Part shown: piece by piece, positions 1 through 64,000 of the stretch
Layout: each line of letters opens with the position of its first letter
Position numbering within the stretch: the first letter of the stretch is position 1
Source: an uncultured virus (IMG/VR IMGVR_UViG_3300027227_000002)
Lineage: Duplodnaviria; Heunggongvirae; Uroviricota; Caudoviricetes; Crassvirales
Virus record (IMG/VR): IMGVR_UViG_3300027227_000002
Strand: one strand, 5' to 3'
Length of the DNA: 64,000 nucleotides
Translations under genes and position numbers: made by a program
The notes under the pieces: generated by a model
The model's input: the letters and a program-made list of their open reading frames with translations, nothing else
Told to the model about the DNA's origin: nothing
Database searches by the model: none

Positions 1-1582
1 CATGGTTGCCCCATCCGTAAGCAGTATCCCAGTTGGAATTGTTGTAGCCAGTAGAGCTAACGTATGTACCCGTGTCTACAGATCCATCAGACTTCAAGAA
101 ACCTGTTGTACCGCTTGTTTTAAAGCCCGTAGCGTATATGTATCCGGCTTGGTCAAACTTACCAAGCTCGTTAGTAGACTGTTTAAAGCTGATTACAGCG
201 TCTTCATCACCTTGACCGTGCTGTACGTCAGAACGTAGAGTTAAGGCTGTAGAATCGTTTATTAATGCGTCTCCACCAATGCTTCCTGACACATCAAGCT
301 TGTAAGATGGATTATTAGTCCCAATACCAACGTTGCCTGCGCTTGTGATACGCATTCTTTCTGTAGAACTTGTACCAAAAGCTAAAACACCTGTAGTTGG
401 CGATAAATCTGTAACACCACTTATACATGTTATAGCTAAATCTGCTGTAGCTCCATCTGTTAAAAAAGCAACATTACCGTCACCTCTAAGAACATTAAAA
501 CGGTAAGGAGAAGTTGTTACCGTCCCAATTCCAACGTTGCCAGAATTGTCAATTAAAACTCTATCTGAGCCATTGACACCGATAAACAGTCTTCCTGCTC
601 CACCACTAATAATGTCGGTTCTTAGATAAGCTTTTTCAGAGTATGAAGTGCCAACACCAAGCCCAATCTTAACGCCTGCACCAATGCCTCCTCCAGCGTT
701 ATAAAGTCTTAATCCTTCTACAGATGTTGTATCACTGGTTGATGTTTTAATTTCAAGCTTAACACTTGGATTTGTAGTACCAATACCTACGTTGCCATTA
801 GTATGCACACGCATACGCTCGGTCGAATTTGACTGAGTGAAAGTAATAGGAGCTGTATCTGTTACAGAAAAACCTAACTGACCTCCAGGAGCTACTTTAT
901 GTAAAGCTCTAACGCCATCATTAGCATTGATTCTAAATCCATTTAGGTATGAATATCCTTCTACATATAATGCCCAAGGTTCATTGCCATTCCATCCACC
1001 ATTCTGTTTCACGTGAAGGATAGCATCTGCGCCAGTTCCAGTTCCGTCTGTAGTTCCAGATATTTCAACAACAGAATCTGGTGTAAGAGTACCAACACCA
1101 ACGTTACCTTGAAAATAGGTGGTGTCATTAAACAAAACAGGCTCTTGAAAAGCAACAGACCCAACAGTAGAAACCTCTAACACGTTAGTAGTTCCCAAAG
1201 CTGTAGACGCAGCGAGAATAAACTTGTCAGAGTCTGAGTTGTCAATACCTATAACGTAAGACTGGGTGCTGATCTTGAACTGCATACTAGCATCGCCAGT
1301 ATTGCCGTCCTCAATAAGAAGCTTAGGGTCTGTAGTTTGGTAATCAAAGACATGGAGCTTAGCACTAGCCTCTACGCTAGCCTGATATGTTCCTACTCTT
1401 ACTCTTCCGTTATAGTATGCTGTCGTGGGGTTAGATCCAGAGGTGCTCCAAACTAAAGATACCGATGCTGCATAATCCGTACCTGCAACTGCTGCTACAA
1501 TATCACCGTTCGAATCTAGCTTTAACAGAGACCCCGTAGTGATATCGGAAAGGTTTAACCCACTTAAAAATTTTATTGCCAT
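1..1582 (-). CDS. Tail fibre protein, 3' part runs off the window edge
   Basis: Absent from the ORF track because it is open at the edge. Read manually from ATG at 1582: MAIKFLSGLNLSD... with repeated ERMR..GNVGIGT.NP..KL units and NNSNWDTAYGWGNH, typical of Bacteroidota phage fibres. Confidence 0.8.
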   Translation of the reverse strand, partial: MAIKFLSGLNLSDITTGSLLKLDSNGDIVAAVAGTDYAASVSLVWSTSGSNPTTAYYNGRVRVGTYQASVEASAKLHVFDYQTTDPKLLIEDGNTGDASMQFKISTQSYVIGIDNSDSDKFILAASTALGTTNVLEVSTVGSVAFQEPVLFNDTTYFQGNVGVGTLTPDSVVEISGTTDGTGTGADAILHVKQNGGWNGNEPWALYVEGYSYLNGFRINANDGVRALHKVAPGGQLGFSVTDTAPITFTQSNSTERMRVHTNGNVGIGTTNPSVKLEIKTSTSDTTSVEGLRLYNAGGGIGAGVKIGLGVGTSYSEKAYLRTDIISGGAGRLFIGVNGSDRVLIDNSGNVGIGTVTTSPYRFNVLRGDGNVAFLTDGATADLAITCISGVTDLSPTTGVLAFGTSSTERMRITSAGNVGIGTNNPSYKLDVSGSIGGDALINDSTALTLRSDVQHGQGDEDAVISFKQSTNELGKFDQAGYIYATGFKTSGTTGFLKSDGSVDTGTYVSSTGYNNSNWDTAYGWGNH

Positions 1583-1613
1583 GCCTGTACAGTATAGATA
1601 CTAGCAAAAATAC

Positions 1614-1650
1614 AAAAAAAGAAGGGGCTGATCTCAGACCAACCCCCTCT
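1614..1650 (-). terminator. Intrinsic terminator
   Basis: On the minus strand, hairpin GGGGTTGGTC-TGA-GATCAGCCCC followed by a T run, downstream of the 430-aa gene. A TATTTTTG promoter box (1605-1612) follows directly. Confidence 0.65.
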
Positions 1651-1671
1651 CTATTAAGCGTCTATTTGGCA

Positions 1672-2964
1672 TTAAGCAGACGCGTTAGCGTTGTCCAAAT
1701 TGCCAACCAAAGAAGTCATACAGATAAAAGCGCCCTCGGTAACACTCTGACCGAATGCAATCGTTACAGTGTCAACGGTAGGACGAGCAACCTCTACAAA
1801 CACAGTTTCGTAGTTAGTAGCACCTACAATCTCAACGCGAACCAACTTAGAGTTAAGACCGTGGGTTACGGTATACGTGTTACCAGTTTTCGTTACGTTA
1901 TCTCTGTTTACAGAATCGAGAAGGATTGAGTGGTTACCAACGCCAATAGCAGCAGCTACATCCGTAAGACGTGCCTTCCGGATACCATCGTTAACGTTAC
2001 TACCGGGCATCAATACGAAGTTCGTATTTACAGGGGCTGCATTTTGATCAATTGTATCAATAATCAACTCACCACCTACGCGCCATGCGTCATATGTCTC
2101 GTCCCAAATGAACGTCTTATCAGCAGCACTACCACGGTTTATGGTAATACCAGCATTCTCGGTGGGAGTGGTAGCTGCGCTAAGGTTGGAGTTAAGCTCA
2201 ATGATGTTATCAGCAAGAGCAATGGTCTCCGTGTTGATCGTAGTTACCGTACCATTTACGGTAAGGTTCTGATCGATAACAACAGATCCACCAAACGTGA
2301 TCGTTTCATTTTCAGACTGATCTACGGTTCTTACGATATCTGGTTGCTCAAGCTTATCAGCACCCCACATAAGGAGCGTGTACTGAACAAGGTTGTCGGC
2401 GTTATCAAGGGCAAGTTGGTTAGATGCAAAAGCAAGACCGCCACCGCTGTAGAGGTCAATAGCAATAGTGCTACTGCTACCCAAAGATGTTGCGCCAGCA
2501 GTGGTGGTAATACCGTCACCCCCAGTAAGAGTAATAGAGGAGTTGGTAAGACTGGCGTTGGGAATAGAAGCAAGCTTCAGGGCTGTGCCATCAATGGTGA
2601 TACCCGTTGATGTAGTAGGAACTAAGTAAGCAGTAGTAGTTGCGGATGTGTCGTAGAAGAAAATCGAATCGCTCTCTGGTGCGCCAAGGTTTTGAATACC
2701 AAGGTGGCTAAGGGCAATCGTAGCATCGCCACCAGAACCGTCAGTTACTGCAATACCAGTGCCCGCACTGATGGAGCGAATATCACCAGTTACGTCGATC
2801 CACGTAGTGTTGTCCCATACGTAGAGCTTCTTATTCCCAGCCGTTGTGTTGAAGTAAACCTGACCCTCGACCGGATTTGCAGGGGCAGAACTTGTTGGGT
2901 GTAAAGCAGCGTTCTGGAGCTGGTTACCCCCTAGGTTAATACTGCTTTTAAAATCGATAGCCAT
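1672..2964 (-). CDS. Tail fibre or virion structural protein (430 aa)
   Basis: T/S/G/A-rich. Contains NLTVNGTVTTINTETIALADNIIELN...AGITINRG...WDET, a phage fibre motif, and a C-terminal THGLNS domain. Confidence 0.7.
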   Translation of the reverse strand: MAIDFKSSINLGGNQLQNAALHPTSSAPANPVEGQVYFNTTAGNKKLYVWDNTTWIDVTGDIRSISAGTGIAVTDGSGGDATIALSHLGIQNLGAPESDSIFFYDTSATTTAYLVPTTSTGITIDGTALKLASIPNASLTNSSITLTGGDGITTTAGATSLGSSSTIAIDLYSGGGLAFASNQLALDNADNLVQYTLLMWGADKLEQPDIVRTVDQSENETITFGGSVVIDQNLTVNGTVTTINTETIALADNIIELNSNLSAATTPTENAGITINRGSAADKTFIWDETYDAWRVGGELIIDTIDQNAAPVNTNFVLMPGSNVNDGIRKARLTDVAAAIGVGNHSILLDSVNRDNVTKTGNTYTVTHGLNSKLVRVEIVGATNYETVFVEVARPTVDTVTIAFGQSVTEGAFICMTSLVGNLDNANASA

Positions 2965-2984
2965 GTTCTTTCTTTTTTTTAGTT

Positions 2985-3308
2985 TTAGTTCATATATGCT
3001 TTTCCGCTGGTTGCTCCGTTAAAACGGATCTCCAAAGTGTTAATGCTCAGGTATTGGACTTCAGTATAAATGACATTATTACCAGAGTCAATAACCATCA
3101 CCGATGGGTATTTATTTAAATTATGTTCTACAGTCCACGTTTCAGAGTTTTCGTTCTGTGCGTGCACATAGTGTGCGTCTGATGCTCCGCCAATTACCCC
3201 CGTTACGGATACATTGACAGAAGGCTGAGATATAGTAGCTGTTTGGACTTGAGTTTGTACTCCGCCAATCGTGATGCTATCACCTGAATTAACTTCGATA
3301 TTACTCAC
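2985..3308 (-). CDS. Small tail-associated hypothetical protein
   Basis: 107-aa ORF with W.V.HNLNKYPSV.V.D motif, between structural genes. Confidence 0.6.
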   Translation of the reverse strand: MSNIEVNSGDSITIGGVQTQVQTATISQPSVNVSVTGVIGGASDAHYVHAQNENSETWTVEHNLNKYPSVMVIDSGNNVIYTEVQYLSINTLEIRFNGATSGKAYMN

Positions 3309-3663
3309 TTACGTCCTCATTAACCTTAAACAACCCATACACCCACGTCTTGACAACTCCTACGCTGTTAGACTGTAAATCATATACATAAAGACCTCCG
3401 GGGACACCAGACATCGTAGTTGCGCTTGCTGTAATAGTAAGCTTACCTCCTGCTGTCCCAGTGTAGGAAAAGTCAGCATCTCCAATAATGTCACCAGAAG
3501 ATGTGTCTGTTTCTTTGACATCCATCTTCCAAGTATATCCAGATGACAAATCAATAGCCGCTCCAGCATTATCAGTAAAGGTCAGCTCAAGAGTAAAAGT
3601 ATCACCGCGTCTGCATGTGATATCTACCCTTGTTGATGCGTCTAAATTTATACTTGTCGCCAT
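3301..3663 (-). CDS. Tail or baseplate-associated beta-sandwich protein
   Basis: 120 aa with RGDTF...G.YVYDLQ pattern common upstream of fibre genes. Confidence 0.55.
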   Translation of the reverse strand: MATSINLDASTRVDITCRRGDTFTLELTFTDNAGAAIDLSSGYTWKMDVKETDTSSGDIIGDADFSYTGTAGGKLTITASATTMSGVPGGLYVYDLQSNSVGVVKTWVYGLFKVNEDVSE

Positions 3664-3667
3664 ATTG

Positions 3668-3675
3668 CAAATATA
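3668..3675 (-). promoter_or_regulatory. Bacteroidota -7 promoter box TATATTTG, probably giving a leaderless transcript
   Basis: Matches TAnnTTTG and lies 4 nt before the ATG at 3663. Confidence 0.65.
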
Positions 3676-3680
3676 CTAAA

Positions 3681-6113
3681 TCATTGATTGCCAAGAATTT
3701 GCGAGAGAACATCTACGTCCTCAGCCAGTTCTCCACGACTGCCCTGACGTTGTGATATTAACTTGCTTTGCTCCACGGCTTGTTTCTTAACTCTGTCGTC
3801 CTTAGCTCGCTCTCGGCTTCCCTCGACTTCGCGTTGAAAACCATACTGCTTTTCTAAATTCATCTCTCTGGATTGACCCTGTAATTTCTCGAGCTCCATC
3901 TTCAACTGATATTCTAGTTGTAGCAGTTGGGCTTTTGCCTGTGATTCCAGTTGGATTTTCTGAGCTGCCAGTTGAGCCATTGCTTGTTGCTTTTGCATCT
4001 CCAGCTGGGCGGTAACCTGTGCCGTCTGCTGGTTGGCTTGAGCCTGCATCTGAGAGTTCTGTGCAGCAAGATCTTGGCGCTGTTTGATTCTCTTCTTACG
4101 GCGAACTATCAGCAGCTGCTCAGCTTGATCCACATCGTGAAGTCTACGGATCGCCATAGCGTCCTCAAGATCCAGCTCTCCCTGAGCTAGAGACTGTTGA
4201 ATATTTTGCTCCAGATACATCTTGTCCTCTTCGTTCATTCCGGTTACCACGCGAACCCCAAAATTGAAGAGCGGTAGGTTGTTGAATGAAGAAAGAACGG
4301 ACATGTTGGTCTCACCAACAGCCTTCTCGTAGACGCGATATAATACGCTTTGCTTGGGAAGGATCTGTAAACACTTGACGATGTCATCACACACGCGGCG
4401 ATAAAGAACCTGCGATGCGTGAGTAATGTCATAAATAGCGTTATTAGACGCTTGGATTGCCTGCTGGCGAACGCCTACCAGAGCCTCGCTCTTGGGTGTT
4501 GACCCATCAACCACCTCGTTGAGACCCGTAGTGTCACGGATCATATTTAGGTATTGATTGTACAGACCAATAAGCTCTTGAATGTTTCTGATTTGGTTTC
4601 CGATCTCGCGAACTGGGGGATTCTGAAATCCTCCCTCTGGGTTCTTGGATCTGTAATAGAAGACACCCGTCTGTTCGTAGATGTCCTGAATTTCCAGTGG
4701 CTGAAGCTCTCCACCTCGTCCAAGCTGTACGTTCTCCAGACCCTCAATGTCAATGATCAATCCATCAGGCTTAGCTTTAGCAATAGACTGCTGAAGCTTG
4801 AGGTGAGCCAGTTGCATCATGTCCGCATATTGGGTGATGCTGGAGACCATGCTCTTGGGCATCATTCTGCGGATGTTTGTAGCCACGACCGAGTAGCTCA
4901 TTCGAGTTCTCGTGATGTCATGGATGTTTCTAGGGAGGTTCTTCTTTAAGCCGTAATCAAAAAGGTATTTTGTTCCGACCACATACTTTCCGCCGTAGAC
5001 GGTTGCATGTTCCATCTTGCGAGACTTGCGCTCGTAAACAGATCCAGAAGGAGGGGTAAACTCTTCGTGACCTTTGTAGTAGAACCCTGTATTTCCAAAT
5101 CTGGACTGCTTTTCCTCAAAGTACAGGCAGTCAACAGACATAAACTCAAAGTCTAGAACCTCGACCACATACTCGTCATATCCGAAGACCGTCTTTTGGA
5201 GGGTCTTGTCGTAATAGCTGGTATTATACTTAGTGGGGTCGTTGGTGTATCTTGTCTGTACCTGACGAGCCATCTCTTCATATTGCTCTTCCTCGAACTG
5301 ACCGCGAGTGATACGCTTGAGCTCTTCGATTGTCATGCGCTGGATGTGGCCAGCGTACTTGAGGTCTGACATTGTAGGGTCTTCCGTCTGTGAGTGCACG
5401 AAGTATTCTGGGTCAACGTACTTGGTTGCGATGCCATAGTTGGGATCATTATCCCGCTTCACTACAGCCATTCCCAAAGTAACGAGATCCTCTACGGCTC
5501 TACGGTAGATCTTATCGTTAAAGTCGTTCCATTCAAGGGTCAGATTTGTTGCAATCTGTGCGGCAATCTCGGACGCTACCTTGATGTTGGTCTCCAAGAA
5601 GATCTCTGCCTCCTCGGGGCTTTCGGGTAGCTCTTCAATGGCAATGCCGGGATCAAGCCCAGCACCGCGAAGGGATTCAAAGAATTCTCTGTTCTCTACA
5701 CCCGCCTTGACGGTAGCTTTTTTCTTCTCTTTCTCTGTTAAGGAAAGGGGGTCTACTGCTTCAAGATTTGGGTATGGTTTTCTAGAGAGGATTTTGTTTA
5801 CTACGATCTTAACGAACTTAGGAATAATTGGAACTGGAGACCAGTCAATATTCAAAAGAGTTCCATCTCCATTGTTAGGATCGAGTGAGTTAAGTACTTG
5901 CTTGTACTTAGAAGTATCTTGTGTTCCGTTGGCATAGTCCCTGTTCGTATTGAATTCCTTCATTCTACGGTTATACAGGGAACTAGATTCATTCGCAGAC
6001 CCCCATTGTGCCATAATGGACTTAGCGTACTTCAAGCCGTAACCTTTGGACGACTTCTCCATGAAGCTTGCTAACGGATCTGGAAAGTTTCCGTAGTTCT
6101 TTGTGCTTGACAT
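3681..6113 (-). CDS. Portal protein (segment A)
   Basis: 810 aa, directly downstream of the terminase, Q-rich coiled-coil C-terminus, colinear homolog of 54501-56936. Confidence 0.85.
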   Translation of the reverse strand: MSSTKNYGNFPDPLASFMEKSSKGYGLKYAKSIMAQWGSANESSSLYNRRMKEFNTNRDYANGTQDTSKYKQVLNSLDPNNGDGTLLNIDWSPVPIIPKFVKIVVNKILSRKPYPNLEAVDPLSLTEKEKKKATVKAGVENREFFESLRGAGLDPGIAIEELPESPEEAEIFLETNIKVASEIAAQIATNLTLEWNDFNDKIYRRAVEDLVTLGMAVVKRDNDPNYGIATKYVDPEYFVHSQTEDPTMSDLKYAGHIQRMTIEELKRITRGQFEEEQYEEMARQVQTRYTNDPTKYNTSYYDKTLQKTVFGYDEYVVEVLDFEFMSVDCLYFEEKQSRFGNTGFYYKGHEEFTPPSGSVYERKSRKMEHATVYGGKYVVGTKYLFDYGLKKNLPRNIHDITRTRMSYSVVATNIRRMMPKSMVSSITQYADMMQLAHLKLQQSIAKAKPDGLIIDIEGLENVQLGRGGELQPLEIQDIYEQTGVFYYRSKNPEGGFQNPPVREIGNQIRNIQELIGLYNQYLNMIRDTTGLNEVVDGSTPKSEALVGVRQQAIQASNNAIYDITHASQVLYRRVCDDIVKCLQILPKQSVLYRVYEKAVGETNMSVLSSFNNLPLFNFGVRVVTGMNEEDKMYLEQNIQQSLAQGELDLEDAMAIRRLHDVDQAEQLLIVRRKKRIKQRQDLAAQNSQMQAQANQQTAQVTAQLEMQKQQAMAQLAAQKIQLESQAKAQLLQLEYQLKMELEKLQGQSREMNLEKQYGFQREVEGSRERAKDDRVKKQAVEQSKLISQRQGSRGELAEDVDVLSQILGNQ

Positions 6114-6145
6114 ACTATTTCTATTCAGGTAAGCCTACTTTTATG

Positions 6146-6153
6146 CAAATATA
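6146..6153 (-). promoter_or_regulatory. Bacteroidota -7 promoter box TATATTTG
   Basis: TAnnTTTG in the terminase-portal gap, with the same TTTAGTATATTTGCA context as 3668-3675. Confidence 0.6.
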
Positions 6154-6176
6154 CTAAATACCTGTGTGCCAAATAT

Positions 6177-8303
6177 TTACCACCCTGTGTGCTTATACCT
6201 GCGGAAGAAGACCTTATTAGACAAATCTTGCTTTTTAACTTCCTTCGTTATTTTTTGTGCCGCCAGAAGCGCAAGACCAGAAGAGATGGTCATATCGAAC
6301 TTTGTTCGATCGTCGATATTATACCCAATCCAGTCTTCTAGCGTTCTGTTAAAATACATCCGACCGAAATTTCCAGTCTTTATATTCATCCCCACGTGCT
6401 CGTGAACATATGCCTCAATTGCCTGAGCGTGAGACTGGATGACATCTTTACTGTTCGATGGAATACCCTTTGTCTTTACGTTTGTAGAAGATCCCGGGGG
6501 CGTGAGGTGTTCGGGTCTATCCATGACATACCCATCGTATCCTCTTGACTCAAAGTATCTTACGATTCCGTATTTGTTGTTTTCTATTAGCAACGGATAC
6601 CCATAGAATACTGCTGCCATAAGAATGTCCTCATAGAATATACGCGCCAGTGGGGGACGCTCGGCGTACTCCGCTACAAACATATTCGACGGGAAGTTCA
6701 TGTTGAATTTATTAAAAAAATGACAAGCCCCTTTTGATCCAGAACCAGTTGTTGTTTTGTCGATATCGTAGCTATCCACGCCGCCTACGCCGTACATTTC
6801 GTTGCCCGGATGAACCTTTCCATAGCGTGTTTCCCGCTTGTTTCTAAACTCTTCCGGTGGCATCCATGACACGCGCCACTTCCCATTGGGATCTGGAGAC
6901 CAGATCACTCTAGAGTCCGCCAATCCACCCTCCCAAACGAAGTTGCCACGAACCACTGGGCTGGGGTATATCTCGTCATTGTGCTGGATTTGCTCATATA
7001 TCTTGGCGATATTGAAATGAGATGCCTTGGTAGAGTCCCGAAAAGCCTCATCTTCGGAGAACGGGAACTGTCGAATAACTTCATTGAGCTCATAGGGGTC
7101 GGCTAGCAGTGCTTTTCTCTCATTTTGGAGGTATGTTTTTGCTCCATAGTGAATTAGCTCTCCCTCGAGACCGTCTACGGCAAACTCGGGGTCTTCAATT
7201 ACTGGAAGTCCGTGTTTATCGAAAAACCCCTCCAAAGCTTCGTATGCTGGGATGAATATCTTGTATAAACCGCTTTTTGTACGCCCGTTATTGTTCCTTT
7301 CTTGTGGATCTGATGAGTAATATAGCTTTTTAAACTCTGCGCCACCCCGGTCTAGGGGGTTGACAGTTGATCCGACTAGGGCTTTTCCGATAACTTTCCG
7401 ACCAACGATCAAACAAGTGCGGTGAATACGCCAAACGTCCTGAATATCCAGTGGTCTTTCCCATTTTCCAGCCTCGTCAAGGTACAGCATGTGGAGTTTT
7501 TCCCCGTCATAGGCGTTGGTAGTGGTGTTTTTCCAGTTAATTAGAGTGTCTAGCGCCTCTCCCTTGTTGGAGGTTTTGTTTTTTTTGGTGATTCGCTTGG
7601 ATGGCTCTCTAAAAGCGAGCTCCATACGCGGATTTGTCGTACCGTCTTGGATGGGTTTAAAGAAAAACGGGTAAGATTTAAATACCGGGACGACTTTTTT
7701 CATGAAGATGTTCTCCTGAGCGTCTTTACCCGTCTTTGACATGATACCCAGAAGCTTGTCTTTCACCTGTGTGCCCTCATCTACCTCAATACAGGCGCTC
7801 ATGTTGGTATATCCCGAGCGTCTACACTTGGTGTAGATCTGCCCGAGGCATCGGGGATCGGCTTCGCAGGCAGCGAAGTGAATGAAAAGCTTCCTCTGGA
7901 AGTCAAGAAATGACGGATATCCAATATCTATCTTGCTCCACTGGAGCATCATATAATGTCGTCCGGTAATATACGTAGGAACACCTTTATTGAAAAACCA
8001 AACCCCTTCACGCCGACGTTTAAACTCTTTCTCGATATATGAAACATATTTTTGACGGAATTCTCTAGGGCTTTCTGCCCACTCATCCATTGAGCGAATA
8101 GAATCAAGTTCTTTCGGCATAGGTGTTCTTTGCCAGTGTTGATCAGATTCTTCTTTCCCGTTAAATAGTATCTCAGAATCTTCGGGTAATTCGGGTAATT
8201 GAATAAATACGCCGGAGATTTCGATGCTCTCACCTTGAGTACCATTGGGGCAAATGTTGACCACTTCCTCTTCATAGTCCTTATGTTTTATAAGTCCTGC
8301 CAT
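6177..8303 (-). CDS. terL: Terminase large subunit (segment A)
   Basis: 708 aa. Walker A-like KCRRSGYT, Walker B LYLDEAGKW, coupling motif GST, nuclease motifs GGVDSYD, IENN and FDMTISSGLA. Confidence 0.9.
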   Translation of the reverse strand: MAGLIKHKDYEEEVVNICPNGTQGESIEISGVFIQLPELPEDSEILFNGKEESDQHWQRTPMPKELDSIRSMDEWAESPREFRQKYVSYIEKEFKRRREGVWFFNKGVPTYITGRHYMMLQWSKIDIGYPSFLDFQRKLFIHFAACEADPRCLGQIYTKCRRSGYTNMSACIEVDEGTQVKDKLLGIMSKTGKDAQENIFMKKVVPVFKSYPFFFKPIQDGTTNPRMELAFREPSKRITKKNKTSNKGEALDTLINWKNTTTNAYDGEKLHMLYLDEAGKWERPLDIQDVWRIHRTCLIVGRKVIGKALVGSTVNPLDRGGAEFKKLYYSSDPQERNNNGRTKSGLYKIFIPAYEALEGFFDKHGLPVIEDPEFAVDGLEGELIHYGAKTYLQNERKALLADPYELNEVIRQFPFSEDEAFRDSTKASHFNIAKIYEQIQHNDEIYPSPVVRGNFVWEGGLADSRVIWSPDPNGKWRVSWMPPEEFRNKRETRYGKVHPGNEMYGVGGVDSYDIDKTTTGSGSKGACHFFNKFNMNFPSNMFVAEYAERPPLARIFYEDILMAAVFYGYPLLIENNKYGIVRYFESRGYDGYVMDRPEHLTPPGSSTNVKTKGIPSNSKDVIQSHAQAIEAYVHEHVGMNIKTGNFGRMYFNRTLEDWIGYNIDDRTKFDMTISSGLALLAAQKITKEVKKQDLSNKVFFRRYKHTGW

Positions 8304-8596
8304 TATTTGCTATATTTCTCAGCAAACCCCCCAGAGTAATCGGACTGCTCGCTGATTCCGCCACTATCTTTGAGAGATCTAATCATCTCTTCAAGCCTCT
8401 GTCTTTCCTGCAACAGCTCTCTAGCGTCGGTAGCAGTCTGTTTTATGGACTGTAGTTCTGCCTTGCGTTGCGAGCCGTTCAGGTCAGCGTCTACAGGCTT
8501 CTTGATCTCCTCGATCATGTTGTTGATGGCTATTTCCATAGCCCCCATCAGCCTCATCGCTGCGTCTAATGATGTAAAGTTATTATTTTTTGCCAT
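8303..8596 (-). CDS. Putative terminase small subunit
   Basis: 97-aa helical protein coupled to terL. It ends GGFAEK, like the GGFAER of 59161-59433. The function is inferred from position only. Confidence 0.5.
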   Translation of the reverse strand: MAKNNNFTSLDAAMRLMGAMEIAINNMIEEIKKPVDADLNGSQRKAELQSIKQTATDARELLQERQRLEEMIRSLKDSGGISEQSDYSGGFAEKYSK

Positions 8597-9164
8597 GATC
8601 TACGTATAACAGGTCATCAATACGCATTCTCCACACTTTCTTTCCGTCTACCTCCATTGTGTAGTCTGAGCTTTTGGAGAAGTAGACCACGTCCCCGGCA
8701 TATGCCCCCGCTTCGTTGATGGGCTTGCTATCGTATATAATCTCTCCGTGGTCTTCTACCTTTTCTTTCTCCAGAAGTATTATTCCTGACGCGGTTTTTT
8801 TCTCGTCATCTTCTTCAGGAGGTTTAACGAATACCCAATCAGATAGCATAGCCACCCCGCCAGAAGGAGATTGAAAAGCGTATGCGTGAGATCCATATCC
8901 TCCATCAGGGTCGTATTGTACCATGTAGAGGTCGTCTTGGAAGTGGAACTTAGACTCAACGCAAACGTGATGGTGGAAATACAGGATATCACCAACACTT
9001 GCGCCAGTGTCGTACTTAGCCGGGACTGAAACGATTTCGCCATAATTGTATCTGTTTTCAAATTCATTGAACTTAGAAGCCAGATACAGCTCCGTGCCGT
9101 TTACTTCTACAGTGTCTTTGAATTTCTTAGGTAGGCGAACAATAAAGAATTGGAGTGCTCTCAT
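8583..9164 (-). CDS. GroES-like co-chaperonin with two tandem domains
   Basis: LSDWVFVKP...KKTASGIIL...GDVVYFSKSSDYTMEVDGKK...DDLL is GroES-like. The N-terminal half has a second VGD.LYF unit. Confidence 0.75.
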   Translation of the reverse strand: MRALQFFIVRLPKKFKDTVEVNGTELYLASKFNEFENRYNYGEIVSVPAKYDTGASVGDILYFHHHVCVESKFHFQDDLYMVQYDPDGGYGSHAYAFQSPSGGVAMLSDWVFVKPPEEDDEKKTASGIILLEKEKVEDHGEIIYDSKPINEAGAYAGDVVYFSKSSDYTMEVDGKKVWRMRIDDLLYVDHGKK

Positions 9165-9165
9165 A

Positions 9166-9402
9166 TTAAAAGTTGAGATCGTACTCCACGATAACGGGCA
9201 TCCCCTGTATTTCCTTCCACATCATCGTTCCCTCGTTAGGCTGCTCGATGTAGATACAGTATGATATAATTCCGTTCTTGTGGTACGCTCTCTCATTAAA
9301 TTCAATTACCACTACTTTACCTTCGCCAACGCGCATACCAGTGTAGTATGCCATAGCGTCCTTCGGGTTTTGCCCGATGATGATTTTTCTAATTAGATTC
9401 AT
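9166..9402 (-). CDS. Conserved phage hypothetical protein
   Basis: 78 aa, homolog of 60097-60321 (IRK..G....AM.Y...WKE...MP...EY..NF). Confidence 0.75.
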   Translation of the reverse strand: MNLIRKIIIGQNPKDAMAYYTGMRVGEGKVVVIEFNERAYHKNGIISYCIYIEQPNEGTMMWKEIQGMPVIVEYDLNF

Positions 9403-9403
9403 T

Positions 9404-9709
9404 TTAGTTTATTGATCCGTTGCCGAATTTCTTCTCCCACCATTCAATTGTCCCCTCGGGCGGTTCTCTATGCTCTTCCTCCATCTCCGCAGCGTCAAGC
9501 AGAAAGGTAACCAACTGCTCTACATCTTCGTAGCATGGTGAACTCATAGCAAAGGCGATGTCGTATCTATCGTCTTCGTCCTCGGTAAGGTGAGATACAC
9601 CGGCAACCATAGCAACCTCGTCCTCGAGCTCGTAGTGATCTATAAGCTTCTTCATTTCTGAAGCCAGCTCAACAAATTCACGCATGAACATTTCGAGTCT
9701 TGATGCCAT
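9404..9709 (-). CDS. Acidic hypothetical protein
   Basis: ORF track gives 9404-9745. Start moved to MASRLE at 9709 because a TAAATTTG box lies at 9733-9740. Confidence 0.6.
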   Translation of the reverse strand: MASRLEMFMREFVELASEMKKLIDHYELEDEVAMVAGVSHLTEDEDDRYDIAFAMSSPCYEDVEQLVTFLLDAAEMEEEHREPPEGTIEWWEKKFGNGSIN

Positions 9710-9748
9710 ATTTATTAGTATTTTAGTTTCTTCAAATTTAATCATTTA

Positions 9749-10189
9749 ATGAAGTCGAAAAAAACGACTACCCGCAAGATGCGGGAATTTAATAAACTGC
9801 GTAAATACGAGTATAGCACTGACCGTAACTACCTGAAGCAGTTAGACTTAGCCATCAAGAAGATGAATGAGGATCATGGTATTCCACAATCGTGGTTGGT
9901 TATCATGCTGTACGTATACGACCTAGAATTCTGGACGGCGGCACATGTCGCAAAAGAGATGCACCGCAGTGAACGAGTCCTAAAGGTCAAGTTCATCTAC
10001 CCATGCATGAAGGAAGATCTGGTCTATAAGCACTTCGACAAGCTCAGTCCCGGAAATATGACCATAGAGCAACAACTGTTCTATGATGAGAACAAGTACA
10101 ACTACCGAATCCGGTATGCCCTGACGCAACGCGCCCGGCTTTTAGTGCAGCGCTTCTACAGATTAGTAGAGGGCAAGGAGTTTACTTAG
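9749..10189 (+). CDS. Hypothetical protein, possible winged-helix fold
   Basis: 146-aa ORF divergent from the packaging operon. The YALTQRARLLVQRFY C-terminus resembles MarR-type wings. Confidence 0.6.
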   Translation: MKSKKTTTRKMREFNKLRKYEYSTDRNYLKQLDLAIKKMNEDHGIPQSWLVIMLYVYDLEFWTAAHVAKEMHRSERVLKVKFIYPCMKEDLVYKHFDKLSPGNMTIEQQLFYDENKYNYRIRYALTQRARLLVQRFYRLVEGKEFT

Positions 10190-10301
10190 TGTGGGAGTAC
10201 CCCTGCTTCTTGAGCTTCATGTGATCCTCCACGGTTTTAGCCATTACTGACTTACCACCCTTATGCATCATATGCGGTTTGAATTTCTTATTGATCTTCA
10301 T
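10182..10301 (-). CDS. Small basic hypothetical protein (39 aa)
   Basis: Manual translation MKINKKFKPHMMHKGGKSVMAKTVEDHMKLKKQGYSHTK, with an ATGA overlap with the upstream gene. Confidence 0.55.
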   Translation of the reverse strand: MKINKKFKPHMMHKGGKSVMAKTVEDHMKLKKQGYSHTK

Positions 10302-10405
10302 TTCAACTGCTTTAATACGTTAAGGTTATTCTGGGACATCTGCGCCCACTTCTTCCCATTGGAGAAGTTCGGCTTCTTGTTGCCCGCCTTGTGACTCTGT
10401 GCCAT
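10298..10405 (-). CDS. Small basic hypothetical protein (35 aa)
   Basis: Manual translation MAQSHKAGNKKPNFSNGKKWAQMSQNNLNVLKQLK, translationally coupled on both sides. Confidence 0.5.
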   Translation of the reverse strand: MAQSHKAGNKKPNFSNGKKWAQMSQNNLNVLKQLK

Positions 10406-10632
10406 TACTTCTTGCTTCTGTTCTTCTTAGCAGTAATAAACTTCCTTTCAGCGTGATCGTAGTCCATACCATCACCATTGCCATACGTCCCCGCATCGCG
10501 GTTCTTCTTATTCAAGAATGCACGATACTTCTTGCGCTCCTCGCTCTTGTTGTACTTGCGCTGGTACTTGCGCCGCTTTTCTGCCGCCTCGGGGTTCTCA
10601 GCGTAGTATTTGGATGTCTTCCCTACTTTCAT
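10405..10632 (-). CDS. Small basic protein, HNH-like remnant
   Basis: 75 aa, K/R-rich, GDGMDYDH...NR motif. A TATCTTTG box at 10638-10645 lies 5 nt upstream. Confidence 0.6.
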   Translation of the reverse strand: MKVGKTSKYYAENPEAAEKRRKYQRKYNKSEERKKYRAFLNKKNRDAGTYGNGDGMDYDHAERKFITAKKNRSKK

Positions 10633-10695
10633 AAATACAAAGATAATACACTATACAACAGGGTTTTACAGCTTTGCTTAAACCAACACTTTAAC

Positions 10696-10728
10696 ACTTG
10701 ACTTTCTCATTTTTTTGTTGTAACTTTG
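10696..10728 (+). promoter_or_regulatory. Bacteroidota promoter (CTTG-N20-TAACTTTG)
   Basis: Canonical spacing, 28 of 31 nt identical to 17200-17230. Confidence 0.65.
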
Positions 10729-11029
10729 CTATAGAAAGGTCGCAACAGACTAGAGCAACCTTATCCCAAAACGAAGCGGGGAGGGGTAACCCAAAACCCC
10801 CTCCCCCCAACTTCACACAAAGACCTTGAATTAGCCCTAACTGTATTCAATCCCGAACGGGATTTTATATACTGCTATTATATCTGCTACAGGGATCTAC
10901 AAGACTTAAAGCTTTACTTTAACTATTTGAGTTTATGTTTTTAGTTTTGAGTTATATAGGTTTGGGGGATTATAGTATAATAACCACGCCCGCTCGCGCG
11001 ACCCGAACCGAATCTCCAAACCCAACCCC

Positions 11030-11448
11030 CTGACAATCAGCACTTTAGGTTCAAACATTTTACCTTTTTGTTTAACGCATTCCTGCTATCTTACTGATAC
11101 ACAGCGACTTATCGTGGTTGCGTTCAAGTATACCTCTAACTTACGAGCCGTAACTAACTGAAACACAATGACTTCGATCAAGTTAGTTAAACCTTTAGTT
11201 GAGGTGGTATCAAACGACACAATCTGAAGCGATGTCGGAGTCCCTGACGGAACGAAATCAATCCCCCCTCCAGCCCTCCCTACCTCCCACAATCCACCAC
11301 AACTCACCACTAGACTCACGCACTAGTTGTTTTACTGGAGAGCGCTATTTTCCTTCTTGCTTTAAATGTACCCGCGCGTAAGGGAATGTGTCATATGATA
11401 CTATGCAAACTTTTTTTGAAATTTTTCTCGTTGATTATCAATGAGTTA
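11030..11448 (+). repeat. Four copies of an 18-bp motif YTGA-N4-CA-N5-TT
   Basis: CTGACAATCAGCACTTTA (11030), CTGATACACAGCGACTTA (11094), CTGAAACACAATGACTTC (11158), TTGATTATCAATGAGTTA (11431). Confidence 0.5.
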
Positions 11449-11490
11449 GGAAATAAATGCACTTTTTTCTTGCAAATATGTCAACCATAG

Positions 11491-11522
11491 TTTGCTCATG
11501 TGAGAAATGCTTTGTAGTATTG
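11491..11522 (+). promoter_or_regulatory. Putative early-operon promoter (TTTG-N20-TAGTATTG)
   Basis: -33 TTTG plus a -7 box with one mismatch to TAnnTTTG, at correct spacing. Predicted transcription start near 11527. Confidence 0.6.
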
Positions 11523-11529
11523 CAGTGTC

Positions 11530-11563
11530 GTTCGGCTGTTGTTCCGAACACGTTCTTTGAAAT
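11530..11563 (+). promoter_or_regulatory. Hairpin plus boxA-like antitermination element
   Basis: GTTCGG/CCGAAC hairpin followed by GTTCTTTGAAAT (11552-11563), resembling the rrn boxA consensus. Confidence 0.5.
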
Positions 11564-11739
11564 GTTGGTCAGCCCCCCCGCGAAACCCCGCTCCCTTGTG
11601 CGGTCGGTGAAAGCCCGAGTACCGAGATGAAGTGAGTCATTCTAGCAAGTAGGATGCCGCCCCCGAAGTTGACCAACCCGTGAAATTCTGCCCTCGCCAC
11701 GAGTTGGTGAGACCATTCAAGGAATGATGAAAGGCAGAG
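11564..11739 (+). ncRNA. Structured leader RNA of unknown class with two multi-stem domains
   Basis: GTTGGTCAGC/GTTGACCAAC encloses three hairpins. TTCTGCC/GGCAGAG encloses CTCGCCA/TGGTGAG and CATTC/GAATG. No credible ORF. Confidence 0.55.
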
Positions 11740-11750
11740 CCACCCCGCAA

Positions 11751-11882
11751 GGTTAACTGACGATGGATTGAAGCGGAACAAGGTGGTCGTTAAGGGGTAA
11801 GTATGAGGACTCCCTACATTAACATATAATCCGAAACCAAAAACCAATCTGCCCCTCTTCGGAGGGGCGGGTGGTCTTAACC
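11751..11882 (+). ncRNA. Type I hammerhead ribozyme HH1 with enlarged stem II
   Basis: GGTTAA-CTGACGA-(T)-GGATT..58 nt..AATCC-GAAA-CCA..hairpin..TGG-TC-TTAACC. Predicted cut after C11876. One extra U follows A9. Confidence 0.75.
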
Positions 11883-11900
11883 ACAAAAACCTCCTTGAAC

Positions 11901-12206
11901 ATGGAATACTTGATTGACCCCTCTACCTTGAAGTTCATTGCTGAAACCATCAACGGCTACAGCGAAATGGTAGCATCCAAAGAAATAGACTCAAATGAGT
12001 TGACTGAACTCGCCACTGAAATTGCTGAAGAGTGGACTCTAGATTGGGATGAGAACCAAGGCTTTGGTTCATCCGATAGCACCTACATGGTGAAAGAGTT
12101 TGTTGATTCAGTAATCAACATCCACTTCTACAAGCAGTACGAAACGACCTTCGCTCCCGTGATAACCACAACGAAGCACCATCGACTACGAGTTGTAAAG
12201 TGCTAA
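11901..12206 (+). CDS. Acidic early hypothetical protein
   Basis: Start moved to ATG 11901 (MEYLIDP) because the upstream GTG lies inside the ribozyme. Confidence 0.7.
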   Translation: MEYLIDPSTLKFIAETINGYSEMVASKEIDSNELTELATEIAEEWTLDWDENQGFGSSDSTYMVKEFVDSVINIHFYKQYETTFAPVITTTKHHRLRVVKC

Positions 12207-12240
12207 CCAACGACCCCCGAAAGGGGGTTTGGTCTTAACC
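12206..12240 (+). other. Core-less hammerhead substrate-like element O1
   Basis: ACCCCC-GAAA-GGGGGT hairpin then TTGGTCTTAACC, with no CTGAnGA core immediately upstream. Confidence 0.6.
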
Positions 12241-12255
12241 AAAAACTATAGAGAT

Positions 12256-13164
12256 ATGAAAGCAGATGTTGCGCAGAAAGTCAAGATGACTTTGTTGGAA
12301 GGGTTAAAGAAAGATGGTTTGAACTGGTTCAAGCCATGGAAGGGTGGTCTAGCCAACAACCCAATCAACAACTCCAATGGTCGTGCCTACCGAGGCATGA
12401 ATATTTTCATCCTCAACGCCGAGATGCGTTTCAAGGGATACACCTCAAATGAGTGGCTAACCTTCAAGCAGTGCGCCGAGAAGAAAGGCTCGGTCAAGAA
12501 GGGTGAGAAGGCTACTGATGTGTTCTTTTGGAACATCGGATTTATAGCAAACGGAAAGTTCTACAAGAGTGAGCAAGATGCCCTCAACGCTGGACACGAT
12601 AAGAAGGATATCACCAAGACCTTCTCGCTCCGTTTTTACAAGGTGTTCAACATTGATCAATGTGAGAATATCAGCCCTCGCCGAGTGGCGGAGGAGATTG
12701 CAGATGTTGACCCGATTGAATCTGCCGAGGCTATCGTGAAGGGCTACAAGACCGCCCCCAAGATTACCAACTCTACCGAGGACTCTGCATACTATGCTCC
12801 GATGAAAGACCTCGTCCACATGCCCTTGATTGGGATGTTCAAGTCGGCAGACGACTACTACAAGACCTTGTTCCACGAGTTGGTTCATAGCACGGGTCAC
12901 GAGAGCCGTTTGAGCCGCAAGGGGGTAATGAACACCAACCTATTCAGCAAGACCAAAGGTGACTATGCCTTTGAAGAGTTGATTGCCGAAAGCGGTGCGA
13001 TGATGTTGTCGGGGATTGCAAACCTCAATCCATGTGATAGCGACACCAATAGCCAAGCCTACATCAACGGGTGGGTTAAAGCCGTAGAAGACGCAAAAGA
13101 GAGCGCGGTGGTTAGCGCTCTAGTTCAGTCCACTAAAGCCGTGGATTACATCTTGGGAGAATAA
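12256..13164 (+). CDS. ardC: ArdC-like anti-restriction and ssDNA-binding protein with zincin metallopeptidase domain
   Basis: WFKPW, GRAYRGMN, WLTFKQ, VKKGEK, VFNIDQ, FHELVHSTGH..RL.R and YAFEELIAE. Start at ATG 12256. Confidence 0.9.
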   Translation: MKADVAQKVKMTLLEGLKKDGLNWFKPWKGGLANNPINNSNGRAYRGMNIFILNAEMRFKGYTSNEWLTFKQCAEKKGSVKKGEKATDVFFWNIGFIANGKFYKSEQDALNAGHDKKDITKTFSLRFYKVFNIDQCENISPRRVAEEIADVDPIESAEAIVKGYKTAPKITNSTEDSAYYAPMKDLVHMPLIGMFKSADDYYKTLFHELVHSTGHESRLSRKGVMNTNLFSKTKGDYAFEELIAESGAMMLSGIANLNPCDSDTNSQAYINGWVKAVEDAKESAVVSALVQSTKAVDYILGE

Positions 13165-13172
13165 GCCCGAGA

Positions 13173-13202
13173 GCCACCCCCCACGGGGGGTAGGTCTTAA
13201 CC
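13173..13202 (+). other. Core-less hammerhead substrate-like element O2
   Basis: ACCCCC-CACG-GGGGGT hairpin then AGGTCTTAACC. Confidence 0.6.
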
Positions 13203-13217
13203 AATAAACTGAAAAAG

Positions 13218-13496
13218 ATGAACAACTACAAAGAACTGACCGACCTACTGGAAGAAAAAGGAATGTGGAACTATGGTTGGGCAAAGCCCGGTCAAATCTT
13301 CATCAACCAAGGTCGCCGCTTGGCGGCTATTGTGTGCGATGATTCGACTGGCTACAACGTAGCCTACAAGATGCCTAACGGACGCATATACGCAAAGAAT
13401 GTTAATGCTCAAAAGGCGATTGAAATCCTACACATCGCAATGTCCTTAAAGTTGGACGGCGATACAGGTGAAGTTGAAGGTGGCTTCGGCTTCTAA
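13218..13496 (+). CDS. Early hypothetical protein
   Basis: 92-aa ORF with an A-rich leader. Confidence 0.7.
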   Translation: MNNYKELTDLLEEKGMWNYGWAKPGQIFINQGRRLAAIVCDDSTGYNVAYKMPNGRIYAKNVNAQKAIEILHIAMSLKLDGDTGEVEGGFGF

Positions 13497-13540
13497 TTAC
13501 AACCCCTAAAGAATTATTTGTTGAATAAAAAAAAATTGAC

Positions 13541-14095
13541 ATGGCTATTATCGCAACCGGAAACGAATACAAACTTCAGTTAGGTACAATTCAAGAACTC
13601 GATGCCGTCATTAAGATGGTCATCAAAGGAATTCCTGACGGATTCTTTGACTTCCAATCGAAAGGAAATCAATTCGCCACACTTGACCTGAGAGCCGACC
13701 TATCATGTGACGACCAACCTCCAGTGTTCTTGGATATGTTCTACAACGGGCTAATCACGAACTACTTCCGAAACTACGACATAGAGTTGGTCACGATGCA
13801 GTCGGATTACGAGAAGGCAAGTAAGAAGTTGAATGCGGTCAACCCACATGCCTGTTGGGAGGATGTCTTGCTACAGGTATTATCTGACGGAAATCTCGTC
13901 TTCGAAGACCACTACCAAGGGATGACGATTGAACTCGACTTAAGTAAGGTGGGAAGCAACTTCCTGAATGCCTTCAACGATGCACCTGATTACTTTATGG
14001 AACTTGTACTACTTCACGCCAACGGAGGGTCGGACGGAATCACCTACGACTCTTGGCTTCAAATGGGGACATACGGAGAAGTAATCTACGGATAG
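13541..14095 (+). CDS. Early hypothetical protein
   Basis: 184 aa, ending D..LQ.G.YGEVIYG, a motif typical of phage early proteins. Confidence 0.75.
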   Translation: MAIIATGNEYKLQLGTIQELDAVIKMVIKGIPDGFFDFQSKGNQFATLDLRADLSCDDQPPVFLDMFYNGLITNYFRNYDIELVTMQSDYEKASKKLNAVNPHACWEDVLLQVLSDGNLVFEDHYQGMTIELDLSKVGSNFLNAFNDAPDYFMELVLLHANGGSDGITYDSWLQMGTYGEVIYG

Positions 14096-14146
14096 GTTAA
14101 CTGACGAGTCCTAAATGGACGAAACCTGCTTCGGCAGGTCTTAACC
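14095..14146 (+). ncRNA. Type I hammerhead ribozyme HH2
   Basis: GGTTAA-CTGACGA-GTCC-TAAAT-GGAC-GAAA-CCTGC-TTCG-GCAGG-TC-TTAACC. Perfect core and three perfect stems. GUC cut after C14140. Confidence 0.95.
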
Positions 14147-14161
14147 AACAAAATAATCACG

Positions 14162-14461
14162 ATGAAAAACATCACAAACGAATCCGTTCAAGCGTTTATG
14201 AATGCTGTTCCCTTCAAGAAATCCAATATGCGGGTTGAAGTTTTAGAGAACGTCACGATTCTGCGTCTACACGGAAATGTTATTGCGTACCGCTACAATG
14301 ACCCTGAACGTACTTTGTCCATCACGAACTGCGGATGGTTCAGCAAAACGACAAAGGAGCGTCTGAATGGAATCCCGAGCGTATCAATCAAGCAGAAAAA
14401 CTTCAATTGGTACTTGAATGGTACTGAATGGAATGGTGATTTAATTGACATTAAAGGTTAA
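14162..14461 (+). CDS. Early hypothetical protein flanked by hammerheads
   Basis: 99 aa with LHGN.IA...GW.S.TTKERLN motif. Its stop codon forms part of HH3 stem I. Confidence 0.8.
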   Translation: MKNITNESVQAFMNAVPFKKSNMRVEVLENVTILRLHGNVIAYRYNDPERTLSITNCGWFSKTTKERLNGIPSVSIKQKNFNWYLNGTEWNGDLIDIKG

Positions 14462-14512
14462 CTGACGAGGATTCAATATCCGAAATGCCGACTACACATC
14501 GGCATCTTAACC
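14456..14512 (+). ncRNA. Type I hammerhead ribozyme HH3
   Basis: GGTTAA-CTGACGA-GGAT-TCAAT-ATCC-GAAA-TGCCGA-CTACACA-TCGGCA-TC-TTAACC. AUC cut after C14506. Confidence 0.95.
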
Positions 14513-14530
14513 AACTAAATCAACAATACT

Positions 14531-14761
14531 ATGAAAACAATTGATGACTACAAAAAGATGCCGAAAAGCGCACTTGCGGAGAAATGGTTTTGGCTACATA
14601 ACATTCCGACCACATTCCTTGGAGAGGTTGTTTGGTTAGATTTTGGGAATTTTGAAATCGAAGTAGCGGAATCGGATGTTGAGTATAGAGCGAATGAATT
14701 CCTTCGCCTATTAGAAAATGACTTGATAAAACAGCCATTCAAGGGAATTTTATTGGATTAA
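14531..14761 (+). CDS. Early hypothetical protein flanked by hammerheads
   Basis: 76-aa ORF between HH3 and HH4. Confidence 0.7.
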   Translation: MKTIDDYKKMPKSALAEKWFWLHNIPTTFLGEVVWLDFGNFEIEVAESDVEYRANEFLRLLENDLIKQPFKGILLD

Positions 14762-14766
14762 ATTTA

Positions 14767-14823
14767 GGCATACTGATGAGGGCTGAATGCCCGAAACACG
14801 GACTACACATCCGTGTCTATGTC
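14767..14823 (+). ncRNA. Type I hammerhead ribozyme HH4
   Basis: GGCATA-CTGATGA-GGGC-TGAAT-GCCC-GAAA-CACGGA-CTACACA-TCCGTG-TC-TATGTC. GUC cut after C14817. All stems covary relative to HH2 and HH3. Confidence 0.95.
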
Positions 14824-14850
14824 AAATTTTAACCAACGCAAACAATTACA

Positions 14851-15249
14851 ATGAAAACCACGACTGAAGTTGAATGCATGAATGATTGGTGCGACTTTAC
14901 CCACGAGAAGGGGTACTGCACTTGTGATAATGAATCTTTAAATGAGAAGACGATGAAGAAATCAAATGAATTTGTGGCTACTTGCCCCGCACTTGTTTGG
15001 TCAGCAGAAGATGTTGACCTCAACATTGACCGACTCTATGAGTCAGAGGTTATTGACCATGTGAGTGCAAACAAACTAAAGGAGATATCTAATGAAGACA
15101 AACTTCTTTGGTTAGAGCAGATACTTGAGGATTGTCACGATGAGTTTTGTCAGATTATCAATGAGCGAATCGGAGATGCTATCTACGACTACTATCGCAG
15201 TACGCCTATGGGTAAGGAAGAAGTTGGTTACATTAAATACAATAAGTAA
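14851..15249 (+). CDS. Acidic early hypothetical protein
   Basis: 132-aa ORF. The start could be a downstream ATG. Confidence 0.65.
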   Translation: MKTTTEVECMNDWCDFTHEKGYCTCDNESLNEKTMKKSNEFVATCPALVWSAEDVDLNIDRLYESEVIDHVSANKLKEISNEDKLLWLEQILEDCHDEFCQIINERIGDAIYDYYRSTPMGKEEVGYIKYNK

Positions 15250-15534
15250 ATGGAAGCGTATCTTAAATTCTTGAACGACCCCAACCCGCCAACACATTTG
15301 GCGGAGGATGAGTTGTGGGAGTACTATGGTGGAGATTGCTATGGCGACATCTCTTACTATGCCTTCTTACTATGTAGGTTTGGCGAAGCATCTAATTGGA
15401 CTACGGCTATGATTATGGCTGACAAGTGGTCGGATTGGGATAGGCAAAACAAAACCCTTACTGAAGGAATGAGTGGTTACGACTCGTTACTGCATTGGTT
15501 GAATGTTGAATATGTTGGACTTTATTATAAGTAA
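15250..15534 (+). CDS. Hypothetical protein, duplicate copy 1
   Basis: 94 aa, nearly identical to 15780-16070. Confidence 0.75.
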   Translation: MEAYLKFLNDPNPPTHLAEDELWEYYGGDCYGDISYYAFLLCRFGEASNWTTAMIMADKWSDWDRQNKTLTEGMSGYDSLLHWLNVEYVGLYYK

Positions 15535-15580
15535 GATGACGACCTTATTTAAAAACGAGGAGTAAAACAAAAACTACAAT

Positions 15581-15778
15581 ATGATACTCTTTGAATATCA
15601 CGAATCAGACGATGACGATGCATCTATCTACGGCTTGACCTTCGAGGAGGTCAACGATTGGATACAAGACCACAACGAGTACTACGAAACCAACTACCAA
15701 ACTATTCAGGAGTTTAATGATGGTGAGGCGTACCGGGAGTTTATTGTAAGTGAAATGGAAAACGCAAATCTAAATTAA
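15581..15778 (+). CDS. Very acidic small hypothetical protein
   Basis: 65 aa, D/E-rich, A-rich leader. Confidence 0.7.
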   Translation: MILFEYHESDDDDASIYGLTFEEVNDWIQDHNEYYETNYQTIQEFNDGEAYREFIVSEMENANLN

Positions 15779-15779
15779 A

Positions 15780-16070
15780 ATGGAAATGGAAACATATCTT
15801 AAATTCTTGAATGACCCCAACCCTCCAACGCATTTGGCGGAGGATGAGTTGTGGGAGCACTATGGTGGAGATTGCTATGGCGATATCTCTTACTATGCCT
15901 TCTTACTATGTAGGTTCGGCGAAGCATCCAATTGGACTACGGCTATGATTATGGCTGACAAGTGGTCGGATTGGGATAGGCAAAACAAAATCCTTACTGA
16001 AGGAATGAGTGGTTACGACTCGTTACTGCATTGGTTGAATGTTGAATATGTTGGACTTTATTATAAGTAA
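15780..16070 (+). CDS. Hypothetical protein, duplicate copy 2
   Basis: 96 aa, 10 substitutions versus copy 1 over 285 nt (manual count). Confidence 0.75.
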   Translation: MEMETYLKFLNDPNPPTHLAEDELWEHYGGDCYGDISYYAFLLCRFGEASNWTTAMIMADKWSDWDRQNKILTEGMSGYDSLLHWLNVEYVGLYYK

Positions 16071-16071
16071 G

Positions 16072-16335
16072 ATGAAAGAGCTAGATAGAGCAATAGAAGA
16101 TTTAGGTGGTGAAATTTTCATCATGTATTCAGGCGAAAGAGACCCTGAAAAGTACATCAATGAGTGGGGCTATGCCGGGATGGAAACCCCTCACCAATCT
16201 TATAGTAGTGGATTCCAATGCAAAGGAGTTCAGTTGCGAATTGACCTAGGCGGTAAGAGTCACATGATTGAACTACCGCCCCAACTAGAGAGAGACCTCA
16301 TGGATGCCGTGGAGTCCATTCTAGATGAAGAATAA
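16072..16335 (+). CDS. Hypothetical protein
   Basis: Start moved to MKELDRA, directly after the upstream stop. Confidence 0.65.
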   Translation: MKELDRAIEDLGGEIFIMYSGERDPEKYINEWGYAGMETPHQSYSSGFQCKGVQLRIDLGGKSHMIELPPQLERDLMDAVESILDEE

Positions 16336-16336
16336 A

Positions 16337-16366
16337 GAAAGGGGGCAACCCCTTTCGGTCTTAACC
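16337..16366 (+). other. Core-less hammerhead substrate-like element O3
   Basis: GAAAGGGG-GCAA-CCCCTTTC hairpin then GGTCTTAACC. Confidence 0.6.
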
Positions 16367-16383
16367 ATAATTTCACAATCATC

Positions 16384-16548
16384 ATGACGAAATCCAATAA
16401 GTCAGTAGAGACTATAACCTACAGCATGTTCATCCTCCGCTCTTATGCGGAAACGACCTACAACTCCTTCGTTTTATATCACCTAAAAAAGATGGAGAGT
16501 GCAATGGCTAAACTAGAAGTTGAACTCAACACCGAGAGCCATGAGTAA
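16384..16548 (+). CDS. Small hypothetical protein (54 aa)
   Basis: Manual translation MTKSNKSVETITYSMFILRS...TESHE, following O3. Confidence 0.55.
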   Translation: MTKSNKSVETITYSMFILRSYAETTYNSFVLYHLKKMESAMAKLEVELNTESHE

Positions 16549-16696
16549 GTACATAACCTTCAATGCCGACACGCTGATGTGGGAGGTTAGAGAAGATAAC
16601 CAGACAATTGCTTCCTCTGGAGACAAGCGAAGCGTAGAACTTTACTTTCAATATTTACAAGAGAGAGATGGAAAAAGCAGTATTGACATACCTTAA
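16541..16696 (+). CDS. Small hypothetical protein (51 aa)
   Basis: Manual translation MSKYITFNADTLMWEVRED..., filling the gap in the operon. Confidence 0.45.
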   Translation: MSKYITFNADTLMWEVREDNQTIASSGDKRSVELYFQYLQERDGKSSIDIP

Positions 16697-16988
16697 TGCA
16701 CGGGTAGAAGCCCTCCAAAACCAATTGGAACTTCAAAAGCAAATCAACGCGGTGCGGTCTAAAATACCCATTGACCCCAAAAGAGCCCTGTGGATCGTGA
16801 GACACCTAAACTCGGAGTACAACATTCCAATGAACCACATTGCTGAACGGCTAGGGGTTACTAGAGAATGGTTGCGACTCAACTTAAAAGAAGAAGCCCT
16901 CAATGAATCCATGCAACAGCGCATCCGGGACATGGTTGAGGACATGATATCTGACCTTCAGATGATTCTAGTAGAAGAGTTAAAGTAA
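16668..16988 (+). CDS. HTH DNA-binding protein
   Basis: IPMNHIAERLGVTREWL helix-turn-helix. Confidence 0.7.
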   Translation: MEKAVLTYLNARVEALQNQLELQKQINAVRSKIPIDPKRALWIVRHLNSEYNIPMNHIAERLGVTREWLRLNLKEEALNESMQQRIRDMVEDMISDLQMILVEELK

Positions 16989-17000
16989 TACTTTAAGTAT

Positions 17001-17192
17001 ATGCGTAGATATTCAGCAAAATCGCACCTCCGAGGGAGTTTGGAAGGTGTTTCTATGATGTGGATATTCCTAGCGGTGATGAAGTATGCGCTGCAAGATT
17101 ATCACGACATGACCATCCTTTTTATGCTTTTTGTCATTTTCTTTGCCCTCTCTAGGATGGTTAAAGTAGACAAAGTATTCAAGGACAAGTAG
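17001..17192 (+). CDS. Small membrane protein
   Basis: 63 aa with two hydrophobic segments. Confidence 0.55.
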   Translation: MRRYSAKSHLRGSLEGVSMMWIFLAVMKYALQDYHDMTILFMLFVIFFALSRMVKVDKVFKDK

Positions 17193-17199
17193 TTAGCAA

Positions 17200-17293
17200 A
17201 CTTGACTTTTTCAGTTTTTTGTTCTAACTTCACAGACACACAAACGTGTCACTACTGAAAGGCGGGGGCATCCAAAGCCCCCCGACCTTCAGT
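17200..17293 (+). promoter_or_regulatory. Promoter and hairpin leader of the recombination operon
   Basis: CTTG-N20-TAACTTCA, a near copy of 10696. Followed by GACAC/GTGTC and ACTGAA..CGGGGGC/GCCCCCG..TTCAGT hairpins. Confidence 0.55.
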
Positions 17294-17336
17294 TCTAATT
17301 AAGGGATAAGTATATTCAATTAAATCTAGTTTTATT

Positions 17337-17885
17337 ATGGCGAACTATCAGTTCAGAACCACCAACATCAAAGGAAAAGAGTATGTTGAGGTTCACGAGA
17401 GAATCAAGTTCTTTCGTTTAGATGAGCAGTACAAAGGATACTGCTTGGAATCGCAAATCATATCCATCACTGATGATGTAGTATGTATTCAAGCGATCAT
17501 CCGCAATGCAGAAGACCGAGTGGTCGCAACGGGCATTGCCTACGAGGAGAAAGCCTCCTCTAGAATCAACGCTACATCTTATGTAGAAAACTGCGAGACC
17601 TCCGCATGGGGTAGAGCATTAGCAAACCTAGGCATCGGCATTGAGACATCCATTGCGTCAAGCAACGAGGTCATCAACGCTATAGCCAATCAGAACCAAG
17701 CGGTAAAGAGTACCGCTACCGCAACGCCCGAGAGCAATGTGTTTCAACAAGCAGTTGAGTACATCAAAAGCGCACAGGGTTCAGCAAAGGAGACAGCTTA
17801 TAAGCAGGTAATCTCTAAATATGGTGGGGAATTTTCAGAGAAGCAAAAAGATGCCTTGCTGAAGTTCGTACCTAAAGCGAAGTAA
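17337..17885 (+). CDS. Putative single-strand annealing protein (Rad52/Sak-like)
   Basis: KGKEYVEV.ER...ENCETSAWGRAL..LGIG motif. First gene of an SSAP-exonuclease-SSB trio. Confidence 0.6.
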   Translation: MANYQFRTTNIKGKEYVEVHERIKFFRLDEQYKGYCLESQIISITDDVVCIQAIIRNAEDRVVATGIAYEEKASSRINATSYVENCETSAWGRALANLGIGIETSIASSNEVINAIANQNQAVKSTATATPESNVFQQAVEYIKSAQGSAKETAYKQVISKYGGEFSEKQKDALLKFVPKAK

Positions 17886-17886
17886 T

Positions 17887-18702
17887 ATGGACTTCGCTAG
17901 TAAACTAATGGAACGGACAGGGAAGGGATACCTTTCCTACTCCGCCATCAAGTACGCTGCTGATGGAGCAGACGAACAAGACATGAAGCTCTTTGAGCTG
18001 TACATGAAAGGACTCTTGAAGAAGGAGAGTGATGCGATGACTTTTGGTAGTCTCTATGACACCTTACTGCTAGAGCCTCACACCCTTGATGACAAGTTCT
18101 ATGTAATCTATGATGAGGAGAAGGTTCAGGAGTTGCAATCTAACTACAAGACCCCGCGCTCAAGCAAAGAGTACAAGGATTGGTTAGCAGAAGAGACCAA
18201 GAATGCCGGCTCAAAGCGAATCGTAAACAGCGATTTAGTCAGTAAGGCGGAAGAGATGATCTTGCGACTTGATGAGTCAAATGTAGCGATCCCCGAAACC
18301 GGGGAGATTGTTCCCGTTCGCTACTTCATCACGGGTGAAGTTCAAAAAGAGATCTTGAGTTGGATTGGAGACATTCCTGTTCGCGGATTTCTAGATGTCA
18401 GAGGAGATGGATTCATTACCGACAGCAAGACCACTCGGTCTATCTCGGGATTCCGCTACGATGTATTCAAGAGATGCTACGACATTCAAGCTTTTATCTA
18501 TACTCAAACGGAAGGGGTGAGTGAGTTCTATTGGGCGGCTCAAACCACAAACAAACCATATACTGTTGCAGTATACAAGGCTACACCTCAAACGCTAGCG
18601 CGTGGAGAGGAGAAGTTTTGGTCAGCAGTAAACAACATTGCAAGGTGGCTAGATGATCCTAGCGTTGATTCAGCTAGCTTTGCAATATATTCAGAAATCT
18701 AA
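17887..18702 (+). CDS. PD-(D/E)XK exonuclease (RecE/DUF3799-like)
   Basis: LSYSAIK, FGSLYD..LLEP, RGFLD...D.KTT and YDIQA.IY. Confidence 0.8.
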   Translation: MDFASKLMERTGKGYLSYSAIKYAADGADEQDMKLFELYMKGLLKKESDAMTFGSLYDTLLLEPHTLDDKFYVIYDEEKVQELQSNYKTPRSSKEYKDWLAEETKNAGSKRIVNSDLVSKAEEMILRLDESNVAIPETGEIVPVRYFITGEVQKEILSWIGDIPVRGFLDVRGDGFITDSKTTRSISGFRYDVFKRCYDIQAFIYTQTEGVSEFYWAAQTTNKPYTVAVYKATPQTLARGEEKFWSAVNNIARWLDDPSVDSASFAIYSEI

Positions 18703-18727
18703 ATGTTTAATTAAATCCTGAAGCCTT

Positions 18728-19039
18728 ATGTCACAAGACAAAGTATTCATGGGGTATTTCGAGCCCCTAAAGAAGTGGAACGACTCCACTAAAAAGTATG
18801 AGGACATCGACCTCAACAACATCAGCCTTTCGGGGCGCTTTAACTTCACCCTCGCAGAACTAGAGGACATGAAGAAATACGCAACCAACCCAAAGGATGC
18901 CGACAAGCAACCTCGAGTTTACTTCGAGTTGAAGACATCCAAGAAGGGTACGCTGTACGCTGAAGTCAATGACCCATCCACATGGGAAAAGAAAGCTCCA
19001 GCAGCAGTAGCTGCGTCTAGCGATGACTTACCATTCTAA
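18728..19039 (+). CDS. Putative ssDNA-binding protein
   Basis: 103 aa with acidic DDLPF tail, following the SSAP and exonuclease. Confidence 0.6.
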   Translation: MSQDKVFMGYFEPLKKWNDSTKKYEDIDLNNISLSGRFNFTLAELEDMKKYATNPKDADKQPRVYFELKTSKKGTLYAEVNDPSTWEKKAPAAVAASSDDLPF

Positions 19040-19364
19040 ATGGTCTAACGCACTAGCGCTTTACGCAGAATTCAATTGGGGGGTTCGGGTTGAAAAACTC
19101 AGCCCCCCTTTTTTTCTTGCGTACAAGAACGACAAGAAGATCGTCTTTCAGGCTCACATAGTCAGCACATACCTTGACAAAATCAAGTTAGATGTCAGGC
19201 TAAAGGCTGACTTTCTTGTATTGGTATTCGCAGATAAGCCGGGAGATAATTTAATACTGCTAGCAGTTCCCGATGTTGCACCTATAGTATCAAGACCATT
19301 CGATATCCGAGAGATTGTACCGCACATTAAAGCAAAAGATAAATTAGAGTTTAGTCATGGGTAG
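19023..19364 (+). CDS. Hypothetical protein
   Basis: 113-aa ORF overlapping both neighbours. It contains a terminator-like hairpin. Confidence 0.55.
   Translation: MTYHSKWSNALALYAEFNWGVRVEKLSPPFFLAYKNDKKIVFQAHIVSTYLDKIKLDVRLKADFLVLVFADKPGDNLILLAVPDVAPIVSRPFDIREIVPHIKAKDKLEFSHG
19078..19115 (+). terminator. Intrinsic terminator after the SSB-like gene
   Basis: GGGGGGTT..GGGTT-GAAA-AACTC-AGCCCCCC followed by T7. Confidence 0.6.
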
Positions 19365-19602
19365 AGCTATCTATTTTTGCGATGTTGTTATTAGTTATTA
19401 CAAGGGGAAATCCAAGAAGCCTGTGCGTATGAGAAGCTGGGTAATTGGAGGTGGCGATACGCCCGGAAAGATCAACACCGACCAACACATGATGGGTCAA
19501 ATTATGTCAAGGGTATACGACGATAAGTACAAGGGGGTGAGAAAATGTATGGTTGTTGAAGTTGTTAGTGTAAAATTTCTTGGTAATTCGTTTTACTATT
19601 AG
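19357..19602 (+). CDS. Hypothetical protein
   Basis: 81-aa ORF in the operon. Confidence 0.6.
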   Translation: MGRAIYFCDVVISYYKGKSKKPVRMRSWVIGGGDTPGKINTDQHMMGQIMSRVYDDKYKGVRKCMVVEVVSVKFLGNSFYY

Positions 19603-19628
19603 TAAATTCACAATCAAATGTTAACAAC

Positions 19629-19829
19629 ATGGCGTATCACGACAACACAGAACACAAAAAAGTTATTGATTGCGTACTCAGGCGTAACGCAATGCTTTTC
19701 GCAAATCTCGGATCGGATTCTAGTAAAGAAGACTACGAGAAAGCAAGCGAATTAGAACTCCAAAGACTTAAAAGAATCAGGCATTTAGACCCTGATCGAA
19801 TCGATACTCTTATAAGGGCAACCGAGTGA
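19629..19829 (+). CDS. Conserved phage hypothetical protein
   Basis: 66 aa. ID..L......NLG..S.K...I..LDP pattern shared with 30234-30461. Confidence 0.7.
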   Translation: MAYHDNTEHKKVIDCVLRRNAMLFANLGSDSSKEDYEKASELELQRLKRIRHLDPDRIDTLIRATE

Positions 19830-20230
19830 AGAGTTATGAGAAAGGAGCAGTTGGAGAAATGCATGTCACGGGTAACTTGATAACTCAAGGATTCCGAGTC
19901 CACAAACCATTGGTAGACTCACTAGCCTATGACCTTGTATGTAGTAAGAACGGAGTGTTCTATACAGTACAAGTCAAATACTTGACCATGAAAAATGGTT
20001 ATGTAGAAACATCACCGAGAAGAGTTAGATCCACAACGGAAAGAGAAAACAATCTAGAGTTCGATATTCTAGCCATATACTGCCCCGACACAGCAGGTTG
20101 TTATTATCTACTAGCCGAGGAATTCAAAAGCTCTATACGATTAAGATTTGATAAACCAAAAAACAACATGACTAAAGGCGTTAGATACGCAAAAGACTTT
20201 ACTGAATTATGGAAGAGACTAGGCAAGTGA
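19826..20230 (+). CDS. PD-(D/E)XK endonuclease, homing or group I intron-type
   Basis: KG..GE..V...L...G..V.KP..D...YDLV...NG.FY.VQVK, DILAIYCP and RYAKDF. Confidence 0.75.
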   Translation: MKSYEKGAVGEMHVTGNLITQGFRVHKPLVDSLAYDLVCSKNGVFYTVQVKYLTMKNGYVETSPRRVRSTTERENNLEFDILAIYCPDTAGCYYLLAEEFKSSIRLRFDKPKNNMTKGVRYAKDFTELWKRLGK

Positions 20231-20763
20231 AAATCATTGATAAAGCGTCAATAATTCATCTTGTATCAAAGATGTGGGAGCGCGAGATGGAGAACAATAA
20301 CATCACGCTGAAGTGTAGAGAAAGAAGACAAGTAATGCACCGCTATGCATTCATGGTAGCAGTGCGGGAATGCACCACATTAACACTCTCTGAGATCGGT
20401 AGAATAATCAGGAAGGATCATGCTACGGTTTTGCATGCGGGAAAGCAACACGAAACCAACATGAGATTTGATACAGAATACAAGACCATCTACGACCTGT
20501 ATTATTTAGAGCTGAAAGCCATATCCGAAATGATGATCGAAGATCAGGAGTTGATGTATCCAACTGATACAAACGAAATGCGGATGAGACTTATCAACCT
20601 GTCCAAGCGAGTGCGAGGACATATTGTAGAGAAAAAGGAGTTAGAGGTGGAGCTGTTAAAGTCCCGCCGTGAGCGCAGACATCTTAAAGAACACAACAAG
20701 GAACTGATTAAGCGCAACGACTTTTTAGATGAGGAAGTTAAACGATTAAAAAGACTGCTATGA
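20209..20763 (+). CDS. DnaA C-terminal-like HTH protein with coiled coil
   Basis: LTLSEIGRII.KDHATVLH motif. Confidence 0.75.
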   Translation: MEETRQVKIIDKASIIHLVSKMWEREMENNNITLKCRERRQVMHRYAFMVAVRECTTLTLSEIGRIIRKDHATVLHAGKQHETNMRFDTEYKTIYDLYYLELKAISEMMIEDQELMYPTDTNEMRMRLINLSKRVRGHIVEKKELEVELLKSRRERRHLKEHNKELIKRNDFLDEEVKRLKRLL

Positions 20764-20957
20764 TTTTAAATGATGAGACAAGAGATCAGTTCATGCGGAT
20801 TGCTAAAGCCCGGCTGAACAAGTGGTACACCTTCGGTAAACAGCGCAACGCTATTGCGGCAAAGATGTATGTCCGCTGGTATGAGAAAAAGAAGTTAGAA
20901 GAAACAGCCAAATCAATCAAGCCATCTGACTTTAAATTTATTTATTGGGATGAGTGA
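20760..20957 (+). CDS. Hypothetical protein
   Basis: 65 aa with FMRIAKARL...QRNAIAAKMY, ATGA-coupled. Confidence 0.65.
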   Translation: MILNDETRDQFMRIAKARLNKWYTFGKQRNAIAAKMYVRWYEKKKLEETAKSIKPSDFKFIYWDE

Positions 20958-21423
20958 AAATACATTCGATAGAGATTTAGAGTCTGGAGATGTTCTAGAG
21001 TACCACATACTCAAGAGCATACAAAAGAAATACCCAAGAGCCATCAAGCGTATTGGATACTTCAAAGGATATGACCTTTATGTTCCGGAGACCAATACCA
21101 AGATAGAGGTGAAGCGCGACTATAAGTCTAAACACACCGGAAACTTTGTCGTCGAGATAGAGTTTAACGGGAAGCCGTCCGCCCTCGCCACCACTGAAGC
21201 AAACTATTGGGTATTTGCAGACAAAGAACATCTCTATTGGATAGCGGTGGGAGAGTTGCGGAAGCTTGTAAAGGAGCACCCCCAACTCAACCCTGTGTCA
21301 TTTACGGGGAAGGGTGATGATCGCGCCAAGCGAGCATACCTAGTTCCCGTGTCTCTAATATCGCGATACAGCGATATGGTAACACCCAATGATTCACCCT
21401 ATAAACCACAATCGCCCTTGTAG
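20950..21423 (+). CDS. PD-(D/E)XK-like nuclease
   Basis: YDL......IEVKRD.....TGN.VVE...GKPS....T.A.YW. Confidence 0.7.
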   Translation: MSENTFDRDLESGDVLEYHILKSIQKKYPRAIKRIGYFKGYDLYVPETNTKIEVKRDYKSKHTGNFVVEIEFNGKPSALATTEANYWVFADKEHLYWIAVGELRKLVKEHPQLNPVSFTGKGDDRAKRAYLVPVSLISRYSDMVTPNDSPYKPQSPL

Positions 21424-21486
21424 CTCAACGGATAGAGCAACGCACTTCTAATGCGTAGGCTGCTGGTTCGAGTCCAGCCAAGGGTA
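21414..21486 (+). tRNA. tRNA-Arg (anticodon TCT)
   Basis: Acceptor GCCCTTG/CAAGGGT, D arm GCTC/GAGC, anticodon arm ACGCA-CTTCTAA-TGCGT, T arm GCTGG-TTCGAGT-CCAGC. No encoded CCA. Confidence 0.95.
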
Positions 21487-21502
21487 CTAAATTTTAATCA
21501 CT

Positions 21503-21709
21503 ATGCCTCTTTACAAGAACAAAGAAACCGGAGAAACCCGTGTGTATGCAAGAACAAGAACATATGTCTATGATGATGGAAGTAAAAAAGAAGTGGATTT
21601 ATCCAGCGGTCAAGAGATTACAAAAGATTGGGAGCTGGTTGTCGAGAGTACAGATTACAAAAGTGTCATCGCTAAAAAGTCGCCAACAGATGGATTCGGA
21701 AATCGCTAA
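21503..21709 (+). CDS. Hypothetical protein
   Basis: 68-aa ORF after the tRNA. Confidence 0.6.
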   Translation: MPLYKNKETGETRVYARTRTYVYDDGSKKEVDLSSGQEITKDWELVVESTDYKSVIAKKSPTDGFGNR

Positions 21710-21842
21710 GAAGTGCATCAAGTGTGAGCAAGAGTTGCCTATGCGTTTCTTTTATATACAAAGAAGAAAGGGTAGAAGCGATTACTACAGAGGGAAGTGC
21801 AAGATGTGTTACTCCGTTGATCGAAAGCATAAAGGTTACTGA
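21690..21842 (+). CDS. Small Cys4 zinc-finger protein
   Basis: MDSEIAKKCIKC...F...YRGKCKMC. Confidence 0.55.
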   Translation: MDSEIAKKCIKCEQELPMRFFYIQRRKGRSDYYRGKCKMCYSVDRKHKGY

Positions 21843-21843
21843 G

Positions 21844-22011
21844 ATGAAATACCGAGTCAACTACACTTACTTTAATCAAGCCGTAAATGAAAAGGCTAAA
21901 TGGGAACAGCGAGAGAAAGACTTTGATAAAAGAGAGGACGCAATACTCTTTGCTGACAAGATAGCCCAGCTTGTCTCAGCGCGAAACATAAACATTCAAC
22001 CCGTCCCCTAA
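21844..22011 (+). CDS. Hypothetical protein (55 aa)
   Basis: MKYRVNYTYF...KWEQREKDFD, same length as and homologous to 33260-33427. Confidence 0.75.
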   Translation: MKYRVNYTYFNQAVNEKAKWEQREKDFDKREDAILFADKIAQLVSARNINIQPVP

Positions 22012-22123
22012 CTGCACAAGATGCTTGACCGCCAAATAGCTCAATAGAAGAGCTAATACGGCTCAAAGTGTAAAGTAAATGAGCCACAAAGTGTAAAATA
22101 GAAACCTTTAACACCAAAGAGAA

Positions 22124-22336
22124 ATGAAGTGGCTAAAACGATTCTTCACCAAAGCAGAGATTAGAGAGGTATCTTTCCATACTGGAACTGATGGAATGAA
22201 GAAGCATAGTGAGTTTATAGATTGGGTAAATGAAAGCGATACGGAGATAATTAATTCATACATTACCTACCACCAGTATGAACATTCACATAAACCACGC
22301 TACATAAATTATGTAATTAAAATCAAACGAAAATGA
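22124..22336 (+). CDS. Cassette hypothetical protein
   Basis: 70 aa, ATG supplied by repeat 1. Confidence 0.65.
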   Translation: MKWLKRFFTKAEIREVSFHTGTDGMKKHSEFIDWVNESDTEIINSYITYHQYEHSHKPRYINYVIKIKRK

Positions 22337-22506
22337 CACCATTTCAAATAGCTAACAAGCATTACCCAAATAGTCAATTTGACGAATGTAAAATGAGTTG
22401 TATGAGATGTGGCGAAGGAGTCTGCGAATCTCAAGAAGAAGCAATAATAACACTCGCTAAAGATATATTTGAGTGCCTTAAAACCTTTAACACCAAAGAG
22501 AAATGA
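22333..22506 (+). CDS. Cassette hypothetical protein (57 aa)
   Basis: Manual translation MTPFQIANKHYPNSQFDECKMSCMRCGEGVC...KTFNTKEK. Confidence 0.6.
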   Translation: MTPFQIANKHYPNSQFDECKMSCMRCGEGVCESQEEAIITLAKDIFECLKTFNTKEK

Positions 22507-22667
22507 AAATATCTGTTGAATATTGGGACTACACTTGTGGAGATGGGTGTTGTTATGATTGGGGTTATGATGTTTTTGTAGACGGAGAAAAGATTGGACA
22601 GATTAACGACACCCCTGAAGAGTTAGCAGATTTATTAAATGAATACTTTAACACCAAAGAGAAATGA
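22503..22667 (+). CDS. Cassette hypothetical protein (54 aa)
   Basis: Manual translation MKISVEYWDYTCGDGCCYDWG...EYFNTKEK. Confidence 0.65.
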   Translation: MKISVEYWDYTCGDGCCYDWGYDVFVDGEKIGQINDTPEELADLLNEYFNTKEK

Positions 22668-22906
22668 AAACACCAATGCAAGAGTTGATTGAGCAACTCA
22701 ATGAATTAGAAGCAAAGTTAACCTCATTAGAGGATGCAATGTATCGTGGAGGCGTAAGAAACGCTAAACGATTAGCAGAGGAACTACTTAAGAAAGAGAA
22801 AGAAATCATCTGCAACGCCTTTAGTGATGCACAACACGGAGCAGTTGAGTCAAGATGGACTGCTGAAGAATACTTTGAAGAAACCTTTAACACCAACGAG
22901 AAATGA
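22664..22906 (+). CDS. Cassette hypothetical protein
   Basis: 80 aa, MKTPMQELIE...LLKKEKEII..AF...AEEYFEETFNTNEK. Confidence 0.75.
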   Translation: MKTPMQELIEQLNELEAKLTSLEDAMYRGGVRNAKRLAEELLKKEKEIICNAFSDAQHGAVESRWTAEEYFEETFNTNEK

Positions 22907-23232
22907 AAAAAGTGGAAGAGATGTATCCCGAAACGACACAAGCGTTCAAGGACAAGATGGAGGAGATGTACGAAACCTTCTGCAAGAAGATGTGGGACTA
23001 CGGCAGTAACAACATTGCCCTTGGGCGTGACCTATCGGAAGACCACAACAAGAAGATGTCCTTGATGGGGATATGGTTCCGCAGTAACGACAAGATGTCG
23101 CGCATTGAAAACCTCCTTGAGAGGGGCGACTTGTCAAGCACCGCCAACGAACCGCTTGAGGATAGTTACCTTGACTTGGCCAACTATTCTATCATCGCAA
23201 CGATCGTTCATAAAAATAAATGGGGCAAATAA
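22903..23232 (+). CDS. Nucleotide modification-associated (DUF1599/Nmad1-like) protein
   Basis: KK.WDYG.NN...R.NDK.SR..NL......E..EDSY.DLANYSII. Confidence 0.75.
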   Translation: MKKVEEMYPETTQAFKDKMEEMYETFCKKMWDYGSNNIALGRDLSEDHNKKMSLMGIWFRSNDKMSRIENLLERGDLSSTANEPLEDSYLDLANYSIIATIVHKNKWGK

Positions 23233-23247
23233 TTTGTTGAAAAGTCC

Positions 23248-23255
23248 TATCTTTG
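23248..23255 (+). promoter_or_regulatory. Bacteroidota -7 promoter box TATCTTTG
   Basis: Heads the replication operon of segment B. Confidence 0.65.
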
Positions 23256-23279
23256 TAACAACCAATCAAATCAAATCAC

Positions 23280-23429
23280 ATGGAAGAGCATACAATGTCG
23301 TTTTATGACGACGAATATCAGGAGAGAGAGTATAGAGAGAGAAGCGCGCCCGTTGTCTTTAAGAAGGCCGGCACAATGGATGTGATGCGTGAGTTGTTTA
23401 GCCATTTTGGCGAACCATACAAGAGGTAG
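23280..23429 (+). CDS. Small hypothetical protein (49 aa)
   Basis: Manual translation MEEHTMSFYDDEYQEREY..., with an AATCA-rich leader. Confidence 0.5.
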   Translation: MEEHTMSFYDDEYQEREYRERSAPVVFKKAGTMDVMRELFSHFGEPYKR

Positions 23430-23433
23430 TACG

Positions 23434-23835
23434 ATGTATACGATAGAGGAGTTATGGGCGCAAGCCGGGAAGGATACCTTGGCCGCCAAAATTATTACGG
23501 AGGACGCAGAGTCCTACATTCTACACGGGATAAAGTTTGAGAAGCGAGATGGTGAGTACAAACTGCTCAAGGGATACGCCAACGACTTCTACCCGGAGGT
23601 TCCAAGTTTCTACTATAATACCCTAATGCAGAACGGCTACCGAGACGGGCTATGCATATTGGCTATGGAGAGATGCGAGGATCAACTTGAGAAGATTGAG
23701 GTTCGTATCCGCGACGAGGCGAATAAGAATACGCCCAACGAGAAGATGCTGAACCTATACAAGGTCAATCGAACCAACACCATGAACAAGTATTCGGACT
23801 TCCGAAAGCAATTAAATCAATCAATCAATTCATAA
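23434..23835 (+). CDS. Hypothetical protein
   Basis: Start moved to MYTIEELW. Confidence 0.7.
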   Translation: MYTIEELWAQAGKDTLAAKIITEDAESYILHGIKFEKRDGEYKLLKGYANDFYPEVPSFYYNTLMQNGYRDGLCILAMERCEDQLEKIEVRIRDEANKNTPNEKMLNLYKVNRTNTMNKYSDFRKQLNQSINS

Positions 23836-23837
23836 TC

Positions 23838-24431
23838 ATGTCAGAAAGCAATTCAACTTTCAAGACCTTGGCCTCAATCAGCGTCAAGGAAAAGACCGAG
23901 CGTAAAGGCAACATGGACTACTTGTCATGGGCTAATGCGTGGTCAATGCTCAAGCAGAACTACCCCGACGCGCAGCGGGTAGTTTACGAAGACCCCGCTA
24001 CCGGGCTGAACTTCTACACGGACGGCCGCACGGCCTATGTCAAGGTTGGTATTATTGTCGGAGGCCTTGAGCATATCGACTACCTACCCGTGATGGACTA
24101 CAAGAACAACGCGGTGCCCATCGAGAAGGTCACATCGTTCGATGTCAACAAGACCATTCAGCGTTCTACGGCAAAGGCCATTGCCCTTCACGGACTTGGC
24201 CTCTCCTTGTGGAGTGGTGAGGACATTGCGGAGACCGCCTCTGCACCTGCCGCAAAGGATGACTCATGGACTACCTACACCCTTGAGATGGGTGACGCCA
24301 ATTGGGATAAGGTGATTGCGTACATCAGCGCAAACAAAGAACTCGGGCTGCCCTCCATCGTTAAGAACCTTGAGACCAAGTACAAGATTACTTCGTCGGT
24401 AAAGAAAGAGTTGGCGAAGCATGTCAAGTGA
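23838..24431 (+). CDS. Sak3/DUF1071-type single-strand annealing protein
   Basis: YLSWANAW..LK..YPDA...LPVMDYKN...VNKTIQR...KAIALHGLGL. Confidence 0.85.
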   Translation: MSESNSTFKTLASISVKEKTERKGNMDYLSWANAWSMLKQNYPDAQRVVYEDPATGLNFYTDGRTAYVKVGIIVGGLEHIDYLPVMDYKNNAVPIEKVTSFDVNKTIQRSTAKAIALHGLGLSLWSGEDIAETASAPAAKDDSWTTYTLEMGDANWDKVIAYISANKELGLPSIVKNLETKYKITSSVKKELAKHVK

Positions 24432-25161
24432 TATATTGGAGAAGTTAAAGGACGACGCTAACTACTATGGTAAGTTCGGGCGTCAGTTCCTCTCCAACTC
24501 CGACATCGGAACGCTACTAAATGATCCTCGGCAGTTCGGCAAGAGCCGGCCGGATAGTAAGCCCCTCTTGGAGGGGCGTTACTTCCACACGGCACTGCTC
24601 GAGCCACAAAAACTCAAGGACTTTGAGTTGGTGGACTGCTCTACCCGTAACACCAAGGTCTACAAGGACGCATTGGAGGCGTCGGGTCAAGAGATGCTGA
24701 TGCTTCAGTCCGAGGCCGATGAAATCTTGAGTTTATCGCAGAGCATGAAGCACAACCTTCGGTTCTTTGAGTCCATCTATGCGCCCGGCAACGAGTATGA
24801 AGTCCCAGGCATTCAGCAGATTAAAGGTCTGACATGGAAGGGTAAGGCGGACATTATTATGCATAGCGAGAACATGCTCATCGACATCAAGACCAGCGGT
24901 AGGCTCGACGAATTCAAGTGGTCGGCTCGACGCTATAACTATGATAGCCAATGCTATATATACCAAATGATATTTGGTAAGCCACTCGTATTCTATGTCA
25001 TCGAGAAGGGTACTCACAAACTCGGCATCTTCAACGCGTCGGAGGACTTCCTTCGTGGAGGGGAGCAGAAGGTGGAGCAGGCCGTCGAGGTGTACAATCG
25101 TTTCTTCAGCGAGAATGCTGACGAGGCAGTACAAAACTATTACATCGAAGAGATTCTTTAA
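24421..25161 (+). CDS. PD-(D/E)XK exonuclease (RecE/DUF3799-like)
   Basis: LSNSDI, G..FH...LEP, KGKAD...IDIKTS and YDSQ..IY. Confidence 0.85.
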   Translation: MSSDILEKLKDDANYYGKFGRQFLSNSDIGTLLNDPRQFGKSRPDSKPLLEGRYFHTALLEPQKLKDFELVDCSTRNTKVYKDALEASGQEMLMLQSEADEILSLSQSMKHNLRFFESIYAPGNEYEVPGIQQIKGLTWKGKADIIMHSENMLIDIKTSGRLDEFKWSARRYNYDSQCYIYQMIFGKPLVFYVIEKGTHKLGIFNASEDFLRGGEQKVEQAVEVYNRFFSENADEAVQNYYIEEIL

Positions 25162-25163
25162 GT

Positions 25164-25207
25164 CGGACGCGGGGACTGACCAACCCGAGTTCGTTTAATA
25201 ATGGTCA
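25164..25207 (+). promoter_or_regulatory. Predicted H-type pseudoknot in the leader of the SSB-like gene
   Basis: Stem CGGAC-G-CGGG/CCCG-A-GTTCG. Loop TGACCA (25177-25182) is complementary to TGGTCA (25202-25207). Confidence 0.55.
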
Positions 25208-25222
25208 AATAAACAATCAGAT

Positions 25223-25483
25223 ATGGCAGAAGAGAAAGTATTCGCCGATGGGTTCATCTTCAAGCGAAGAGACCAAGCCCCCGAGTGGGTTGTTGGAGGA
25301 ATGAGTGTAAAGGTTGATGAGGCCATTGCATTCTTAAAGCAACACGAGAAGAACGGATGGGTCAACATTGACATCAAGCGTTCGCAGGGTGGCAAGTACT
25401 ATGTCGAATTGGATACCTATGTACCCAAGAAGACGGAGGAGTCAAAGCCGTATGGCGATTTAAAAGCCGACGACTTATTCTAA
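25223..25483 (+). CDS. Putative ssDNA-binding protein
   Basis: 86 aa, acidic DDLF tail, third gene of an SSAP-exonuclease-SSB trio. Confidence 0.6.
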   Translation: MAEEKVFADGFIFKRRDQAPEWVVGGMSVKVDEAIAFLKQHEKNGWVNIDIKRSQGGKYYVELDTYVPKKTEESKPYGDLKADDLF

Positions 25484-25489
25484 TTTATT

Positions 25490-25520
25490 GGGGGCGAGGG
25501 CTGTTCTTCGCCCCCTTTAA
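25490..25520 (+). terminator. Intrinsic terminator
   Basis: GGGGGCGAGG..CTTCGCCCCC followed by a T-rich tail. Confidence 0.65.
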
Positions 25521-25543
25521 TTTCTTTAATCCAATCAAGTGCA

Positions 25544-27973
25544 ATGAGCCAAGGCAGCATCACCATATTCAGAAACATCAAGGACACGGATCAGCCATTC
25601 TACCGACCCATTGATGTTATCCTTAAGAGAATTAAGGACGGAGCCTCCAAGGACTTGGTCAAAGAGATCCGCCAAGAAAATGATAAGACCCGAATCAACC
25701 AACTAAAGCAGGAGTTGCCTGCCGTTTGTTTCTCGGGCACATTTAATAAAAGAAACGACTCTTCAATCCTTGAGCATAGCGGATACATCTGCTTGGACTT
25801 CGACGGCTACAAGACGCAGAAGGCCCTGCTCGAGGAGAAGGAGACGATCAGCAAAGACAAGCATGTATACTCCGTGTTCATCAGCCCATCGGGCAATGGA
25901 CTAAAGGTCATCGTCAAGATACCCAAGGACATTGACAACCATAAGAGTTACTTCAACTCTCTTGAAAACCACTTCAAGTCGGAGCACTTCGACAAGACAA
26001 GCAAGAACATCTCTCGCGTATGCTACGAGTCCTATGACCCGTTGATTTATGTCAACGAGAACTCAAGCGTGTGGTCAAGTCTTGAGGAGCAGGCCTATGT
26101 GGAGCGCGACAAGTACCGCGACCGCGTCACCATCCCTATCACCGACGAGAATAAGATTATAGATATCCTTATTAAGTGGTGGGAGAAGAAGTACCCCATG
26201 GTGGAGGGGCAGCGCAACCATAATATATATGTGCTTGCGGCGGCGTTGAACGACTTCGGCGTGAACAAGTCATTGGCGGAGTATGTCATGGCCAACTATC
26301 AGTCCAAGGACTTCCCTGTCGGAGAGATAAAGCGAACCATTGATAGCGCGTATGCGCAGACGCAAAAGTTTGGAAGCCGGTACTACGAGGACGAGGAGAA
26401 GTTGTCGCAGATACGCACCAAGTTAAGAGGCGGCGTGCCAAAAAAAGAAATCCGTCACCAATTAGAGGAGGCCAATTTGGATGGCGGTATAATCGATGCG
26501 GTGATCAGCCGGGTCGAGGAGGAGCAGGCCGGTCAGAAGTTTTGGACTAAGTCCGACAAGGGCATAGTCAAGATAGTACACATACAATTCAAGCAGTTCC
26601 TTGAGGACAATGGGTTCTATAAGTACTGCCCCGAGGGCAGTAAGAACTTTGTGTTCGTTCGTGTGACCAACAACCTCATTGACCATGCAAGCGAGAAGGA
26701 GATCAAGGACTTTATCCTTGACTACCTGCTTGACTTAGAGGACACCTTGGTGTATAACTACTTCGCTGACAATACCCGGTTCTTCCGGGAGGAGTTCCTC
26801 ACCTTGCTGGCCTCTATAGATGTGTACTTCATTGCCGACACAAAGGACGCGGCGTACCTATACTTCCGCAACTGCGCAGTTAAAATCTCACACGAGGCCA
26901 TCACATCCATTGACTACATTGACCTCGGAGGATATGTGTGGAAGGACCATGTCATTGACCGCAACTTTGAGGTGACGGAGGTCACGAGTTGTGACTTCGA
27001 GCAGTTCATCTCCAACATTAGTTTTTCTGATGTTAATCGGATCAAGAGCATGGAGAGTACCCTTGGCTTCTTGATGCATGCCTACAAGGACTTGTCGTAC
27101 TGCCCCGCCGTCATCCTCAATGATGAGGTTATCAGTGACAATCCCGAGGGGGGCACCGGGAAGGGGCTTCTTATGAATGCCCTGTCGCAATTAAAGAAGT
27201 TGGTATTCATTGACGGCAAGTCGTTTAACTTCGAGAGGTCATTCGCATACCAAACCGTGTCCGTAGATACGCAGGTTGTGTGCTTTGACGATGTCAGAAA
27301 GCACTTTGACTTCGAGAGATTGTTCTCCGTGGTCACTGAGGGGCTGACCCTTGAGAAGAAGAATAAGGACGCCATCAAGATTCCTTTCAGCAAGTCCCCA
27401 AAGATTACCATCACCACCAACTATGCCATCAAGGGTGCGGGCAATTCATTTGAGCGACGCAAGTGGGAGTTGGAACTTCATCAATACTATTCCAAGGAGT
27501 TCACGCCATTGGAGGAGTTTGGCAAACTCATGTTCGGCGATTGGGACGATGACGAGTGGCTTCAGTTTGACAATTACATGATCAACTGCCTGCGCTCCTA
27601 CTTGCGCACCGGTCTCGTTCGCAGTTCGTTTGTCAACCTACGCATCCGTCAGTTGTCGGCAGAGAGTTCGCATGAGTTCATCGAATGGTGCGGCCTTATC
27701 AATGGAGCAACGCCCAACGAAAGATTCCAAGACTTGGATGATGGGCGCAAGGTATACAAGCAGGACCTATACTATGACTTCATACAAGACAACCCGGACT
27801 TTGCTCCAAAGGCAAAGATGACTATCTCGCGCACCAAGTTCAACAAGTGGCTGATATCATACTGCATGTACAAGACCAATGTCGCGCCGGAAGAGGGTCG
27901 CGATGCGCAGGGTAGGTGGATGCGGTTGCGCAACCGCCACGAGTTGGAGAAGAACATGTCAATGGAATTCTGA
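25544..27973 (+). CDS. Primase-helicase (BT4734/VirE-N domain plus P-loop helicase)
   Basis: K..LP.V.FSG.F, SG.ICLDFD, F.SPSGNGLK, R.CY.SYDP and Walker A GGTGKG. Confidence 0.85.
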   Translation: MSQGSITIFRNIKDTDQPFYRPIDVILKRIKDGASKDLVKEIRQENDKTRINQLKQELPAVCFSGTFNKRNDSSILEHSGYICLDFDGYKTQKALLEEKETISKDKHVYSVFISPSGNGLKVIVKIPKDIDNHKSYFNSLENHFKSEHFDKTSKNISRVCYESYDPLIYVNENSSVWSSLEEQAYVERDKYRDRVTIPITDENKIIDILIKWWEKKYPMVEGQRNHNIYVLAAALNDFGVNKSLAEYVMANYQSKDFPVGEIKRTIDSAYAQTQKFGSRYYEDEEKLSQIRTKLRGGVPKKEIRHQLEEANLDGGIIDAVISRVEEEQAGQKFWTKSDKGIVKIVHIQFKQFLEDNGFYKYCPEGSKNFVFVRVTNNLIDHASEKEIKDFILDYLLDLEDTLVYNYFADNTRFFREEFLTLLASIDVYFIADTKDAAYLYFRNCAVKISHEAITSIDYIDLGGYVWKDHVIDRNFEVTEVTSCDFEQFISNISFSDVNRIKSMESTLGFLMHAYKDLSYCPAVILNDEVISDNPEGGTGKGLLMNALSQLKKLVFIDGKSFNFERSFAYQTVSVDTQVVCFDDVRKHFDFERLFSVVTEGLTLEKKNKDAIKIPFSKSPKITITTNYAIKGAGNSFERRKWELELHQYYSKEFTPLEEFGKLMFGDWDDDEWLQFDNYMINCLRSYLRTGLVRSSFVNLRIRQLSAESSHEFIEWCGLINGATPNERFQDLDDGRKVYKQDLYYDFIQDNPDFAPKAKMTISRTKFNKWLISYCMYKTNVAPEEGRDAQGRWMRLRNRHELEKNMSMEF

Positions 27974-29208
27974 TGATAGAGTATAGACCCTACCAAAAGG
28001 AAATCATACAGCGTGGTGCCGACATAGTAAGGAAGCACGGCTTTGTTTACTTGGCGATGGAGGTTCGCACGGGCAAGACCCTTACGAGTCTCGGCATAGC
28101 CGATGAATTGGGTGCGCAGAATGTGTTATTCCTCACTAAGAAGAAGGCCATCTCCTCCATCACAAAAGACAGCGACCTGTTATGCCCCCCTTATGTTCTA
28201 TTTGTAATGAACTACGAGAGCATGCATAAGTTGCCCGACGTGAAGTGGGACCTCATCATTGCAGACGAGGCGCACGGGATGGGCGCATTCCCCAAGCCGA
28301 GCAAGAGGGCGAAGGACTTCCGAGCCTTGGTGAGCAAAACAAAGGCGCGGGTCATACTATTGTCAGGAACGCCAACCCCAGAGTCATATAGCCAGATGTA
28401 CCATCAGGTGTATGCCCTGCCCAGTGGTCCATTTCACAAGTACAAGAACTTCTATGGCTTTGCCAATGATAATGTAGATGTTAAACTCAAGCGCATTGGT
28501 GGTCACAGCATTAAGGACTACACCGCCGGTCAGTCTAAAATTCTTGCTGACATGGCCCCTTATACTATATCCTACACGCAGGAGGAGGCCGGCTTTGTGG
28601 TGGAAACCACCGAAAAAGTCCTTGAGGTTGAACTTCTGCCCGTCACCTACGAGATAATGCGCAAACTTCGCAAGGACTTAGTCGTTGAAGGCAAGGAAGA
28701 GGTCATCCTCGCAGACACGGCGGTGAAGCTGATGATCAAGATGCACCAACTATGCTCTGGCACCATTAAGTTTGAGAGTGGAAACTCCAAGGTTATTGAT
28801 TACACCAAGGCGCAGTTCATCAAGGAGACATTCAAGGGAAAAAGGATAGGCATCTTCTATAAGTTCAAGCAAGAACTTCACGCCCTGAAGAGCGTGTTCG
28901 GTGACGCCCTTACGGAAAGTCTTGATGAATTCAATGCCGGAGGTCAGGTCATAGCATTACAAATTGTCAGCGGACGTGAAGGTATAAGTTTACAAAAAGC
29001 AGAAGCCCTTGTCTATTATAACATTGACTTCTCTGCTACAAGTTACTGGCAGTCAAAGGATAGGATGACGACAAAGGACCGGCTCAAGAACGATGTGTAC
29101 TGGATATTCGCCAAGGGCGGCATAGAGCGCGACATCTACAAGGCCGTCACCAAAAAGAAAGACTACACCCTTAATCACTTCAAGCGTGATTTATTAAATT
29201 TGTTTTAA
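27973..29208 (+). CDS. SNF2/SF2 helicase
   Basis: YRPYQ, TGKT, DEAH, LSGTP, EGISL and QSKDR. Start moved to MIEYRPYQ. Confidence 0.85.
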   Translation: MIEYRPYQKEIIQRGADIVRKHGFVYLAMEVRTGKTLTSLGIADELGAQNVLFLTKKKAISSITKDSDLLCPPYVLFVMNYESMHKLPDVKWDLIIADEAHGMGAFPKPSKRAKDFRALVSKTKARVILLSGTPTPESYSQMYHQVYALPSGPFHKYKNFYGFANDNVDVKLKRIGGHSIKDYTAGQSKILADMAPYTISYTQEEAGFVVETTEKVLEVELLPVTYEIMRKLRKDLVVEGKEEVILADTAVKLMIKMHQLCSGTIKFESGNSKVIDYTKAQFIKETFKGKRIGIFYKFKQELHALKSVFGDALTESLDEFNAGGQVIALQIVSGREGISLQKAEALVYYNIDFSATSYWQSKDRMTTKDRLKNDVYWIFAKGGIERDIYKAVTKKKDYTLNHFKRDLLNLF

Positions 29209-29447
29209 TGACAGAGCAGGCCATACAAAGCAAAAGGATCAAGCAACTCGAGGCCGAGGGGTACTATGTTATAAAGTTGGTGAAGACTAATAAGAACGGA
29301 ATACCCGACCTTGTTGCCATACCCCCGGGGTGTGGAGTATTATTCTCCGAAATAAAGACACCAAGCGGAAAACTGTCTGCCCTTCAAGAGTATAGACTAA
29401 AAGAACTTCAGGAACATGGGCTCAACACAGAGGTATACAGAGGATGA
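29208..29447 (+). CDS. VRR-NUC domain nuclease
   Basis: E..IQ...G.PDL......F.EIK...GKLS.LQ. Confidence 0.85.
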   Translation: MTEQAIQSKRIKQLEAEGYYVIKLVKTNKNGIPDLVAIPPGCGVLFSEIKTPSGKLSALQEYRLKELQEHGLNTEVYRG

Positions 29448-29766
29448 GGACTACTATGAGTTGGATGACGAGTTCATCCAAGACGTTAGAAGCTTTGGGG
29501 TCAGGAAGGCTATCCGCATTGGGAAGTTCCTTGACAGAACACTTTGGCAGGTTCCTAATGTTTCAGGGCAGGCTCAGATTATGGGTGGTGTCATTGATGA
29601 CATTGAAGGCAGTGCATTTTTTTTCGCAATAGAACTATACAAAGACGATGAGTCTTGTGTAACATTTTTCGGACTCTCTGAGATAGATGATGACGAGTAT
29701 TTAGATTTAATCAATTCAAACTCCTACTTAAATGAACGAATGGACATCAACACAGGCATTAGTTGA
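29416..29766 (+). CDS. Acidic hypothetical protein
   Basis: 116-aa ORF in the operon. Confidence 0.6.
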   Translation: MGSTQRYTEDEDYYELDDEFIQDVRSFGVRKAIRIGKFLDRTLWQVPNVSGQAQIMGGVIDDIEGSAFFFAIELYKDDESCVTFFGLSEIDDDEYLDLINSNSYLNERMDINTGIS

Positions 29767-30250
29767 CTCAACTTTTGGCGTGTACATAAAGCATAACGTC
29801 CGTCAGCGCCCATACGTTGAGGCGCGTGCTGTTTTTTACAAGATAATGAAGGAACTCTACGGCAAGTCTCTTAGTTCTATAGGGCGTCGGGTTAATAGGA
29901 CTCACGCAAGCGTTATCAATGGCCTAAGAAACATAGACAATTGGATGGTATATGATGTGGAGCTTAAGCAAAAGTATGACTCCATTATGTTGCAGATCAT
30001 TGACACTAACAAAGAAATTGAGGAGTACTTATCATACGAGGAAATCCTTGATAAAAATATTTCTTTGAGAAGTGATGTTCAAAACTTATCTTTAACTATT
30101 CAATCACTTGAAAAAGAACTTAATAGAAGAGTCGTAAAGGAATATCGATTTGAAATTTTGTTTGACAGAATTGAACACCAGATACCAAGAGGCAAAGAGC
30201 ACATGGCTAACATGAAGATTAATCAGTTTCTAAATGGACTATCGCTTTGA
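29732..30250 (+). CDS. DnaA C-terminal-like HTH protein with coiled coil
   Basis: R.R.YVEAR...SLSSIGR.VNRTHASVI. Counterpart of 20209-20763. Confidence 0.75.
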   Translation: MNEWTSTQALVDSTFGVYIKHNVRQRPYVEARAVFYKIMKELYGKSLSSIGRRVNRTHASVINGLRNIDNWMVYDVELKQKYDSIMLQIIDTNKEIEEYLSYEEILDKNISLRSDVQNLSLTIQSLEKELNRRVVKEYRFEILFDRIEHQIPRGKEHMANMKINQFLNGLSL

Positions 30251-30461
30251 AGATGTAGAAGAAATTCTAACTAAGAATTGGTGCAACAAGTGTAAAATTA
30301 ATCACTTGCTTCACATAGACTCCATCCTCTATCAGCAACTTGGGAATACATCCACCAAAGCAGAGAAGGATGCGGTGAAGAAGAAGTCGCGCAAAATTTA
30401 TATGGCAATTAAAAAAATTGACCCTCAAATTGGTGATCGTTTAGTATCTTCTATGGACTAA
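30234..30461 (+). CDS. Conserved phage hypothetical protein
   Basis: 75 aa, homolog of 19629-19829. Confidence 0.7.
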   Translation: MDYRFEDVEEILTKNWCNKCKINHLLHIDSILYQQLGNTSTKAEKDAVKKKSRKIYMAIKKIDPQIGDRLVSSMD

Positions 30462-30471
30462 ACAATACACC

Positions 30472-30663
30472 ATGTCCCTAAAAAAGGATTTAAACAACCC
30501 GCGGGTTGTCAGCATCAACTATACGATGTCAGAAATCAATAGTCTGACAGACGATATTTATGAAGGACTCATTGACTATGACATCAAGTCTATCGAAGTG
30601 AGTGTTCAAAGACTAATGGAGATTCTTACAGAGCTCCAAGCAAGTGTGAGCGATGGGAACTAA
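30472..30663 (+). CDS. Hypothetical protein
   Basis: 63-aa ORF in the operon. Confidence 0.6.
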   Translation: MSLKKDLNNPRVVSINYTMSEINSLTDDIYEGLIDYDIKSIEVSVQRLMEILTELQASVSDGN

Positions 30664-31672
30664 ATTTAGAATGCGCCTTACTGACGATGAATACAAACTC
30701 ATCACGGGACACAGGGCGTTAGAGAAGGAGTGCGAAGAGAAGGGCATCCCACTGGCGGACGTCAATCACTACTGGCACAAGGGTAAACACTTTTCCCTTC
30801 ACGTAAACAAGCCCGGTGTCAATGTCGCCGACATGCGGGAAGAGATTAAAAAAGACATGGATGCGCACTCTCCAAAGTATCCAAAGATCAAAAGAGAGAA
30901 GTCAAAGGACGGGCACTGCCTCGTCATCGACCCGGCAGACATTCACATAGGCAAGCTGGCCACAGCATTTGAAACGGGGGAAGACTACAACTCACAGATA
31001 GCAGTTCAGCGCGTGCTTGCCGGCGTCAAGGGGATCCTTGATAGCGCGTCGGGATTCAACATCGAGAAGATTCTATTCATCGGCGGCAACGACATCCTGC
31101 ACATAGATACGCCACGACGTACCACTACTAATGGAACCCCTCAGGATACGGACGGAATGTGGTATGATAACTTTCTGATTGCCAAGAACTTATACGTTGA
31201 CTTGCTTGAGATGTTAATTGGAATCGCGGACGTTCACTTCATGTACAACCCATCCAACCACGACTACACGAATGGCTTCTTCTTAGCTGACGTAATTCAG
31301 AGTTGGTTTCGCAAGAGCGAGAACATTACGTTCGACTGCTCTATTGCGCACCGCAAGTACTTTAAGTATCACAGCAATCTCATCGGCACAACTCACGGCG
31401 ATGGCGCGAAGACTCAGGATCTTCCCCTGCTCATGGCTCAGGAGGCATCAGCAAGCTGGTCCGAGACAAAGCACCGGTACGTTTATACGCACCACGTTCA
31501 CCACAAGAACGCCAAGGATTTTATTGGAGTGACGGTTGAGAGCCTTCGCAGCCCAAGCGCTGCCGACTCTTGGCACCACCGCAATGGGTATCAGCACAAC
31601 CCCAAGGCGGTGGAAGGATTTATCCACCACCCAGACCACGGACAGATTGCGAGACTAACTCACATCTTCTAA
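30653..31672 (+). CDS. Calcineurin-like metallophosphoesterase
   Basis: ADIHIGK, GGND..H.D, SNHD, THGD and HHVHH motifs. Confidence 0.85.
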   Translation: MGTKFRMRLTDDEYKLITGHRALEKECEEKGIPLADVNHYWHKGKHFSLHVNKPGVNVADMREEIKKDMDAHSPKYPKIKREKSKDGHCLVIDPADIHIGKLATAFETGEDYNSQIAVQRVLAGVKGILDSASGFNIEKILFIGGNDILHIDTPRRTTTNGTPQDTDGMWYDNFLIAKNLYVDLLEMLIGIADVHFMYNPSNHDYTNGFFLADVIQSWFRKSENITFDCSIAHRKYFKYHSNLIGTTHGDGAKTQDLPLLMAQEASASWSETKHRYVYTHHVHHKNAKDFIGVTVESLRSPSAADSWHHRNGYQHNPKAVEGFIHHPDHGQIARLTHIF

Positions 31673-31675
31673 ACG

Positions 31676-31915
31676 ATGACTGAGTCAAGGCATAGAATTA
31701 TATTAAGCATTGTAATAGTATTAAGCTTTCTTCTTACTATACACGGCATTAGTGTGGCTATGCACAACAATCAATCCCTTAGCGCAGACTGGAAAGAGCT
31801 ATTGCTTTTATTATTGGGCGCCTTAATTGGCAACTTTGGAAAGGTTGTAGACTATTGGTTTAATCAAAATAAAAATAGAAAAGATGAGCGAAAAGGTAAG
31901 TGTAGGAAACGATAG
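31676..31915 (+). CDS. Two-TM membrane protein
   Basis: Two hydrophobic helices and a basic tail. Confidence 0.65.
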   Translation: MTESRHRIILSIVIVLSFLLTIHGISVAMHNNQSLSADWKELLLLLLGALIGNFGKVVDYWFNQNKNRKDERKGKCRKR

Positions 31916-32699
31916 CGCGGGCGCATCGGCAGGAGTATCTGCGGGCGCTGAGGTTACGAACACATCAGCAAGCGCCGGCGTAGAAGCGGGGGCAGAGGTA
32001 CACGCAGGAGTGGAAAACTCAAATCAAGTTGGCGATGTAACCATCTCGCAAGAGGCACACGCTGGAGCTGAGGTTCACGCTGAAGCAACAGCCGAAGCCG
32101 GATGGGATGGAAGAAACGCATATGTAGATGCACACACAGAAGTTGGAGCATCAGTAGAAGTTGGAGCGTCTAACTCAGTAGAGTATGGTGGTGTAACTAA
32201 CACAACAGAAGTCCACGCAGGCGCAGAAGCTAAAGCATATGTTGGAGCCAGCGGTCAGATAGGTGCAGATGGCGCTGAAGGTCACGCAGGCGCAATGGCT
32301 GGGGCATCGGTAGGCGTAGGAGCGTCTAATAGCACCTATGATAAGAATGGTAATGGCGCCCAAGCGGGAGCCGGCGTATCTGCCGGCGTGCAAGTAGGCG
32401 CTGAGGTTGGCGGTGGCGCCACCATGGACAATGGTGTTGCAACCGTTGGAGTGGATGGTGAGCTTGCGCTTTTAGTTGGAGTGGATGTTGACCTTTCAGT
32501 TAGCGTGGACACAAAGCCAGCTCAAGAGGCCGTAGTTGACACAGCAGGCACTGTCGCTAAAGAAACGACAAAAGTGGTGGAGAAGGTGGCGACACCCATA
32601 AACAATGCCGGTAACGCCGTTGTAGGCGGAGCCAAGGACGCCGGCAAAGCTGCCGGAAATATGATTGGCGGCATCACTGGAAAGAAAAAGAAGAAATGA
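31884..32699 (+). CDS. Ala/Gly/Val-rich repetitive protein
   Basis: 271 aa of AGASAGV and AGAEVHA repeats with a C-terminal KKKKK. Confidence 0.75.
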   Translation: MSEKVSVGNDSAGASAGVSAGAEVTNTSASAGVEAGAEVHAGVENSNQVGDVTISQEAHAGAEVHAEATAEAGWDGRNAYVDAHTEVGASVEVGASNSVEYGGVTNTTEVHAGAEAKAYVGASGQIGADGAEGHAGAMAGASVGVGASNSTYDKNGNGAQAGAGVSAGVQVGAEVGGGATMDNGVATVGVDGELALLVGVDVDLSVSVDTKPAQEAVVDTAGTVAKETTKVVEKVATPINNAGNAVVGGAKDAGKAAGNMIGGITGKKKKK

Positions 32700-32788
32700 A
32701 AAAATATCTGAATCTACTATTGGTTATTGGAATTAATATTCTATTTTGGATGGCTCTAATTCAGCTATTTTCAACTGTAATCAAATGA
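32696..32788 (+). CDS. Single-TM micro-protein (30 aa)
   Basis: Manual translation MKKYLNLLLVIGINILFWMALIQLFSTVIK, ATGA-coupled at both ends. Confidence 0.5.
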   Translation: MKKYLNLLLVIGINILFWMALIQLFSTVIK

Positions 32789-33057
32789 AAGACTTAATCA
32801 TTGAGTACTACTCCGGACACGAGGACGGGGCGCCACTCTTTGCAGATGGCCTTGATGACGCAATCATAGGCATCTGCCCTGTAAGCTTTCGGGTAATATA
32901 CTCCCGAAGCAAGTGCATAAACATAATTGCACAAGACATGAGCATAGAGGATGCTATGGACTACCTCGAGTACAACACGTTCAATACCTATGTCGGAGAG
33001 TTCACCCCGATATGGGCCGAGGACTTTTATTGGGGGGGCTTCGATGAAGAAGAATAA
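32785..33057 (+). CDS. Conserved phage hypothetical protein
   Basis: LFADGLDDAIIG...VIYS..K.I......EDA.DY.EYN....YVGE.TP. Confidence 0.75.
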   Translation: MKDLIIEYYSGHEDGAPLFADGLDDAIIGICPVSFRVIYSRSKCINIIAQDMSIEDAMDYLEYNTFNTYVGEFTPIWAEDFYWGGFDEEE

Positions 33058-33259
33058 CGACGAGGGGTGGCGGTTCCTGTACTGGGACGACCCGGGAGAT
33101 AGCCAAGATAGTGTAGACAACCAAAAACCAAAAGAAGATGGAGAATCCGATTGATGAATTGTACCGACGATACCTATCCAATGGGTACATCACTCCCGAA
33201 GACGTCGAGGAGCTAAAAAAGGTATATGTAGAGGGGTACAACTGGATCCAGACAACGAC

Positions 33260-33427
33260 ATGAAGTACCGAGTCAACTACACCTACTTTGACCAAAGTAA
33301 AATGAGAGCTGCCAAATGGGAGCAACGAGAGAAGGACTTCGACACAAAGGAAGAAGCTCGAGACTTTGTTGGAAAGATTGAATGGAACGTGGCGGTAAGG
33401 AATGTAAACATTCAGCCCGTATTATAA
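33260..33427 (+). CDS. Hypothetical protein (55 aa)
   Basis: Manual translation MKYRVNYTYFDQSKMRAAKWEQREKDFD...NIQPVL, homolog of 21844-22011. Confidence 0.75.
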   Translation: MKYRVNYTYFDQSKMRAAKWEQREKDFDTKEEARDFVGKIEWNVAVRNVNIQPVL

Positions 33428-33433
33428 AAGAAG

Positions 33434-33454
33434 AAGGGGGGCTAAGCCCCCCTT
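33434..33454. terminator. Bidirectional terminator between convergent arms
   Basis: AAGGGGGGC-TAA-GCCCCCTTT hairpin, A-rich on the left and T-rich on the right. Confidence 0.7.
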
Positions 33455-33456
33455 TA

Positions 33457-36400
33457 TTATTCTAAAGACGCCTCCATTTCCTTGACCATACTCTGAAGCT
33501 CTTTCACTTCGGCATTGACGTCCATTTCTTTTTCAAGAGACTTCATCTCTTCATACATTTCAGGGAACATCTCTTTCATCTCTTTGTCGGTCATTGAAGA
33601 TCTTTTTGTCTTAGACTTGCCCATGCCTTTATACATGTCGTCCATCAGAAGTCTTCGAACATCCTTGTAGAACGGAACAAATCCAGCATGTCCAAGAATT
33701 TCTAGCGGCAGTCGCTGGCTGAGGGCCCTCTTCTTGCGAATGATTGCGTCAACCTGCTTCTTCTCGCCGTCGGTTAGCTTGTCGTATGCAAACTTTGCCG
33801 TCTTAAATGCTGGGCTGTATGGACCACTCAAGCCTATTACAATGTCAATAAACTCCTGCTTTCGACTCTTGTCTCTGGAGATAAGGCTGAACTGTAAAGA
33901 GTCCTCGTACTGATTGTATTCTCCCTTGCGAAGGAAGTCAAAGTACTCTTCGTTTACAACCTCAATGGCATAGTTAATGGGCGCCTTGATAATGTTCCCG
34001 AAGTCACGTCCAAGAAGCAAGCCGCTGAACGCCGACATCATTGACTGCATAAGGCTTTGAAGGAAGGTCTTCTCTTCATCCTCGTCGTCTCCAACGATAA
34101 GCTTACTAAGCAAACTTCCAAGAATCTGGGACAGCATGGTGTACATAACCATTCGGCTTGTTACCGCGGCCATTAACGCCACTCCCTGCTTGCGCGTGAG
34201 CGAGCCCTTTCCGACGGCAGCGTACAGTCCGGTACGAGCTGCTGCAAATTCATAGATAAGGAATCGCTGCATGAAGCCATTAAACTGATTGTATGCGGTC
34301 GCCAGCCCGGACTGGTTTGCCTTTCTTGACCCCTTCAAGATTCCCATGAATGCATTGTCAGATGCGCCAGCTTGAATAGAACGATTGTCTGCCAATTCTT
34401 TTGACGCCTCGATGGCCTCAGCGTGCTCATTCATGTACGCCTCGTCATTAGCTGCGATCTTGTCGAAGTCGACATCAAGTCCGGTGATTCTCTTGAACTC
34501 ATTTGCAAATGCACCAAACCAAAGGGGGCGCATTACAATCTTATCGGGGGTTGAAATCAAAGTGTCTGCCCCAAGCTCTACAAGATTCTTATACTTCTTG
34601 CCAGTGCGAGACCATCCTTGCTCAAGCAGGTTGATGAGTTTTGCCTTCGGAGCTTGTGTCTTGACGGCGCTTGATTGACCCAGCAATGATGTGTCAACAA
34701 ATCGCCCATTGATGGTGTCCCCAGAGAACAGACGCGCGGACTGCTTGCTTCCTACATTGTTAAGAACCTCTACTGCGTCTGGAGACGTTATAATGCCGAA
34801 CAAGGAGGTGCCAGTACTCAAGGCCTTGGGGTCATTGAACAGCGCAAACGAAAGGTTGGAGGTGAATTCGGAAGTTGCACGAGGCACACCCGCAAGCATT
34901 GCCCGGTATCCCTGCTTTGCTATCCACTTCATGGCGTCTTCAACAAACGTATTCTCTACGTAGTTATTTACCAATAGATTCGTTACTGCTTCATCAAAGG
35001 CGTACTCAATAGCATTTAGAATTTCTTGCTGTTGCTTTGTGATGCCACCCTCTTCGAGGTTCTTTTGCGCTTGAATAAATGTAGAGCGCGCAGTGCGGAT
35101 GGGAGACGTTAGGTGGTAGTCCGTCAAGACAAACTTGGCGCCTCTCTTTGCTGAAGCAAACGCATCAAAGTTTAATGGAGTAATCTTTCCGGTACGCTCA
35201 ATTAAAGACTTGGCCTTTGTTGATGGGCGCATCGACGTGTTGTACGCATCGACAAGAGACATACCCTCATTACTGTCGCTCTTGAAGTCATATAAGACAT
35301 TGTGGTGAACGTAATTGTTCACGGGAGTAATCTTATCGCCTCGGATAATTGCGGCCGTGAAAACTGAAGTTTCAGTAAGTGATGAATTGATGTCCTGAAT
35401 AGTCTTGATTGCTTTCTTCTCTGCCTCATTAAATGATTGGTCAAGCTTTTCAAGATTGATGTTGCCATCGGCGTCAGCATAAGAGTCGAGTATGCTCTGA
35501 AGCATGTCAATGTCCCCCATCTCAGCTGGCGTCTTGCCCTTCTTGATCTCTCTAATCGTAGCAGCCAAGTAATCAGCAGCAGAATGAACCTGCTTATTGT
35601 CTGGGTTGCTGTTATATTCAAGCTCCAGCAGGTAGGTCATTATCTTGTACTTAGACATGAGGGTCCTGTTCCCGTCATACTTAAATGACTTAGCAATAGC
35701 CTCAGCAGACCGGTCAAGGCGAGACTGAATGTCTCCGAACGCCGACTCAAATGCTGACTGCGCTTCGGCAGCAGCCTTAAGGACCGAATTAAATATGGAC
35801 TTAGTATTAAAGTCTCCAAACAATTGGTCAATGTAAGCCAAGGGGTTACGTCGAATCATTTCGGCAATGCCTCCGCGCTTGGTCATGAAAGACTTAACGC
35901 GCCCAATAGCACTACTAAACGGCAGCGGCTTAGACTTGGCAATAGCACTTGAAAGCAAGGCGCCGTTTTCAACAGCAACCATTGACTCCTTGATGAGTTC
36001 GGCGTAATGGGGTAGGTATCCGTTGTTGATGTTGTTGATCACCTTGTAAAGGTTGACAAGCTGTTCGATAGTCAAGCCCTTGACGGCATCACTCTTGGCG
36101 AGTCGTGCAATCTCCTTGGCCAATTTTCGCTCGTCGCGAGTGGGAAGTCGCTCAGTATCAACATCAAGCTCATTGATGGCATCAATGGCCTCGTCTCGCT
36201 GCTCTTGCTTTTCCTCCTCAGAAAGTCCCTCAGTAATCGGGCGCTCTAAAATCTGAGACTTGTACTTGCGCATGAGGTCAGCCTCTTCTTGAGTGATTGT
36301 TTGATCCTCAATCATCTGCTTTATGGTAGCAGCATAGTCAAGCTTCCCATTATCGCCATACACCTTGTACTCGTATGCAATAAATCTATTATTCAACTCC

Positions 36401-39400
36401 TCAACCTTTGAGTACTCTTCGTCAATAGCGTCAAGTATTTTGGTTGAAAGATCAATAGCGCTAGTGAGTTCGGGCAGTGACAAGACTGCGGCTCGTTGTC
36501 CAAAAATCTCAACAAGAGTCAAGTAGCTATCAAACATGGCACTTGGAATCATGTTGGGGTCAATGCTAAACAAACGCATCAGGGCCGGAGCCAGCTGGCT
36601 TGAGATGCCAATCTTTTTCTGGACGTTCTTCTTTGCCACCGGCAACATCTTGCGTGCGTCATTCACTCGCTTAGCATAGTCAGCATCAGCAAACACCTTC
36701 GCCATGTAGTCAACATAATTGGCTACCGACTTTTCATTGAAAACATTTACAGAGCTAAACTTCTTGATGGCAACGGCTGCTTGAGTTGCGCTTATTTTGC
36801 CAGACATCTTTAGCGCATCAATGACATTCGCCAACTCAACGCTTGCTGAGCGCCATGCCCCAATGGCGTCCTTGGCGCCCTTAGCTTGGTCAAGGATTTG
36901 CTTCTTTAGCATATCCTTTTCCTTTACCGTAATGCTGACTACGTCCTTGATGGTTGCAAACAATCGAGCGACAGACGGAGCTGACCTCTGCTTCTTGCCG
37001 AACATCTTATTTACATCGCGCACTAGCTTCTCTCGCTTGACGTCCGTAGCGCGCTCGTAGACGGCAGACCCCATGACGTAATTCATTACGTTTTCAATGG
37101 TCTTTGATCTTGACACTCTGCGGTCGTTAGACTTCTTTATAATGCCATCAACTTCTTTCCATAGGCGTTCTTCGGCATTGTCAATAGTATCAAATGCAGC
37201 AGCGATCTGATCATCGCTAAATCCATTACGGGTTAAGAAGTCCCGGATAACCTTGTCGGTAATCTTCGCATCTCTCGACTGCTGGATATAATCTTCGGCA
37301 AGTCTTTGCGCACGACCCACTGGTTTTTTTTCTGACAAATCAATACCCTTGAGGTCCTTGCGTAAGAATAAAATAATCTGGTCCTCGGCCGCCACGTCCT
37401 CAGTTTCAAAAAGCATGGGGCGTTCTGATACTGGAACTTCAGATAATTTTTTAAGTCTTTCCTGCACGTTCCGAGCCTCAACCTCTCCTGCTGCACGCTT
37501 GTAGAATGCAATTGGCTCAAGTGATTCTTCCTTTCTTTTTAATTCATTAATTAAGGGAGTGGCAAAAAACGAAATGTCTGAGTATATAGGTCCGGGGTAC
37601 TCATCCTTTATGATGCCCTGCTGTTCTTCTTTCCACCATTCGTCAAAAGCCGCTTGTGTCGTCATAGACAAGTCGGCATAAGAACGATACAGCTTATTGG
37701 CCAGCACCTTTGCAGATCGATCATCATCTTCTGTGATCTTTTTAAATGTGCCAGAATAAATTGTCTTGATTAAATCATAGATACGCTCAGGCTTATAGAA
37801 ATCTTTTGGAGATTCATTTAACCCGAATGCGTCAGCAATATGTAACGAGCCCCAATCCTGATTATCTACTACTTTTCTATGGAGGTCATCATACATCTCA
37901 GACAACGAACTTGCAAGCGTTGTAAATTCTTGAAGTTTTTTAATCTCAAGCTTTATGGCTCGCTCCTTAACGTCGGCCTTATTTAATTTGGCCAACCTTT
38001 CTCCGATCTTTTCATTTGCCCCGAATGCAAAGCCCTCTATATCTTGAATGGCATGCTGAATCTCATGCGTCAAATAACTCAGTAATAAAAAAGACTCAGG
38101 GTTTGGGCTAGAGTTAATTGTTATACTGTCTTTCCCCGGAGAATAGTAAGCCCCAGACCCCGACATGGCCGCGGCTGGATCAAAATTAATTGTGAAATCT
38201 TTCAGCTTTGGGTATGCCTCATATAATTCCGGAGAATCGTAGAGGTCCTCAAGCCGCTTATATTTAGTAGTCCACTTTGACGGGGAAATCATGAAGCCGG
38301 CGTCCGTCTCAACGGTTTTCCCCTCTACAAATTCAAAGCTTGACTTGATCATCTTGCCATCTGGAATCTCATACCGCCACTTGTCGTCGACGCCTTTCTG
38401 CCATCCGGTTGCTGCAAATATTTGCTTGCCGCTTTTGCCGGTCGCTGCCATAATAGTTGCCGTCAAGAAATTTTCTCTCGCCTGTTTTGATAGGACGGCG
38501 TTTTCGCCAATGATCTGCTTACGGCCCTGCGCGGTAAGCTTCGGCATCTCCTCTCCCTTAACAATTATAACCCCCTTGTTTCCAAAAGAATTATCCTTTT
38601 TAACAACAGCCTTTCCCTTGAGTAGCTCGCTTATGTAGTCGACAAGCTCATTGCCGTCAAATCCCTTTTGAAAAACATCAACCGTCTTGCCGTCCTTGGC
38701 TCTCTTTATAATGTAGCTTTTTGGCTCTGGTCCGAGTTCAAATTTCTTTGCGCTATCAATGTCGCCTTTGAACCCTCTTGTGCTAATGACGGCAATGCCT
38801 CCATCCTTAAGGGAGTTAAAGATGTCAAGAACGATAAAGTCTCGGATATCCTTGGGTACAACATTCAATACATTAAGAGACACAATGCCATCGTACTTCT
38901 TGTCGATCTGCTCTGCGCTAGTATAGGTTACGGGACGCTTGCCTTTCCAGCGTTCTGGATTGACTTCAAGAGAGTCTACATCCTTGTTCATAACGCCACT
39001 CATGGCGTCGGTGCCTTTGCCAAGCCCGGCCCCGTAGTCGAGGACGTCGCCATAAACGCCAAGGTCCTTTAGGATAGTAGCCGCCTTTACATAGCTGCCC
39101 GTGGTGGTTGACACCTGCGTGGTGCCCGATGCCTTTGATAATGCGTCACCAATCTTTTGCTTTCTTGGTGCGGCCTTAATTGAAACCTCCGGCCCCTCTT
39201 TTACTTTTGCCGGAACCTTTGCCACGTACTGACCGCCCATAGCAGAGCGTGCAGCCTGAGGCTTCTCTCGCTCGGCGAGAGGGACCTGCGACCCCGTCTT
39301 GGGCATGGCGTTAGGATATACATTGCGTATGTCAATAGCATTATTAAACACCATTAACGGAGTGCCCTCAATAACAAAAGGATAGGATGGGTGCACCTTC

Positions 39401-42400
39401 ATGCCCGGCTCCTTGCGAGAGTCGATGACCCTTGAATTCTTATCAAACTGAATTGCTGACACGACATCGCCATATCCAACACTCTTAAGTGAAGGGTCGT
39501 TTACGTAGTCAAGAACCCCGGTCTCCATCTTTGCCGTAGCATTTAATGGAGGAATGCCAAATTGGTCATACGACTTAGCCGAGAAGAATACCTTGGTAAA
39601 AGCGCCACGCTCTTCATAACTAAACTTACCCTCACCCTCAAAGGGCATAAGTCCCTCAAGGTCTGTGAGGCTTTTAATCTGTAAGGGCTTGCCCTTTTTT
39701 TCAAGAGCCTGCTGAACCTTGGTAACTTTTAATTTCTCATTAACATAAGCAACGATGTCAGCTTCATTGACACCTCTGGCAACGGCATTCTTAATCTCTT
39801 CGAGCATGTAGTCATAAAATGACATGCTCCCCGTAATCCCGTCGGGAGCTTGAGACATGACAAGGCCAATGCCGTCGCTCTCATTAACTTTCTTAAGTAC
39901 CTTCTTTGCGTTCGTTTCGTCGGTAAACGCCCAGCCCATACCCGTTCCGTATGGGTAAAGGTAGCCGCCCATAAAATTATACTTTGCGCCTGACGGACTT
40001 TCAACCTCGCCGTATGTCGCTTGGTCGGCCGCAAACACAAACGCATTAGCACCAGACAATTCGTTGATGCTTCCTCGCTTAATTTCCTTGGTGTCTATGC
40101 CTCCTCTATTCAGTTGCTGCTTGCGCCCCTGCGCCAAGTCAATGCTTGGTCCTTCAGTGTCGTCAATGTCTGCGGGAATCGGCCCATCTCCAACAAGCGT
40201 TCCGGGCTCTGCCTCTCGGTCTAGAACAAGAACATCCGCCGCAGTAATGGCCTCGCCAGTGCTTACCTTTCTTGACAGAACATTAAGCAAGTCAACAACA
40301 TCTTGGTCTGACTTAGTAAACTCTTCTATCTTAAATCCAACGCTGCGAGCAATCTTTTTAATGAATTCTACAATTGAATTCTTGGCTGGGGCAGATAAGG
40401 TTCTGTACTCCTCCGACATGATGCCGAGCAATTCAGCTAGACTTTCTTCATTTCTAATGTTGGCATCGTAGTTTTTCGAGAACTCATCAATACGAATAGC
40501 CAAATTGCTATTTGATGGCAATGTCTTTCGTACAGACTGCATCATTTTTTTAGCGACAACCTGAGCGACCTCGTCATTATTCTTTACTTTATCAAGTAGA
40601 ATAGCGTGGAACACTTCGTGAGCAACCGTTGAACCAGTGGCCTCCTCTAGGTTAATATGTATTGTGCCGCCTCCCGATGGATCATAGTAGCCCCTATATG
40701 TTTCGCCGACAGCATTCTTAAACTCAGAAGATGTTGCGTGAGCTACAATCTTAACTTCCGGGAGAACACTAGCAATGGCCTTCGAGGCGTACTGAGCAAC
40801 CTTGATAATTTTATTGCGCTTAGTTAACGCAGTCCCAGATAGCGGAGCAGCGCCCTTCTCATTGATGATTAGGTTGTCGCTAACAACTGTAGACTCTGGA
40901 AATAATTTATCAATAGCTGCGCGCTCTTCGGCAGTTACTTCTTCTTCGACACCCGTTTCGGGAGTGACTTGAGGTTCTGCTTCGGGTGCTCCTTCCGCCA
41001 CTTCTTCGCCAACTGCGGCTTCTGGCTGAACAGGAACTTCACCTGCTGCTTGCTTTTGAACGGCATCTTCTTCTGGTTTTTTGGCCGACTCTTCAATTGA
41101 TTCAATCTCATCAAGCAATACGTCTCTGCGCTTACGCAGTCCCGCTTTTATGGATTCGTCATCAACGGCTTCGATGGCCTTGTTATTCTTTACGATTTCC
41201 TCATTGAGTGCGTTTAACTTCTCCACCTGATCTTCGGGAAGGCTGTTAACAAACTCAACGTAGTCTGTGTATATCTTATTCTTTTCGTTGGTGAGGTTGT
41301 CACGCAAAGATTCCAAAACACTTTTTGTGTCTGGGTCTTGCGCTTCTTGGATTGCAACATTCAACTTCTCTAGCTGATTGTTAATCTGAATCTTGCGGTC
41401 AATGTCCTTGACCTTAGAGGCGAATGCTACTTCGGTGATACCGCCGGGGATCTCTGCGACGGCCTCCGTCAAGATGGCAGCAACGTCAGTAATCTTTCCC
41501 TCGGAGATAAGCTGTGCTCCCGCTTCGCCTGTGGCGCCGGCCGACATTTGTGCAATTACCTCTTTAATGGGACCCTTCAGTTGCCCAGCAACACCAGCGC
41601 TAATAGCATCGAGTGCGGCAACAAATGTAGCGGGGGCATCTACCTTTGAATAGATGTCATTCATTAATGCCTCATCTCCAAATGCTGTTCTTAATGCATT
41701 GGGATCATAAACATCAACCCCATTTGCCTCCATCTCCGCAAGTATTCTTGACGACATTTCGGCACCAAGAGAATTGATGCCAGCTAAGTAGGCCGAGGTC
41801 CCCATCCCTCCGGTAACCGCGCCAAGGGCTAAAGATCGAGTTATGTCTCCAGTGGTAAGTGATCCAGCGCCTCCGGTCATCTGAACGGCTGACGTAACAA
41901 GTATCTCCGTGAGGAAGGTAGCTGGATTGCTGGCAAGCATATCAAAGAAATCACCAGCACCAGTGCCAGCCATTTTAGATGACAAGAGCTTTTCGCCCTC
42001 CTCATCCGCCGCCTTCTTTAGTTTTGCTACGCGCTCGAAGTCGGGCACGTTATCAGAAAGGTTGTTCTGTATCTGAGCATTCAATGCTCCCACGTTGTAT
42101 GCCGTAACGGTATTGTCTACGTAATTCTTTACGTCAATAAAAGCCTGGGCATTTGTGCTGTTTGGATTTACAATCTTGTCAACAACAAGGCCAGTTAGGC
42201 CAAAGGCGGTTGACAGCCTGTTTTTGGTTTCATCCGATACCATCACGTCAACCTGACCAACTAAATCAGAAATTGTTGGTGCGCTAATCTTTTCATAACC
42301 AATTGTACGCGCTTCGGTTGGAAGCTCCTGAGTTACTGGCTGGGCTCGGATTGCTTGAGCCGCTGCCTCATCAACGACAAGAGGCTCAACAGGTGCCTGT

Positions 42401-42816
42401 TGCTCCAAGCCAATTGACGCTGGCTCCTCGTATGGAATTTCTTTCGTAACTGGCTGAGCCTGAACCGCTTTCGCGGCAGAGGCATCCATTGTCAATGGCT
42501 GACCCTCTACATATGAAGGGGCTTGATACTCATCCTTTTTTGAAATAGCCGAAGTAGGCGTCTCCATAGGAGAGGCCAATGGCTCTTGAGGAGAAGAAAC
42601 CTCTGAGGGTTCTTCTTTTTTTTTTACTTCTTGAGCTGGGTACTTTACGTCGAACTCTTCGCGCGACTTCGTGTATAAACCATCTCTGGTTACGACGCCG
42701 AATAATTTATCGCGATATTCAGGCTCTTGATACTTAACTACAAACTCATCAAATGATTTAGTGTAGTACCCCTTAGACGACAATACATCGTATAACTTTT
42801 TTAGCTCATCATTCAT
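33457..42816 (-). CDS. Giant polyvalent (probably injected) virion protein, 3119 aa
   Basis: Two zincin HExxH motifs (AHEVFH, THEIQH..Q..EGF..G...GEVEARNVQ), class I SAM methyltransferase VLDYGAGLG, LPD23-like TGW.KG.D.KWRYEI.D and a long helical C-terminus. Confidence 0.85.
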   Translation of the reverse strand: MNDELKKLYDVLSSKGYYTKSFDEFVVKYQEPEYRDKLFGVVTRDGLYTKSREEFDVKYPAQEVKKKEEPSEVSSPQEPLASPMETPTSAISKKDEYQAPSYVEGQPLTMDASAAKAVQAQPVTKEIPYEEPASIGLEQQAPVEPLVVDEAAAQAIRAQPVTQELPTEARTIGYEKISAPTISDLVGQVDVMVSDETKNRLSTAFGLTGLVVDKIVNPNSTNAQAFIDVKNYVDNTVTAYNVGALNAQIQNNLSDNVPDFERVAKLKKAADEEGEKLLSSKMAGTGAGDFFDMLASNPATFLTEILVTSAVQMTGGAGSLTTGDITRSLALGAVTGGMGTSAYLAGINSLGAEMSSRILAEMEANGVDVYDPNALRTAFGDEALMNDIYSKVDAPATFVAALDAISAGVAGQLKGPIKEVIAQMSAGATGEAGAQLISEGKITDVAAILTEAVAEIPGGITEVAFASKVKDIDRKIQINNQLEKLNVAIQEAQDPDTKSVLESLRDNLTNEKNKIYTDYVEFVNSLPEDQVEKLNALNEEIVKNNKAIEAVDDESIKAGLRKRRDVLLDEIESIEESAKKPEEDAVQKQAAGEVPVQPEAAVGEEVAEGAPEAEPQVTPETGVEEEVTAEERAAIDKLFPESTVVSDNLIINEKGAAPLSGTALTKRNKIIKVAQYASKAIASVLPEVKIVAHATSSEFKNAVGETYRGYYDPSGGGTIHINLEEATGSTVAHEVFHAILLDKVKNNDEVAQVVAKKMMQSVRKTLPSNSNLAIRIDEFSKNYDANIRNEESLAELLGIMSEEYRTLSAPAKNSIVEFIKKIARSVGFKIEEFTKSDQDVVDLLNVLSRKVSTGEAITAADVLVLDREAEPGTLVGDGPIPADIDDTEGPSIDLAQGRKQQLNRGGIDTKEIKRGSINELSGANAFVFAADQATYGEVESPSGAKYNFMGGYLYPYGTGMGWAFTDETNAKKVLKKVNESDGIGLVMSQAPDGITGSMSFYDYMLEEIKNAVARGVNEADIVAYVNEKLKVTKVQQALEKKGKPLQIKSLTDLEGLMPFEGEGKFSYEERGAFTKVFFSAKSYDQFGIPPLNATAKMETGVLDYVNDPSLKSVGYGDVVSAIQFDKNSRVIDSRKEPGMKVHPSYPFVIEGTPLMVFNNAIDIRNVYPNAMPKTGSQVPLAEREKPQAARSAMGGQYVAKVPAKVKEGPEVSIKAAPRKQKIGDALSKASGTTQVSTTTGSYVKAATILKDLGVYGDVLDYGAGLGKGTDAMSGVMNKDVDSLEVNPERWKGKRPVTYTSAEQIDKKYDGIVSLNVLNVVPKDIRDFIVLDIFNSLKDGGIAVISTRGFKGDIDSAKKFELGPEPKSYIIKRAKDGKTVDVFQKGFDGNELVDYISELLKGKAVVKKDNSFGNKGVIIVKGEEMPKLTAQGRKQIIGENAVLSKQARENFLTATIMAATGKSGKQIFAATGWQKGVDDKWRYEIPDGKMIKSSFEFVEGKTVETDAGFMISPSKWTTKYKRLEDLYDSPELYEAYPKLKDFTINFDPAAAMSGSGAYYSPGKDSITINSSPNPESFLLLSYLTHEIQHAIQDIEGFAFGANEKIGERLAKLNKADVKERAIKLEIKKLQEFTTLASSLSEMYDDLHRKVVDNQDWGSLHIADAFGLNESPKDFYKPERIYDLIKTIYSGTFKKITEDDDRSAKVLANKLYRSYADLSMTTQAAFDEWWKEEQQGIIKDEYPGPIYSDISFFATPLINELKRKEESLEPIAFYKRAAGEVEARNVQERLKKLSEVPVSERPMLFETEDVAAEDQIILFLRKDLKGIDLSEKKPVGRAQRLAEDYIQQSRDAKITDKVIRDFLTRNGFSDDQIAAAFDTIDNAEERLWKEVDGIIKKSNDRRVSRSKTIENVMNYVMGSAVYERATDVKREKLVRDVNKMFGKKQRSAPSVARLFATIKDVVSITVKEKDMLKKQILDQAKGAKDAIGAWRSASVELANVIDALKMSGKISATQAAVAIKKFSSVNVFNEKSVANYVDYMAKVFADADYAKRVNDARKMLPVAKKNVQKKIGISSQLAPALMRLFSIDPNMIPSAMFDSYLTLVEIFGQRAAVLSLPELTSAIDLSTKILDAIDEEYSKVEELNNRFIAYEYKVYGDNGKLDYAATIKQMIEDQTITQEEADLMRKYKSQILERPITEGLSEEEKQEQRDEAIDAINELDVDTERLPTRDERKLAKEIARLAKSDAVKGLTIEQLVNLYKVINNINNGYLPHYAELIKESMVAVENGALLSSAIAKSKPLPFSSAIGRVKSFMTKRGGIAEMIRRNPLAYIDQLFGDFNTKSIFNSVLKAAAEAQSAFESAFGDIQSRLDRSAEAIAKSFKYDGNRTLMSKYKIMTYLLELEYNSNPDNKQVHSAADYLAATIREIKKGKTPAEMGDIDMLQSILDSYADADGNINLEKLDQSFNEAEKKAIKTIQDINSSLTETSVFTAAIIRGDKITPVNNYVHHNVLYDFKSDSNEGMSLVDAYNTSMRPSTKAKSLIERTGKITPLNFDAFASAKRGAKFVLTDYHLTSPIRTARSTFIQAQKNLEEGGITKQQQEILNAIEYAFDEAVTNLLVNNYVENTFVEDAMKWIAKQGYRAMLAGVPRATSEFTSNLSFALFNDPKALSTGTSLFGIITSPDAVEVLNNVGSKQSARLFSGDTINGRFVDTSLLGQSSAVKTQAPKAKLINLLEQGWSRTGKKYKNLVELGADTLISTPDKIVMRPLWFGAFANEFKRITGLDVDFDKIAANDEAYMNEHAEAIEASKELADNRSIQAGASDNAFMGILKGSRKANQSGLATAYNQFNGFMQRFLIYEFAAARTGLYAAVGKGSLTRKQGVALMAAVTSRMVMYTMLSQILGSLLSKLIVGDDEDEEKTFLQSLMQSMMSAFSGLLLGRDFGNIIKAPINYAIEVVNEEYFDFLRKGEYNQYEDSLQFSLISRDKSRKQEFIDIVIGLSGPYSPAFKTAKFAYDKLTDGEKKQVDAIIRKKRALSQRLPLEILGHAGFVPFYKDVRRLLMDDMYKGMGKSKTKRSSMTDKEMKEMFPEMYEEMKSLEKEMDVNAEVKELQSMVKEMEASLE

Positions 42817-42820
42817 GAGA

Positions 42821-42828
42821 CAAATTTA
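42821..42828 (-). promoter_or_regulatory. Bacteroidota -7 box TAAATTTG, probably leaderless
   Basis: 4 nt upstream of the ATG of the giant gene. Confidence 0.6.
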
Positions 42829-42849
42829 ATCAATTTATTTCTAGAACTA

Positions 42850-44574
42850 TTAGTCTAGTTCGCCAGTTCCAGAAAGTCCACCGGTCGCATATAGCTGAGC
42901 AAGATTCTCTGGAGACGTGTTTGCCGTAATGAAATCAGATATTGCCTTTTGATTTAGAGTGCCGTCCTTTTCGTTGTCAACGCTTATTGTCAGAGTGGCA
43001 CCAGCCTCCCCGTCCTTTTCAGGAGCCGTGATGACAACCTCATCGTTAAACCATTTTGTGTCAAACGTAAATCCAAGACCAGCGAATGAAGCCTCAAGCA
43101 ACTGTCTAACTTTACCTTCGTCGTCGCCCTTTAAATCATCAACACTTGGCAGATTGCTTGCGACATATTTTGGCAACTCAGTAAATGCACTGACTCTAGT
43201 TCGTGATGCTCCAGTTCCCTGAAGCGCCTCCTGAGCAAACTTTTGATTTGGATTAGATACGCCAGCGGCAGACAGTGCACGATTTACATCATCAACTCCA
43301 TGGATCTCGTTGCCCATTTCGGCCCACTGCTGTGCGGTTACATCTTCTGCGTTAAACGTGCGAGAGCCAGCTCTCATTGTTCCGCTTCCATCATACTTAA
43401 GAGTAATGGTCTTACCCGATGGAATGATCGCAGAAAGCCCAGCTTCTTTTGCGGCTTCTGTTCCTAGTAATTGATTTGCTGCACTTGTCTGAGCTTCTTT
43501 AGTCGTACCAAAGGCAAGGTTATGCCATCTTCCAACATTTGTTTGCTGCTCTTTTCTTTCTTGACCAGCAGCATATTGCCACTGTTGTTGTTGTGGCTGG
43601 CGTGGCGTCTCAATACTCTTGAGTTGAACACGCAACTGAGCGCGCAATGCTTCGCGCGCAACTTCCTTCTGCTTGTCCGTGAGCTGTGGCTGGAGTAATC
43701 CATTGGCATCCTGCTTAAGCAGGATCTTATTAGGGTCCTCCTGCGCCTCGGCCCAGTTTTGAGTAAAGCCATACCCCCCGGCATAATCAGCCAAGACGCT
43801 TGCGGCAGCACGACTAGATGCCATCATTGATGAAACAATATCATCCTCTGCTTTCATGTATTCAGGTCGCTGCATAGCGTCAGTGAGACTCGTAACCCCT
43901 CCACTCATAATAGAGCGTGTCACGTCGCCGAGCGCCTTTACGCGTTTGTTTGTTTCTCCAACAACATCATAGCGGTTGACCTTATCCTTGCGCCTTGCGG
44001 TCATATAACTGATAGGCATAAGCTTGGACGGATCTTTAATGACATTGCCCTGAGCGTCTCGTGTGGCAATGTACATTCGGCCGTCAACGGGATTAACGTA
44101 TACGGCCTTGTCCTTGGTGATGCCAAATGAGTCAAGTAATTCGTTTTGATAAATCTCTTGCTCTCCTGCTGTGCCGTCCTCAAGTCGCTTTGTCATCTCA
44201 TCCCAGTCGGTAGCAAATGAAGTAGCAGCCGACTGCATCTGGCCTAGGTCGTCCATGATGTTCTGGCGTTGCTTGAGGTATTCGTTAGGGTTTAGGCGCC
44301 CGGCCTTCATCTCTCGGTACGCCAAGCCCAATGCTTCTTTCACATTATTGGCGGCGTCCATGTAAAACTCGGAAGACACCTGAGGCTGACCAGCCGACAA
44401 TTCATTAATGGCCGTTACCGACTCATTGGTTACGCGATCAATTTCATCCTTCTTGGCTTGACGCTCCTTATTAATTCGAGTCAGGTCGTCAGATACGGTC
44501 TTGCCAATAGAGCCCCAATCCACATATGAATTAAGGTCTACGCGCTCTTCGTATTTATAAAATGTCTTAGCCAT
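42850..44574 (-). CDS. Putative internal virion (ejection) protein
   Basis: 574 aa, helical, located between the tail genes and the giant protein as in podoviruses. Confidence 0.6.
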   Translation of the reverse strand: MAKTFYKYEERVDLNSYVDWGSIGKTVSDDLTRINKERQAKKDEIDRVTNESVTAINELSAGQPQVSSEFYMDAANNVKEALGLAYREMKAGRLNPNEYLKQRQNIMDDLGQMQSAATSFATDWDEMTKRLEDGTAGEQEIYQNELLDSFGITKDKAVYVNPVDGRMYIATRDAQGNVIKDPSKLMPISYMTARRKDKVNRYDVVGETNKRVKALGDVTRSIMSGGVTSLTDAMQRPEYMKAEDDIVSSMMASSRAAASVLADYAGGYGFTQNWAEAQEDPNKILLKQDANGLLQPQLTDKQKEVAREALRAQLRVQLKSIETPRQPQQQQWQYAAGQERKEQQTNVGRWHNLAFGTTKEAQTSAANQLLGTEAAKEAGLSAIIPSGKTITLKYDGSGTMRAGSRTFNAEDVTAQQWAEMGNEIHGVDDVNRALSAAGVSNPNQKFAQEALQGTGASRTRVSAFTELPKYVASNLPSVDDLKGDDEGKVRQLLEASFAGLGFTFDTKWFNDEVVITAPEKDGEAGATLTISVDNEKDGTLNQKAISDFITANTSPENLAQLYATGGLSGTGELD

Positions 44575-45307
44575 TAACTGGTGGAATTAACGAAGAGAAA
44601 TAATCAGATGATCCAAGGTCAAATGTGGGGCGAGTTGGCCTTAACAATTGCTGCTCTCGCGGGTCCATCTGCTTCATAGACTCAAGAAAATCCGCATACT
44701 GCTGCTGTTCTGTTTTCAGCGATGAAAGTTGCTCCTTCATTTCCTCTGGAGTCTTTTTTAGATTATAAAGAGCAGACGCCTCAAAGCCCTTGGTAATGGA
44801 ACGACCAATGCCCTTGGCCATATCGGCGGTAGCCTTGTCCATGGCTAACTGCGCAGCTCCTGCTGCCGCCTGAGCTCCTTCCGCCTCCTGAAGGTCGATG
44901 CCAGCGAGTGCGCCAAGACGGCGCGCCTCATCCTGTGCGACCATCACGTCGCGCTTGTATAGGTCTTGAGCCATCGCCTCACGCTCCTGCTGTAGGTATT
45001 GAGATCCAACAGCGCCAACGCGACCAACGCCACCAAGAAGGCCCCGCATTCCAGATTCAGCCAATGCCTCTGTAGCCTGCTTCTGTTGAGCTGTGAACTC
45101 ACGCATTGCTGTTTCGTATGCCTCAAGGGGGACCTGAAGTTCCTCGAGAGGGGCCTGCTCAATCTTACCCTTAGCAGCTTCAATGGCCTTAGCGGCAGAA
45201 GCCTCAGCCTCTTTCATTAATCTTTTCTGCTTTGCTCGTTCGGCATAGCTGAATCCGACGCCGATAAGCTCTGGGGCTACAGCCAATAATACTGGAATGG
45301 GTATCAT
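44567..45307 (-). CDS. Putative internal virion (ejection) protein
   Basis: 246 aa, A/Q/G-rich with a hydrophobic N-terminus. TACCTTTG box at 45342-45349. Confidence 0.6.
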   Translation of the reverse strand: MIPIPVLLAVAPELIGVGFSYAERAKQKRLMKEAEASAAKAIEAAKGKIEQAPLEELQVPLEAYETAMREFTAQQKQATEALAESGMRGLLGGVGRVGAVGSQYLQQEREAMAQDLYKRDVMVAQDEARRLGALAGIDLQEAEGAQAAAGAAQLAMDKATADMAKGIGRSITKGFEASALYNLKKTPEEMKEQLSSLKTEQQQYADFLESMKQMDPREQQLLRPTRPTFDLGSSDYFSSLIPPVNG

Positions 45308-45356
45308 GTGTACTTGTTATTAATAACAGAACGAGTTATTGCAAAGGTAACCAAAA

Positions 45357-46100
45357 TCATGGATAGGATTTAAAGATACTAGACATAACGCTAAATAACT
45401 CAACGGGCTGCGTATTATTATTAGTAAGAGTGAACTCACAGTAATAACCTCGAACCCCGTGTGATTCTGCTTGTTGATTTTTAGCATAAAGAATAAAGTC
45501 CCCCGGAGAGGGGACGGGCCCAGCAGTGGCATCAACAGTGATGACCTTTCTGTTTGTTGAAATAGCAGTGACGTTTCCAACCTGCAAAGGAGTAGAGCCA
45601 AAATATACGGTATCTCCGATGCTTATAATGCTATCTATTTTAATTGAAAAGCCAAGTTCGTATATGGTTCCGCCTGTGTTTACAACGGTAAGAACGCTTC
45701 CAATGCCATTAACTGAGCGCATTAAAAAGTTAATTGGAGACTCTTCGGATCTAATGAATGAGAAATACGTTCCCTCCTTCAGCTCGAACCAAGCCTCATC
45801 AATGTACCCGTTTTGCAAGTCGGTAAGGGCAGTTGCATCCCAAGGCGCATCAGACTCAAGGGCCAGCGTCTTAAACAACTTAACCTCCGTTGGCGCTGCA
45901 TTGAATACTGACGTTACGGTAGACGGGTAGTTTACGCCATAAAAATTATTGCGCGTGTTGTTTGTGTTGTGTCGGTATAGGTTGCCCCCCTTAAAAGTGT
46001 ACAGGTAGTTATTCATCCCCATTATGTAATCGGGAATGTATGAATAAAAAGATGGGAATCCTTTTACTGCTTCGCTGTATGTAATGGTTACATCGCTCAT
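45357..46100 (-). CDS. Tail stabilisation protein, C-terminal-type subunit
   Basis: 247 aa with SFYSY.PD...N.FYG...K.FKTL.LE...KEG.YF...GVRGYY, coupled to the 1.1-kaa tail gene. Confidence 0.65.
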   Translation of the reverse strand: MSDVTITYSEAVKGFPSFYSYIPDYIMGMNNYLYTFKGGNLYRHNTNNTRNNFYGVNYPSTVTSVFNAAPTEVKLFKTLALESDAPWDATALTDLQNGYIDEAWFELKEGTYFSFIRSEESPINFLMRSVNGIGSVLTVVNTGGTIYELGFSIKIDSIISIGDTVYFGSTPLQVGNVTAISTNRKVITVDATAGPVPSPGDFILYAKNQQAESHGVRGYYCEFTLTNNNTQPVELFSVMSSIFKSYP

Positions 46101-49100
46101 GATACGCAGGTCATGTCAAGTTCATATTGCGTGGGCCCACCCACTATAATGGTAACGTATGCCTGAGTGGGATACTCTGCTGCCTTTGGCACGACAAGGC
46201 TTCCCGAAGACGTCACAAAGCCACTTGAGTATACGACGCCATTGTACATCACTTGAAAGACCATGGGGTCAGCGATAAGCCCGACAGTCCATATTAATGA
46301 GAAGGTTCCCGTTGCGGTGCCAAGCTCGAGCGTGAACTCGCGAGTGTCTGAAGTGTCTGCATCAATGTGGCTTCCGCATGGAATGACAATCTCAGGCATC
46401 TCTACTAGTGCATCCTTTATCGACAAGACGTATTCGTCCATGTATGGGTCATACCCCCCGAGCTTCTGCCCATCAAATGATTCAACAAACTTATCTCGGA
46501 ACCAAGAGCGAAGACCATAGCTTGAGACAACCTCCAGCTGTTCGCCTCCGGCAGACCCTCCAGTAAGTTTGATTACAGCCCCCCGCTTGGCGTCAGTGAA
46601 GAATCGATCAAAGCCATGGGCAACAAAGCTCTCTGGGTTCATGCTAATTCCATACTCCTCAACTCGAGCAATTTGCTTGCCGAGAACTTCGGGCACGGAA
46701 GTAATGGCGCCTCCACCAGCAGCATCAGACAACAGGTTTTTTCCAGCAAGTACATATGAAATCTTGTCCTCCTGAAGGACAAGGATGTCGGTCTCTCTTG
46801 CGTGCATCTTTTGAATGGATCCAAATACGATCTCCATGTCGGCAAAGTTTGCGAGGGCAAGGTTGAACTCATTTAACTTGTTGATGTTTGTAGACCTATT
46901 GTATACACCGCTATAGGTTATGCTTGCCTCATTGCGCGTCTGGCGATACGCCTCTTCGGAGATGCCATTAAATCTATTGCCAAGGGTAAGATAGTTCCCA
47001 GTGATAGAGTCCATTATTTTGTATCCCTCCGAGCCGTTTCCAAACGTATAGCAGTTAAAGAAGTCTAGATTAATAATGGCCGGATTGACGGCTGATTGAT
47101 TTAATACATTTCCATAATGATATCGGTTAACGATGGCATAGCTGTCAGCGCTTTCAAAAAACAAATTTTCGACAGCGTCGGCGGGAATAGTTTCAAAAAC
47201 AAGATACTCAGTAGACCCTCCAGTAATAGAAAAATTATCTGGAGACATCTTAGCATATAATCCGGCTGGCGCTCCAGAAATAAAGCTTGCGGGTTGCGAC
47301 TGAATGTCAAGGGCCTCAACCTCAACCACGTTATTCATCGGACCAAACGAGTCCGTCTTTACGATCAGGGTATCGCCAACAGAAAACTTTGTTTGGTTCT
47401 GGCCTTCGAGCTTGAACCAGTACCCAAGATCCACAGAGTTGTAAATGTCCGTGGCTTTTACGTAAACAGTGTTATACCCAGCAATAGATGGCTTCATTAC
47501 AAACTTATAACGAGAGGCCCAAGGGGGCGCCAAGCTATTAAATCTAACTTGAGCAAAATTTCTTGACTCTGAAACGCTTATGGGGAAAAACACCGTATTG
47601 TTCTCAGACGTTAAGACCGTTGTGTTGCGACCGTATTTATCCATATACACAACCCCAATCTCATAGTCGGCATTGCTGTGAAGACTGCGATTGTAGTTCC
47701 TTTTAATGTATCCAACAGAAACATTATCGACCTGAAAATAAAAATACAAGAACTCAAGGGGATCATCACTTCGCTGGTACGCCATTGCGGGCACCTGAAT
47801 GTTAATGATGTTACTTCCCGGGGACGAGAACGTGCCAAAGGGCGAAGGGATTGCGGTGATGCCGTATCCGTATTTAGCCCAAGAAGCGTCTGGAGCGATG
47901 GTCGGATCCGCCGGGGTATTAGCAGAACATGCGAAGTTATCAGTAAGCGTTATGCCCTCACACGCCGTGGCAATTGGCTGAATGTTCCCTGTAGTGCCAA
48001 TGGCATCTTGAAACACCGAACTATTAAAAAGGTCATATGCCGTGGCATAGCTGGCGTCAAGAACAAATGTTACAGAAGCCGGAAACTTACTTATCTGCTG
48101 CCCTCCGTATGGAGATGTAGACTGATTAATATAATACTTTAGCTCTAGGTCTATAGTGACAACATCCCCCTGCTGTAGTGTAACAGCACCAAAGTCTAAA
48201 TTAATTGCAGAATCTACGTATGGCAAAACCGGCGCTCCTATGCCGGATATGTTATAGCTTGCTGTGCCGTTGACAATTTCAACCTCTAATTGCTCTAGGT
48301 ATGCGCTTTCGCTGATTGGAATTGCCGTGTAATCAATAAGAATGGGGTCTCCATTTGTCTCAGTGACATCATAACCCTCAACATAGTTTCCGTAAAAGAT
48401 GCGGTTACCCATCTCCGTTTGAGCCTTGGCCTTTAGTGGCACGTTATCAAACAAACGAAGCAGCTCGCTCTGCGGTAGCGTTGAGTAAATCTTACTGTTG
48501 GAAAACTCAATCGTCTGCGTGGTGTTGTCTGCCCACCCCTGTTCCTCCTTGGAGAACTTCTGAATGACGTTGATGACGTTTGAATTTATTTGCTTAAAGC
48601 AAAGATCAATTCCGACAACTTCATCTCCGCCCGTGTAGAACGACACATCCACACCGTTGAATAGGTTCGTCATGCCATCGTTAGCAAACGACTGTTCATT
48701 GACATTGAACGGAGATGGGCAAAATGCAGCAGAAGAGAACTGAGATAGTGCGCTATACTGCCCGTCTAAGTATTTATATCGGTACGCAAAACAAATAAAG
48801 CGAGTATCTAAGTAATTCTCCCGTCCGGCTACAATCTTAAACTGAATGTCTGGAGATTGGATTGGGGGAGTTAGGATAACGCTAATGTCAACCTCAGTAA
48901 TCTGATCGACCCCAGCAATGGGTGCTGGATACTTGCGAGTGATATTAATCTTTCGCGGAGGGTTGAGGTTGTCCGTCCAGAACAACATGTCATCAATCAA
49001 ATTAACTCCAGTAATTAAATACTCTGGGTTGAAATTAAGTACAGATGTAGACACCACATGATAAGAAAGGGCATTGATGTTTGTGTTATATGACACAACC

Positions 49101-49384
49101 ATATCTACGCCTGCTACTTGGTCATGAACAAACCAGTACATGGTCTCACGAGTCCCGTCTTCATATGCCCCAATACAGACAGCTGTCGCAGACAGTGGGG
49201 ATCCATTATACTCGACCGTTGTGAGCTGTGTATTACCCTTGCTATTTTCGATAGCACCAATGGTGGAGTTTTCCGTAGAGCCAAGTCGAATGTTTAAGGC
49301 GTCGCGGTATTCACCCATGGGCAAGATGCGCTCATCGACGCTCTTGTTCATGCGACCCTTAATGAAGTTTGTTTGGATATCCAT
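46097..49384 (-). CDS. Tail stabilisation or nozzle (tubular B-like) protein
   Basis: GRMNKSVDER..P.GEYRDALN, LFWTD.LN.PRKIN, FAYRYKY.D..YS, GNR..YGNY and YGIS.NPESF. Start moved to MDIQTNF. Confidence 0.75.
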   Translation of the reverse strand: MDIQTNFIKGRMNKSVDERILPMGEYRDALNIRLGSTENSTIGAIENSKGNTQLTTVEYNGSPLSATAVCIGAYEDGTRETMYWFVHDQVAGVDMVVSYNTNINALSYHVVSTSVLNFNPEYLITGVNLIDDMLFWTDNLNPPRKINITRKYPAPIAGVDQITEVDISVILTPPIQSPDIQFKIVAGRENYLDTRFICFAYRYKYLDGQYSALSQFSSAAFCPSPFNVNEQSFANDGMTNLFNGVDVSFYTGGDEVVGIDLCFKQINSNVINVIQKFSKEEQGWADNTTQTIEFSNSKIYSTLPQSELLRLFDNVPLKAKAQTEMGNRIFYGNYVEGYDVTETNGDPILIDYTAIPISESAYLEQLEVEIVNGTASYNISGIGAPVLPYVDSAINLDFGAVTLQQGDVVTIDLELKYYINQSTSPYGGQQISKFPASVTFVLDASYATAYDLFNSSVFQDAIGTTGNIQPIATACEGITLTDNFACSANTPADPTIAPDASWAKYGYGITAIPSPFGTFSSPGSNIINIQVPAMAYQRSDDPLEFLYFYFQVDNVSVGYIKRNYNRSLHSNADYEIGVVYMDKYGRNTTVLTSENNTVFFPISVSESRNFAQVRFNSLAPPWASRYKFVMKPSIAGYNTVYVKATDIYNSVDLGYWFKLEGQNQTKFSVGDTLIVKTDSFGPMNNVVEVEALDIQSQPASFISGAPAGLYAKMSPDNFSITGGSTEYLVFETIPADAVENLFFESADSYAIVNRYHYGNVLNQSAVNPAIINLDFFNCYTFGNGSEGYKIMDSITGNYLTLGNRFNGISEEAYRQTRNEASITYSGVYNRSTNINKLNEFNLALANFADMEIVFGSIQKMHARETDILVLQEDKISYVLAGKNLLSDAAGGGAITSVPEVLGKQIARVEEYGISMNPESFVAHGFDRFFTDAKRGAVIKLTGGSAGGEQLEVVSSYGLRSWFRDKFVESFDGQKLGGYDPYMDEYVLSIKDALVEMPEIVIPCGSHIDADTSDTREFTLELGTATGTFSLIWTVGLIADPMVFQVMYNGVVYSSGFVTSSGSLVVPKAAEYPTQAYVTIIVGGPTQYELDMTCVS

Positions 49385-49385
49385 A

Positions 49386-50312
49386 TTACTTAAGCCACTT
49401 ATCTTGACCACGTAAGCTCATCAATAGGCGTCCGGGGTGGATGTTGCTCATTCTAATTTTAGCATTGCGCAGTAGCGCTGTCTTCTCTTTTCGTGAGCGA
49501 TTCACGATATACTCCTGAACCCCCAATTTAGCAGACAGGATGGCATAACGAATATATGCGTATACATAATCCTCAAACATCTTGTTGACGCTGATGGCGC
49601 TTATGTCTCCACTCTCCATGCCGTCGGACACATACTCTAACAGGCACAATTGATTGTCCATGCCAGAGCTAAAATTAATTACGCCAGCTTTCTTGTCAAT
49701 GCGGAACGTAGGGTTAGCATTTGCGGTCTCAGTATTAAGGCCGTAGCGCGCTCCAATTCCATACTCGAAGTACCAGCTTCCTTCAAAGTTCCATCCGGCC
49801 TGTCCGTCAAACATAGGATTGTTCTCGTTGAGGTAGATGCTCTTCTGTTGTCCGGTGATTCGTGCCCAATCAAGATTAGAGAATTGAGGCTGCAAAATAT
49901 TCCCCGTCTCGTCAAATAAAATACGTCCGCTTTGATCCTGAAGATATGCCGCTGCGCTATTGAGCTGAATGTTCTCAGTCAGCGGAAAGATGACGCCATC
50001 TTTGTACATTGAAATGCGCACCCAGTTGACATAGTCAGAGGGTAAAACAAAACGAAGCTGGCTATCAACACTTAACTCAAGGGCTTTGACCTCCTTGAAC
50101 GCGTCGTAGTTGAGCTCCTGAATTGCGCGCTTGGCATGAAACAACACTTGGTATCGGTTGATGTTATTAACCAATTCATTATTCCCCGCATAGATCAACA
50201 TGAAGTTGTTGACGATGTCAGAAAGGCTAGTGTACTGGTATGAACCCCAGTTTGCATCTTCTGGAGATGCGCCTGAGTTTGCATAGTACTGATACTGAGT
50301 TAGATATGCCAT
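49386..50312 (-). CDS. Tail ring or adaptor (tubular A-like) protein
   Basis: 308 aa with LPSDYVNWVR, positioned between capsid and nozzle genes. Confidence 0.65.
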   Translation of the reverse strand: MAYLTQYQYYANSGASPEDANWGSYQYTSLSDIVNNFMLIYAGNNELVNNINRYQVLFHAKRAIQELNYDAFKEVKALELSVDSQLRFVLPSDYVNWVRISMYKDGVIFPLTENIQLNSAAAYLQDQSGRILFDETGNILQPQFSNLDWARITGQQKSIYLNENNPMFDGQAGWNFEGSWYFEYGIGARYGLNTETANANPTFRIDKKAGVINFSSGMDNQLCLLEYVSDGMESGDISAISVNKMFEDYVYAYIRYAILSAKLGVQEYIVNRSRKEKTALLRNAKIRMSNIHPGRLLMSLRGQDKWLK

Positions 50313-50315
50313 GTC

Positions 50316-51059
50316 TTATTTTTCTGCTATATTTTCTTGCTGCTCCTCTGTGTTGCCAAAGTTGACAACATCTGCTTCGCGAATTGACAGCCCAGCATAC
50401 TGAAGGATTTTAACTACCAGTGACGGCTCGTCCGAAAGAGGGAGCTCAAAGTCTTGATAGTCTACCGCAGTCTGGTTGAAGATAGGCTCTCCATTTGCCA
50501 AGGTTTGGAATGTCCACTTGGGATCCTTAGGGTAGCGAATGTAAAACGCGCTAACGTCTGAGGTCCCGGTAATAGTTGTTGGGTAAACATCTACAGAAGA
50601 TGCTGATGTTGCGCCAAGGATTATTGCTGATGCGCTAACGGCTCGGTACACGTACAATGGGAACGCCGTCGTTGGAGCCATCAGTGTCGATGCCGTTAGG
50701 TTGCGAATCTTACTCTCTTCAATGCGCTCAATCTCAACTCCAGTGGGGTTGTATTGCAATACGTTTAAGTAATAGCAGTCACTTGGCACAAAGTAGCTGT
50801 TGTCAGATAAGTTTGAAAGCTCAGCGGATGTTGAGAATGAGGAAACAACTTCCTCAAGTTGTTTGGTAACGTCAGCAAGGCCAGTGCCTGACATGCGGGC
50901 ATTCTCCTTGTTAATCTGATTATTAATCTTATAAAAGTAATCTTCAAAAATGTCAAGCTGCGCCTGTTTCGCAAACAGATTGAAATCTGCTGGCGAGATA
51001 TATCCGTAATTGTTTTTATTTATTACTGATAGTACAGTATTCCTTACTGAGTTTATCAT
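50316..51059 (-). CDS. Tail ring or head-tail connector protein
   Basis: 247 aa with NK...GYI.P..FN..A..AQ, YIRYP..P.W and FELP. TATCTTTG box at 51075-51082. Confidence 0.65.
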   Translation of the reverse strand: MINSVRNTVLSVINKNNYGYISPADFNLFAKQAQLDIFEDYFYKINNQINKENARMSGTGLADVTKQLEEVVSSFSTSAELSNLSDNSYFVPSDCYYLNVLQYNPTGVEIERIEESKIRNLTASTLMAPTTAFPLYVYRAVSASAIILGATSASSVDVYPTTITGTSDVSAFYIRYPKDPKWTFQTLANGEPIFNQTAVDYQDFELPLSDEPSLVVKILQYAGLSIREADVVNFGNTEEQQENIAEK

Positions 51060-51085
51060 CTCAAATCGTTTTCACAAAGATACTT

Positions 51086-51118
51086 AAAAAAAAGAGGCCG
51101 CTAAATTGCGGCCCCTCT
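51086..51118 (-). terminator. Intrinsic terminator
   Basis: GGCCGC/GCGGCC hairpin with T8 on the minus strand. Confidence 0.65.
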
Positions 51119-51139
51119 CTGTGTATAGCAAGTCCTGCG

Positions 51140-51877
51140 TTACAGGTTGTTTTCCAAAAGCTTCAGAGTCTCAATGCCTTCGTCGCTCTGGAGGTATGAC
51201 GACACAATGTAATTCATTGACTCGCCGAATGGAACCGTAAGCATCTTGCTCTTGTTGTTTGGCAAGTTGAAGTACACGTCCCGGTTGTTGTTTCGGGTGC
51301 GAAGGATGCCAGCATTAAAGAACTTAGCAACCTTACTCTGCAAGTCAAGCGTTGGGTCGCTGAGCATCTCCAAGAAAGCGATAGGGCTCCGCTTGGCGTA
51401 TACCAATACATCACGTTTAAGTTCAGCTGTAGTCATTGTATCGACCTTGCCTCCAAGCATGATGCGGCAGATGTTTTCAAGCATCTCAACATCTAGTGAT
51501 CGAGCCGCAATAAGTGCATCTACCTCAGCGTCAAGGCGTTCCACTTCCTCCATGGCGTCACGCTCTGAGTTTACTTCCTCAAAGATGCTGCCATATCCGG
51601 GGTGGAGAGACAAGAAATACTGTAGTACTGGGTTAGTTTTAGGAACAAACAAGAAGCCATCCTCAAATACGATAGGCTCCAAGATTGCGTTGCCGTCCTG
51701 CTCGTCTTCAAATGGACTGCGCTGGTTGCGGGCGTAACGAAGTGCGCGGTTTGTTTGTCCATCAAAGTACAAAAGGGGTTTACGGCGAGAATTGCGTGAC
51801 GCAAGCATAAAGGATAGCGGTGCGTTCTTGCGGCGAAGGATATAAGACTTATCCTCGGGGGTGAGCGTTTTTTCCAT
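51140..51877 (-). CDS. Conserved protein downstream of the major capsid gene
   Basis: 245 aa with R.LRYA.NQ.SPF.DEQ...I.FEDG.L.V. Confidence 0.7.
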   Translation of the reverse strand: MEKTLTPEDKSYILRRKNAPLSFMLASRNSRRKPLLYFDGQTNRALRYARNQRSPFEDEQDGNAILEPIVFEDGFLFVPKTNPVLQYFLSLHPGYGSIFEEVNSERDAMEEVERLDAEVDALIAARSLDVEMLENICRIMLGGKVDTMTTAELKRDVLVYAKRSPIAFLEMLSDPTLDLQSKVAKFFNAGILRTRNNNRDVYFNLPNNKSKMLTVPFGESMNYIVSSYLQSDEGIETLKLLENNL

Positions 51878-51898
51878 GATTCAGATATGATTAAAATT

Positions 51899-51930
51899 AA
51901 AAAAGGGGAGAGGGTTTTACGCCCCTCCCC
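51899..51930 (-). terminator. Intrinsic terminator after the major capsid gene
   Basis: GGGGAG/CTCCCC hairpin with a T run on the minus strand. Confidence 0.7.
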
Positions 51931-51939
51931 AGATTTTGA

Positions 51940-53352
51940 TTAGTCTTCAAAGATGAAGAAGTTGTTAGCACCCAAGGTACAAACTGCGCGCTCAGAAAGG
52001 AAGTGAACCTCCATTGCATCCAAGCTAGAGGTGGAAGCACCACCAGCAGAACCAGTAACCCAAGTCTTATAACGACGATCTTCAGTCTCAGAAGCACGAT
52101 AGCGAACGTGCAAGAAAGGACGCTTAGCGTTCTTACCGAGGATCTGGTCATAAACCGTAGTAGAACCAGCGGGAACCAACATACCGTTGATCTTGCCTGC
52201 ATTCAAACCGCCACGCATGGTGGGATCGTTCAAGTATTTCCAATCGGTCTTGTAGAAGTCATAACCACGAGTAAAGCCAGTGAAGCCGAGGTTCAATGCC
52301 ATGTCCTTGTCGTTATCGAACAAACCGTAAGAAGTACCGCCAACACCGTAGGAGTTTTGAGCAGCCAACATATCGTCGATATCGAAACCGAACTGACGAT
52401 CCAAGAAGATTACGTTCTCCTGAATAGAACCCTGCTTGTCTAAGCGCTCGATGATAGAATCGAATTCGCCAAGAGTAGATGGGTTACCACCAGACCATAC
52501 GTTACCGCGTTGGTTAACAACGTAGAATACACCTTCAGAACCTTTGTAGGTAACGCCAGCGCCAGCAGCGGCACCAGAGCCAGCCTCAGCAGGAACTGCC
52601 TCGATCATAGCCGTCTCCATGTAGTCTTCAAAGCGCAAGCGAGTCTCGTGCTCAGACTTCAAGTACCACAAGTAACCAGTAGCACCGTTCTCAGTGGTGA
52701 CCTCAACCCAGCCAATCTGAGCCATGTCGGAACCAGAGACAGCGTACTTGTCCTTGATGATGATGGGGCTGTTCTCGAAGATAACGTCGTCAGCCTCCAA
52801 AGAGCCTTCCATTCCGTCAGTTCCCTTCTTGAATTCAGAACCATAGATGAACAAGCTACAAGCAGCAGCAGCAGCAAACGTCTGACCGCCAGCCTCATAA
52901 TAGGCAACGTCAATCGTAGAAGCAGCCGTGTCAACAGCAGTTACAATAGCCTTGTTGTACAAGGTGGCTGCACCTACGTTGGCAGACACCATGATGGTTT
53001 GTCCAACGCGGATAGCGATAGCTCCACTTCCGGGAACAAGCGTATCGTTGATGGTCAATGTAGCGGTGTCAGAGGCAGCGGCGGCAGCGGAAGTAACATT
53101 GGTGTACTTCGTGTGCAAGCGACCCTGCTCGGCCCACTTAATAAGGTCGGAGTTAGAGGGCATCTCTGCTCCAACCATGCGCAAGAAAGATGCTACGGTG
53201 CGGTTACCGTAACGCTCGAACTCCTTCTCGTATGTATCGGGAAGATACTGATTCAAGAAATCGAAGTTCGTGATGTAGTTGGTAGACAATGCTACCTGTT
53301 CAGCACTGGGTTGTAAATCAAACCCGGGTACTGCTTGGACTGTTCCAGCCAT
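51940..53352 (-). CDS. Major capsid protein
   Basis: 470 aa with strongly biased codons, following portal and scaffold and followed by a terminator. YLPD.YEKE.ERYGNR...W.EQGRLH motif. Confidence 0.85.
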   Translation of the reverse strand: MAGTVQAVPGFDLQPSAEQVALSTNYITNFDFLNQYLPDTYEKEFERYGNRTVASFLRMVGAEMPSNSDLIKWAEQGRLHTKYTNVTSAAAAASDTATLTINDTLVPGSGAIAIRVGQTIMVSANVGAATLYNKAIVTAVDTAASTIDVAYYEAGGQTFAAAAACSLFIYGSEFKKGTDGMEGSLEADDVIFENSPIIIKDKYAVSGSDMAQIGWVEVTTENGATGYLWYLKSEHETRLRFEDYMETAMIEAVPAEAGSGAAAGAGVTYKGSEGVFYVVNQRGNVWSGGNPSTLGEFDSIIERLDKQGSIQENVIFLDRQFGFDIDDMLAAQNSYGVGGTSYGLFDNDKDMALNLGFTGFTRGYDFYKTDWKYLNDPTMRGGLNAGKINGMLVPAGSTTVYDQILGKNAKRPFLHVRYRASETEDRRYKTWVTGSAGGASTSSLDAMEVHFLSERAVCTLGANNFFIFED

Positions 53353-53370
53353 TTTTTCTTTGTTTTTTTG

Positions 53371-54456
53371 TTATTTTTTAGAACGAATTTTGAGTCCTCG
53401 ACCACTGTCGTTACTCATTGATTTTACGTTGAAGCCACCCTTGTTCAATGATTGAGGCGATTGTCGGACATCCATATTGATGTTTTTAGACTTTCGCGTT
53501 ACGTCATCAACCGCAGCAGACATGCCTTGCTCATAAAAGAACTTAGCAAATCGTTCTGGATTCATCGCGACGGCCAGTGCCTTGTGGTACCCCTTGGCGT
53601 CATTGATTAAGCCATCCTCATTCATGTACTTTTTAACGAAGTTCGTGATGTCGGACTGAGCCTTCTTCATTTCCGCAGCCTCAGCAGGAGAGTAAACTAC
53701 TGTTCTATCGTTGACAGAGAATTCAAAACCTTTGAACTCGTCACCGAAGACCTCGTTCGTCTTCTGCTCAAACCATTCGTACCGTCTCCGGTTCTCCTCT
53801 TGGGCGCTTTGAGCCTGTGCCATATATTCCCTGTAGGCCTTAGAAGCTTCAGCATCTTCTTTAGAAATGACACTCCCACTTGACTCAAGGGGCGCGCGGT
53901 ATTTCTCCTTCTGATCCTCAAAGAACTTCTTTGCCTTTGCAAGCTCTTTCTTCTTAGCTAGTTTCTTACGCTTGATATCTGACTCATCATCGAGCTCTTC
54001 GTCATATGAGAAACGCTCTGAAAGCATAAACTCAATGTCCTCGTTATCGAGGTCAGATTCAGTACTAGCGTAGTACTGGGCTATAAGTTGATCCGGGCTT
54101 AACTCATCAAGGTCTTCATTTAACTTCATAAAGTCTTTAATGCCTCGTCCCGTTTCCTTTTTATAATTCAAATAAGCGGCGACATCTTCAGGTAAGTCAA
54201 CGGATTGTTCGCGCTCAGCGAACAATTGGTCTACTGAATCAATCTGCTTATTGTAGCGATTCTTAATAAATGAAAGAACGTCTTCCTCACTAAGTGAGGG
54301 GATTGTTTCTTTCTCCTTTGATACCACCGCTTCTGGGGTGTCATTAGAGACTTGACCTTGATTTAATGACTCTTCGTGTTTAGCCAAGAGTTCATTTTCA
54401 ATTTGCTGAACTGACTTAGATTCAACCTCGCCAAGTTCTTTTACCTTGATTTCCAT
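53371..54456 (-). CDS. Putative scaffolding protein
   Basis: 361 aa, acidic and helical, between portal and capsid. TAACTTTG box at 54475-54482. Confidence 0.65.
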   Translation of the reverse strand: MEIKVKELGEVESKSVQQIENELLAKHEESLNQGQVSNDTPEAVVSKEKETIPSLSEEDVLSFIKNRYNKQIDSVDQLFAEREQSVDLPEDVAAYLNYKKETGRGIKDFMKLNEDLDELSPDQLIAQYYASTESDLDNEDIEFMLSERFSYDEELDDESDIKRKKLAKKKELAKAKKFFEDQKEKYRAPLESSGSVISKEDAEASKAYREYMAQAQSAQEENRRRYEWFEQKTNEVFGDEFKGFEFSVNDRTVVYSPAEAAEMKKAQSDITNFVKKYMNEDGLINDAKGYHKALAVAMNPERFAKFFYEQGMSAAVDDVTRKSKNINMDVRQSPQSLNKGGFNVKSMSNDSGRGLKIRSKK

Positions 54457-54500
54457 AGATTTAATTTAATTAGACAAAGTTATAGTAAAAAATATATTGA

Positions 54501-56936
54501 TTATCGAGGATTGAACTCCGCGAAATCAAAGCCATCCAGAGAGTCTTCATTAGACTCAAAGTCGACGGGGGGTAAATTGTTTTTGCGCTGTTCAATAAGT
54601 TTAGATTGCTCACTATTCTGTTGACTAATGCGTTTTGACTTCGCCGTTTCGCGCTCATCTTCTCGCTGCTTTAAGGACGACACCTCAACTCCTTTAAGCT
54701 GCATCTGGTAGCCAAACTCCTCAGCCATAAGTGACTTCTTAAATTCTGCCTCATTGCGCATCTTCTCAATTTCAAATGCAATCTCCGCCTGCTTGACCTG
54801 CATCTTGCTCTGCGTCTCTGCCTGAATCTGCTGCATGGCAGCCTGTGCCGCAATCTGTTGTGACTGTTGTTGCATCTGAGCTTGAGCCTGCTGCTGCTGC
54901 ATAGCGGACAACTGGTCCTGCTCATACTTCTGCTTGCGCTTAACCTTCAGAAGTTGGTTTGCCATCTTGAGGTTTTTAACCTCACGAATATCAATGGCAT
55001 CCTCTAGGTTTATGTCACCCTTAGATAATGCCATCTGAATGTTTGCTTCAAGCTGAGCCTTCTGCTCCTCGTCTGGAGAGACCTCAATAAAGATTCCAAA
55101 ATCGTACAGGTATAGATCCTTAATCTCCTCAAGGATAGATACGTTATATTTTCCAATCTGCATGATGAACTCTTCCTTCTGGTCTGAGTATTCAAGAATG
55201 TCAGACACGCGCATAGCGAGAGCCTCTGCCAGAGTGCGAGTCAGGTACAGACTGCTCTCCAAGATGTGACGAGTTGCTGTGTTTGAGTTCAGGGCGGCAA
55301 GCTTCTGCACGCCAACCAATGCGTTGGGGTCCGGAGTAGAGCCATCGCGAGCCTCATTAAGGCCGGTGACCGAACGGATCATGTCCACGTAGTGATTGTA
55401 GTTGCCAATAAGCGCAGCCATTTTTTGCTGCCCAGAGTTCCCAGTCAATTGTTGAATGGGCACGCGGGCATTGTTGAATTCACCGTCCTGAGTATAGGAG
55501 CGTCCAACGACACTACCTGTCTGGAAGTAAAGGCGCAGTGCGTCTTCTGGATTGTATGACGCCCCATTGCCCAAGTCGACTTCGTTTAGTCCATCAGCGT
55601 CAATAAATACGCCATCTGGGACCATACGTGAAATGACCTGTTGCAACTTAAGGTGCGTAATCTGAATCAGGTCAGCAAATGGAATCATTCGACGAACTAA
55701 AGATTCGATGTTACCCTTGTACATGCGAGGAGCTACTGCTACATAGTTTGGCATAGCATGCTGAGATGCGGACTTAGGACGAACCATGTTCTCCATCATC
55801 TGCCACTTAAGCATGATGTTTGTTCCCATCACCATGACGCCCTCGTACCACACATCGATGGTTTTTTCCATCTTTGTGAAGTTACCCTCCTCCATCATCT
55901 CTGCCGGAGGATTGAATGTGTCGTCCTTCTCGATGACACGAGCGTTGCCATCTTCAAGAACTTTCTTTTTATATACGAACTTCTTGGTGGTCTTATAATT
56001 AAAGTACAAGAGAGTAGCCGTATCGCGAGCGAATACATCGTTCTCATAGAACTGCGCCACATTGAAGTAGTCATACCAGCTCTGGCTATACTTTGAAATA
56101 GTATCTAAGTCCTCGTTCGTTAGAGTCTGATCAATCTTTAGCAGCTCCGTAATGGGCAACGTCTTAATCTCTCCCCAATAGAAGCAGTCTTTGAACTGAG
56201 GGTCTTCGGTGTAGCTATACACCACGTTTGCCGGATCGACGTAGCTAATCTTAACGCCATCTCCGGGGAGGAACTCCTGCTTAGACATGCCGACGCCAAG
56301 CACGGTAAGGTCATAGTCAACACGTTTGCGGATGTCCTCATAGTGGTTCTCCTGCAAAATAGTATTGACAGCTTCCTCTTCGGCAATCTCAATGGCTGGC
56401 TTATAGTTTAGTTGCATGTGTAGAGACAACTCTTGGTCGTCCTCTGGCAACTTCATGGGGTCGTTCTGGAATGGGTTAATGCCGAAAGCCTCAGACATTT
56501 TGGTCAAGGCCTCCCGTGCAACCATCTCGTTCTCAATCTCGCGCTGAAACTTGGTGCGCTTATCTAATGATACAGCATCCTGAGCGTGAGCCTTTACCGT
56601 AAACAAACGGTCAGACATTCCGTTTACAACGATGTCTACAAATTTTGGTAGAATTGGAACCGGCGTCCAGTCAAGGTTTAGGTAGCTGAGATCTCCATCA
56701 ATAGCCAACTCGTTTTTATACTTGGCTACAGACTGCTCGCCGCGCGCATATAGCCGCAAACGCATAAAGTCCCGAAGCTGAGCGTAGTAACGAGAGCTAT
56801 TCCCATCCTTGCGAAACCACTCGTACTGAATAGCCTGTCCAATCTGGAGGCCGAATTCGTCAGTAGCTTTCTCCGCATCGGATACAAACTGACTAGGAAA
56901 TCCGTTTGGAGATATATTAATAGTTACCTCTTTCAT
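54501..56936 (-). CDS. Portal protein (segment B)
   Basis: 811 aa downstream of terL with DWTPVPILPKFVDIVVN, HLKLQQ, TGLNEARDGSTP and a Q-rich tail. Confidence 0.85.
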   Translation of the reverse strand: MKEVTINISPNGFPSQFVSDAEKATDEFGLQIGQAIQYEWFRKDGNSSRYYAQLRDFMRLRLYARGEQSVAKYKNELAIDGDLSYLNLDWTPVPILPKFVDIVVNGMSDRLFTVKAHAQDAVSLDKRTKFQREIENEMVAREALTKMSEAFGINPFQNDPMKLPEDDQELSLHMQLNYKPAIEIAEEEAVNTILQENHYEDIRKRVDYDLTVLGVGMSKQEFLPGDGVKISYVDPANVVYSYTEDPQFKDCFYWGEIKTLPITELLKIDQTLTNEDLDTISKYSQSWYDYFNVAQFYENDVFARDTATLLYFNYKTTKKFVYKKKVLEDGNARVIEKDDTFNPPAEMMEEGNFTKMEKTIDVWYEGVMVMGTNIMLKWQMMENMVRPKSASQHAMPNYVAVAPRMYKGNIESLVRRMIPFADLIQITHLKLQQVISRMVPDGVFIDADGLNEVDLGNGASYNPEDALRLYFQTGSVVGRSYTQDGEFNNARVPIQQLTGNSGQQKMAALIGNYNHYVDMIRSVTGLNEARDGSTPDPNALVGVQKLAALNSNTATRHILESSLYLTRTLAEALAMRVSDILEYSDQKEEFIMQIGKYNVSILEEIKDLYLYDFGIFIEVSPDEEQKAQLEANIQMALSKGDINLEDAIDIREVKNLKMANQLLKVKRKQKYEQDQLSAMQQQQAQAQMQQQSQQIAAQAAMQQIQAETQSKMQVKQAEIAFEIEKMRNEAEFKKSLMAEEFGYQMQLKGVEVSSLKQREDERETAKSKRISQQNSEQSKLIEQRKNNLPPVDFESNEDSLDGFDFAEFNPR

Positions 56937-59183
56937 TTACTGTAGTAGTTCGCTTCGTGATCCGCGATTATTATATCTAGCAAAGTTAATGCTTATTTTT
57001 GATTGCTTTTGCTCAGGCAGATACATATGCTTTTGATTGGCCATAATGGCAAGACCTGAACTAATGGTTGCGTCAAACTTTGTTCGGTTGTTAATGTCGA
57101 AACGAGCCCAATCTTCAAGCGTCCTTGTGAAATACATTTCCCCCATATCGTCAACGGGTCTATATGTTCCCTCCATATCTATGCCAACATGCTTTTCAAT
57201 ATACGACTCGACGGCAGAAGCGTGAGACTGCTTAACGTCTTCAGACGTATTGGGAATCCCACCAAGTTCGCGCTCGGTCTTGGATAGCTTGCTTGCATGC
57301 TTATCTGGACGGTTAAGGCTGAAGCCCCTATACCCTCGGTTCTTAAGGTGATAAAGCAATCGAGGCTTGTTGTTCTCCGCAAGCACTGGCATGCCATAGA
57401 AAACGCAGGCCATCAGTACATCCTCAAAGAATATTTCTGCGGTTTGAGGCCTTGCTACGTACTCCAAAAAGAAATGATTTGAAGGGGCGTCGTCCATATG
57501 AAACTTCGTCATCCCGTGCAGCGCCCCATTAGACCCGCCGCCACCAACAACGCCAGAGATGTCGTAGGAGTCACAACCAAAAGAACCAATGTGCTCATTG
57601 CCCGGAAGCTTCATTCCATTTCGCGTGTGGACATTGTTCTGTAAGTTTTTTGGCGGCAGCCAAGAGACCTTAAATCGCCCGTGCTTGTCGGGAGTCCATA
57701 CCACCTTAGTGTCCTTCTCGCCATTAAGCCAGTGAAACGAGCCGCGTGTAATAAAGTGTTCCGTTATTAAACTGTCGTTGTAGTCAATCTGCTGGTATAT
57801 TTTGGTAAGGTTGAAGATAGACGCCTTACTTTCGTCACGGAAAGCGTGAGACTCCGTTCGCGGAAACTGACGATAGAATTCATTAAGCGCATCAGAGTCA
57901 GACTTAAGGGAGGACACTTCATTGTTCCAGTAGTCAATCGCACCTATCTTAATGGTTCCTCCATCGATACCGCTTATGGGGCGTTCTGGAGCAGTTAGGA
58001 CAGGCATTCCATATCGGTCAATATACCCCTCAAAGTTCCACTCCATTGGAATAAATAAAGAGTATAGGCCACTTTTGGTCTGGCCGTTAGCTCCTCGCTT
58101 TGACATGTCAGAATCGTAGTATAATTTCTTAAAGTTGTCACCGCCTTTATCCAGAGCGTTAGAAGTGGACCCCATCATGCACTTACCAATAATCTTAGAG
58201 CCCAATCGAAGACAGGTCTTTGTTACGCGCCAGTTGTTTAGAATGTTGTCCGGTTTCATCCACTTGCCCGACTCGTCATGAATCAGCAACTGTAGCTTCT
58301 CGCCGTCATAGCTGTTGTCTGCTGTGTTTTTCCAGTCAATGGTAGTGTCCAGCCCTTCTACGTCATCCGCTTCCGTGTTGGACATATTCTTCTTTGTAAT
58401 CTTAGAGGCTGGAACACGGTATGCGAGCTCTGTCTTCGGCTTATCCATGCCATCCATAATGGGCTTGAAGAAGAAGGGCAGGTTGCTATTGATGGGCACG
58501 ACCTTATCCGTAAACATCTTCTTGGCATCCGATCCGGTCTTGGACAGAATGCCAATACGAGAGTCCTTAGCCATGGTGGCTATATTGATAGTCTCAGATG
58601 AGCCCATAAAGGAGAATCCAGATCGGCGAATCTTCAGGTAGCACATGCCGAACGAACGAACATCAGCCTTGCAAGCTTCCCAGAATATAAAGAATATTCG
58701 GTTAGCCTCACGAAAGTCCGGAAGTCCAATGTCAATCTTGGTCCACTGAAGGTACATGTAATGGGACCCCGTTATATACGTAGGCAATCCATCGTTCATA
58801 AACCAAAAGCCATTGTCTCGGCGGTCGAACTCGTCCTCAATATAGTCGACCCATCTATTCTTAAACTCAGAAGACATGTCGTGCCAAGCAAATATGGACT
58901 TTATCTTGTTGAGTTCTTTTGGGTATTCGTTAGGCTCCCAGTACTGCTCCGCCTGTTTTTTGCTGCGGGCATATACTTTTTCTGGCTGGCTGGGCAGCGC
59001 CACAAGTAAACCACTTATATTGTAGATGTCGCCAATGGTCCCATCCTTAGATATCACGACGATGTCATGCTCCTCATCGTAGCCATAAACCCAGGACTTA
59101 GCCTTGTTCTTTGACTTTATCGTAGCGGCAGGAACGACATCATAGATGACATCGTATATCTTATTTTGCTCTTCGTTCTGCAA
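56937..59183 (-). CDS. terL: Terminase large subunit (segment B)
   Basis: KIRRSGFS, LIHDESGKW, GST, GCDSYD, AENN and FDATISSGLA. Confidence 0.9.
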   Translation of the reverse strand: MQNEEQNKIYDVIYDVVPAATIKSKNKAKSWVYGYDEEHDIVVISKDGTIGDIYNISGLLVALPSQPEKVYARSKKQAEQYWEPNEYPKELNKIKSIFAWHDMSSEFKNRWVDYIEDEFDRRDNGFWFMNDGLPTYITGSHYMYLQWTKIDIGLPDFREANRIFFIFWEACKADVRSFGMCYLKIRRSGFSFMGSSETINIATMAKDSRIGILSKTGSDAKKMFTDKVVPINSNLPFFFKPIMDGMDKPKTELAYRVPASKITKKNMSNTEADDVEGLDTTIDWKNTADNSYDGEKLQLLIHDESGKWMKPDNILNNWRVTKTCLRLGSKIIGKCMMGSTSNALDKGGDNFKKLYYDSDMSKRGANGQTKSGLYSLFIPMEWNFEGYIDRYGMPVLTAPERPISGIDGGTIKIGAIDYWNNEVSSLKSDSDALNEFYRQFPRTESHAFRDESKASIFNLTKIYQQIDYNDSLITEHFITRGSFHWLNGEKDTKVVWTPDKHGRFKVSWLPPKNLQNNVHTRNGMKLPGNEHIGSFGCDSYDISGVVGGGGSNGALHGMTKFHMDDAPSNHFFLEYVARPQTAEIFFEDVLMACVFYGMPVLAENNKPRLLYHLKNRGYRGFSLNRPDKHASKLSKTERELGGIPNTSEDVKQSHASAVESYIEKHVGIDMEGTYRPVDDMGEMYFTRTLEDWARFDINNRTKFDATISSGLAIMANQKHMYLPEQKQSKISINFARYNNRGSRSELLQ

Positions 59184-59433
59184 AGCCTCCTCGTGATTTA
59201 CCCTCTTCAGCTGGAGACTCTAGCGCTGAGCGCTCGGCCTCTATGCGGGAGAGAATTTCAAATGCATCAAAGATTGCCAGTTTTTTGGTGGCGGCAGCAT
59301 TCTTAAGCCTATCCGCGGCGAGCTCGTCGTCCGGATTAGGCTTGATAATGTCCTCTTGTGCAACCTTAATTAGCTCACGCACAGCGCGTTCTCCAGCCTT
59401 GATAATTTGTAATTTAATTTCAGTGGTGTCCAT
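59161..59433 (-). CDS. Putative terminase small subunit
   Basis: Helical, overlaps the terL start, ends GGFAERRAK. Start moved to MDTTEIK. Confidence 0.5.
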   Translation of the reverse strand: MDTTEIKLQIIKAGERAVRELIKVAQEDIIKPNPDDELAADRLKNAAATKKLAIFDAFEILSRIEAERSALESPAEEGKSRGGFAERRAK

Positions 59434-59996
59434 TATAGCAAGATACAAATGTTTCCGCTATTTACCCTGTAAAGCTTTTCGCCTTCAACATTAAACTCAT
59501 ACTCGCTGTCAGGGGTAAAGGCAATCTCGTCTCCCTCCTTTAAGCCATGGGCAATCAGCTCATCTGTAATGTAGCGGATAGTTCCAACAAGCGGCTCCTC
59601 GGATCCGGGCTTAGAGATGTAGTAGTCCTTCGTCTCGACCGGCTTGATAAAGCAGTACTTGCCGGTTGTCTTCCATTCACTGCCATCATTGTATAAGAAA
59701 AACTGCCCCTCATCAATAAAGAATGTGTCGTCCTGAAAGAAGTTGTGGCTACTGCGCTCACGGCCACGCATGTCATAGTAAAACTTAAACACGTTGTGAT
59801 GAACGAGCAGTAGGTCTCCCTTCCCGATTGGGCCGTCATAACCAATGGGCACTTCCTGAACTTCGGCAAACCTATTAGACACCTTGTGGTCCTCTTTTGA
59901 GGAGCTGACAATAAAGTCTACGCCGCCGATGTCCTTGATGTTATCATACCGGCGCCCGTTAAATGGCTTAATAATAAATGACCGAGGAGACCTCAT
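59433..59996 (-). CDS. GroES-like protein with two tandem domains
   Basis: GD.LLVHHNV and EGD.IAFTPDSEYEF.VEGEKLYR, homolog of 8583-9164. Start moved to MRSPRSF. Confidence 0.7.
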   Translation of the reverse strand: MRSPRSFIIKPFNGRRYDNIKDIGGVDFIVSSSKEDHKVSNRFAEVQEVPIGYDGPIGKGDLLLVHHNVFKFYYDMRGRERSSHNFFQDDTFFIDEGQFFLYNDGSEWKTTGKYCFIKPVETKDYYISKPGSEEPLVGTIRYITDELIAHGLKEGDEIAFTPDSEYEFNVEGEKLYRVNSGNICILL

Positions 59997-60091
59997 GAGC
60001 CACAGCCTTCGCAATCTGGGTTGTCAATGCTGCATGCATTGGGCGTTTGTACTTCCTCCAAGTCGCTGATCCAGTTGTCAAAGTTGCTCAT
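59993..60091 (-). CDS. 32-aa Cys-rich peptide resembling an RNR alpha C-terminal tail
   Basis: Manual translation MSNFDNWISDLEEVQTPNACSIDNPDCEGCGS, ATGA-coupled to the GroES-like gene. Confidence 0.65.
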   Translation of the reverse strand: MSNFDNWISDLEEVQTPNACSIDNPDCEGCGS

Positions 60092-60096
60092 GTTGT

Positions 60097-60321
60097 TTAA
60101 AAATTGATGTTATACTCTATAGATATGGGCATGTTGGCATTGAACTCCTTCCAAAGAAGAACCTCGTCGCTACTCTCTACCCAAATTTTTATGTTACCAC
60201 TTTCCTTATCCATCTGGATCAGGTGTATCTTATACGACCCGCCAAGAACTTCTTGGTCAACAATATAATGCATGGCGCCAGACTTGTAGTCCGCGCCAAC
60301 GGATACTTTACGAATGTCCAT
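60097..60321 (-). CDS. Conserved phage hypothetical protein
   Basis: 74 aa, homolog of 9166-9402. Confidence 0.75.
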   Translation of the reverse strand: MDIRKVSVGADYKSGAMHYIVDQEVLGGSYKIHLIQMDKESGNIKIWVESSDEVLLWKEFNANMPISIEYNINF

Positions 60322-60328
60322 TATTTAA

Positions 60329-61342
60329 TTAAGAATATGCTGGGAACTTATAAGTCGTCCCTTCAATATTTATCTCAACCCAAGCGTCTGGTTGTCCAAG
60401 GACGATTGCCGGGTCTCCATTTGTAAACACGCTAGCAACAAGAACGGGAGCCGCTTGAGCAGGTTCTGCGCCAACGGAGCCAACTTGACCTTCAACAATA
60501 TAATCGGAGGTCCAGTTCTCCCATACGGAAAGCGCGCTATTATAACGAAGGAGCTGACCGTTTGTTGCGGTGGCAATACGAACATTATGAAGCTCGTCAA
60601 TCTCATAGCCGTTGTCGACCTTGACATAGATAGAGCCGTTATTGGGGTTTGAGTTAACGACAAATCCAACAATAACCGTATGCTGTGGAGCGATTGGCTT
60701 CACATTAGTGATGCCACCCATAACAGTTGGTGACAAATACAGCACGTCTCCCTCCATCCAGCTTTCGCCTTGAAGAGCCCCCGTGGTGTTGATGTCACGA
60801 ACCAGTCCAGAGCTGGTAATATACCCCTGTGAATTATTGCTAATGTTTTCAGTTACAATGCCAAGTGTGTCGGCACTGTTTGCATCTGAGTCTGCCATTG
60901 CGCGAGATACGGAGAGACGGTTTCCCTGAGCGCCAAGAATTTTTACTGCCTGATACCCTGCCTGAGTCAGGTTGACTCCAGACTTATTCACTACGCGAGT
61001 AACTTGCTCCTGACCAATCTGGAGGGTTACGTTGCCTCCCATTAATATGAGGTCTACCGTTCCGTCTGTTGAGTTCCACGCCATCTGGCCTACATCAGCA
61101 ACAGCTGGTCCGTCCAAAAAAGAGAGTCTATTGAGCTCCATATCCCCATCTAACGCAATGTCTTGCGTGGCAGAGTTGCCAGCATCCAATACCTCTTGAA
61201 GTGTGTTTGGCACCTCCACATAAAGGTCAGCAACGCTTTGTGCGGTAAAGTTCTTAGTGGAGTTGCTGCTCCCCGTATCGCTTCCAACAATAATATCAGA
61301 ACCCTCTGGGGCGACTACCGGGTATGTGCTAATCTTTGCCAT
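60329..61342 (-). CDS. Tail fibre or virion structural protein
   Basis: MAKISTY, TLQEVL.AGN, GDVLYLSPT and ELHNV.I....NGQLL.YN fibre motifs. TATCTTTG box at 61362-61369. Confidence 0.7.
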   Translation of the reverse strand: MAKISTYPVVAPEGSDIIVGSDTGSSNSTKNFTAQSVADLYVEVPNTLQEVLDAGNSATQDIALDGDMELNRLSFLDGPAVADVGQMAWNSTDGTVDLILMGGNVTLQIGQEQVTRVVNKSGVNLTQAGYQAVKILGAQGNRLSVSRAMADSDANSADTLGIVTENISNNSQGYITSSGLVRDINTTGALQGESWMEGDVLYLSPTVMGGITNVKPIAPQHTVIVGFVVNSNPNNGSIYVKVDNGYEIDELHNVRIATATNGQLLRYNSALSVWENWTSDYIVEGQVGSVGAEPAQAAPVLVASVFTNGDPAIVLGQPDAWVEINIEGTTYKFPAYS

Positions 61343-61369
61343 GTGATGTTATCTTAAGAGACAAAGATA

Positions 61370-61795
61370 CTAAATTTTAAAAAGGTTCTTCCTTATAATA
61401 GCCACAGCTATTGCAATCAGCAACAGCAAGACAAGTCCCCAAAATGTATATCGCTGAACTCGCTGAAATCGAGTTTCCCCAACAACCAGTTGAGGGACAG
61501 CAACGCTAATAGTACGTACAATTGTATCGGCATCACAGCCTCCATCGATTATAAGGGTGTCGTAGCTCCGCATAATCTTGACTCGGAACCTGTCCTTTAC
61601 TATCTCTACCGTGTCCACCTGTGAGATGGTGACCGTATCCCTGACAGCAATCGGCTCGGTAACAACCGTGTCCGTGACAGTCATCGTCATTGACTTCATT
61701 AATTGCGGGTTCTTGCTTACGGCTTTTGATAGATGCCATTCGGCGGAGCATCCAGTTAGTAAAAGGACTGATAAGAAATAAGCTAGGCATTTCAT
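61370..61795 (-). CDS. Putative unimolecular spanin
   Basis: Lipobox LLTG-C, beta-rich DT-repeat middle, C-terminal TM helix, directly after the endolysin. Confidence 0.65.
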   Translation of the reverse strand: MKCLAYFLSVLLLTGCSAEWHLSKAVSKNPQLMKSMTMTVTDTVVTEPIAVRDTVTISQVDTVEIVKDRFRVKIMRSYDTLIIDGGCDADTIVRTISVAVPQLVVGETRFQRVQRYTFWGLVLLLLIAIAVAIIRKNLFKI

Positions 61796-62241
61796 TTAAA
61801 ATTCACGTAAGCTGTTTTCCCGTTCTTCTTTACGGCACGAAGAATCTGACCACGGTTATTGTCAAGGCGATAGCTTACATGCACCCAGTCTGGCTGCTTG
61901 TCGTTACCAAACTCCCAGATAAGTTGATCGAATTCGATGTTGTCCTTAATGTAGTCGAAGGCCTTCTTGTTGTCGGCGATGTCAATGTCTGCCGCCGCAC
62001 CATTGATAGCGCAGTGCTGGGATGTTGTGCTCCCTCCGATGGCCTTATTTAACGCAGGAACACGCAGGCCGCTGGAGATATTGATAGGTCCAATAGCTTC
62101 GCGAAGTGGCTGTAAAACCTTATGACAAAGCTCAACTAGATTTTCCAGCTGCTCCGGGTTTGGAGAGTTGTCAATGCCAAGGCGCGTAGCCGTGGAGCTT
62201 TTTGTTAGCTCGGCAAGGGTAAAGTTTTCAGATAGTTTCAT
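61792..62241 (-). CDS. Endolysin, peptidase M15 family
   Basis: LSENFTL.E, ISSGLR...N..IGG...SQH....AADI and WVHVS. Confidence 0.9.
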   Translation of the reverse strand: MKLSENFTLAELTKSSTATRLGIDNSPNPEQLENLVELCHKVLQPLREAIGPINISSGLRVPALNKAIGGSTTSQHCAINGAAADIDIADNKKAFDYIKDNIEFDQLIWEFGNDKQPDWVHVSYRLDNNRGQILRAVKKNGKTAYVNFK

Positions 62242-62366
62242 CGCCCCTGTCCTTTGTATTGCTTCTTGTAGTTCTTGCTCGCCTTGTTAGCGCTCTCTTG
62301 CTTGGAGTGTTTGCCTCGCTTCTTGCTCTTGCTTACATACGAAGAGACTGTTTGATTTTTAGCCAT
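62238..62366 (-). CDS. Small basic protein (42 aa)
   Basis: Manual translation MAKNQTVSSYVSKSKKRGKHSK...KNYKKQYKGQGR, coupled on both sides. Confidence 0.65.
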   Translation of the reverse strand: MAKNQTVSSYVSKSKKRGKHSKQESANKASKNYKKQYKGQGR

Positions 62367-62581
62367 TACTTACGAGCAAACTTATCTAAAGAAGTGAAAC
62401 CGAAACAGCCAAGGGTCAACACCAGCGCGGCATTGACCAGCGCATCGCTTGGAGCAATCTCTTGAGGGGAAAAGGAATTGGCTACCAAGGTGGCGAAAAG
62501 AACAATGGATCCAATCAAAGCGATAAAACGCTTTGAGCTTACGGCATCGCCTTCGCTCAATAAATTTTTAATCCAGTTCAT
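62366..62581 (-). CDS. Putative holin
   Basis: 71 aa, SSKRF plus two TM helices, in the lysis cluster. Confidence 0.65.
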   Translation of the reverse strand: MNWIKNLLSEGDAVSSKRFIALIGSIVLFATLVANSFSPQEIAPSDALVNAALVLTLGCFGFTSLDKFARK

Positions 62582-62754
62582 TTCAATTGGTTTTTACGAA
62601 TTTTAATTTCAAGATATGTCTTGTAGATAAGAAAGGCAGACAAGACAATAGCGAACACCGAAGCTAAGCCCGATAACAGGGGGTTGATATCAATGGTTAC
62701 CCAACTGATAGCGGTAGACAAAAAGGTTGCTCCTACTGATTCGCTACGTGTCAT
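62578..62754 (-). CDS. Small membrane protein (holin or antiholin-like, 58 aa)
   Basis: Manual translation MTRSESVGATFLSTAISW...VFAIVLSAFLIYK...KNQLK. TATCTTTG box at 62770-62777. Confidence 0.55.
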   Translation of the reverse strand: MTRSESVGATFLSTAISWVTIDINPLLSGLASVFAIVLSAFLIYKTYLEIKIRKNQLK

Positions 62755-62811
62755 TACTTATATTTTTTACAAAGATAATACAAATAAAAAAGCTTCTTTC
62801 TGGGCTTGGTG

Positions 62812-63621
62812 TCAATAGTTAAAGGTGTCGTAGAACCACTTATACTGTTCCTTTATATGATTGCATAGCGGCAGTCCAAGCAACTCCTGTGCGCTACTAA
62901 CCAGCGGAGTGACCTTGCTGCGGATGTTGTGGTCCCCATACACGCCGTATACGGAGTCGTCCTCCTTAGTTATCTGCTCCACATTGTCAAAGTCGTGAGC
63001 ATACGCATCCAATCCCAAGAACTCATAGAGTCTATTCATCTCTCCGGCGGGGTCGATGCATAGGTTCTCATACTTAATGAAGTGAACCTTTTGACCTACC
63101 CCCTCCTTGAACATCTGAAGCAAACGCTCAAACGCCATACCCACAGGTGGTGTCGTTGACCAATACTGAACGCGCTTCTCGGTGGTGGTGTTCTGCCCCT
63201 TTGCCCAGTCAATCAATCCGGAGTCAATCTCAGGTGACTTGCGGTAGTTCTTCTCCATTGAGGCGAAGATGTCTCGTGGGTCACGAATCATGCAGACAAT
63301 CTTTGGGTCGGGGTAGAAGGCGTTAAGGAATCCGTAATGCGCTCCCCAACCACGGCTCTTGTCCATGACATGGGGCTTGTCAGTAACGCCATTAAAGAAT
63401 CCTTCAAGCCCGCTCTTGCAGAAACTCATGAACCCATCTCGCATAAGCGCTGGGTCTTGAGCCTTAAATTCTGCTCCGTTAGTATAGTATCCTCTCGCCA
63501 TGTATAGCAACTCCAACACCCCAGACGTGGGGGTCACATAGAACTCGGGGTTTTGCCCCACAATGTTTTGTAGCAGCGTTGAGCCGCTGCGCGGCAGGGA
63601 GCTCTGGAAAAATATTTTCAT
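62812..63621 (-). CDS. Sulfotransferase family protein
   Basis: 5'-PSB loop LPRSGSTLL, DKSR, 3'-PB RDPRD..AS and KYENL..DP. Confidence 0.85.
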   Translation of the reverse strand: MKIFFQSSLPRSGSTLLQNIVGQNPEFYVTPTSGVLELLYMARGYYTNGAEFKAQDPALMRDGFMSFCKSGLEGFFNGVTDKPHVMDKSRGWGAHYGFLNAFYPDPKIVCMIRDPRDIFASMEKNYRKSPEIDSGLIDWAKGQNTTTEKRVQYWSTTPPVGMAFERLLQMFKEGVGQKVHFIKYENLCIDPAGEMNRLYEFLGLDAYAHDFDNVEQITKEDDSVYGVYGDHNIRSKVTPLVSSAQELLGLPLCNHIKEQYKWFYDTFNY

Positions 63622-63633
63622 TTGATTTAAATT

Positions 63634-63660
63634 AAAAAGGGGCGCTGCAAGGCGCCCCTT
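63634..63660 (-). terminator. Intrinsic terminator
   Basis: AAGGGGCGC/GCGCCCCTT hairpin with a T run on the minus strand. Confidence 0.65.
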
Positions 63661-63674
63661 GTTTATGTATACTA

Positions 63675-63977
63675 TTAGGCAGTATGCGCCATCATCTCGG
63701 CAACAAGGGCAGAGAGTTTTGCAGAGTCAAGGTCAGCAAGGTCAAAGCCGTAGGTTCCTACTTTCTTTTGACCGAGGTGAGAAACCTTGCCGTGAGCAAA
63801 AATATGGATGACATGGTGGTCTTTCTCCTCTACATCAGCAGGTTTCTTGGATTTAACATCTGCTACTACATCAGCAAGAGTAGTTAGTGATGCTTGGGGA
63901 ACTTGCTTGTTGAAGCCATTGCCGATGATTTGGGCAAGACTAGTTCCGAAGATGTGGATAGTTGAAAAATCAGACAT
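63675..63977 (-). CDS. Hypothetical protein
   Basis: 100-aa ORF with an internal IHIF duplication. Confidence 0.7.
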   Translation of the reverse strand: MSDFSTIHIFGTSLAQIIGNGFNKQVPQASLTTLADVVADVKSKKPADVEEKDHHVIHIFAHGKVSHLGQKKVGTYGFDLADLDSAKLSALVAEMMAHTA

Positions 63978-64000
63978 TTTGTTTAGTGTTTATTTGTTAT

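Follow-up and report, generated by a model that had tools for sequence, protein, structure and literature searches.

Complete and core-less hammerhead sites in the window

The window, the whole 64,000-nucleotide stretch of phage DNA analysed here, carries five exact copies of GGTCTTAACC on its + strand (11873, 12231, 13193, 14137 and 16357), where chance would give about 0.1 copies of an exact 10-mer per 128 kb (an arithmetic estimate); TCTTAACC occurs six times on the + strand and once on the − strand. Two of the five copies lie within complete hammerheads (HH1 and HH2), and the other three lie 3′ of a GC hairpin that has no CUGAnGA core (O1 at 12231, O2 at 13193 and O3 at 16357). The features of the region are as follows.

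11527–11750, + strand: non-coding leader RNA 5′ of the HH1 core, with no credible ORF
near 11553, + strand: candidate promoter box GTTCTTTGA within the leader RNA
11751–11882, + strand: HH1, type I hammerhead with a large stem II domain; stem I 5′ strand 11751–11756; CUGACGA 11757–11763; extra U 11764; stem II GGAUU 11765–11769 with AAUCC 11828–11832; GAAA 11833–11836; arm ACC 11836–11838; second ACC 11843–11845; hairpin 11850–11869; GGU 11873–11875; C17 11876; UUAACC 11877–11882
12206–12240, + strand: O1, core-less module; local ACCAA 12206–12210; hairpin 12213–12228; UUGGU 12229–12233; putative cut after C12234; UUAACC 12235–12240; ATG 12256
13173–13202, + strand: O2, core-less module; hairpin 13176–13191; GGU 13193–13195; putative cut after C13196; UUAACC 13197–13202; ATG 13218
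14095–14146, + strand: HH2, minimal self-contained type I hammerhead; putative cut after C14140
14456–14512, + strand: HH3, minimal type I hammerhead; site CAUC; putative cut after C14506
14767–14823, + strand: HH4, minimal type I hammerhead; own stem I GGCAUA/UAUGUC; putative cut after C14817
16337–16366, + strand: O3, core-less module; hairpin 16337–16356; GGU 16357–16359 unpaired; putative cut after C16360; UUAACC 16361–16366; ATG 16384

CTGAnGA occurs 18 times on the + strand, and only the occurrences at 11757, 14101, 14462 and 14773 are associated with hammerheads. The sole one between any hammerhead and the next orphan site (12025) is inside an ORF and lacks a matching stem I strand; an upstream CUGAnGA with a stem I strand is absent at all three orphan sites, leaving O1–O3 without a catalytic core of their own. 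An earlier, sequence-only reading of this DNA had described three core-less elements made of a GC hairpin plus GGTCTTAACC, and all three were found where it placed them. The distances that it gave from putative cut to ATG are also correct (21, 21 and 23 nt for O1, O2 and O3; 24, 21 and 24 nt for HH1, HH2 and HH3), as are the arms that it quoted (ACCAAA at 11836–11841, TTTGGT at 12228–12233, the second ACC, and ACCTGC with GTAGGT). Searched with the Rfam 15 covariance models at E up to 10, O1–O3 matched no family, and a scan for intrinsic terminators found none on the + strand at O1, O2 or O3, the same hairpins appearing only as minus-strand readings. Pfam named two of the 11 ORFs scanned in this region (ArdC and Kyano_Gp96), and blastn in distant mode with 11400–16600 as query returned no matches in the phage GenBank collection. 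An analogy with integron attC sites was also considered and set aside: the motif departs from the RYYYAAC/GTTRRRY consensus, and a second inverted core site is absent.

HH4 is a fourth complete hammerhead, beyond the three of the sequence-only reading, and is followed by TTAACCAAC at 14829 and by UUAACCAAC at 14829–14837. HH1–HH4 all have the type I arrangement of a CUGAnGA…GAAA core between three helices with an open stem I, and their cleavage triplets are NUH with an A15.1–U16.1 pair (GUC in HH1, HH2 and HH4; AUC in HH3). None of the four reaches the gathering score of 34 for Rfam Hammerhead_1 (RF00163): HH2 scores 30.2 bits (E 2e-4), while HH1 and HH3 are not reported. HH4 and HH2 score 20.2 bits with RAGATH-1, against a gathering score of 56.3. 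The minimum-energy folds of HH2–HH4 are hammerheads, with closed and stable stem III hairpins, that of HH2 being capped by UUCG. As modelled, HH2–HH4 are ordinary self-contained hammerheads that the orphan sites would not need.

The HH1 core and its match to the orphan sites

The region upstream of the HH1 core is conserved among relatives, and the leader blocks CGTTCTTTGA and CCACGAG are kept in a related phage, G002. In a consensus fold of seven HH1-type homologues, all three stems are recovered, stem II with two compensatory changes, and none of the seven varies in the core letters. The extra U after A9 in HH1 occupies the place at which cores of the G002 clade hold a two-hairpin insertion of 25–26 nt; these cores have no Rfam hammerhead match at E up to 10. 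As far as the cited account goes, the CChMVd (+) hammerhead, a viroid ribozyme acting in cis, carries an extra A10 between A9 and G10.1 with only a moderate loss of rate (PMC1636495). That is the same place as U11764, and the viroid case has no bearing on the 25–26 nt insertion.

By their sequence, O1–O3 all repeat one junction module consisting of a GC hairpin, GGU-H, UUAACC and an A-rich leader, and this module is the substrate half of HH1, comprising the stem III 3′ strand, the putative cleavage triplet and the stem I 3′ strand. Sites and arms match over 6 bp for UUAACC/GGUUAA and over 3 bp for GGU/ACC, or 6 bp in the latter for O1 with HH1, and six relatives show this match too, as does a second, unrelated system described below between its own sites and arms. 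The minimum-energy fold of the HH1 5′ product pairs its own 3′ end with the second ACC and not with the arm adjacent to GAA, bearing out the earlier suggestion that this second ACC parks the cleaved end; in the corresponding fold for the second system, the 3′ end likewise sits on a second arm copy (GACG) rather than on the GAA-adjacent arm. When hammerhead pairing was forced on the HH1 5′ product, energies of −1.8, +0.1 and −4.3 kcal/mol were obtained for O1, O2 and O3, respectively, so that the predicted binding of HH1 to the orphan sites is weak.

One core and many core-less modules in related phages

Six distinct syntenic relatives each have one HH1-type core heading the same variable gene region, followed by 11–19 core-less modules with the layout hairpin, GGU-H, UUAA(C/U)C and A-rich leader. 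The flanking proteins of these relatives are 43–85% identical, and the variable region shares none. The array regions each contain exactly one CUGAnGA preceded by GGUUAA, and their GU-H/UUAAYC sites, counted with the core's own site, number 16 in L292 (G002), 12 in L407, 13 in L408, 16 in L422, 20 in L423 and 16 in L427. In the L292 array region, in which no Rfam match was found, a module occupies the gap directly 5′ of 14 out of 16 gene starts. Among 107 distinct modules, 98 have no core within 170 nt. Minimal hammerheads are absent from the array-rich relatives; in the 45.7-kb record behind L408 (estimated to be 76% complete), a second minimal hammerhead was not found and pattern matches were at the control level. 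These observations support the view that the core-less GGUH/UUAACC modules are a conserved and selected feature, and that they always lie downstream of a single HH1-type core with the matching arms GGUUAA and ACC.

In L407 and L408, the last module sits 5′ of a tRNA-like RNA rather than a gene; this RNA is not called by ARAGORN.

L410 has an HH1-type core with different arms and no array; one site there (L410:8249, AAUA/UUAACC) fits the altered arm and was left uncounted, being a single site in a promoter-like gap with no hairpin. L130 and L131 retain UAACCAAAG without GU-H, and the junction RNA of L131 matches no Rfam family. Bona fide hammerheads can share the module layout: the type III hammerheads in 5 of 36 ArdC-relative loci (L129, L132, L133, L140 and L156) have their cut site directly 3′ of a GC hairpin. 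An exact-arm scan with CCGAAACCAAAAACC matched 106 stretches and only three hammerheads (the window's twins and G002); a scan with GGTCTTAACCAAAA matched 119 stretches, mostly chance coding matches, and led to G002. Genome contigs scanned with CAAGGTTAACTGAYGA gave 121 stretches, of which two were judged to be real hammerheads (L514 and L517) and none contained an array.

Site rules of the modules

The modules follow hammerhead substrate rules, a conclusion supported by their sequence variation. Scanning the array regions for NN-T-N-TTAA-N-C gave 134 matches (118 GGU[C/A/U]UUAA[C/U]C, 4 AGUC and 1 UGUC), none with G at position 17, the one base that hammerheads exclude there according to the cited source (PMC1636495). 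Grouped by upstream sequence, 123 sites form 57 clusters, in which the states at position 17 are C 31, U 20, A 17 and G 0, with at least 11 changes within clusters; in the 107 distinct modules, the position is C in 50%, U in 25%, A in 25% and G in none. Because the leader itself is G-poor (G in just 0–5 of 107 modules at +8 to +15), the avoidance of G at position 17 is not decisive alone. GG precedes the U in 102 of 107 modules, compared to 34 among the 159 distinct, self-contained hammerheads with GGUUAA from other phages; the core-less sites are thus confined to the single sequence able to pair with the ACC of the sole core. The only stem I variant is UUAAUC (7 of 107), which retains a G–U pair. 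A local ACC pairs with GGU in 42 of the 107 modules, and GGU is at least partly paired locally in 69.

The second system (arms GUAAUA and ACGU; sites ACGUC/UAUUAC) is unrelated to that of HH1 and, in three phages, repeats the layout of one core with many sites. L148, L445 and L446 have one core each (GUAAUA or GUAAUG, CUGACGA, GAAACGU), with 7, 8 and 6 core-less ACGUC/UAUUA(C/U) modules, respectively, behind it, and the hairpins resemble recent copies. Arms are invariant within each system, and the two systems differ as wholes.

Proposed mechanism and alternatives

This layout suggests a single ribozyme that would cut many sites. Our leading reading, which we judge about as likely as not, is that one HH1-type core serves the modules as its substrates, whether by long-range action in cis or in trans. 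The pairing with HH1 and the cleavage that we infer would proceed as follows: (i) the core, heading the early variable region, would reach the modules by long-range pairing on one transcript, or alternatively act in trans after cutting itself free; (ii) its GGUUAA would pair with UUAACC of the module (6 bp), and the ACC after GAA with GGU (3 bp), this short helix stacking on the module's own hairpin; and (iii) a cut after position 17 would leave an upstream mRNA ending in hairpin-GGUH with a cyclic phosphate, and a downstream mRNA beginning with a 5′-OH UUAACC leader ~21 nt 5′ of the next start codon. Weighing against this reading are the weak predicted binding, the local pairing of GGU in many modules, the extra bases after A9 in the cores, the L410 core with no array, and the conserved leaders that L018, L020 and L030 keep without a ribozyme and L130 and L131 without GU-H. 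Of 11 RNA runs, available as contigs only (share ≤0.20), four were compared (X1, X2, X4 and X5); one contig spans O1 (12124–12274) but another spans the HH2 cut site (13905–14211), at depths of 0–14 and without read ends, so that these contigs speak neither for nor against cleavage. A bolder version, which we offer tentatively and consider somewhat improbable, is that the ~350-nt HH1-type RNA works naturally as a trans-acting hammerhead endoribonuclease with multiple turnover: having freed itself, it would park its 3′ end on the second arm copy and, at up to 19 generic hairpin-GGUH/UUAACC tags, process an entire early operon together with at least one tRNA-like RNA, an RNase P-like job that would have arisen at least twice with different arms.

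The strongest alternative, possible though rather doubtful, is that the modules are uncut hammerhead 3′ halves, copied or left at cassette junctions and retained for other work, the hairpin protecting or ending the upstream mRNA and the UUAACC-A-rich leader serving as a translation aid or recombination handle. Had the modules been copied from the 3′ half of the core itself, they would fit its arms whether or not they pair with them, and many modules do start with (U)AA-ACC, resembling the core's GAA-ACC. Where a cassette has been swapped between the window and a near-identical phage, L041, the left-hand breakpoint falls within HH2 and the right-hand one immediately 3′ of an orphan leader; decayed hammerheads occur in other phages (e.g. 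L055:2894), L018, L020 and L030 have a conserved leader at every gene and no ribozyme, and the general scarcity of G in the leader also fits. However, such an origin leaves unexplained why GG-U is fixed while the hairpins diverge completely and self-contained hammerheads vary there, why position 17 has a composition unlike that of the A/U-rich leader, why exactly one, 5′-most core persists in 6 + 3 records, and why a module should precede a tRNA-like RNA.

Alternatively, a phage or host protein, either an endoribonuclease or an RNA-binding factor, could recognise the hairpin and GGUHUUAACC, with the likeness to hammerheads reflecting origin only. A 10-nt single-stranded motif beside a hairpin is strongly conserved, the predicted RNA–RNA binding is weak, and T4 RegB provides a precedent as a phage sequence-specific RNase that cuts early mRNA leaders. 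We nevertheless find this explanation unlikely: no candidate protein emerged from the Pfam scan, the variation that is tolerated (H = C/U/A; C to U at position 1.5) is what pairing to a hammerhead core would predict, and at least 126 viral stretches contain this motif inside a complete hammerhead.

The sequence-only reading had a few cores serving several junctions; the layout of core-less modules behind one HH1-type core lends that part some support, and the proposed service of O2 (GTAGGT) by the HH2 arm ACCTGC does not survive. ACCUGC and GUAGGU can form six pairs, but three extra pairs are expected by chance alone in ~0.3–0.6 of the 6–12 possible arm–site combinations (an estimate), and in L041, which also has an O3-like copy with UUAAUC, the HH2 arm is ACCCCC with a compensatory GGGGG while O2 is identical. 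Given also the stable stem III hairpin of HH2 and the lack of any minimal hammerhead in the array-rich relatives, it is very improbable that the orphans are served by several cores, minimal HH2 included, by way of stem III pairing specific to each site. Least credible of all are minus-strand antisense small RNA genes of the FopS/GibS kind, starting inside the next ORF and ending at the hairpin: terminator-like minus-strand hairpins occur at HH1, O2 and O3, but the weak minus-strand Rfam matches, in L148 only (FopS 31.9 bits, E 0.06; GibS 30 bits), fall far under the respective gathering scores (56 and 115), such genes would leave the fit to the hammerhead arms unexplained, and in the cited account the 5′ end of FopS is a seed with complementarity to translation start regions of Bacteroides (PMC11697453), which alone accounts for the likeness.

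Comparison with known systems

The proposed service of many sites by a single HH1-type core lends itself to bench experiments with short RNAs: a lone core RNA can be set against dozens of naturally occurring substrate tags, G at position 17 supplies a ready-made negative rule, and the second system provides different arms for swaps. If correct, it would give phage hammerheads a concrete job and offer a natural and very compact scheme for cutting RNA programmably; hammerhead half-sites in phages should be checked for a shared core before being annotated as decay. To our knowledge, the usual view of small self-cleaving ribozymes is that each works once and in cis, and our literature search found no natural phage case in print. 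Engineered trans-cleaving hammerheads have short stem I and stem III arms that flank an NUH triplet; those are artificial, whereas the arms proposed here are natural and very short (6 + 3 bp), with stem III extended by stacking on the substrate's hairpin.

Clustered hammerheads flanking single genes have been described in prophages and phages by Perreault et al. 2011 (PMC3088659), with type I hammerheads at polycistronic gene junctions and processing into single-gene mRNAs proposed. HH2–HH4 are of that kind; the arrangement in that account has a core at every site, whereas here the substrate half stands alone at most junctions (three GGUC sites in the window and 11–19 sites per relative), with one core. 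The discontinuous (bipartite) hammerhead of mammalian CLEC2 3′ UTRs (Martick et al. 2008, as described in PMC6765202) resembles the present proposal in that enzyme and substrate strands are far apart on one transcript; as presented there, one enzyme strand meets one substrate strand, whereas here one enzyme would serve many sites, including its own adjacent site. If this reading holds, there is also a functional likeness to RNase P RNA, in which one RNA enzyme acts on many substrates sharing a shape and a short tag, although RNase P has another fold and chemistry, with hydrolysis to a 5′ phosphate and a protein subunit.

Hammerheads and core-less sites in the window

Between 11.7 and 16.4 kb, the plus strand of the window carries small genes with short structured junctions between them. 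Of 11 ORFs scanned, Pfam puts a name to two only, whose products are ArdC-like (12256–13164) and Kyano_Gp96-like (14162–14461). Four of the junctions contain a complete hammerhead, as follows.

11751–11882, plus strand: HH1, complete type I hammerhead with a stem II domain of ~65 nt and a single additional U following A9
14095–14146, plus strand: HH2, minimal type I hammerhead whose minimum-energy fold is the hammerhead
14456–14512, plus strand: HH3, minimal type I hammerhead whose minimum-energy fold is the hammerhead
14767–14823, plus strand: HH4, minimal type I hammerhead whose minimum-energy fold is the hammerhead

Rfam reported HH2 alone, at 30.2 bits, just under the threshold of 34. The exact motif GGTCTTAACC occurs five times in the window, on the plus strand only: in HH1, in HH2, and at the core-less sites O1 (12231), O2 (13193) and O3 (16357). 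These three sites lie 3′ of a GC hairpin and 21–23 nt 5′ of an ATG, and a check of the window sequence found no CUGAnGA belonging to any of them. The sequence-only reading had described them in these terms; its coordinates, distances and arm sequences all proved correct on recheck, and the observation of core-less hammerhead sites stands. At least 126 IMG/VR stretches contain complete hammerheads with the identical stem I (GGUUAA/UUAACC), and the motif is, judged by its sequence, a hammerhead motif. Among the matches listed, core-less copies are rare at such loci, and some look decayed.

A near-identical phage

The phage L041 is 99.8–100% identical to the window outside one swapped cassette, and carries O1–O3 together with two more orphan sites. 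HH2 stem III changes from CCUGC/GCAGG in the window to CCCCC/GGGGG in L041 while O2 is the same in both, which therefore removes the pairing of HH2 with O2 that had been proposed as part of a trans-acting mRNA-processing scheme.

The swap itself exchanges window 14149–15565 for L041:3054–3662. Its left breakpoint falls inside HH2, with all five left-block mismatches in HH2 loop II and stem III, and the right one comes immediately 3′ of an orphan leader. A 94–96 aa ORF is present in two copies ~530 nt apart (window 15250–15534 and 15780–16070); L041:3881–4172 is collinear with the second copy and 96.6% identical to the first (window 15248–15539). Window 13497–13540 is without a ribozyme, and loose ends occur at 13528 in two RNA runs (X1, X5). 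At this position related RNA contigs have the 3′ half of a hammerhead instead (GAAACGCC..GGCGUA/UUAACC); strains thus differ in whether a hammerhead is present.

One core and many sites in syntenic relatives

Syntenic relatives were found among viral and metagenome contigs via the conserved protein A2, which is encoded directly downstream of the variable region. In the relative G002 (locus L292), flanking proteins are 43–85% identical to those of the window, and no protein inside the region is common to both. Six relatives contain an array, that is, a row of modules each composed of a GC hairpin, GGU-H, UUAA(C/U)C and an A-rich leader.

Cores with GGUUAA and GU-H/UUAAYC sites (H = C, U or A; the core's own site included) in the array regions of syntenic relatives
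L292 (G002): 1 core, 16 sites
L407: 1 core, 12 sites
L408: 1 core, 13 sites
L422: 1 core, 16 sites
L423: 1 core, 20 sites
L427: 1 core, 16 sites

In all six, the lone core is an HH1 homologue and is placed at the head of the region. L424, the left end of which is missing, has 14 sites. Within the L292 region, a module occupies the gap immediately 5′ of 14 of the 16 gene starts, and the L408 record (45.7 kb, estimated 76% complete) shows no further minimal hammerhead. The HH1-type core of L410 differs in its arms, and no array accompanies it; other relatives have neither core nor array. In L407 and L408 the final module precedes a tRNA-like RNA instead of a gene.

This RNA (L407:7522–7625, L408:7503–7605) has a 7-bp acceptor stem and a GGTTCAAATCC T-loop, and ARAGORN made no call for it. 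Behind the first gene after the L292 core lies a strong terminator-like hairpin with a U8 tract (10914–10945); if efficient, it would place the rest of the array on separate transcripts.

Sequence constraints at the sites

A motif scan of the array regions, in which only T, TTAA and C were fixed, gave 134 hits: 118 GGU[C/A/U]UUAA[C/U]C, four AGUC, one UGUC and ~10 unrelated. Position 17, the base just 5′ of the putative cut, is G in none of them. Clustering 123 sites by upstream sequence produced 57 clusters, with position 17 counted as C 31, U 20, A 17 and G 0 and changing within clusters at least 11 times; the 107 distinct module sequences have C (53), U (27) or A (27) there, and never G. 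In these modules the share of G is 19–47% at the six positions upstream of 17; over the region it is 22%. Hammerheads are described as excluding G at position 17, since a G there would form a pair with C3 (PMC1636495). However, the leader from +8 to +15 is also almost free of G (0–5 of 107 modules), so that the strength of the position-17 argument hinges on the null model chosen; position 17 differs from the leader by its high C share. Immediately 5′ of U, 102 of 107 modules have GG. Among the 159 distinct self-contained hammerheads that share this stem I only 34 do, and in those hammerheads the two bases vary freely, jointly with the hammerhead's own 5′ strand. The sole stem I variant, UUAAUC (7 of 107 modules), retains a G-U pair.

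Anatomy and energetics

The module hairpin stops right at GGU in 34 of 107 modules and takes in GGU in 69. A local ACC closes the helix in 42, so that the module resembles a hammerhead truncated just before A15.1. In an alignment of HH1-type RNAs the core letters are invariant, and the consensus fold recovers stems I, II and III, with two compensatory changes in stem II. The G002 clade has a structured, two-hairpin insertion of 25–26 nt after A9 and before stem II, a position at which a viroid hammerhead tolerates an extra base (PMC1636495). In minimum-energy folds of the 5′ cleavage product, the core's own 3′ end is left unpaired with the arm beside GAA in nine of ten cores (L408 is the exception, and L407 pairs only A15.4 with this arm), and in seven of ten it pairs with a second arm copy instead. 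Forced hammerhead pairing of the HH1 5′ product gave only –1.8, +0.1 and –4.3 kcal/mol for O1, O2 and O3, so that binding is expected to be weak unless helped by stacking, tertiary contacts, low temperature or cis tethering.

An 18-nt motif, GGTAAGTATRAGGACTCC, lies in the HH1 stem II domain (window 11791–11808) and recurs in L292. It is also found in a different non-coding RNA of L399, L400 and L402 (~6001), which is followed by an ordinary hammerhead and a tRNA-like end, and as a variant upstream of the L410 core.

Junctions in other phages

At five of 36 loci with ArdC relatives, bona fide type III hammerheads likewise cut right after a GC hairpin. These (L129, L132, L133, L140 and L156) have a very short stem III (CUGU/ACAG) and flank the ArdC-like gene, at junctions orthologous to O1/O2. 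Two observations speak against ribozymes as the whole explanation: other phages have a conserved leader at every gene and no ribozyme, and UAACCAAAG is retained in L130/L131, where no GU-H site accompanies it.

L131 also has conserved multi-hairpin junction RNAs (3930–4030 and 4690–4780) with the 3′ end UAACCAAAG..GCCUUAUGA, for which no Rfam family matches. A recurrent CACAATCATCA is found near junction hairpins or start codons (window 16375–16383, L292 ~15020, L410 ~3520 and ~5770).

A second system and its interpretation

Among the ArdC-like protein relatives, L147/L148 carry one hammerhead (stem I GUAAUA, CUGACGA, stem II with a 33-nt loop, GAAACGU, own site ACGUC/UAUUAC) followed by seven core-less modules, each a hairpin plus ACGUC/UAUUA(C/U). 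A motif scan located the same one-core layout in two more phages, L445 and L446, with eight and six core-less modules. In L446 the core has GUAAUG, which keeps the pairing through G-U, and its stem II shows a compensatory change. This second system is unrelated to the GGUUAA/UUAACC system; with different arms in the two, sites thus match the single core of their own genome.

On the L148 minus strand, 3266–3339, 458–532 and 838–906 give weak Rfam matches to the Bacteroides small RNAs FopS and GibS. Complementarity to translation start regions rich in A and U is the probable cause of these matches, which also hint that the host belongs to the Bacteroidota.

The best-supported reading, to which we assign about an even chance, is that O1–O3 are putative substrate modules that would depend on an HH1-type core, in long-range cis or in trans. 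The site–core match in two systems is consistent with such function, and also with modules descending from the core's own 3′ half; the hairpins of the second system do look like recent copies. The main rival, which we consider rather unlikely, is that O1–O3 are hammerhead-derived junction furniture and stay uncut.

Comparison with known systems

In the limited literature searched, we found no description in phages of core-less hammerhead sites or of a one-core-many-sites design. Clustered hammerheads beside phage genes are already known (PMC3088659). The search for trans-cleaving genomic ribozymes is described as still ongoing (PMC6765202), and a bipartite hammerhead is known from mammals (PMC6765202).

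Follow-up and report, generated by a model that had tools for sequence, protein, structure and literature searches.

The window analysed here, 64,000 nucleotides of DNA from an uncultured virus, contains three genuine type I hammerhead ribozyme motifs (HH2, HH3 and HH4) in successive gaps of a block of small genes, all on the coding strand. A fourth, enlarged element (HH1) stands before the first gene of the block. We consider it probable that the block is transcribed by the host RNA polymerase as an early polycistron which is cut co-transcriptionally into single-gene mRNAs, and that the same elements act as crossover points for gene cassettes. The three canonical elements are located as follows:

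14095-14146, + strand: HH2, canonical type I, predicted cut after C14140 (14140/14141)
14456-14512, + strand: HH3, canonical type I with an AUC triplet, predicted cut after C14506 (14506/14507)
14767-14823, + strand: HH4 core element, predicted cut after C14817 (14817/14818)
14753..14836, + strand: HH4 with its extension, an outer helix TTGGATTAA / TTAACCAA around the core element

The coordinates and sequences given in the original prediction match the window as written, and the perfect CUGAnGA/GAAA/NUC cores it had reported for HH2-HH4 were confirmed by a strict descriptor. Applied to the two strands of the 64-kb window, this descriptor has exactly three matches, namely HH2, HH3 and HH4, versus a mean of 0.005 in 200 dinucleotide shuffles, a single one of which had one match. 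The cores read CUGACGA/GAAA/GUC (HH2), CUGACGA/GAAA/AUC (HH3) and CUGAUGA/GAAA/GUC (HH4), with stems I/II/III of 6/4/5, 6/4/6 and 6/4/6 bp, respectively. The predicted stem sequences and loops are likewise correct: stem II is GTCC/GGAC, GGAT/ATCC and GGGC/GCCC, stem III is CCTGC/GCAGG, TGCCGA/TCGGCA and CACGGA/TCCGTG (HH2, HH3 and HH4 in each case), loop II is U-N-A-A-U in all three, and loop III CUACACA is common to HH3 and HH4. The loop II sequence is co-conserved with stem I GGUUAA/UUAACC; HH4 has a stem I sequence of its own (GGCATA/TATGTC), and TTAACCAAC is still present downstream of it. The closing pairs G10.1-C11.1 and A15.1-U16.1 occur in all four elements, HH1 included. Two elements do overlap the upstream stop codon, as had been proposed: HH2 by the G of TAG (14095), and HH3 by the TAA at 14459-14461 inside GGTTAA, so that stem I of HH3 holds the stop codon of the preceding gene.

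A covariance model built from 56 hammerheads, all from other phages, scores HH2 at 70.5 bits (E-value 4e-16), HH3 at 62.3 bits (6e-14) and HH4 at 48.9 bits (2e-10). Folded in isolation, each of the three adopts the hammerhead secondary structure as its minimum-free-energy structure. With 40-nt flanks the minimum-free-energy fold of HH2 differs from the hammerhead fold, and stem I of HH4 is extended and interrupted by internal loops when +-40 nt of flank are included. The Infernal search against Rfam, named in the original prediction as a check, reports no hammerhead in the window at gathering thresholds. In E-value mode HH2 alone matches RF00163, aligned end to end with a score of 30.2 bits (cut-off 34), while HH1, HH3 and HH4 have no RF00163 match at E <= 10; the RAGATH-1 hammerhead model RF03152 reaches 20 bits against a cut-off of 56. 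HH2-HH4 share the catalytic core and the open-stem-I topology with RF00163 (Hammerhead_1), whose consensus stem III is much shorter than theirs, and this very short model stem III is the likely cause of the sub-threshold scores. Standard annotation therefore misses HH2-HH4.

The window hammerheads are members of a large family found in phages. A pattern comprising only the core and TCTTAACC matched more than 131 viral loci, and all three stems, which the pattern leaves unspecified, form in 117 of 136 unique, unselected viral matches. The identical pattern applied to 596 Gb of cellular genomes as a control gave 55 matches, five of which form stems. In the 56-sequence alignment, whose rows were pre-selected for pairing, the positions of stems II and III have 3-6 pair types each, and G10.1-C11.1 and A15.1-U16.1 are invariant. 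An ORF start follows 18-24 nt downstream in 87 of 139 family members. Relatives of the window have a hammerhead directly before their ArdC homologue, of type I in L008 and of type III in L007 and L014.

The gene block in which the elements are embedded is organised as follows:

10405-10632, - strand: real gene, phrog_6437
10698..10729, + strand: candidate host-type (Bacteroidota) promoter, TTGAC box plus GTTGTAACTTTGC, at the divergent point
10736..11750, + strand: leader of about 1 kb with no recognisable protein gene, which HH1 would remove by cutting
11901..12206, + strand: 101-aa gene without family match
12256..13164, + strand: ArdC-like anti-restriction protein (Pfam ArdcN plus zincin MPTase-PolyVal; phrog_7245, E 1e-61)
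13218..14095, + strand: two genes (92 aa and 184 aa) without family match
14162..14461, + strand: 99-aa gene, Kyano_Gp96 family (Pfam PF23790, E 1e-13; phrog_554)
14531..14761, + strand: 76-aa gene without family match
14851..15249, + strand: 132-aa gene without family match

Within the early block, TTG-N17-23-TAnnTTTG has a single + strand match, the one at 10698..10729, and the same TAnnTTTGC box also precedes 16S genes of Flavobacteriales; the early transcript of the + strand probably starts at this site. The leader behind it holds only ORFs of 43-60 aa, with no PHROG match for the two that were searched and no Rfam match. TerL and portal have their nearest relatives in Flavobacterium and Cellulophaga phages. 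The + strand block from about 10.7 kb would represent the early, host-takeover operon of a podophage infecting Flavobacteriia-type Bacteroidota, probably transcribed by host RNA polymerase from the TTG / TAnnTTTG promoter.

In addition to the hammerheads, three core-less GGTCTTAACC half-sites, absent from the original prediction, occur at 12231, 13193 and 16357. Each consists of a GC hairpin and GGTCTTAACCA, followed after about 21 nt by ATG:

12207..12240, + strand: half-site 1, CCAA-CG-ACCCCC GAAA GGGGGT-TTGG, then TC TTAACC; ATG 21 nt beyond the cut-equivalent position 12234/12235
13174..13202, + strand: half-site 2, CC-ACCCCC CACG GGGGGT-A-GG, then TC TTAACC; ATG 21 nt downstream
16337..16366, + strand: half-site 3, GAAAGGGG GCAA CCCCTTTC, then GG TC TTAACC; ATG at 16384, 23 nt downstream

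No CUGAnGA or GAAA core is present in any of them, and in an nhmmer search the family profile aligns to them by its 3' end only. All seven sites of the window, hammerheads and half-sites together, lie 21-33 nt ahead of an ATG.

HH2, HH3 and HH4 would each fold and self-cut, after GUC or AUC, while the polycistron is being synthesised. The stable hairpin of stem III, bearing a 2',3'-cyclic phosphate, would then form the end of the upstream message, and the downstream message would begin with a 5'-OH and a short, A-rich, Shine-Dalgarno-free leader (UUAACCAA...), with AUG 21-33 nt on. The observed geometry suits this scenario: the distances from cut site to start are 21, 24 and 33 nt, upstream stops lie at or inside stem I, and the leaders of the window hammerheads have no Shine-Dalgarno sequence. 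Polycistron cutting is therefore the natural reading of elements placed on the coding strand, after stops and shortly before starts, and we infer from it that the + strand is transcribed as one unit, that cleavage takes place in vivo and that the phage benefits through per-cistron stability or translation.

The equipment for such processing is uneven. The claim that hammerheads occupy consecutive intergenic gaps holds for HH2-HH4, but between HH1 and HH2 there are three gaps without a complete hammerhead. Division of the message into monocistronic units is favoured by the coding-strand position within a same-strand block of small genes and was nevertheless overstated, as the gap inventory comprises three gaps with half-sites alone and one (13497-13540, between the 92-aa and 184-aa genes) with neither hammerhead nor half-site. 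The four genes from 15250 to 16335 also have no hammerhead or half-site. RNA-library contigs run unbroken across HH2 (13905-14211) and HH4 (14725-15019); assembled contigs cannot show RNA ends, and these may represent DNA carry-over or uncut RNA.

The element at the head of the operon is of a different kind:

11751-11882, + strand: HH1, enlarged, non-canonical type I, predicted cut after 11876

Its 5' part comprises GGTTAA, CTGACGA plus an extra T, a stem II with 57 nt inserted (GGATT..AATCC), and GAAA; its 3' part comprises stem III (CCA, an 8-nt bulge, a 10-bp hairpin and TGG), TC and TTAACC. The designation as an enlarged variant is justified in that all core elements are present, plus one extra U after A9. 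It is weakened by the facts that HH1 matches only a relaxed descriptor permitting this one extra nucleotide (0 matches in 100 random windows) and that its core is predicted to be sequestered. In the minimum-free-energy fold, GUCGUUA pairs with the core sequence UGACGAU at a probability of about 0.85; the hammerhead fold, reached under constraint only, lies 5.1 kcal/mol above the minimum. HH1 was missed by Rfam and by the strict descriptor, and the independent covariance model gave 11 bits with a mis-aligned element. A compact hammerhead from another locus (L101) has the extra U and a stem II identical to that of HH1. HH1 may be a derived, enlarged copy that closes the non-coding leader; its activity is uncertain, and cutting would probably be slow or conditional, if it occurs at all. 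As summarised in the review PMC3705267, De la Pena & Flores (2001) described one additional residue, located between A9 and G10.1, in the (+) hammerhead of Chrysanthemum chlorotic mottle viroid, and a passage of the same review states that trans-cleavage is 3-4 fold faster with U as the extra residue after A9. The position of the extra nucleotide in HH1 and L101 is that described for this viroid and, in a passage of PMC4209133, for Penelope-like element hammerheads. The viroid hammerhead as summarised there differs from HH1, in which stem II contains the 57-nt insert, stem III is bulged and a competing helix is predicted.

The hammerheads would also serve as crossover points for the exchange of gene cassettes. 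A blastn comparison with a contig 99.9 % identical to the window (L001) revealed one such swap:

14108..15565, + strand: cassette with four genes, HH3 and HH4, replaced in L001 by a different 0.65-kb segment

The left junction of the swap lies inside HH2 and the right border in L001 is a GGTCTTAACCAAT site. The L001 orthologue of HH2 has stem III CCCCC/GGGGG instead of CCTGC/GCAGG, a compensatory change. RNA-library contigs connect hammerhead halves with other contexts, and environmental variants carry a hammerhead plus TTAACCAAAT before the 184-aa gene (13541), with loose ends at 13528. Overall, 22 of 111 internal alignment ends fall at hammerheads versus 6.3 expected, an expectation that ignores the preference of mosaic joints for intergenic positions. 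A role as crossover points between related phages is suggested by the fact that these are the only long conserved strings in the hypervariable region.

The same observations allow for a possible, if doubtful, alternative, in which a portable intergenic cassette, composed of a protective hairpin and a standard leader, is what the half-sites mainly represent and, in part, the hammerheads as well, with cleavage as an optional extra. The core would have been lost or never there, and the shared sequence would provide homology for shuffling and a uniform leader for translation initiation. The borders of the L001 swap (HH2 on the left, the GGTCTTAACCAAT site on the right), the variants with a hammerhead leader before gene 13541, the enrichment of alignment ends, the retention of TTAACCAAC downstream of HH4 despite the latter's own stem I, and the spacing of 21-33 nt before ATG at 7/7 sites all fit this reading. 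The breakpoint enrichment, however, is modest and comes without a gene-boundary control, and the reading leaves unexplained that the conserved part is exactly the hammerhead 3' half with a hairpin in the stem III position. Among hammerheads located near ArdC homologues, a set taken without selection, the sequence of stem I varies, with GGTTAA/TTAACC in only one of the seven listed; the leader sequence is therefore not generally required.

The half-sites may instead be substrates of a distal core. It is unlikely, though consistent with several details, that HH1 contributes a single catalytic 5' half (its stem I strand with CUGACGA, stem II and GAAA-CC) to the cutting of several substrates of one transcript, namely the 3' module of HH1 itself and the core-less half-sites 12231, 13193 and 16357 (stem III hairpin, GG-UC and UUAACC), whose cleavage would need a distal or trans-acting core. 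The exact 3' module (stem III-position hairpin, GG, UC and UUAACCA) is kept, exact in five places, and the half-site hairpins are wholly different in sequence yet paired. In other lineages one enlarged complete hammerhead is followed by five sites ending ACG-TC-TATTACT (L022), or one complete hammerhead by 2-3 sites ending GGTG-TC-TTAACC (L060, L062 and L107), and in these lineages, as in the window, the complete element stands first. Stem III is broken on its 5' strand only (by 8 nt in HH1, 6 nt in L022 and 3 nt in L060/L062), which is where enzyme and substrate modules would join, and the bases before UC are without a cis partner in L022, in L062 and at 16357. On the other hand, there is no free enzyme-only half, with GGTTAACTGACGA occurring in HH1-3 only; HH1 retains its own stem III once self-cleaved; half-sites 12231 and 13193 pair GG in cis; and binding would depend on 2-3 bp in addition to the six of stem I. 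Identical sequence matches are also expected from descent by duplication of the 3' module, only about four lineages were examined and several of their loci are related, and HH2-4 are complete within the same operon. If this is true, a series of downstream modules that are substrates only (stem III hairpin, N-UC and stem I strand), one before each gene, would receive their catalytic half from an enlarged, slow hammerhead at the operon head, which is HH1 in the window and the element of 103 nt in L022. The phage would then possess a natural hammerhead system with several substrates, acting distally or in trans, and would time or grade the processing of its whole operon via a single regulated ribozyme.

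Highly improbable is a reading of the hairpin plus GGUCUUAACCAA as a protein-recognised RNA signal, either a nut-like boxB/boxA antitermination element or a host RNase site. A hairpin followed by a U/A-rich box does resemble rrn leader antitermination signals, and of 20 16S leaders from Flavobacteriales about half have a GTTC(T/A)TTGAA-type box, in some after a hairpin. As a boxA match, however, TCTTAACC is found in 0/20 of these leaders, the only TCTTAAC among them (G038) lies inside a hairpin stem, seven repeats in 5 kb are unlike nut sites, and in HH1-3 the sequence is fully accounted for as U16.1, C17 and stem I. It is hardly credible that the motifs match the hammerhead by chance or are relics without activity: the scores under the Rfam thresholds and the RNA-library contigs uncut over HH2 and HH4 speak for it, but against it stand the 0.005 matches expected per window, independent-model E-values of 1e-10 to 1e-16, intact bases at every core position, the compensatory stem III in L001 and a widespread family with covarying stems.

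Co-transcriptional cutting of the polycistron, the reading we prefer, has parallels in known systems. In phage T7, RNase III cuts the early mRNA between cistrons at structured sites and leaves hairpins at the 3' ends. The original prediction drew this analogy, and the early polycistron, the structured cut sites and the 3' hairpins bear it out; unlike in T7, cutting in the window would be protein-free and leave 5'-OH and cyclic-phosphate ends, and only some gaps are equipped for it. The promoter-early stem-loops (PeSL) of T4-type phages are mobile regulatory cassettes, and the window shares with them a short stem-loop motif repeated before small early genes, a hypervariable region and shuffling junctions; PeSL carries a promoter, whereas in the window a ribozyme, or the 3' half of one, is repeated. 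Enzyme and substrate parts lying far apart on one transcript have a precedent in the discontinuous hammerheads of rodent Clec2 3' UTRs, where one enzyme and one substrate are joined via a long stem I loop. In contrast, the proposed distributed arrangement in the window would need one core, several substrates and a nick at stem III.

A close parallel is provided by Perreault et al. 2011 (PMC3088659), who, in the parts of the paper considered here, describe clustered prophage and phage hammerheads flanking single genes or short blocks, report in vitro cleavage of prophage hammerheads within transcripts of about 2 kb, and propose that long phage transcripts are cut into single-gene mRNAs. One triple hammerhead set tested there flanks the anti-restriction gene ardA; the block in the window includes an ArdC-like gene. 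HH2-HH4 on the coding strand in three consecutive gaps, with HH1 before the first gene, resemble these clusters. Relative to the clusters described in those parts, the window copies all belong to type I and share a stem I that hardly varies (GGUUAA/UUAACC), a 4-bp stem II and a UNAAU loop, and they reside in a Flavobacteriia-type, virulent-looking podophage, 21-33 nt before starts and accompanied by core-less half-sites. Clustered phage hammerheads are thus of a known kind, and half-sites and the edges of swapped cassettes accompany them here.

Hammerhead elements are distributed over a block of small genes with the following features:

10405-10632, minus strand: last minus-strand gene before the block, real, phrog_6437
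10698-10728, plus strand: candidate promoter, the only plus-strand match to TTG-N17-23-TAnnTTTG in the early block
11751-14823, plus strand: inside the block of small genes, which begins past a divergent point near 10.65 kb
11751-11882, plus strand: HH1, enlarged element, its 13-nt 5' string identical to that of HH2 and HH3
11901-12206, plus strand: 101-aa gene, no family
12256-13164, plus strand: ArdC-like anti-restriction protein, Pfam ArdcN and MPTase-PolyVal, phrog_7245
13218-13496 and 13541-14095, plus strand: two genes, no family
14095-14146, plus strand: HH2
14162-14461, plus strand: Kyano_Gp96 family gene
14456-14512, plus strand: HH3
14531-14761 and 14851-15249, plus strand: two genes, no family
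14767-14823, plus strand: HH4
downstream of 15249, plus strand: more small ORFs

Bacteroidota promoters take the form TTG-N17-23-TAnnTTTG, and TAnnTTTGC is present upstream of 16S genes in Flavobacteriales genomes. From the candidate promoter to 11900 no recognisable protein gene was seen. The leader of about 1 kb (10736-11750), which may be a hammerhead-terminated non-coding RNA, contains GC-rich hairpins such as GGGGAGGGG...CCCCCTCCCC near 10780, and parts of it (10977-11296, 11563-11833) occur in RNA-library contigs. Within it, TAACTTACGAG...GAAAC at 11137-11168 weakly resembles the 5' part of the hammerhead family profile (E 0.59), with a substituted core G, and is possibly a dead hammerhead copy. 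Since the large terminase is closest to those of Flavobacterium, Cellulophaga and Tenacibaculum phages (40-47 % amino-acid identity), the host is most likely a member of Flavobacteriia. The minus strand holds two distinct portal/large terminase/GroES-like sets (1-9745 and 33457-63621); as these are only distantly related (amino-acid identity of 33 % for the portal, 47 % for TerL and 23 % for the GroES-like protein), the 64 kb seem to be pieced together from two distinct podophage genomes or contigs.

Our analysis identifies HH2, HH3 and HH4 as canonical hammerheads. A descriptor (in order CUGAnGA, stem II, GAAA, stem III and U-H, with stems II and III closed and 3 bp or longer, and an open stem I of 4 bp or longer) matched exactly three times over both strands of the window, at 14095-14146, 14456-14512 and 14767-14823, against a mean of 0.005 matches per shuffle in 200 dinucleotide-preserving shuffles of the window. 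All sequence details of cores, stems and loops in the original prediction proved correct on re-inspection, and the predicted minimum-free-energy structure of each isolated element is the hammerhead secondary structure; all three findings speak against HH2-HH4 being chance matches. When 40-nt flanks were added, the predicted hammerhead fold was kept by HH3 and HH4 and lost by HH2. Recognition by Rfam, proposed at the outset as a check, was partial: in E-value mode HH2 aligned with RF00163, but its 30.2 bits fell short of the 34-bit cut-off, HH3 and HH4 had no RF00163 match, and the RAGATH-1 hammerhead model matched HH2 and HH4 weakly (20 bits against a cut-off of 56). At gathering thresholds no hammerhead was reported in the window, the single report being a tRNA gene at 21414-21486 (73 bits, anticodon loop CUUCUAA) that overlaps the end of ORF 20950-21423. 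A covariance model trained on 56 hammerheads from other phage contigs and none from the window gave 70.5 bits (E 4e-16) for HH2, 62.3 for HH3 and 48.9 for HH4; the next-best match in the window reached 11 bits.

HH1 had been described as an enlarged variant. It has one additional U following A9, a stem II (GGAUU/AAUCC) that encloses a 57-nt insert and is followed by GAAA, and a stem III in which CCA/UGG and a 10-bp hairpin are separated, on the 5' strand, by an 8-nt bulge; UC and UUAACC come next. The descriptor relaxed by one extra nucleotide matches HH1 and has 0 matches in 100 random windows, and a compact hammerhead in another viral contig (L101) shares the extra U and the stem II of HH1. 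In a viroid hammerhead an extra residue at this position is tolerated, and U there raised the rate (PMC3705267). On the other side, HH1 went unrecognised by the independent covariance model, and a predicted competing helix covers its core: in the predicted ensemble UGACGAU pairs with GUCGUUA of the insert (P about 0.85), the base of stem II has a P of about 0.1, and the hammerhead fold is 5.1 kcal/mol less stable than the minimum-free-energy structure. We rate HH1 as a genuine derivative of the hammerhead family whose cleavage, if any, may be slow or conditional.

The family was delimited with a pattern in which CTGAYGAG, CGAAA and TCTTAACC were fixed and spacers free. More than 131 loci of a viral-contig collection match, many contigs carrying 2-4 copies. 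Among the 136 unique raw matches listed, stem I is formed in 132, stem II in 123 and stem III in 129, and all three unspecified stems are present in 117. The same pattern found 55 matches in 596 Gb of cellular genomes, about the chance expectation, and only 5 of the 55 form the stems, all on small MAG contigs; on these counts the family is essentially phage-borne. In 115 of the 133 members listed, stem II has 4 bp and its 5-nt loop reads U-N-A-A-U. The family alignment has three to six kinds of base pair per position in stems II and III; its rows were pre-chosen for pairing, so that 100 % pairing there is by construction. The position is likewise defined: 87 of the 139 unique members listed lie 18-24 nt before the ATG of an ORF 40 aa or longer, and 19 have no such ORF start within 80 nt. 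Motif, statistics, family and position are direct observations. Among seven listed hammerheads beside ArdC homologues, found without the pattern, one has the GGUUAA/UUAACC stem I, which on these sequences is not universal. The slot ahead of ArdC holds a half-site in the window, a type I hammerhead in the related contig L008 and, in two further contigs (L007 about 5930-5990, and L014), a type III hammerhead directly ahead of the ArdC homologue, laid out as CCTG-TC / stem I hairpin / CTGATGA / GCC..GGC / GAAA / CAGG.

Two members reside in culturable phages, where in-vivo cleavage and its benefit are directly testable:

NC_021789.1 21767-21819, minus strand: hammerhead of Cellulophaga phage phi19:3, covariance model 51.5 bits
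NC_055854.1 16304-16361, minus strand: hammerhead of Flavobacterium phage elemoE_6-9C, covariance model 45 bits

In the latter genome, all neighbours of gp65, a 35-aa 'hypothetical protein' (NC_055854.1 16289-16396; L264 10290-10397), lie on the other strand; gp65 is annotated exactly over the 16304-16361 match and, as an ORF, is probably spurious. The phage collection showed no DNA similarity to window 11000-17000 and one marginal match to a 76-nt HH2 query, and the nearest virus record searched (G001) had no hammerhead match. The subfamily is an abundant, unannotated and sharply defined type I of Flavobacteriia-type phages, invisible to Rfam.

The 3' module also occurs without a core. GGTCTTAACC is found exactly at 11873, 12231, 13193, 14137 and 16357, and the variant CATCTTAACC at 14503. 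The sites at 12231, 13193 and 16357, to which the original prediction made no reference, have neither CUGAnGA nor GAAA; each of these half-sites is a GC-rich hairpin whose end lies directly ahead of GG or within it; TC-TTAACCA follows, and an ATG comes 21-23 nt further on. Their hairpins are all paired, yet have no sequence in common. The family profile HMM covers only the last ~15 positions of each (E 0.6-1.3), and the covariance model finds nothing there at E <= 10. Stretches upstream look hammerhead-like by eye, a resemblance supported by neither model; as the profile aligns only those last ~15 positions, decayed 5' halves are not detectable.

Core-less half-sites downstream of a complete element recur in at least four lineages. 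In contig L022, one enlarged complete hammerhead (103 nt), preceded by at least 400 ORF-free nt, is followed by five sites ending ACG-TC-TATTACTAA, each about 15-20 nt before an ATG; four other contigs (L060, L062, L089, L107) have one complete hammerhead and then 1-3 sites ending GGTG-TC-TTAACCA. In the lineages just named the complete hammerhead is the most upstream element, and its stem III is broken on the 5' strand only. Two readings fit the sequences: the 3' module plus leader may have been duplicated as a cassette, or the half-sites may be substrates of the single distal hammerhead core, which we regard as unlikely. They would be a record of module spread under the former reading and a hint of a multi-substrate hammerhead under the latter. 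Minus-strand antisense sRNAs like FopS or GibS, which in Bacteroides seed against the translation-initiation region, yielded only sub-threshold Rfam matches, in L022 alone (389-532, minus strand; GibS 30 bits against 115, FopS 27.5 against 56) and none in the window. The L022 match is the reverse complement of hammerhead 3' module, leader and start codon, and it probably reflects a generic Bacteroidota translation-initiation region (PMC11697453). Intrinsic terminators were rejected: every half-site hairpin lacks a plus-strand T-run, and terminator-like sites (8 against 6.0 in shuffles) show no excess. N4-like hairpin promoters, considered for the combination of hairpin and conserved box, were dropped because no RNA polymerase was seen among 31 searched ORFs of at least 150 aa; the 3119-aa ORF (33457-42816, minus strand; LPD23 domain, C-terminal part an unknown-function PHROG) is not one by these searches. 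A boxA/nut-like reading is not supported.

Comparison with the related contig L001 provides concrete evidence that near-identical phages exchange gene cassettes with the ribozymes as joints. Identity with the window is 99.86 % over 6256-14148 and 100 % over 15566-19970, and window 14149-15565 is replaced by an unrelated 609 bp. The differences start inside HH2, with A to G in loop II and a compensatory change of stem III from CCTGC/GCAGG to CCCCC/GGGGG; the L001 counterpart scores 67.6 bits with the covariance model. The replacement segment carries two genes, a half-site ahead of each, and ends with GGTCTTAACCAAT 3 bases ahead of the renewed identity. In an RNA-library contig variant the 184-aa gene (13541) lies downstream of an HH3-like hammerhead and TTAACCAAAT, and another RNA-library contig has the HH2 5' part fused to other flanks. 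Of the 111 internal alignment ends at family loci, 22 have a hammerhead within 12 nt; under uniform placement, a null that ignores gene boundaries, 6.3 would be expected, and none of 500 trials exceeded 14. Paralogous genes at 15248-15539 and 15784-16075 (94 and 96 aa; 96.6 % DNA identity), with a 65-aa gene between them, are single copy in L001.

The published account, also adopted in the original prediction, that hammerheads cut a polycistron is the best-supported one. Each hammerhead would cut the nascent polycistron, with cuts predicted after 14140, 14506 and 14817 and, for HH1, after 11876; the upstream RNA would retain stem III as a hairpin ending in a cyclic phosphate, and the downstream RNA would start with a 5'-OH and an A-rich unstructured leader. 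Such a leader would suit Shine-Dalgarno-independent initiation in Bacteroidota, and a Shine-Dalgarno sequence is absent from every leader of the block. We infer that the block is transcribed as a single unit and that its RNA is cleaved in vivo, with some benefit. Contigs from four metatranscriptome runs, assembled and hence with no RNA-end information, had no ends or joints at the predicted cut sites, and some RNA-library contigs span HH2 and HH4; assembled contigs weigh neither for nor against cleavage.

Clustered hammerheads around single phage genes, one of them anti-restriction, were described in 2011, together with in-vitro cleavage of transcripts of about 2 kb (PMC3088659); a 2019 review called the function of hammerheads in bacteria and phages still unproven (PMC6765202). 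Descriptions of the subfamily, the half-sites or the cassette joints were not found in the open-access literature text searched. The window resembles the clusters of PMC3088659, so far as described there, in that hammerheads flank single phage genes and an anti-restriction gene lies in the block. Intergenic phage hammerhead clusters were thus known already; what the window adds is the definition of an unannotated subfamily, recurrent half-sites and ribozymes as putative recombination joints between gene cassettes.
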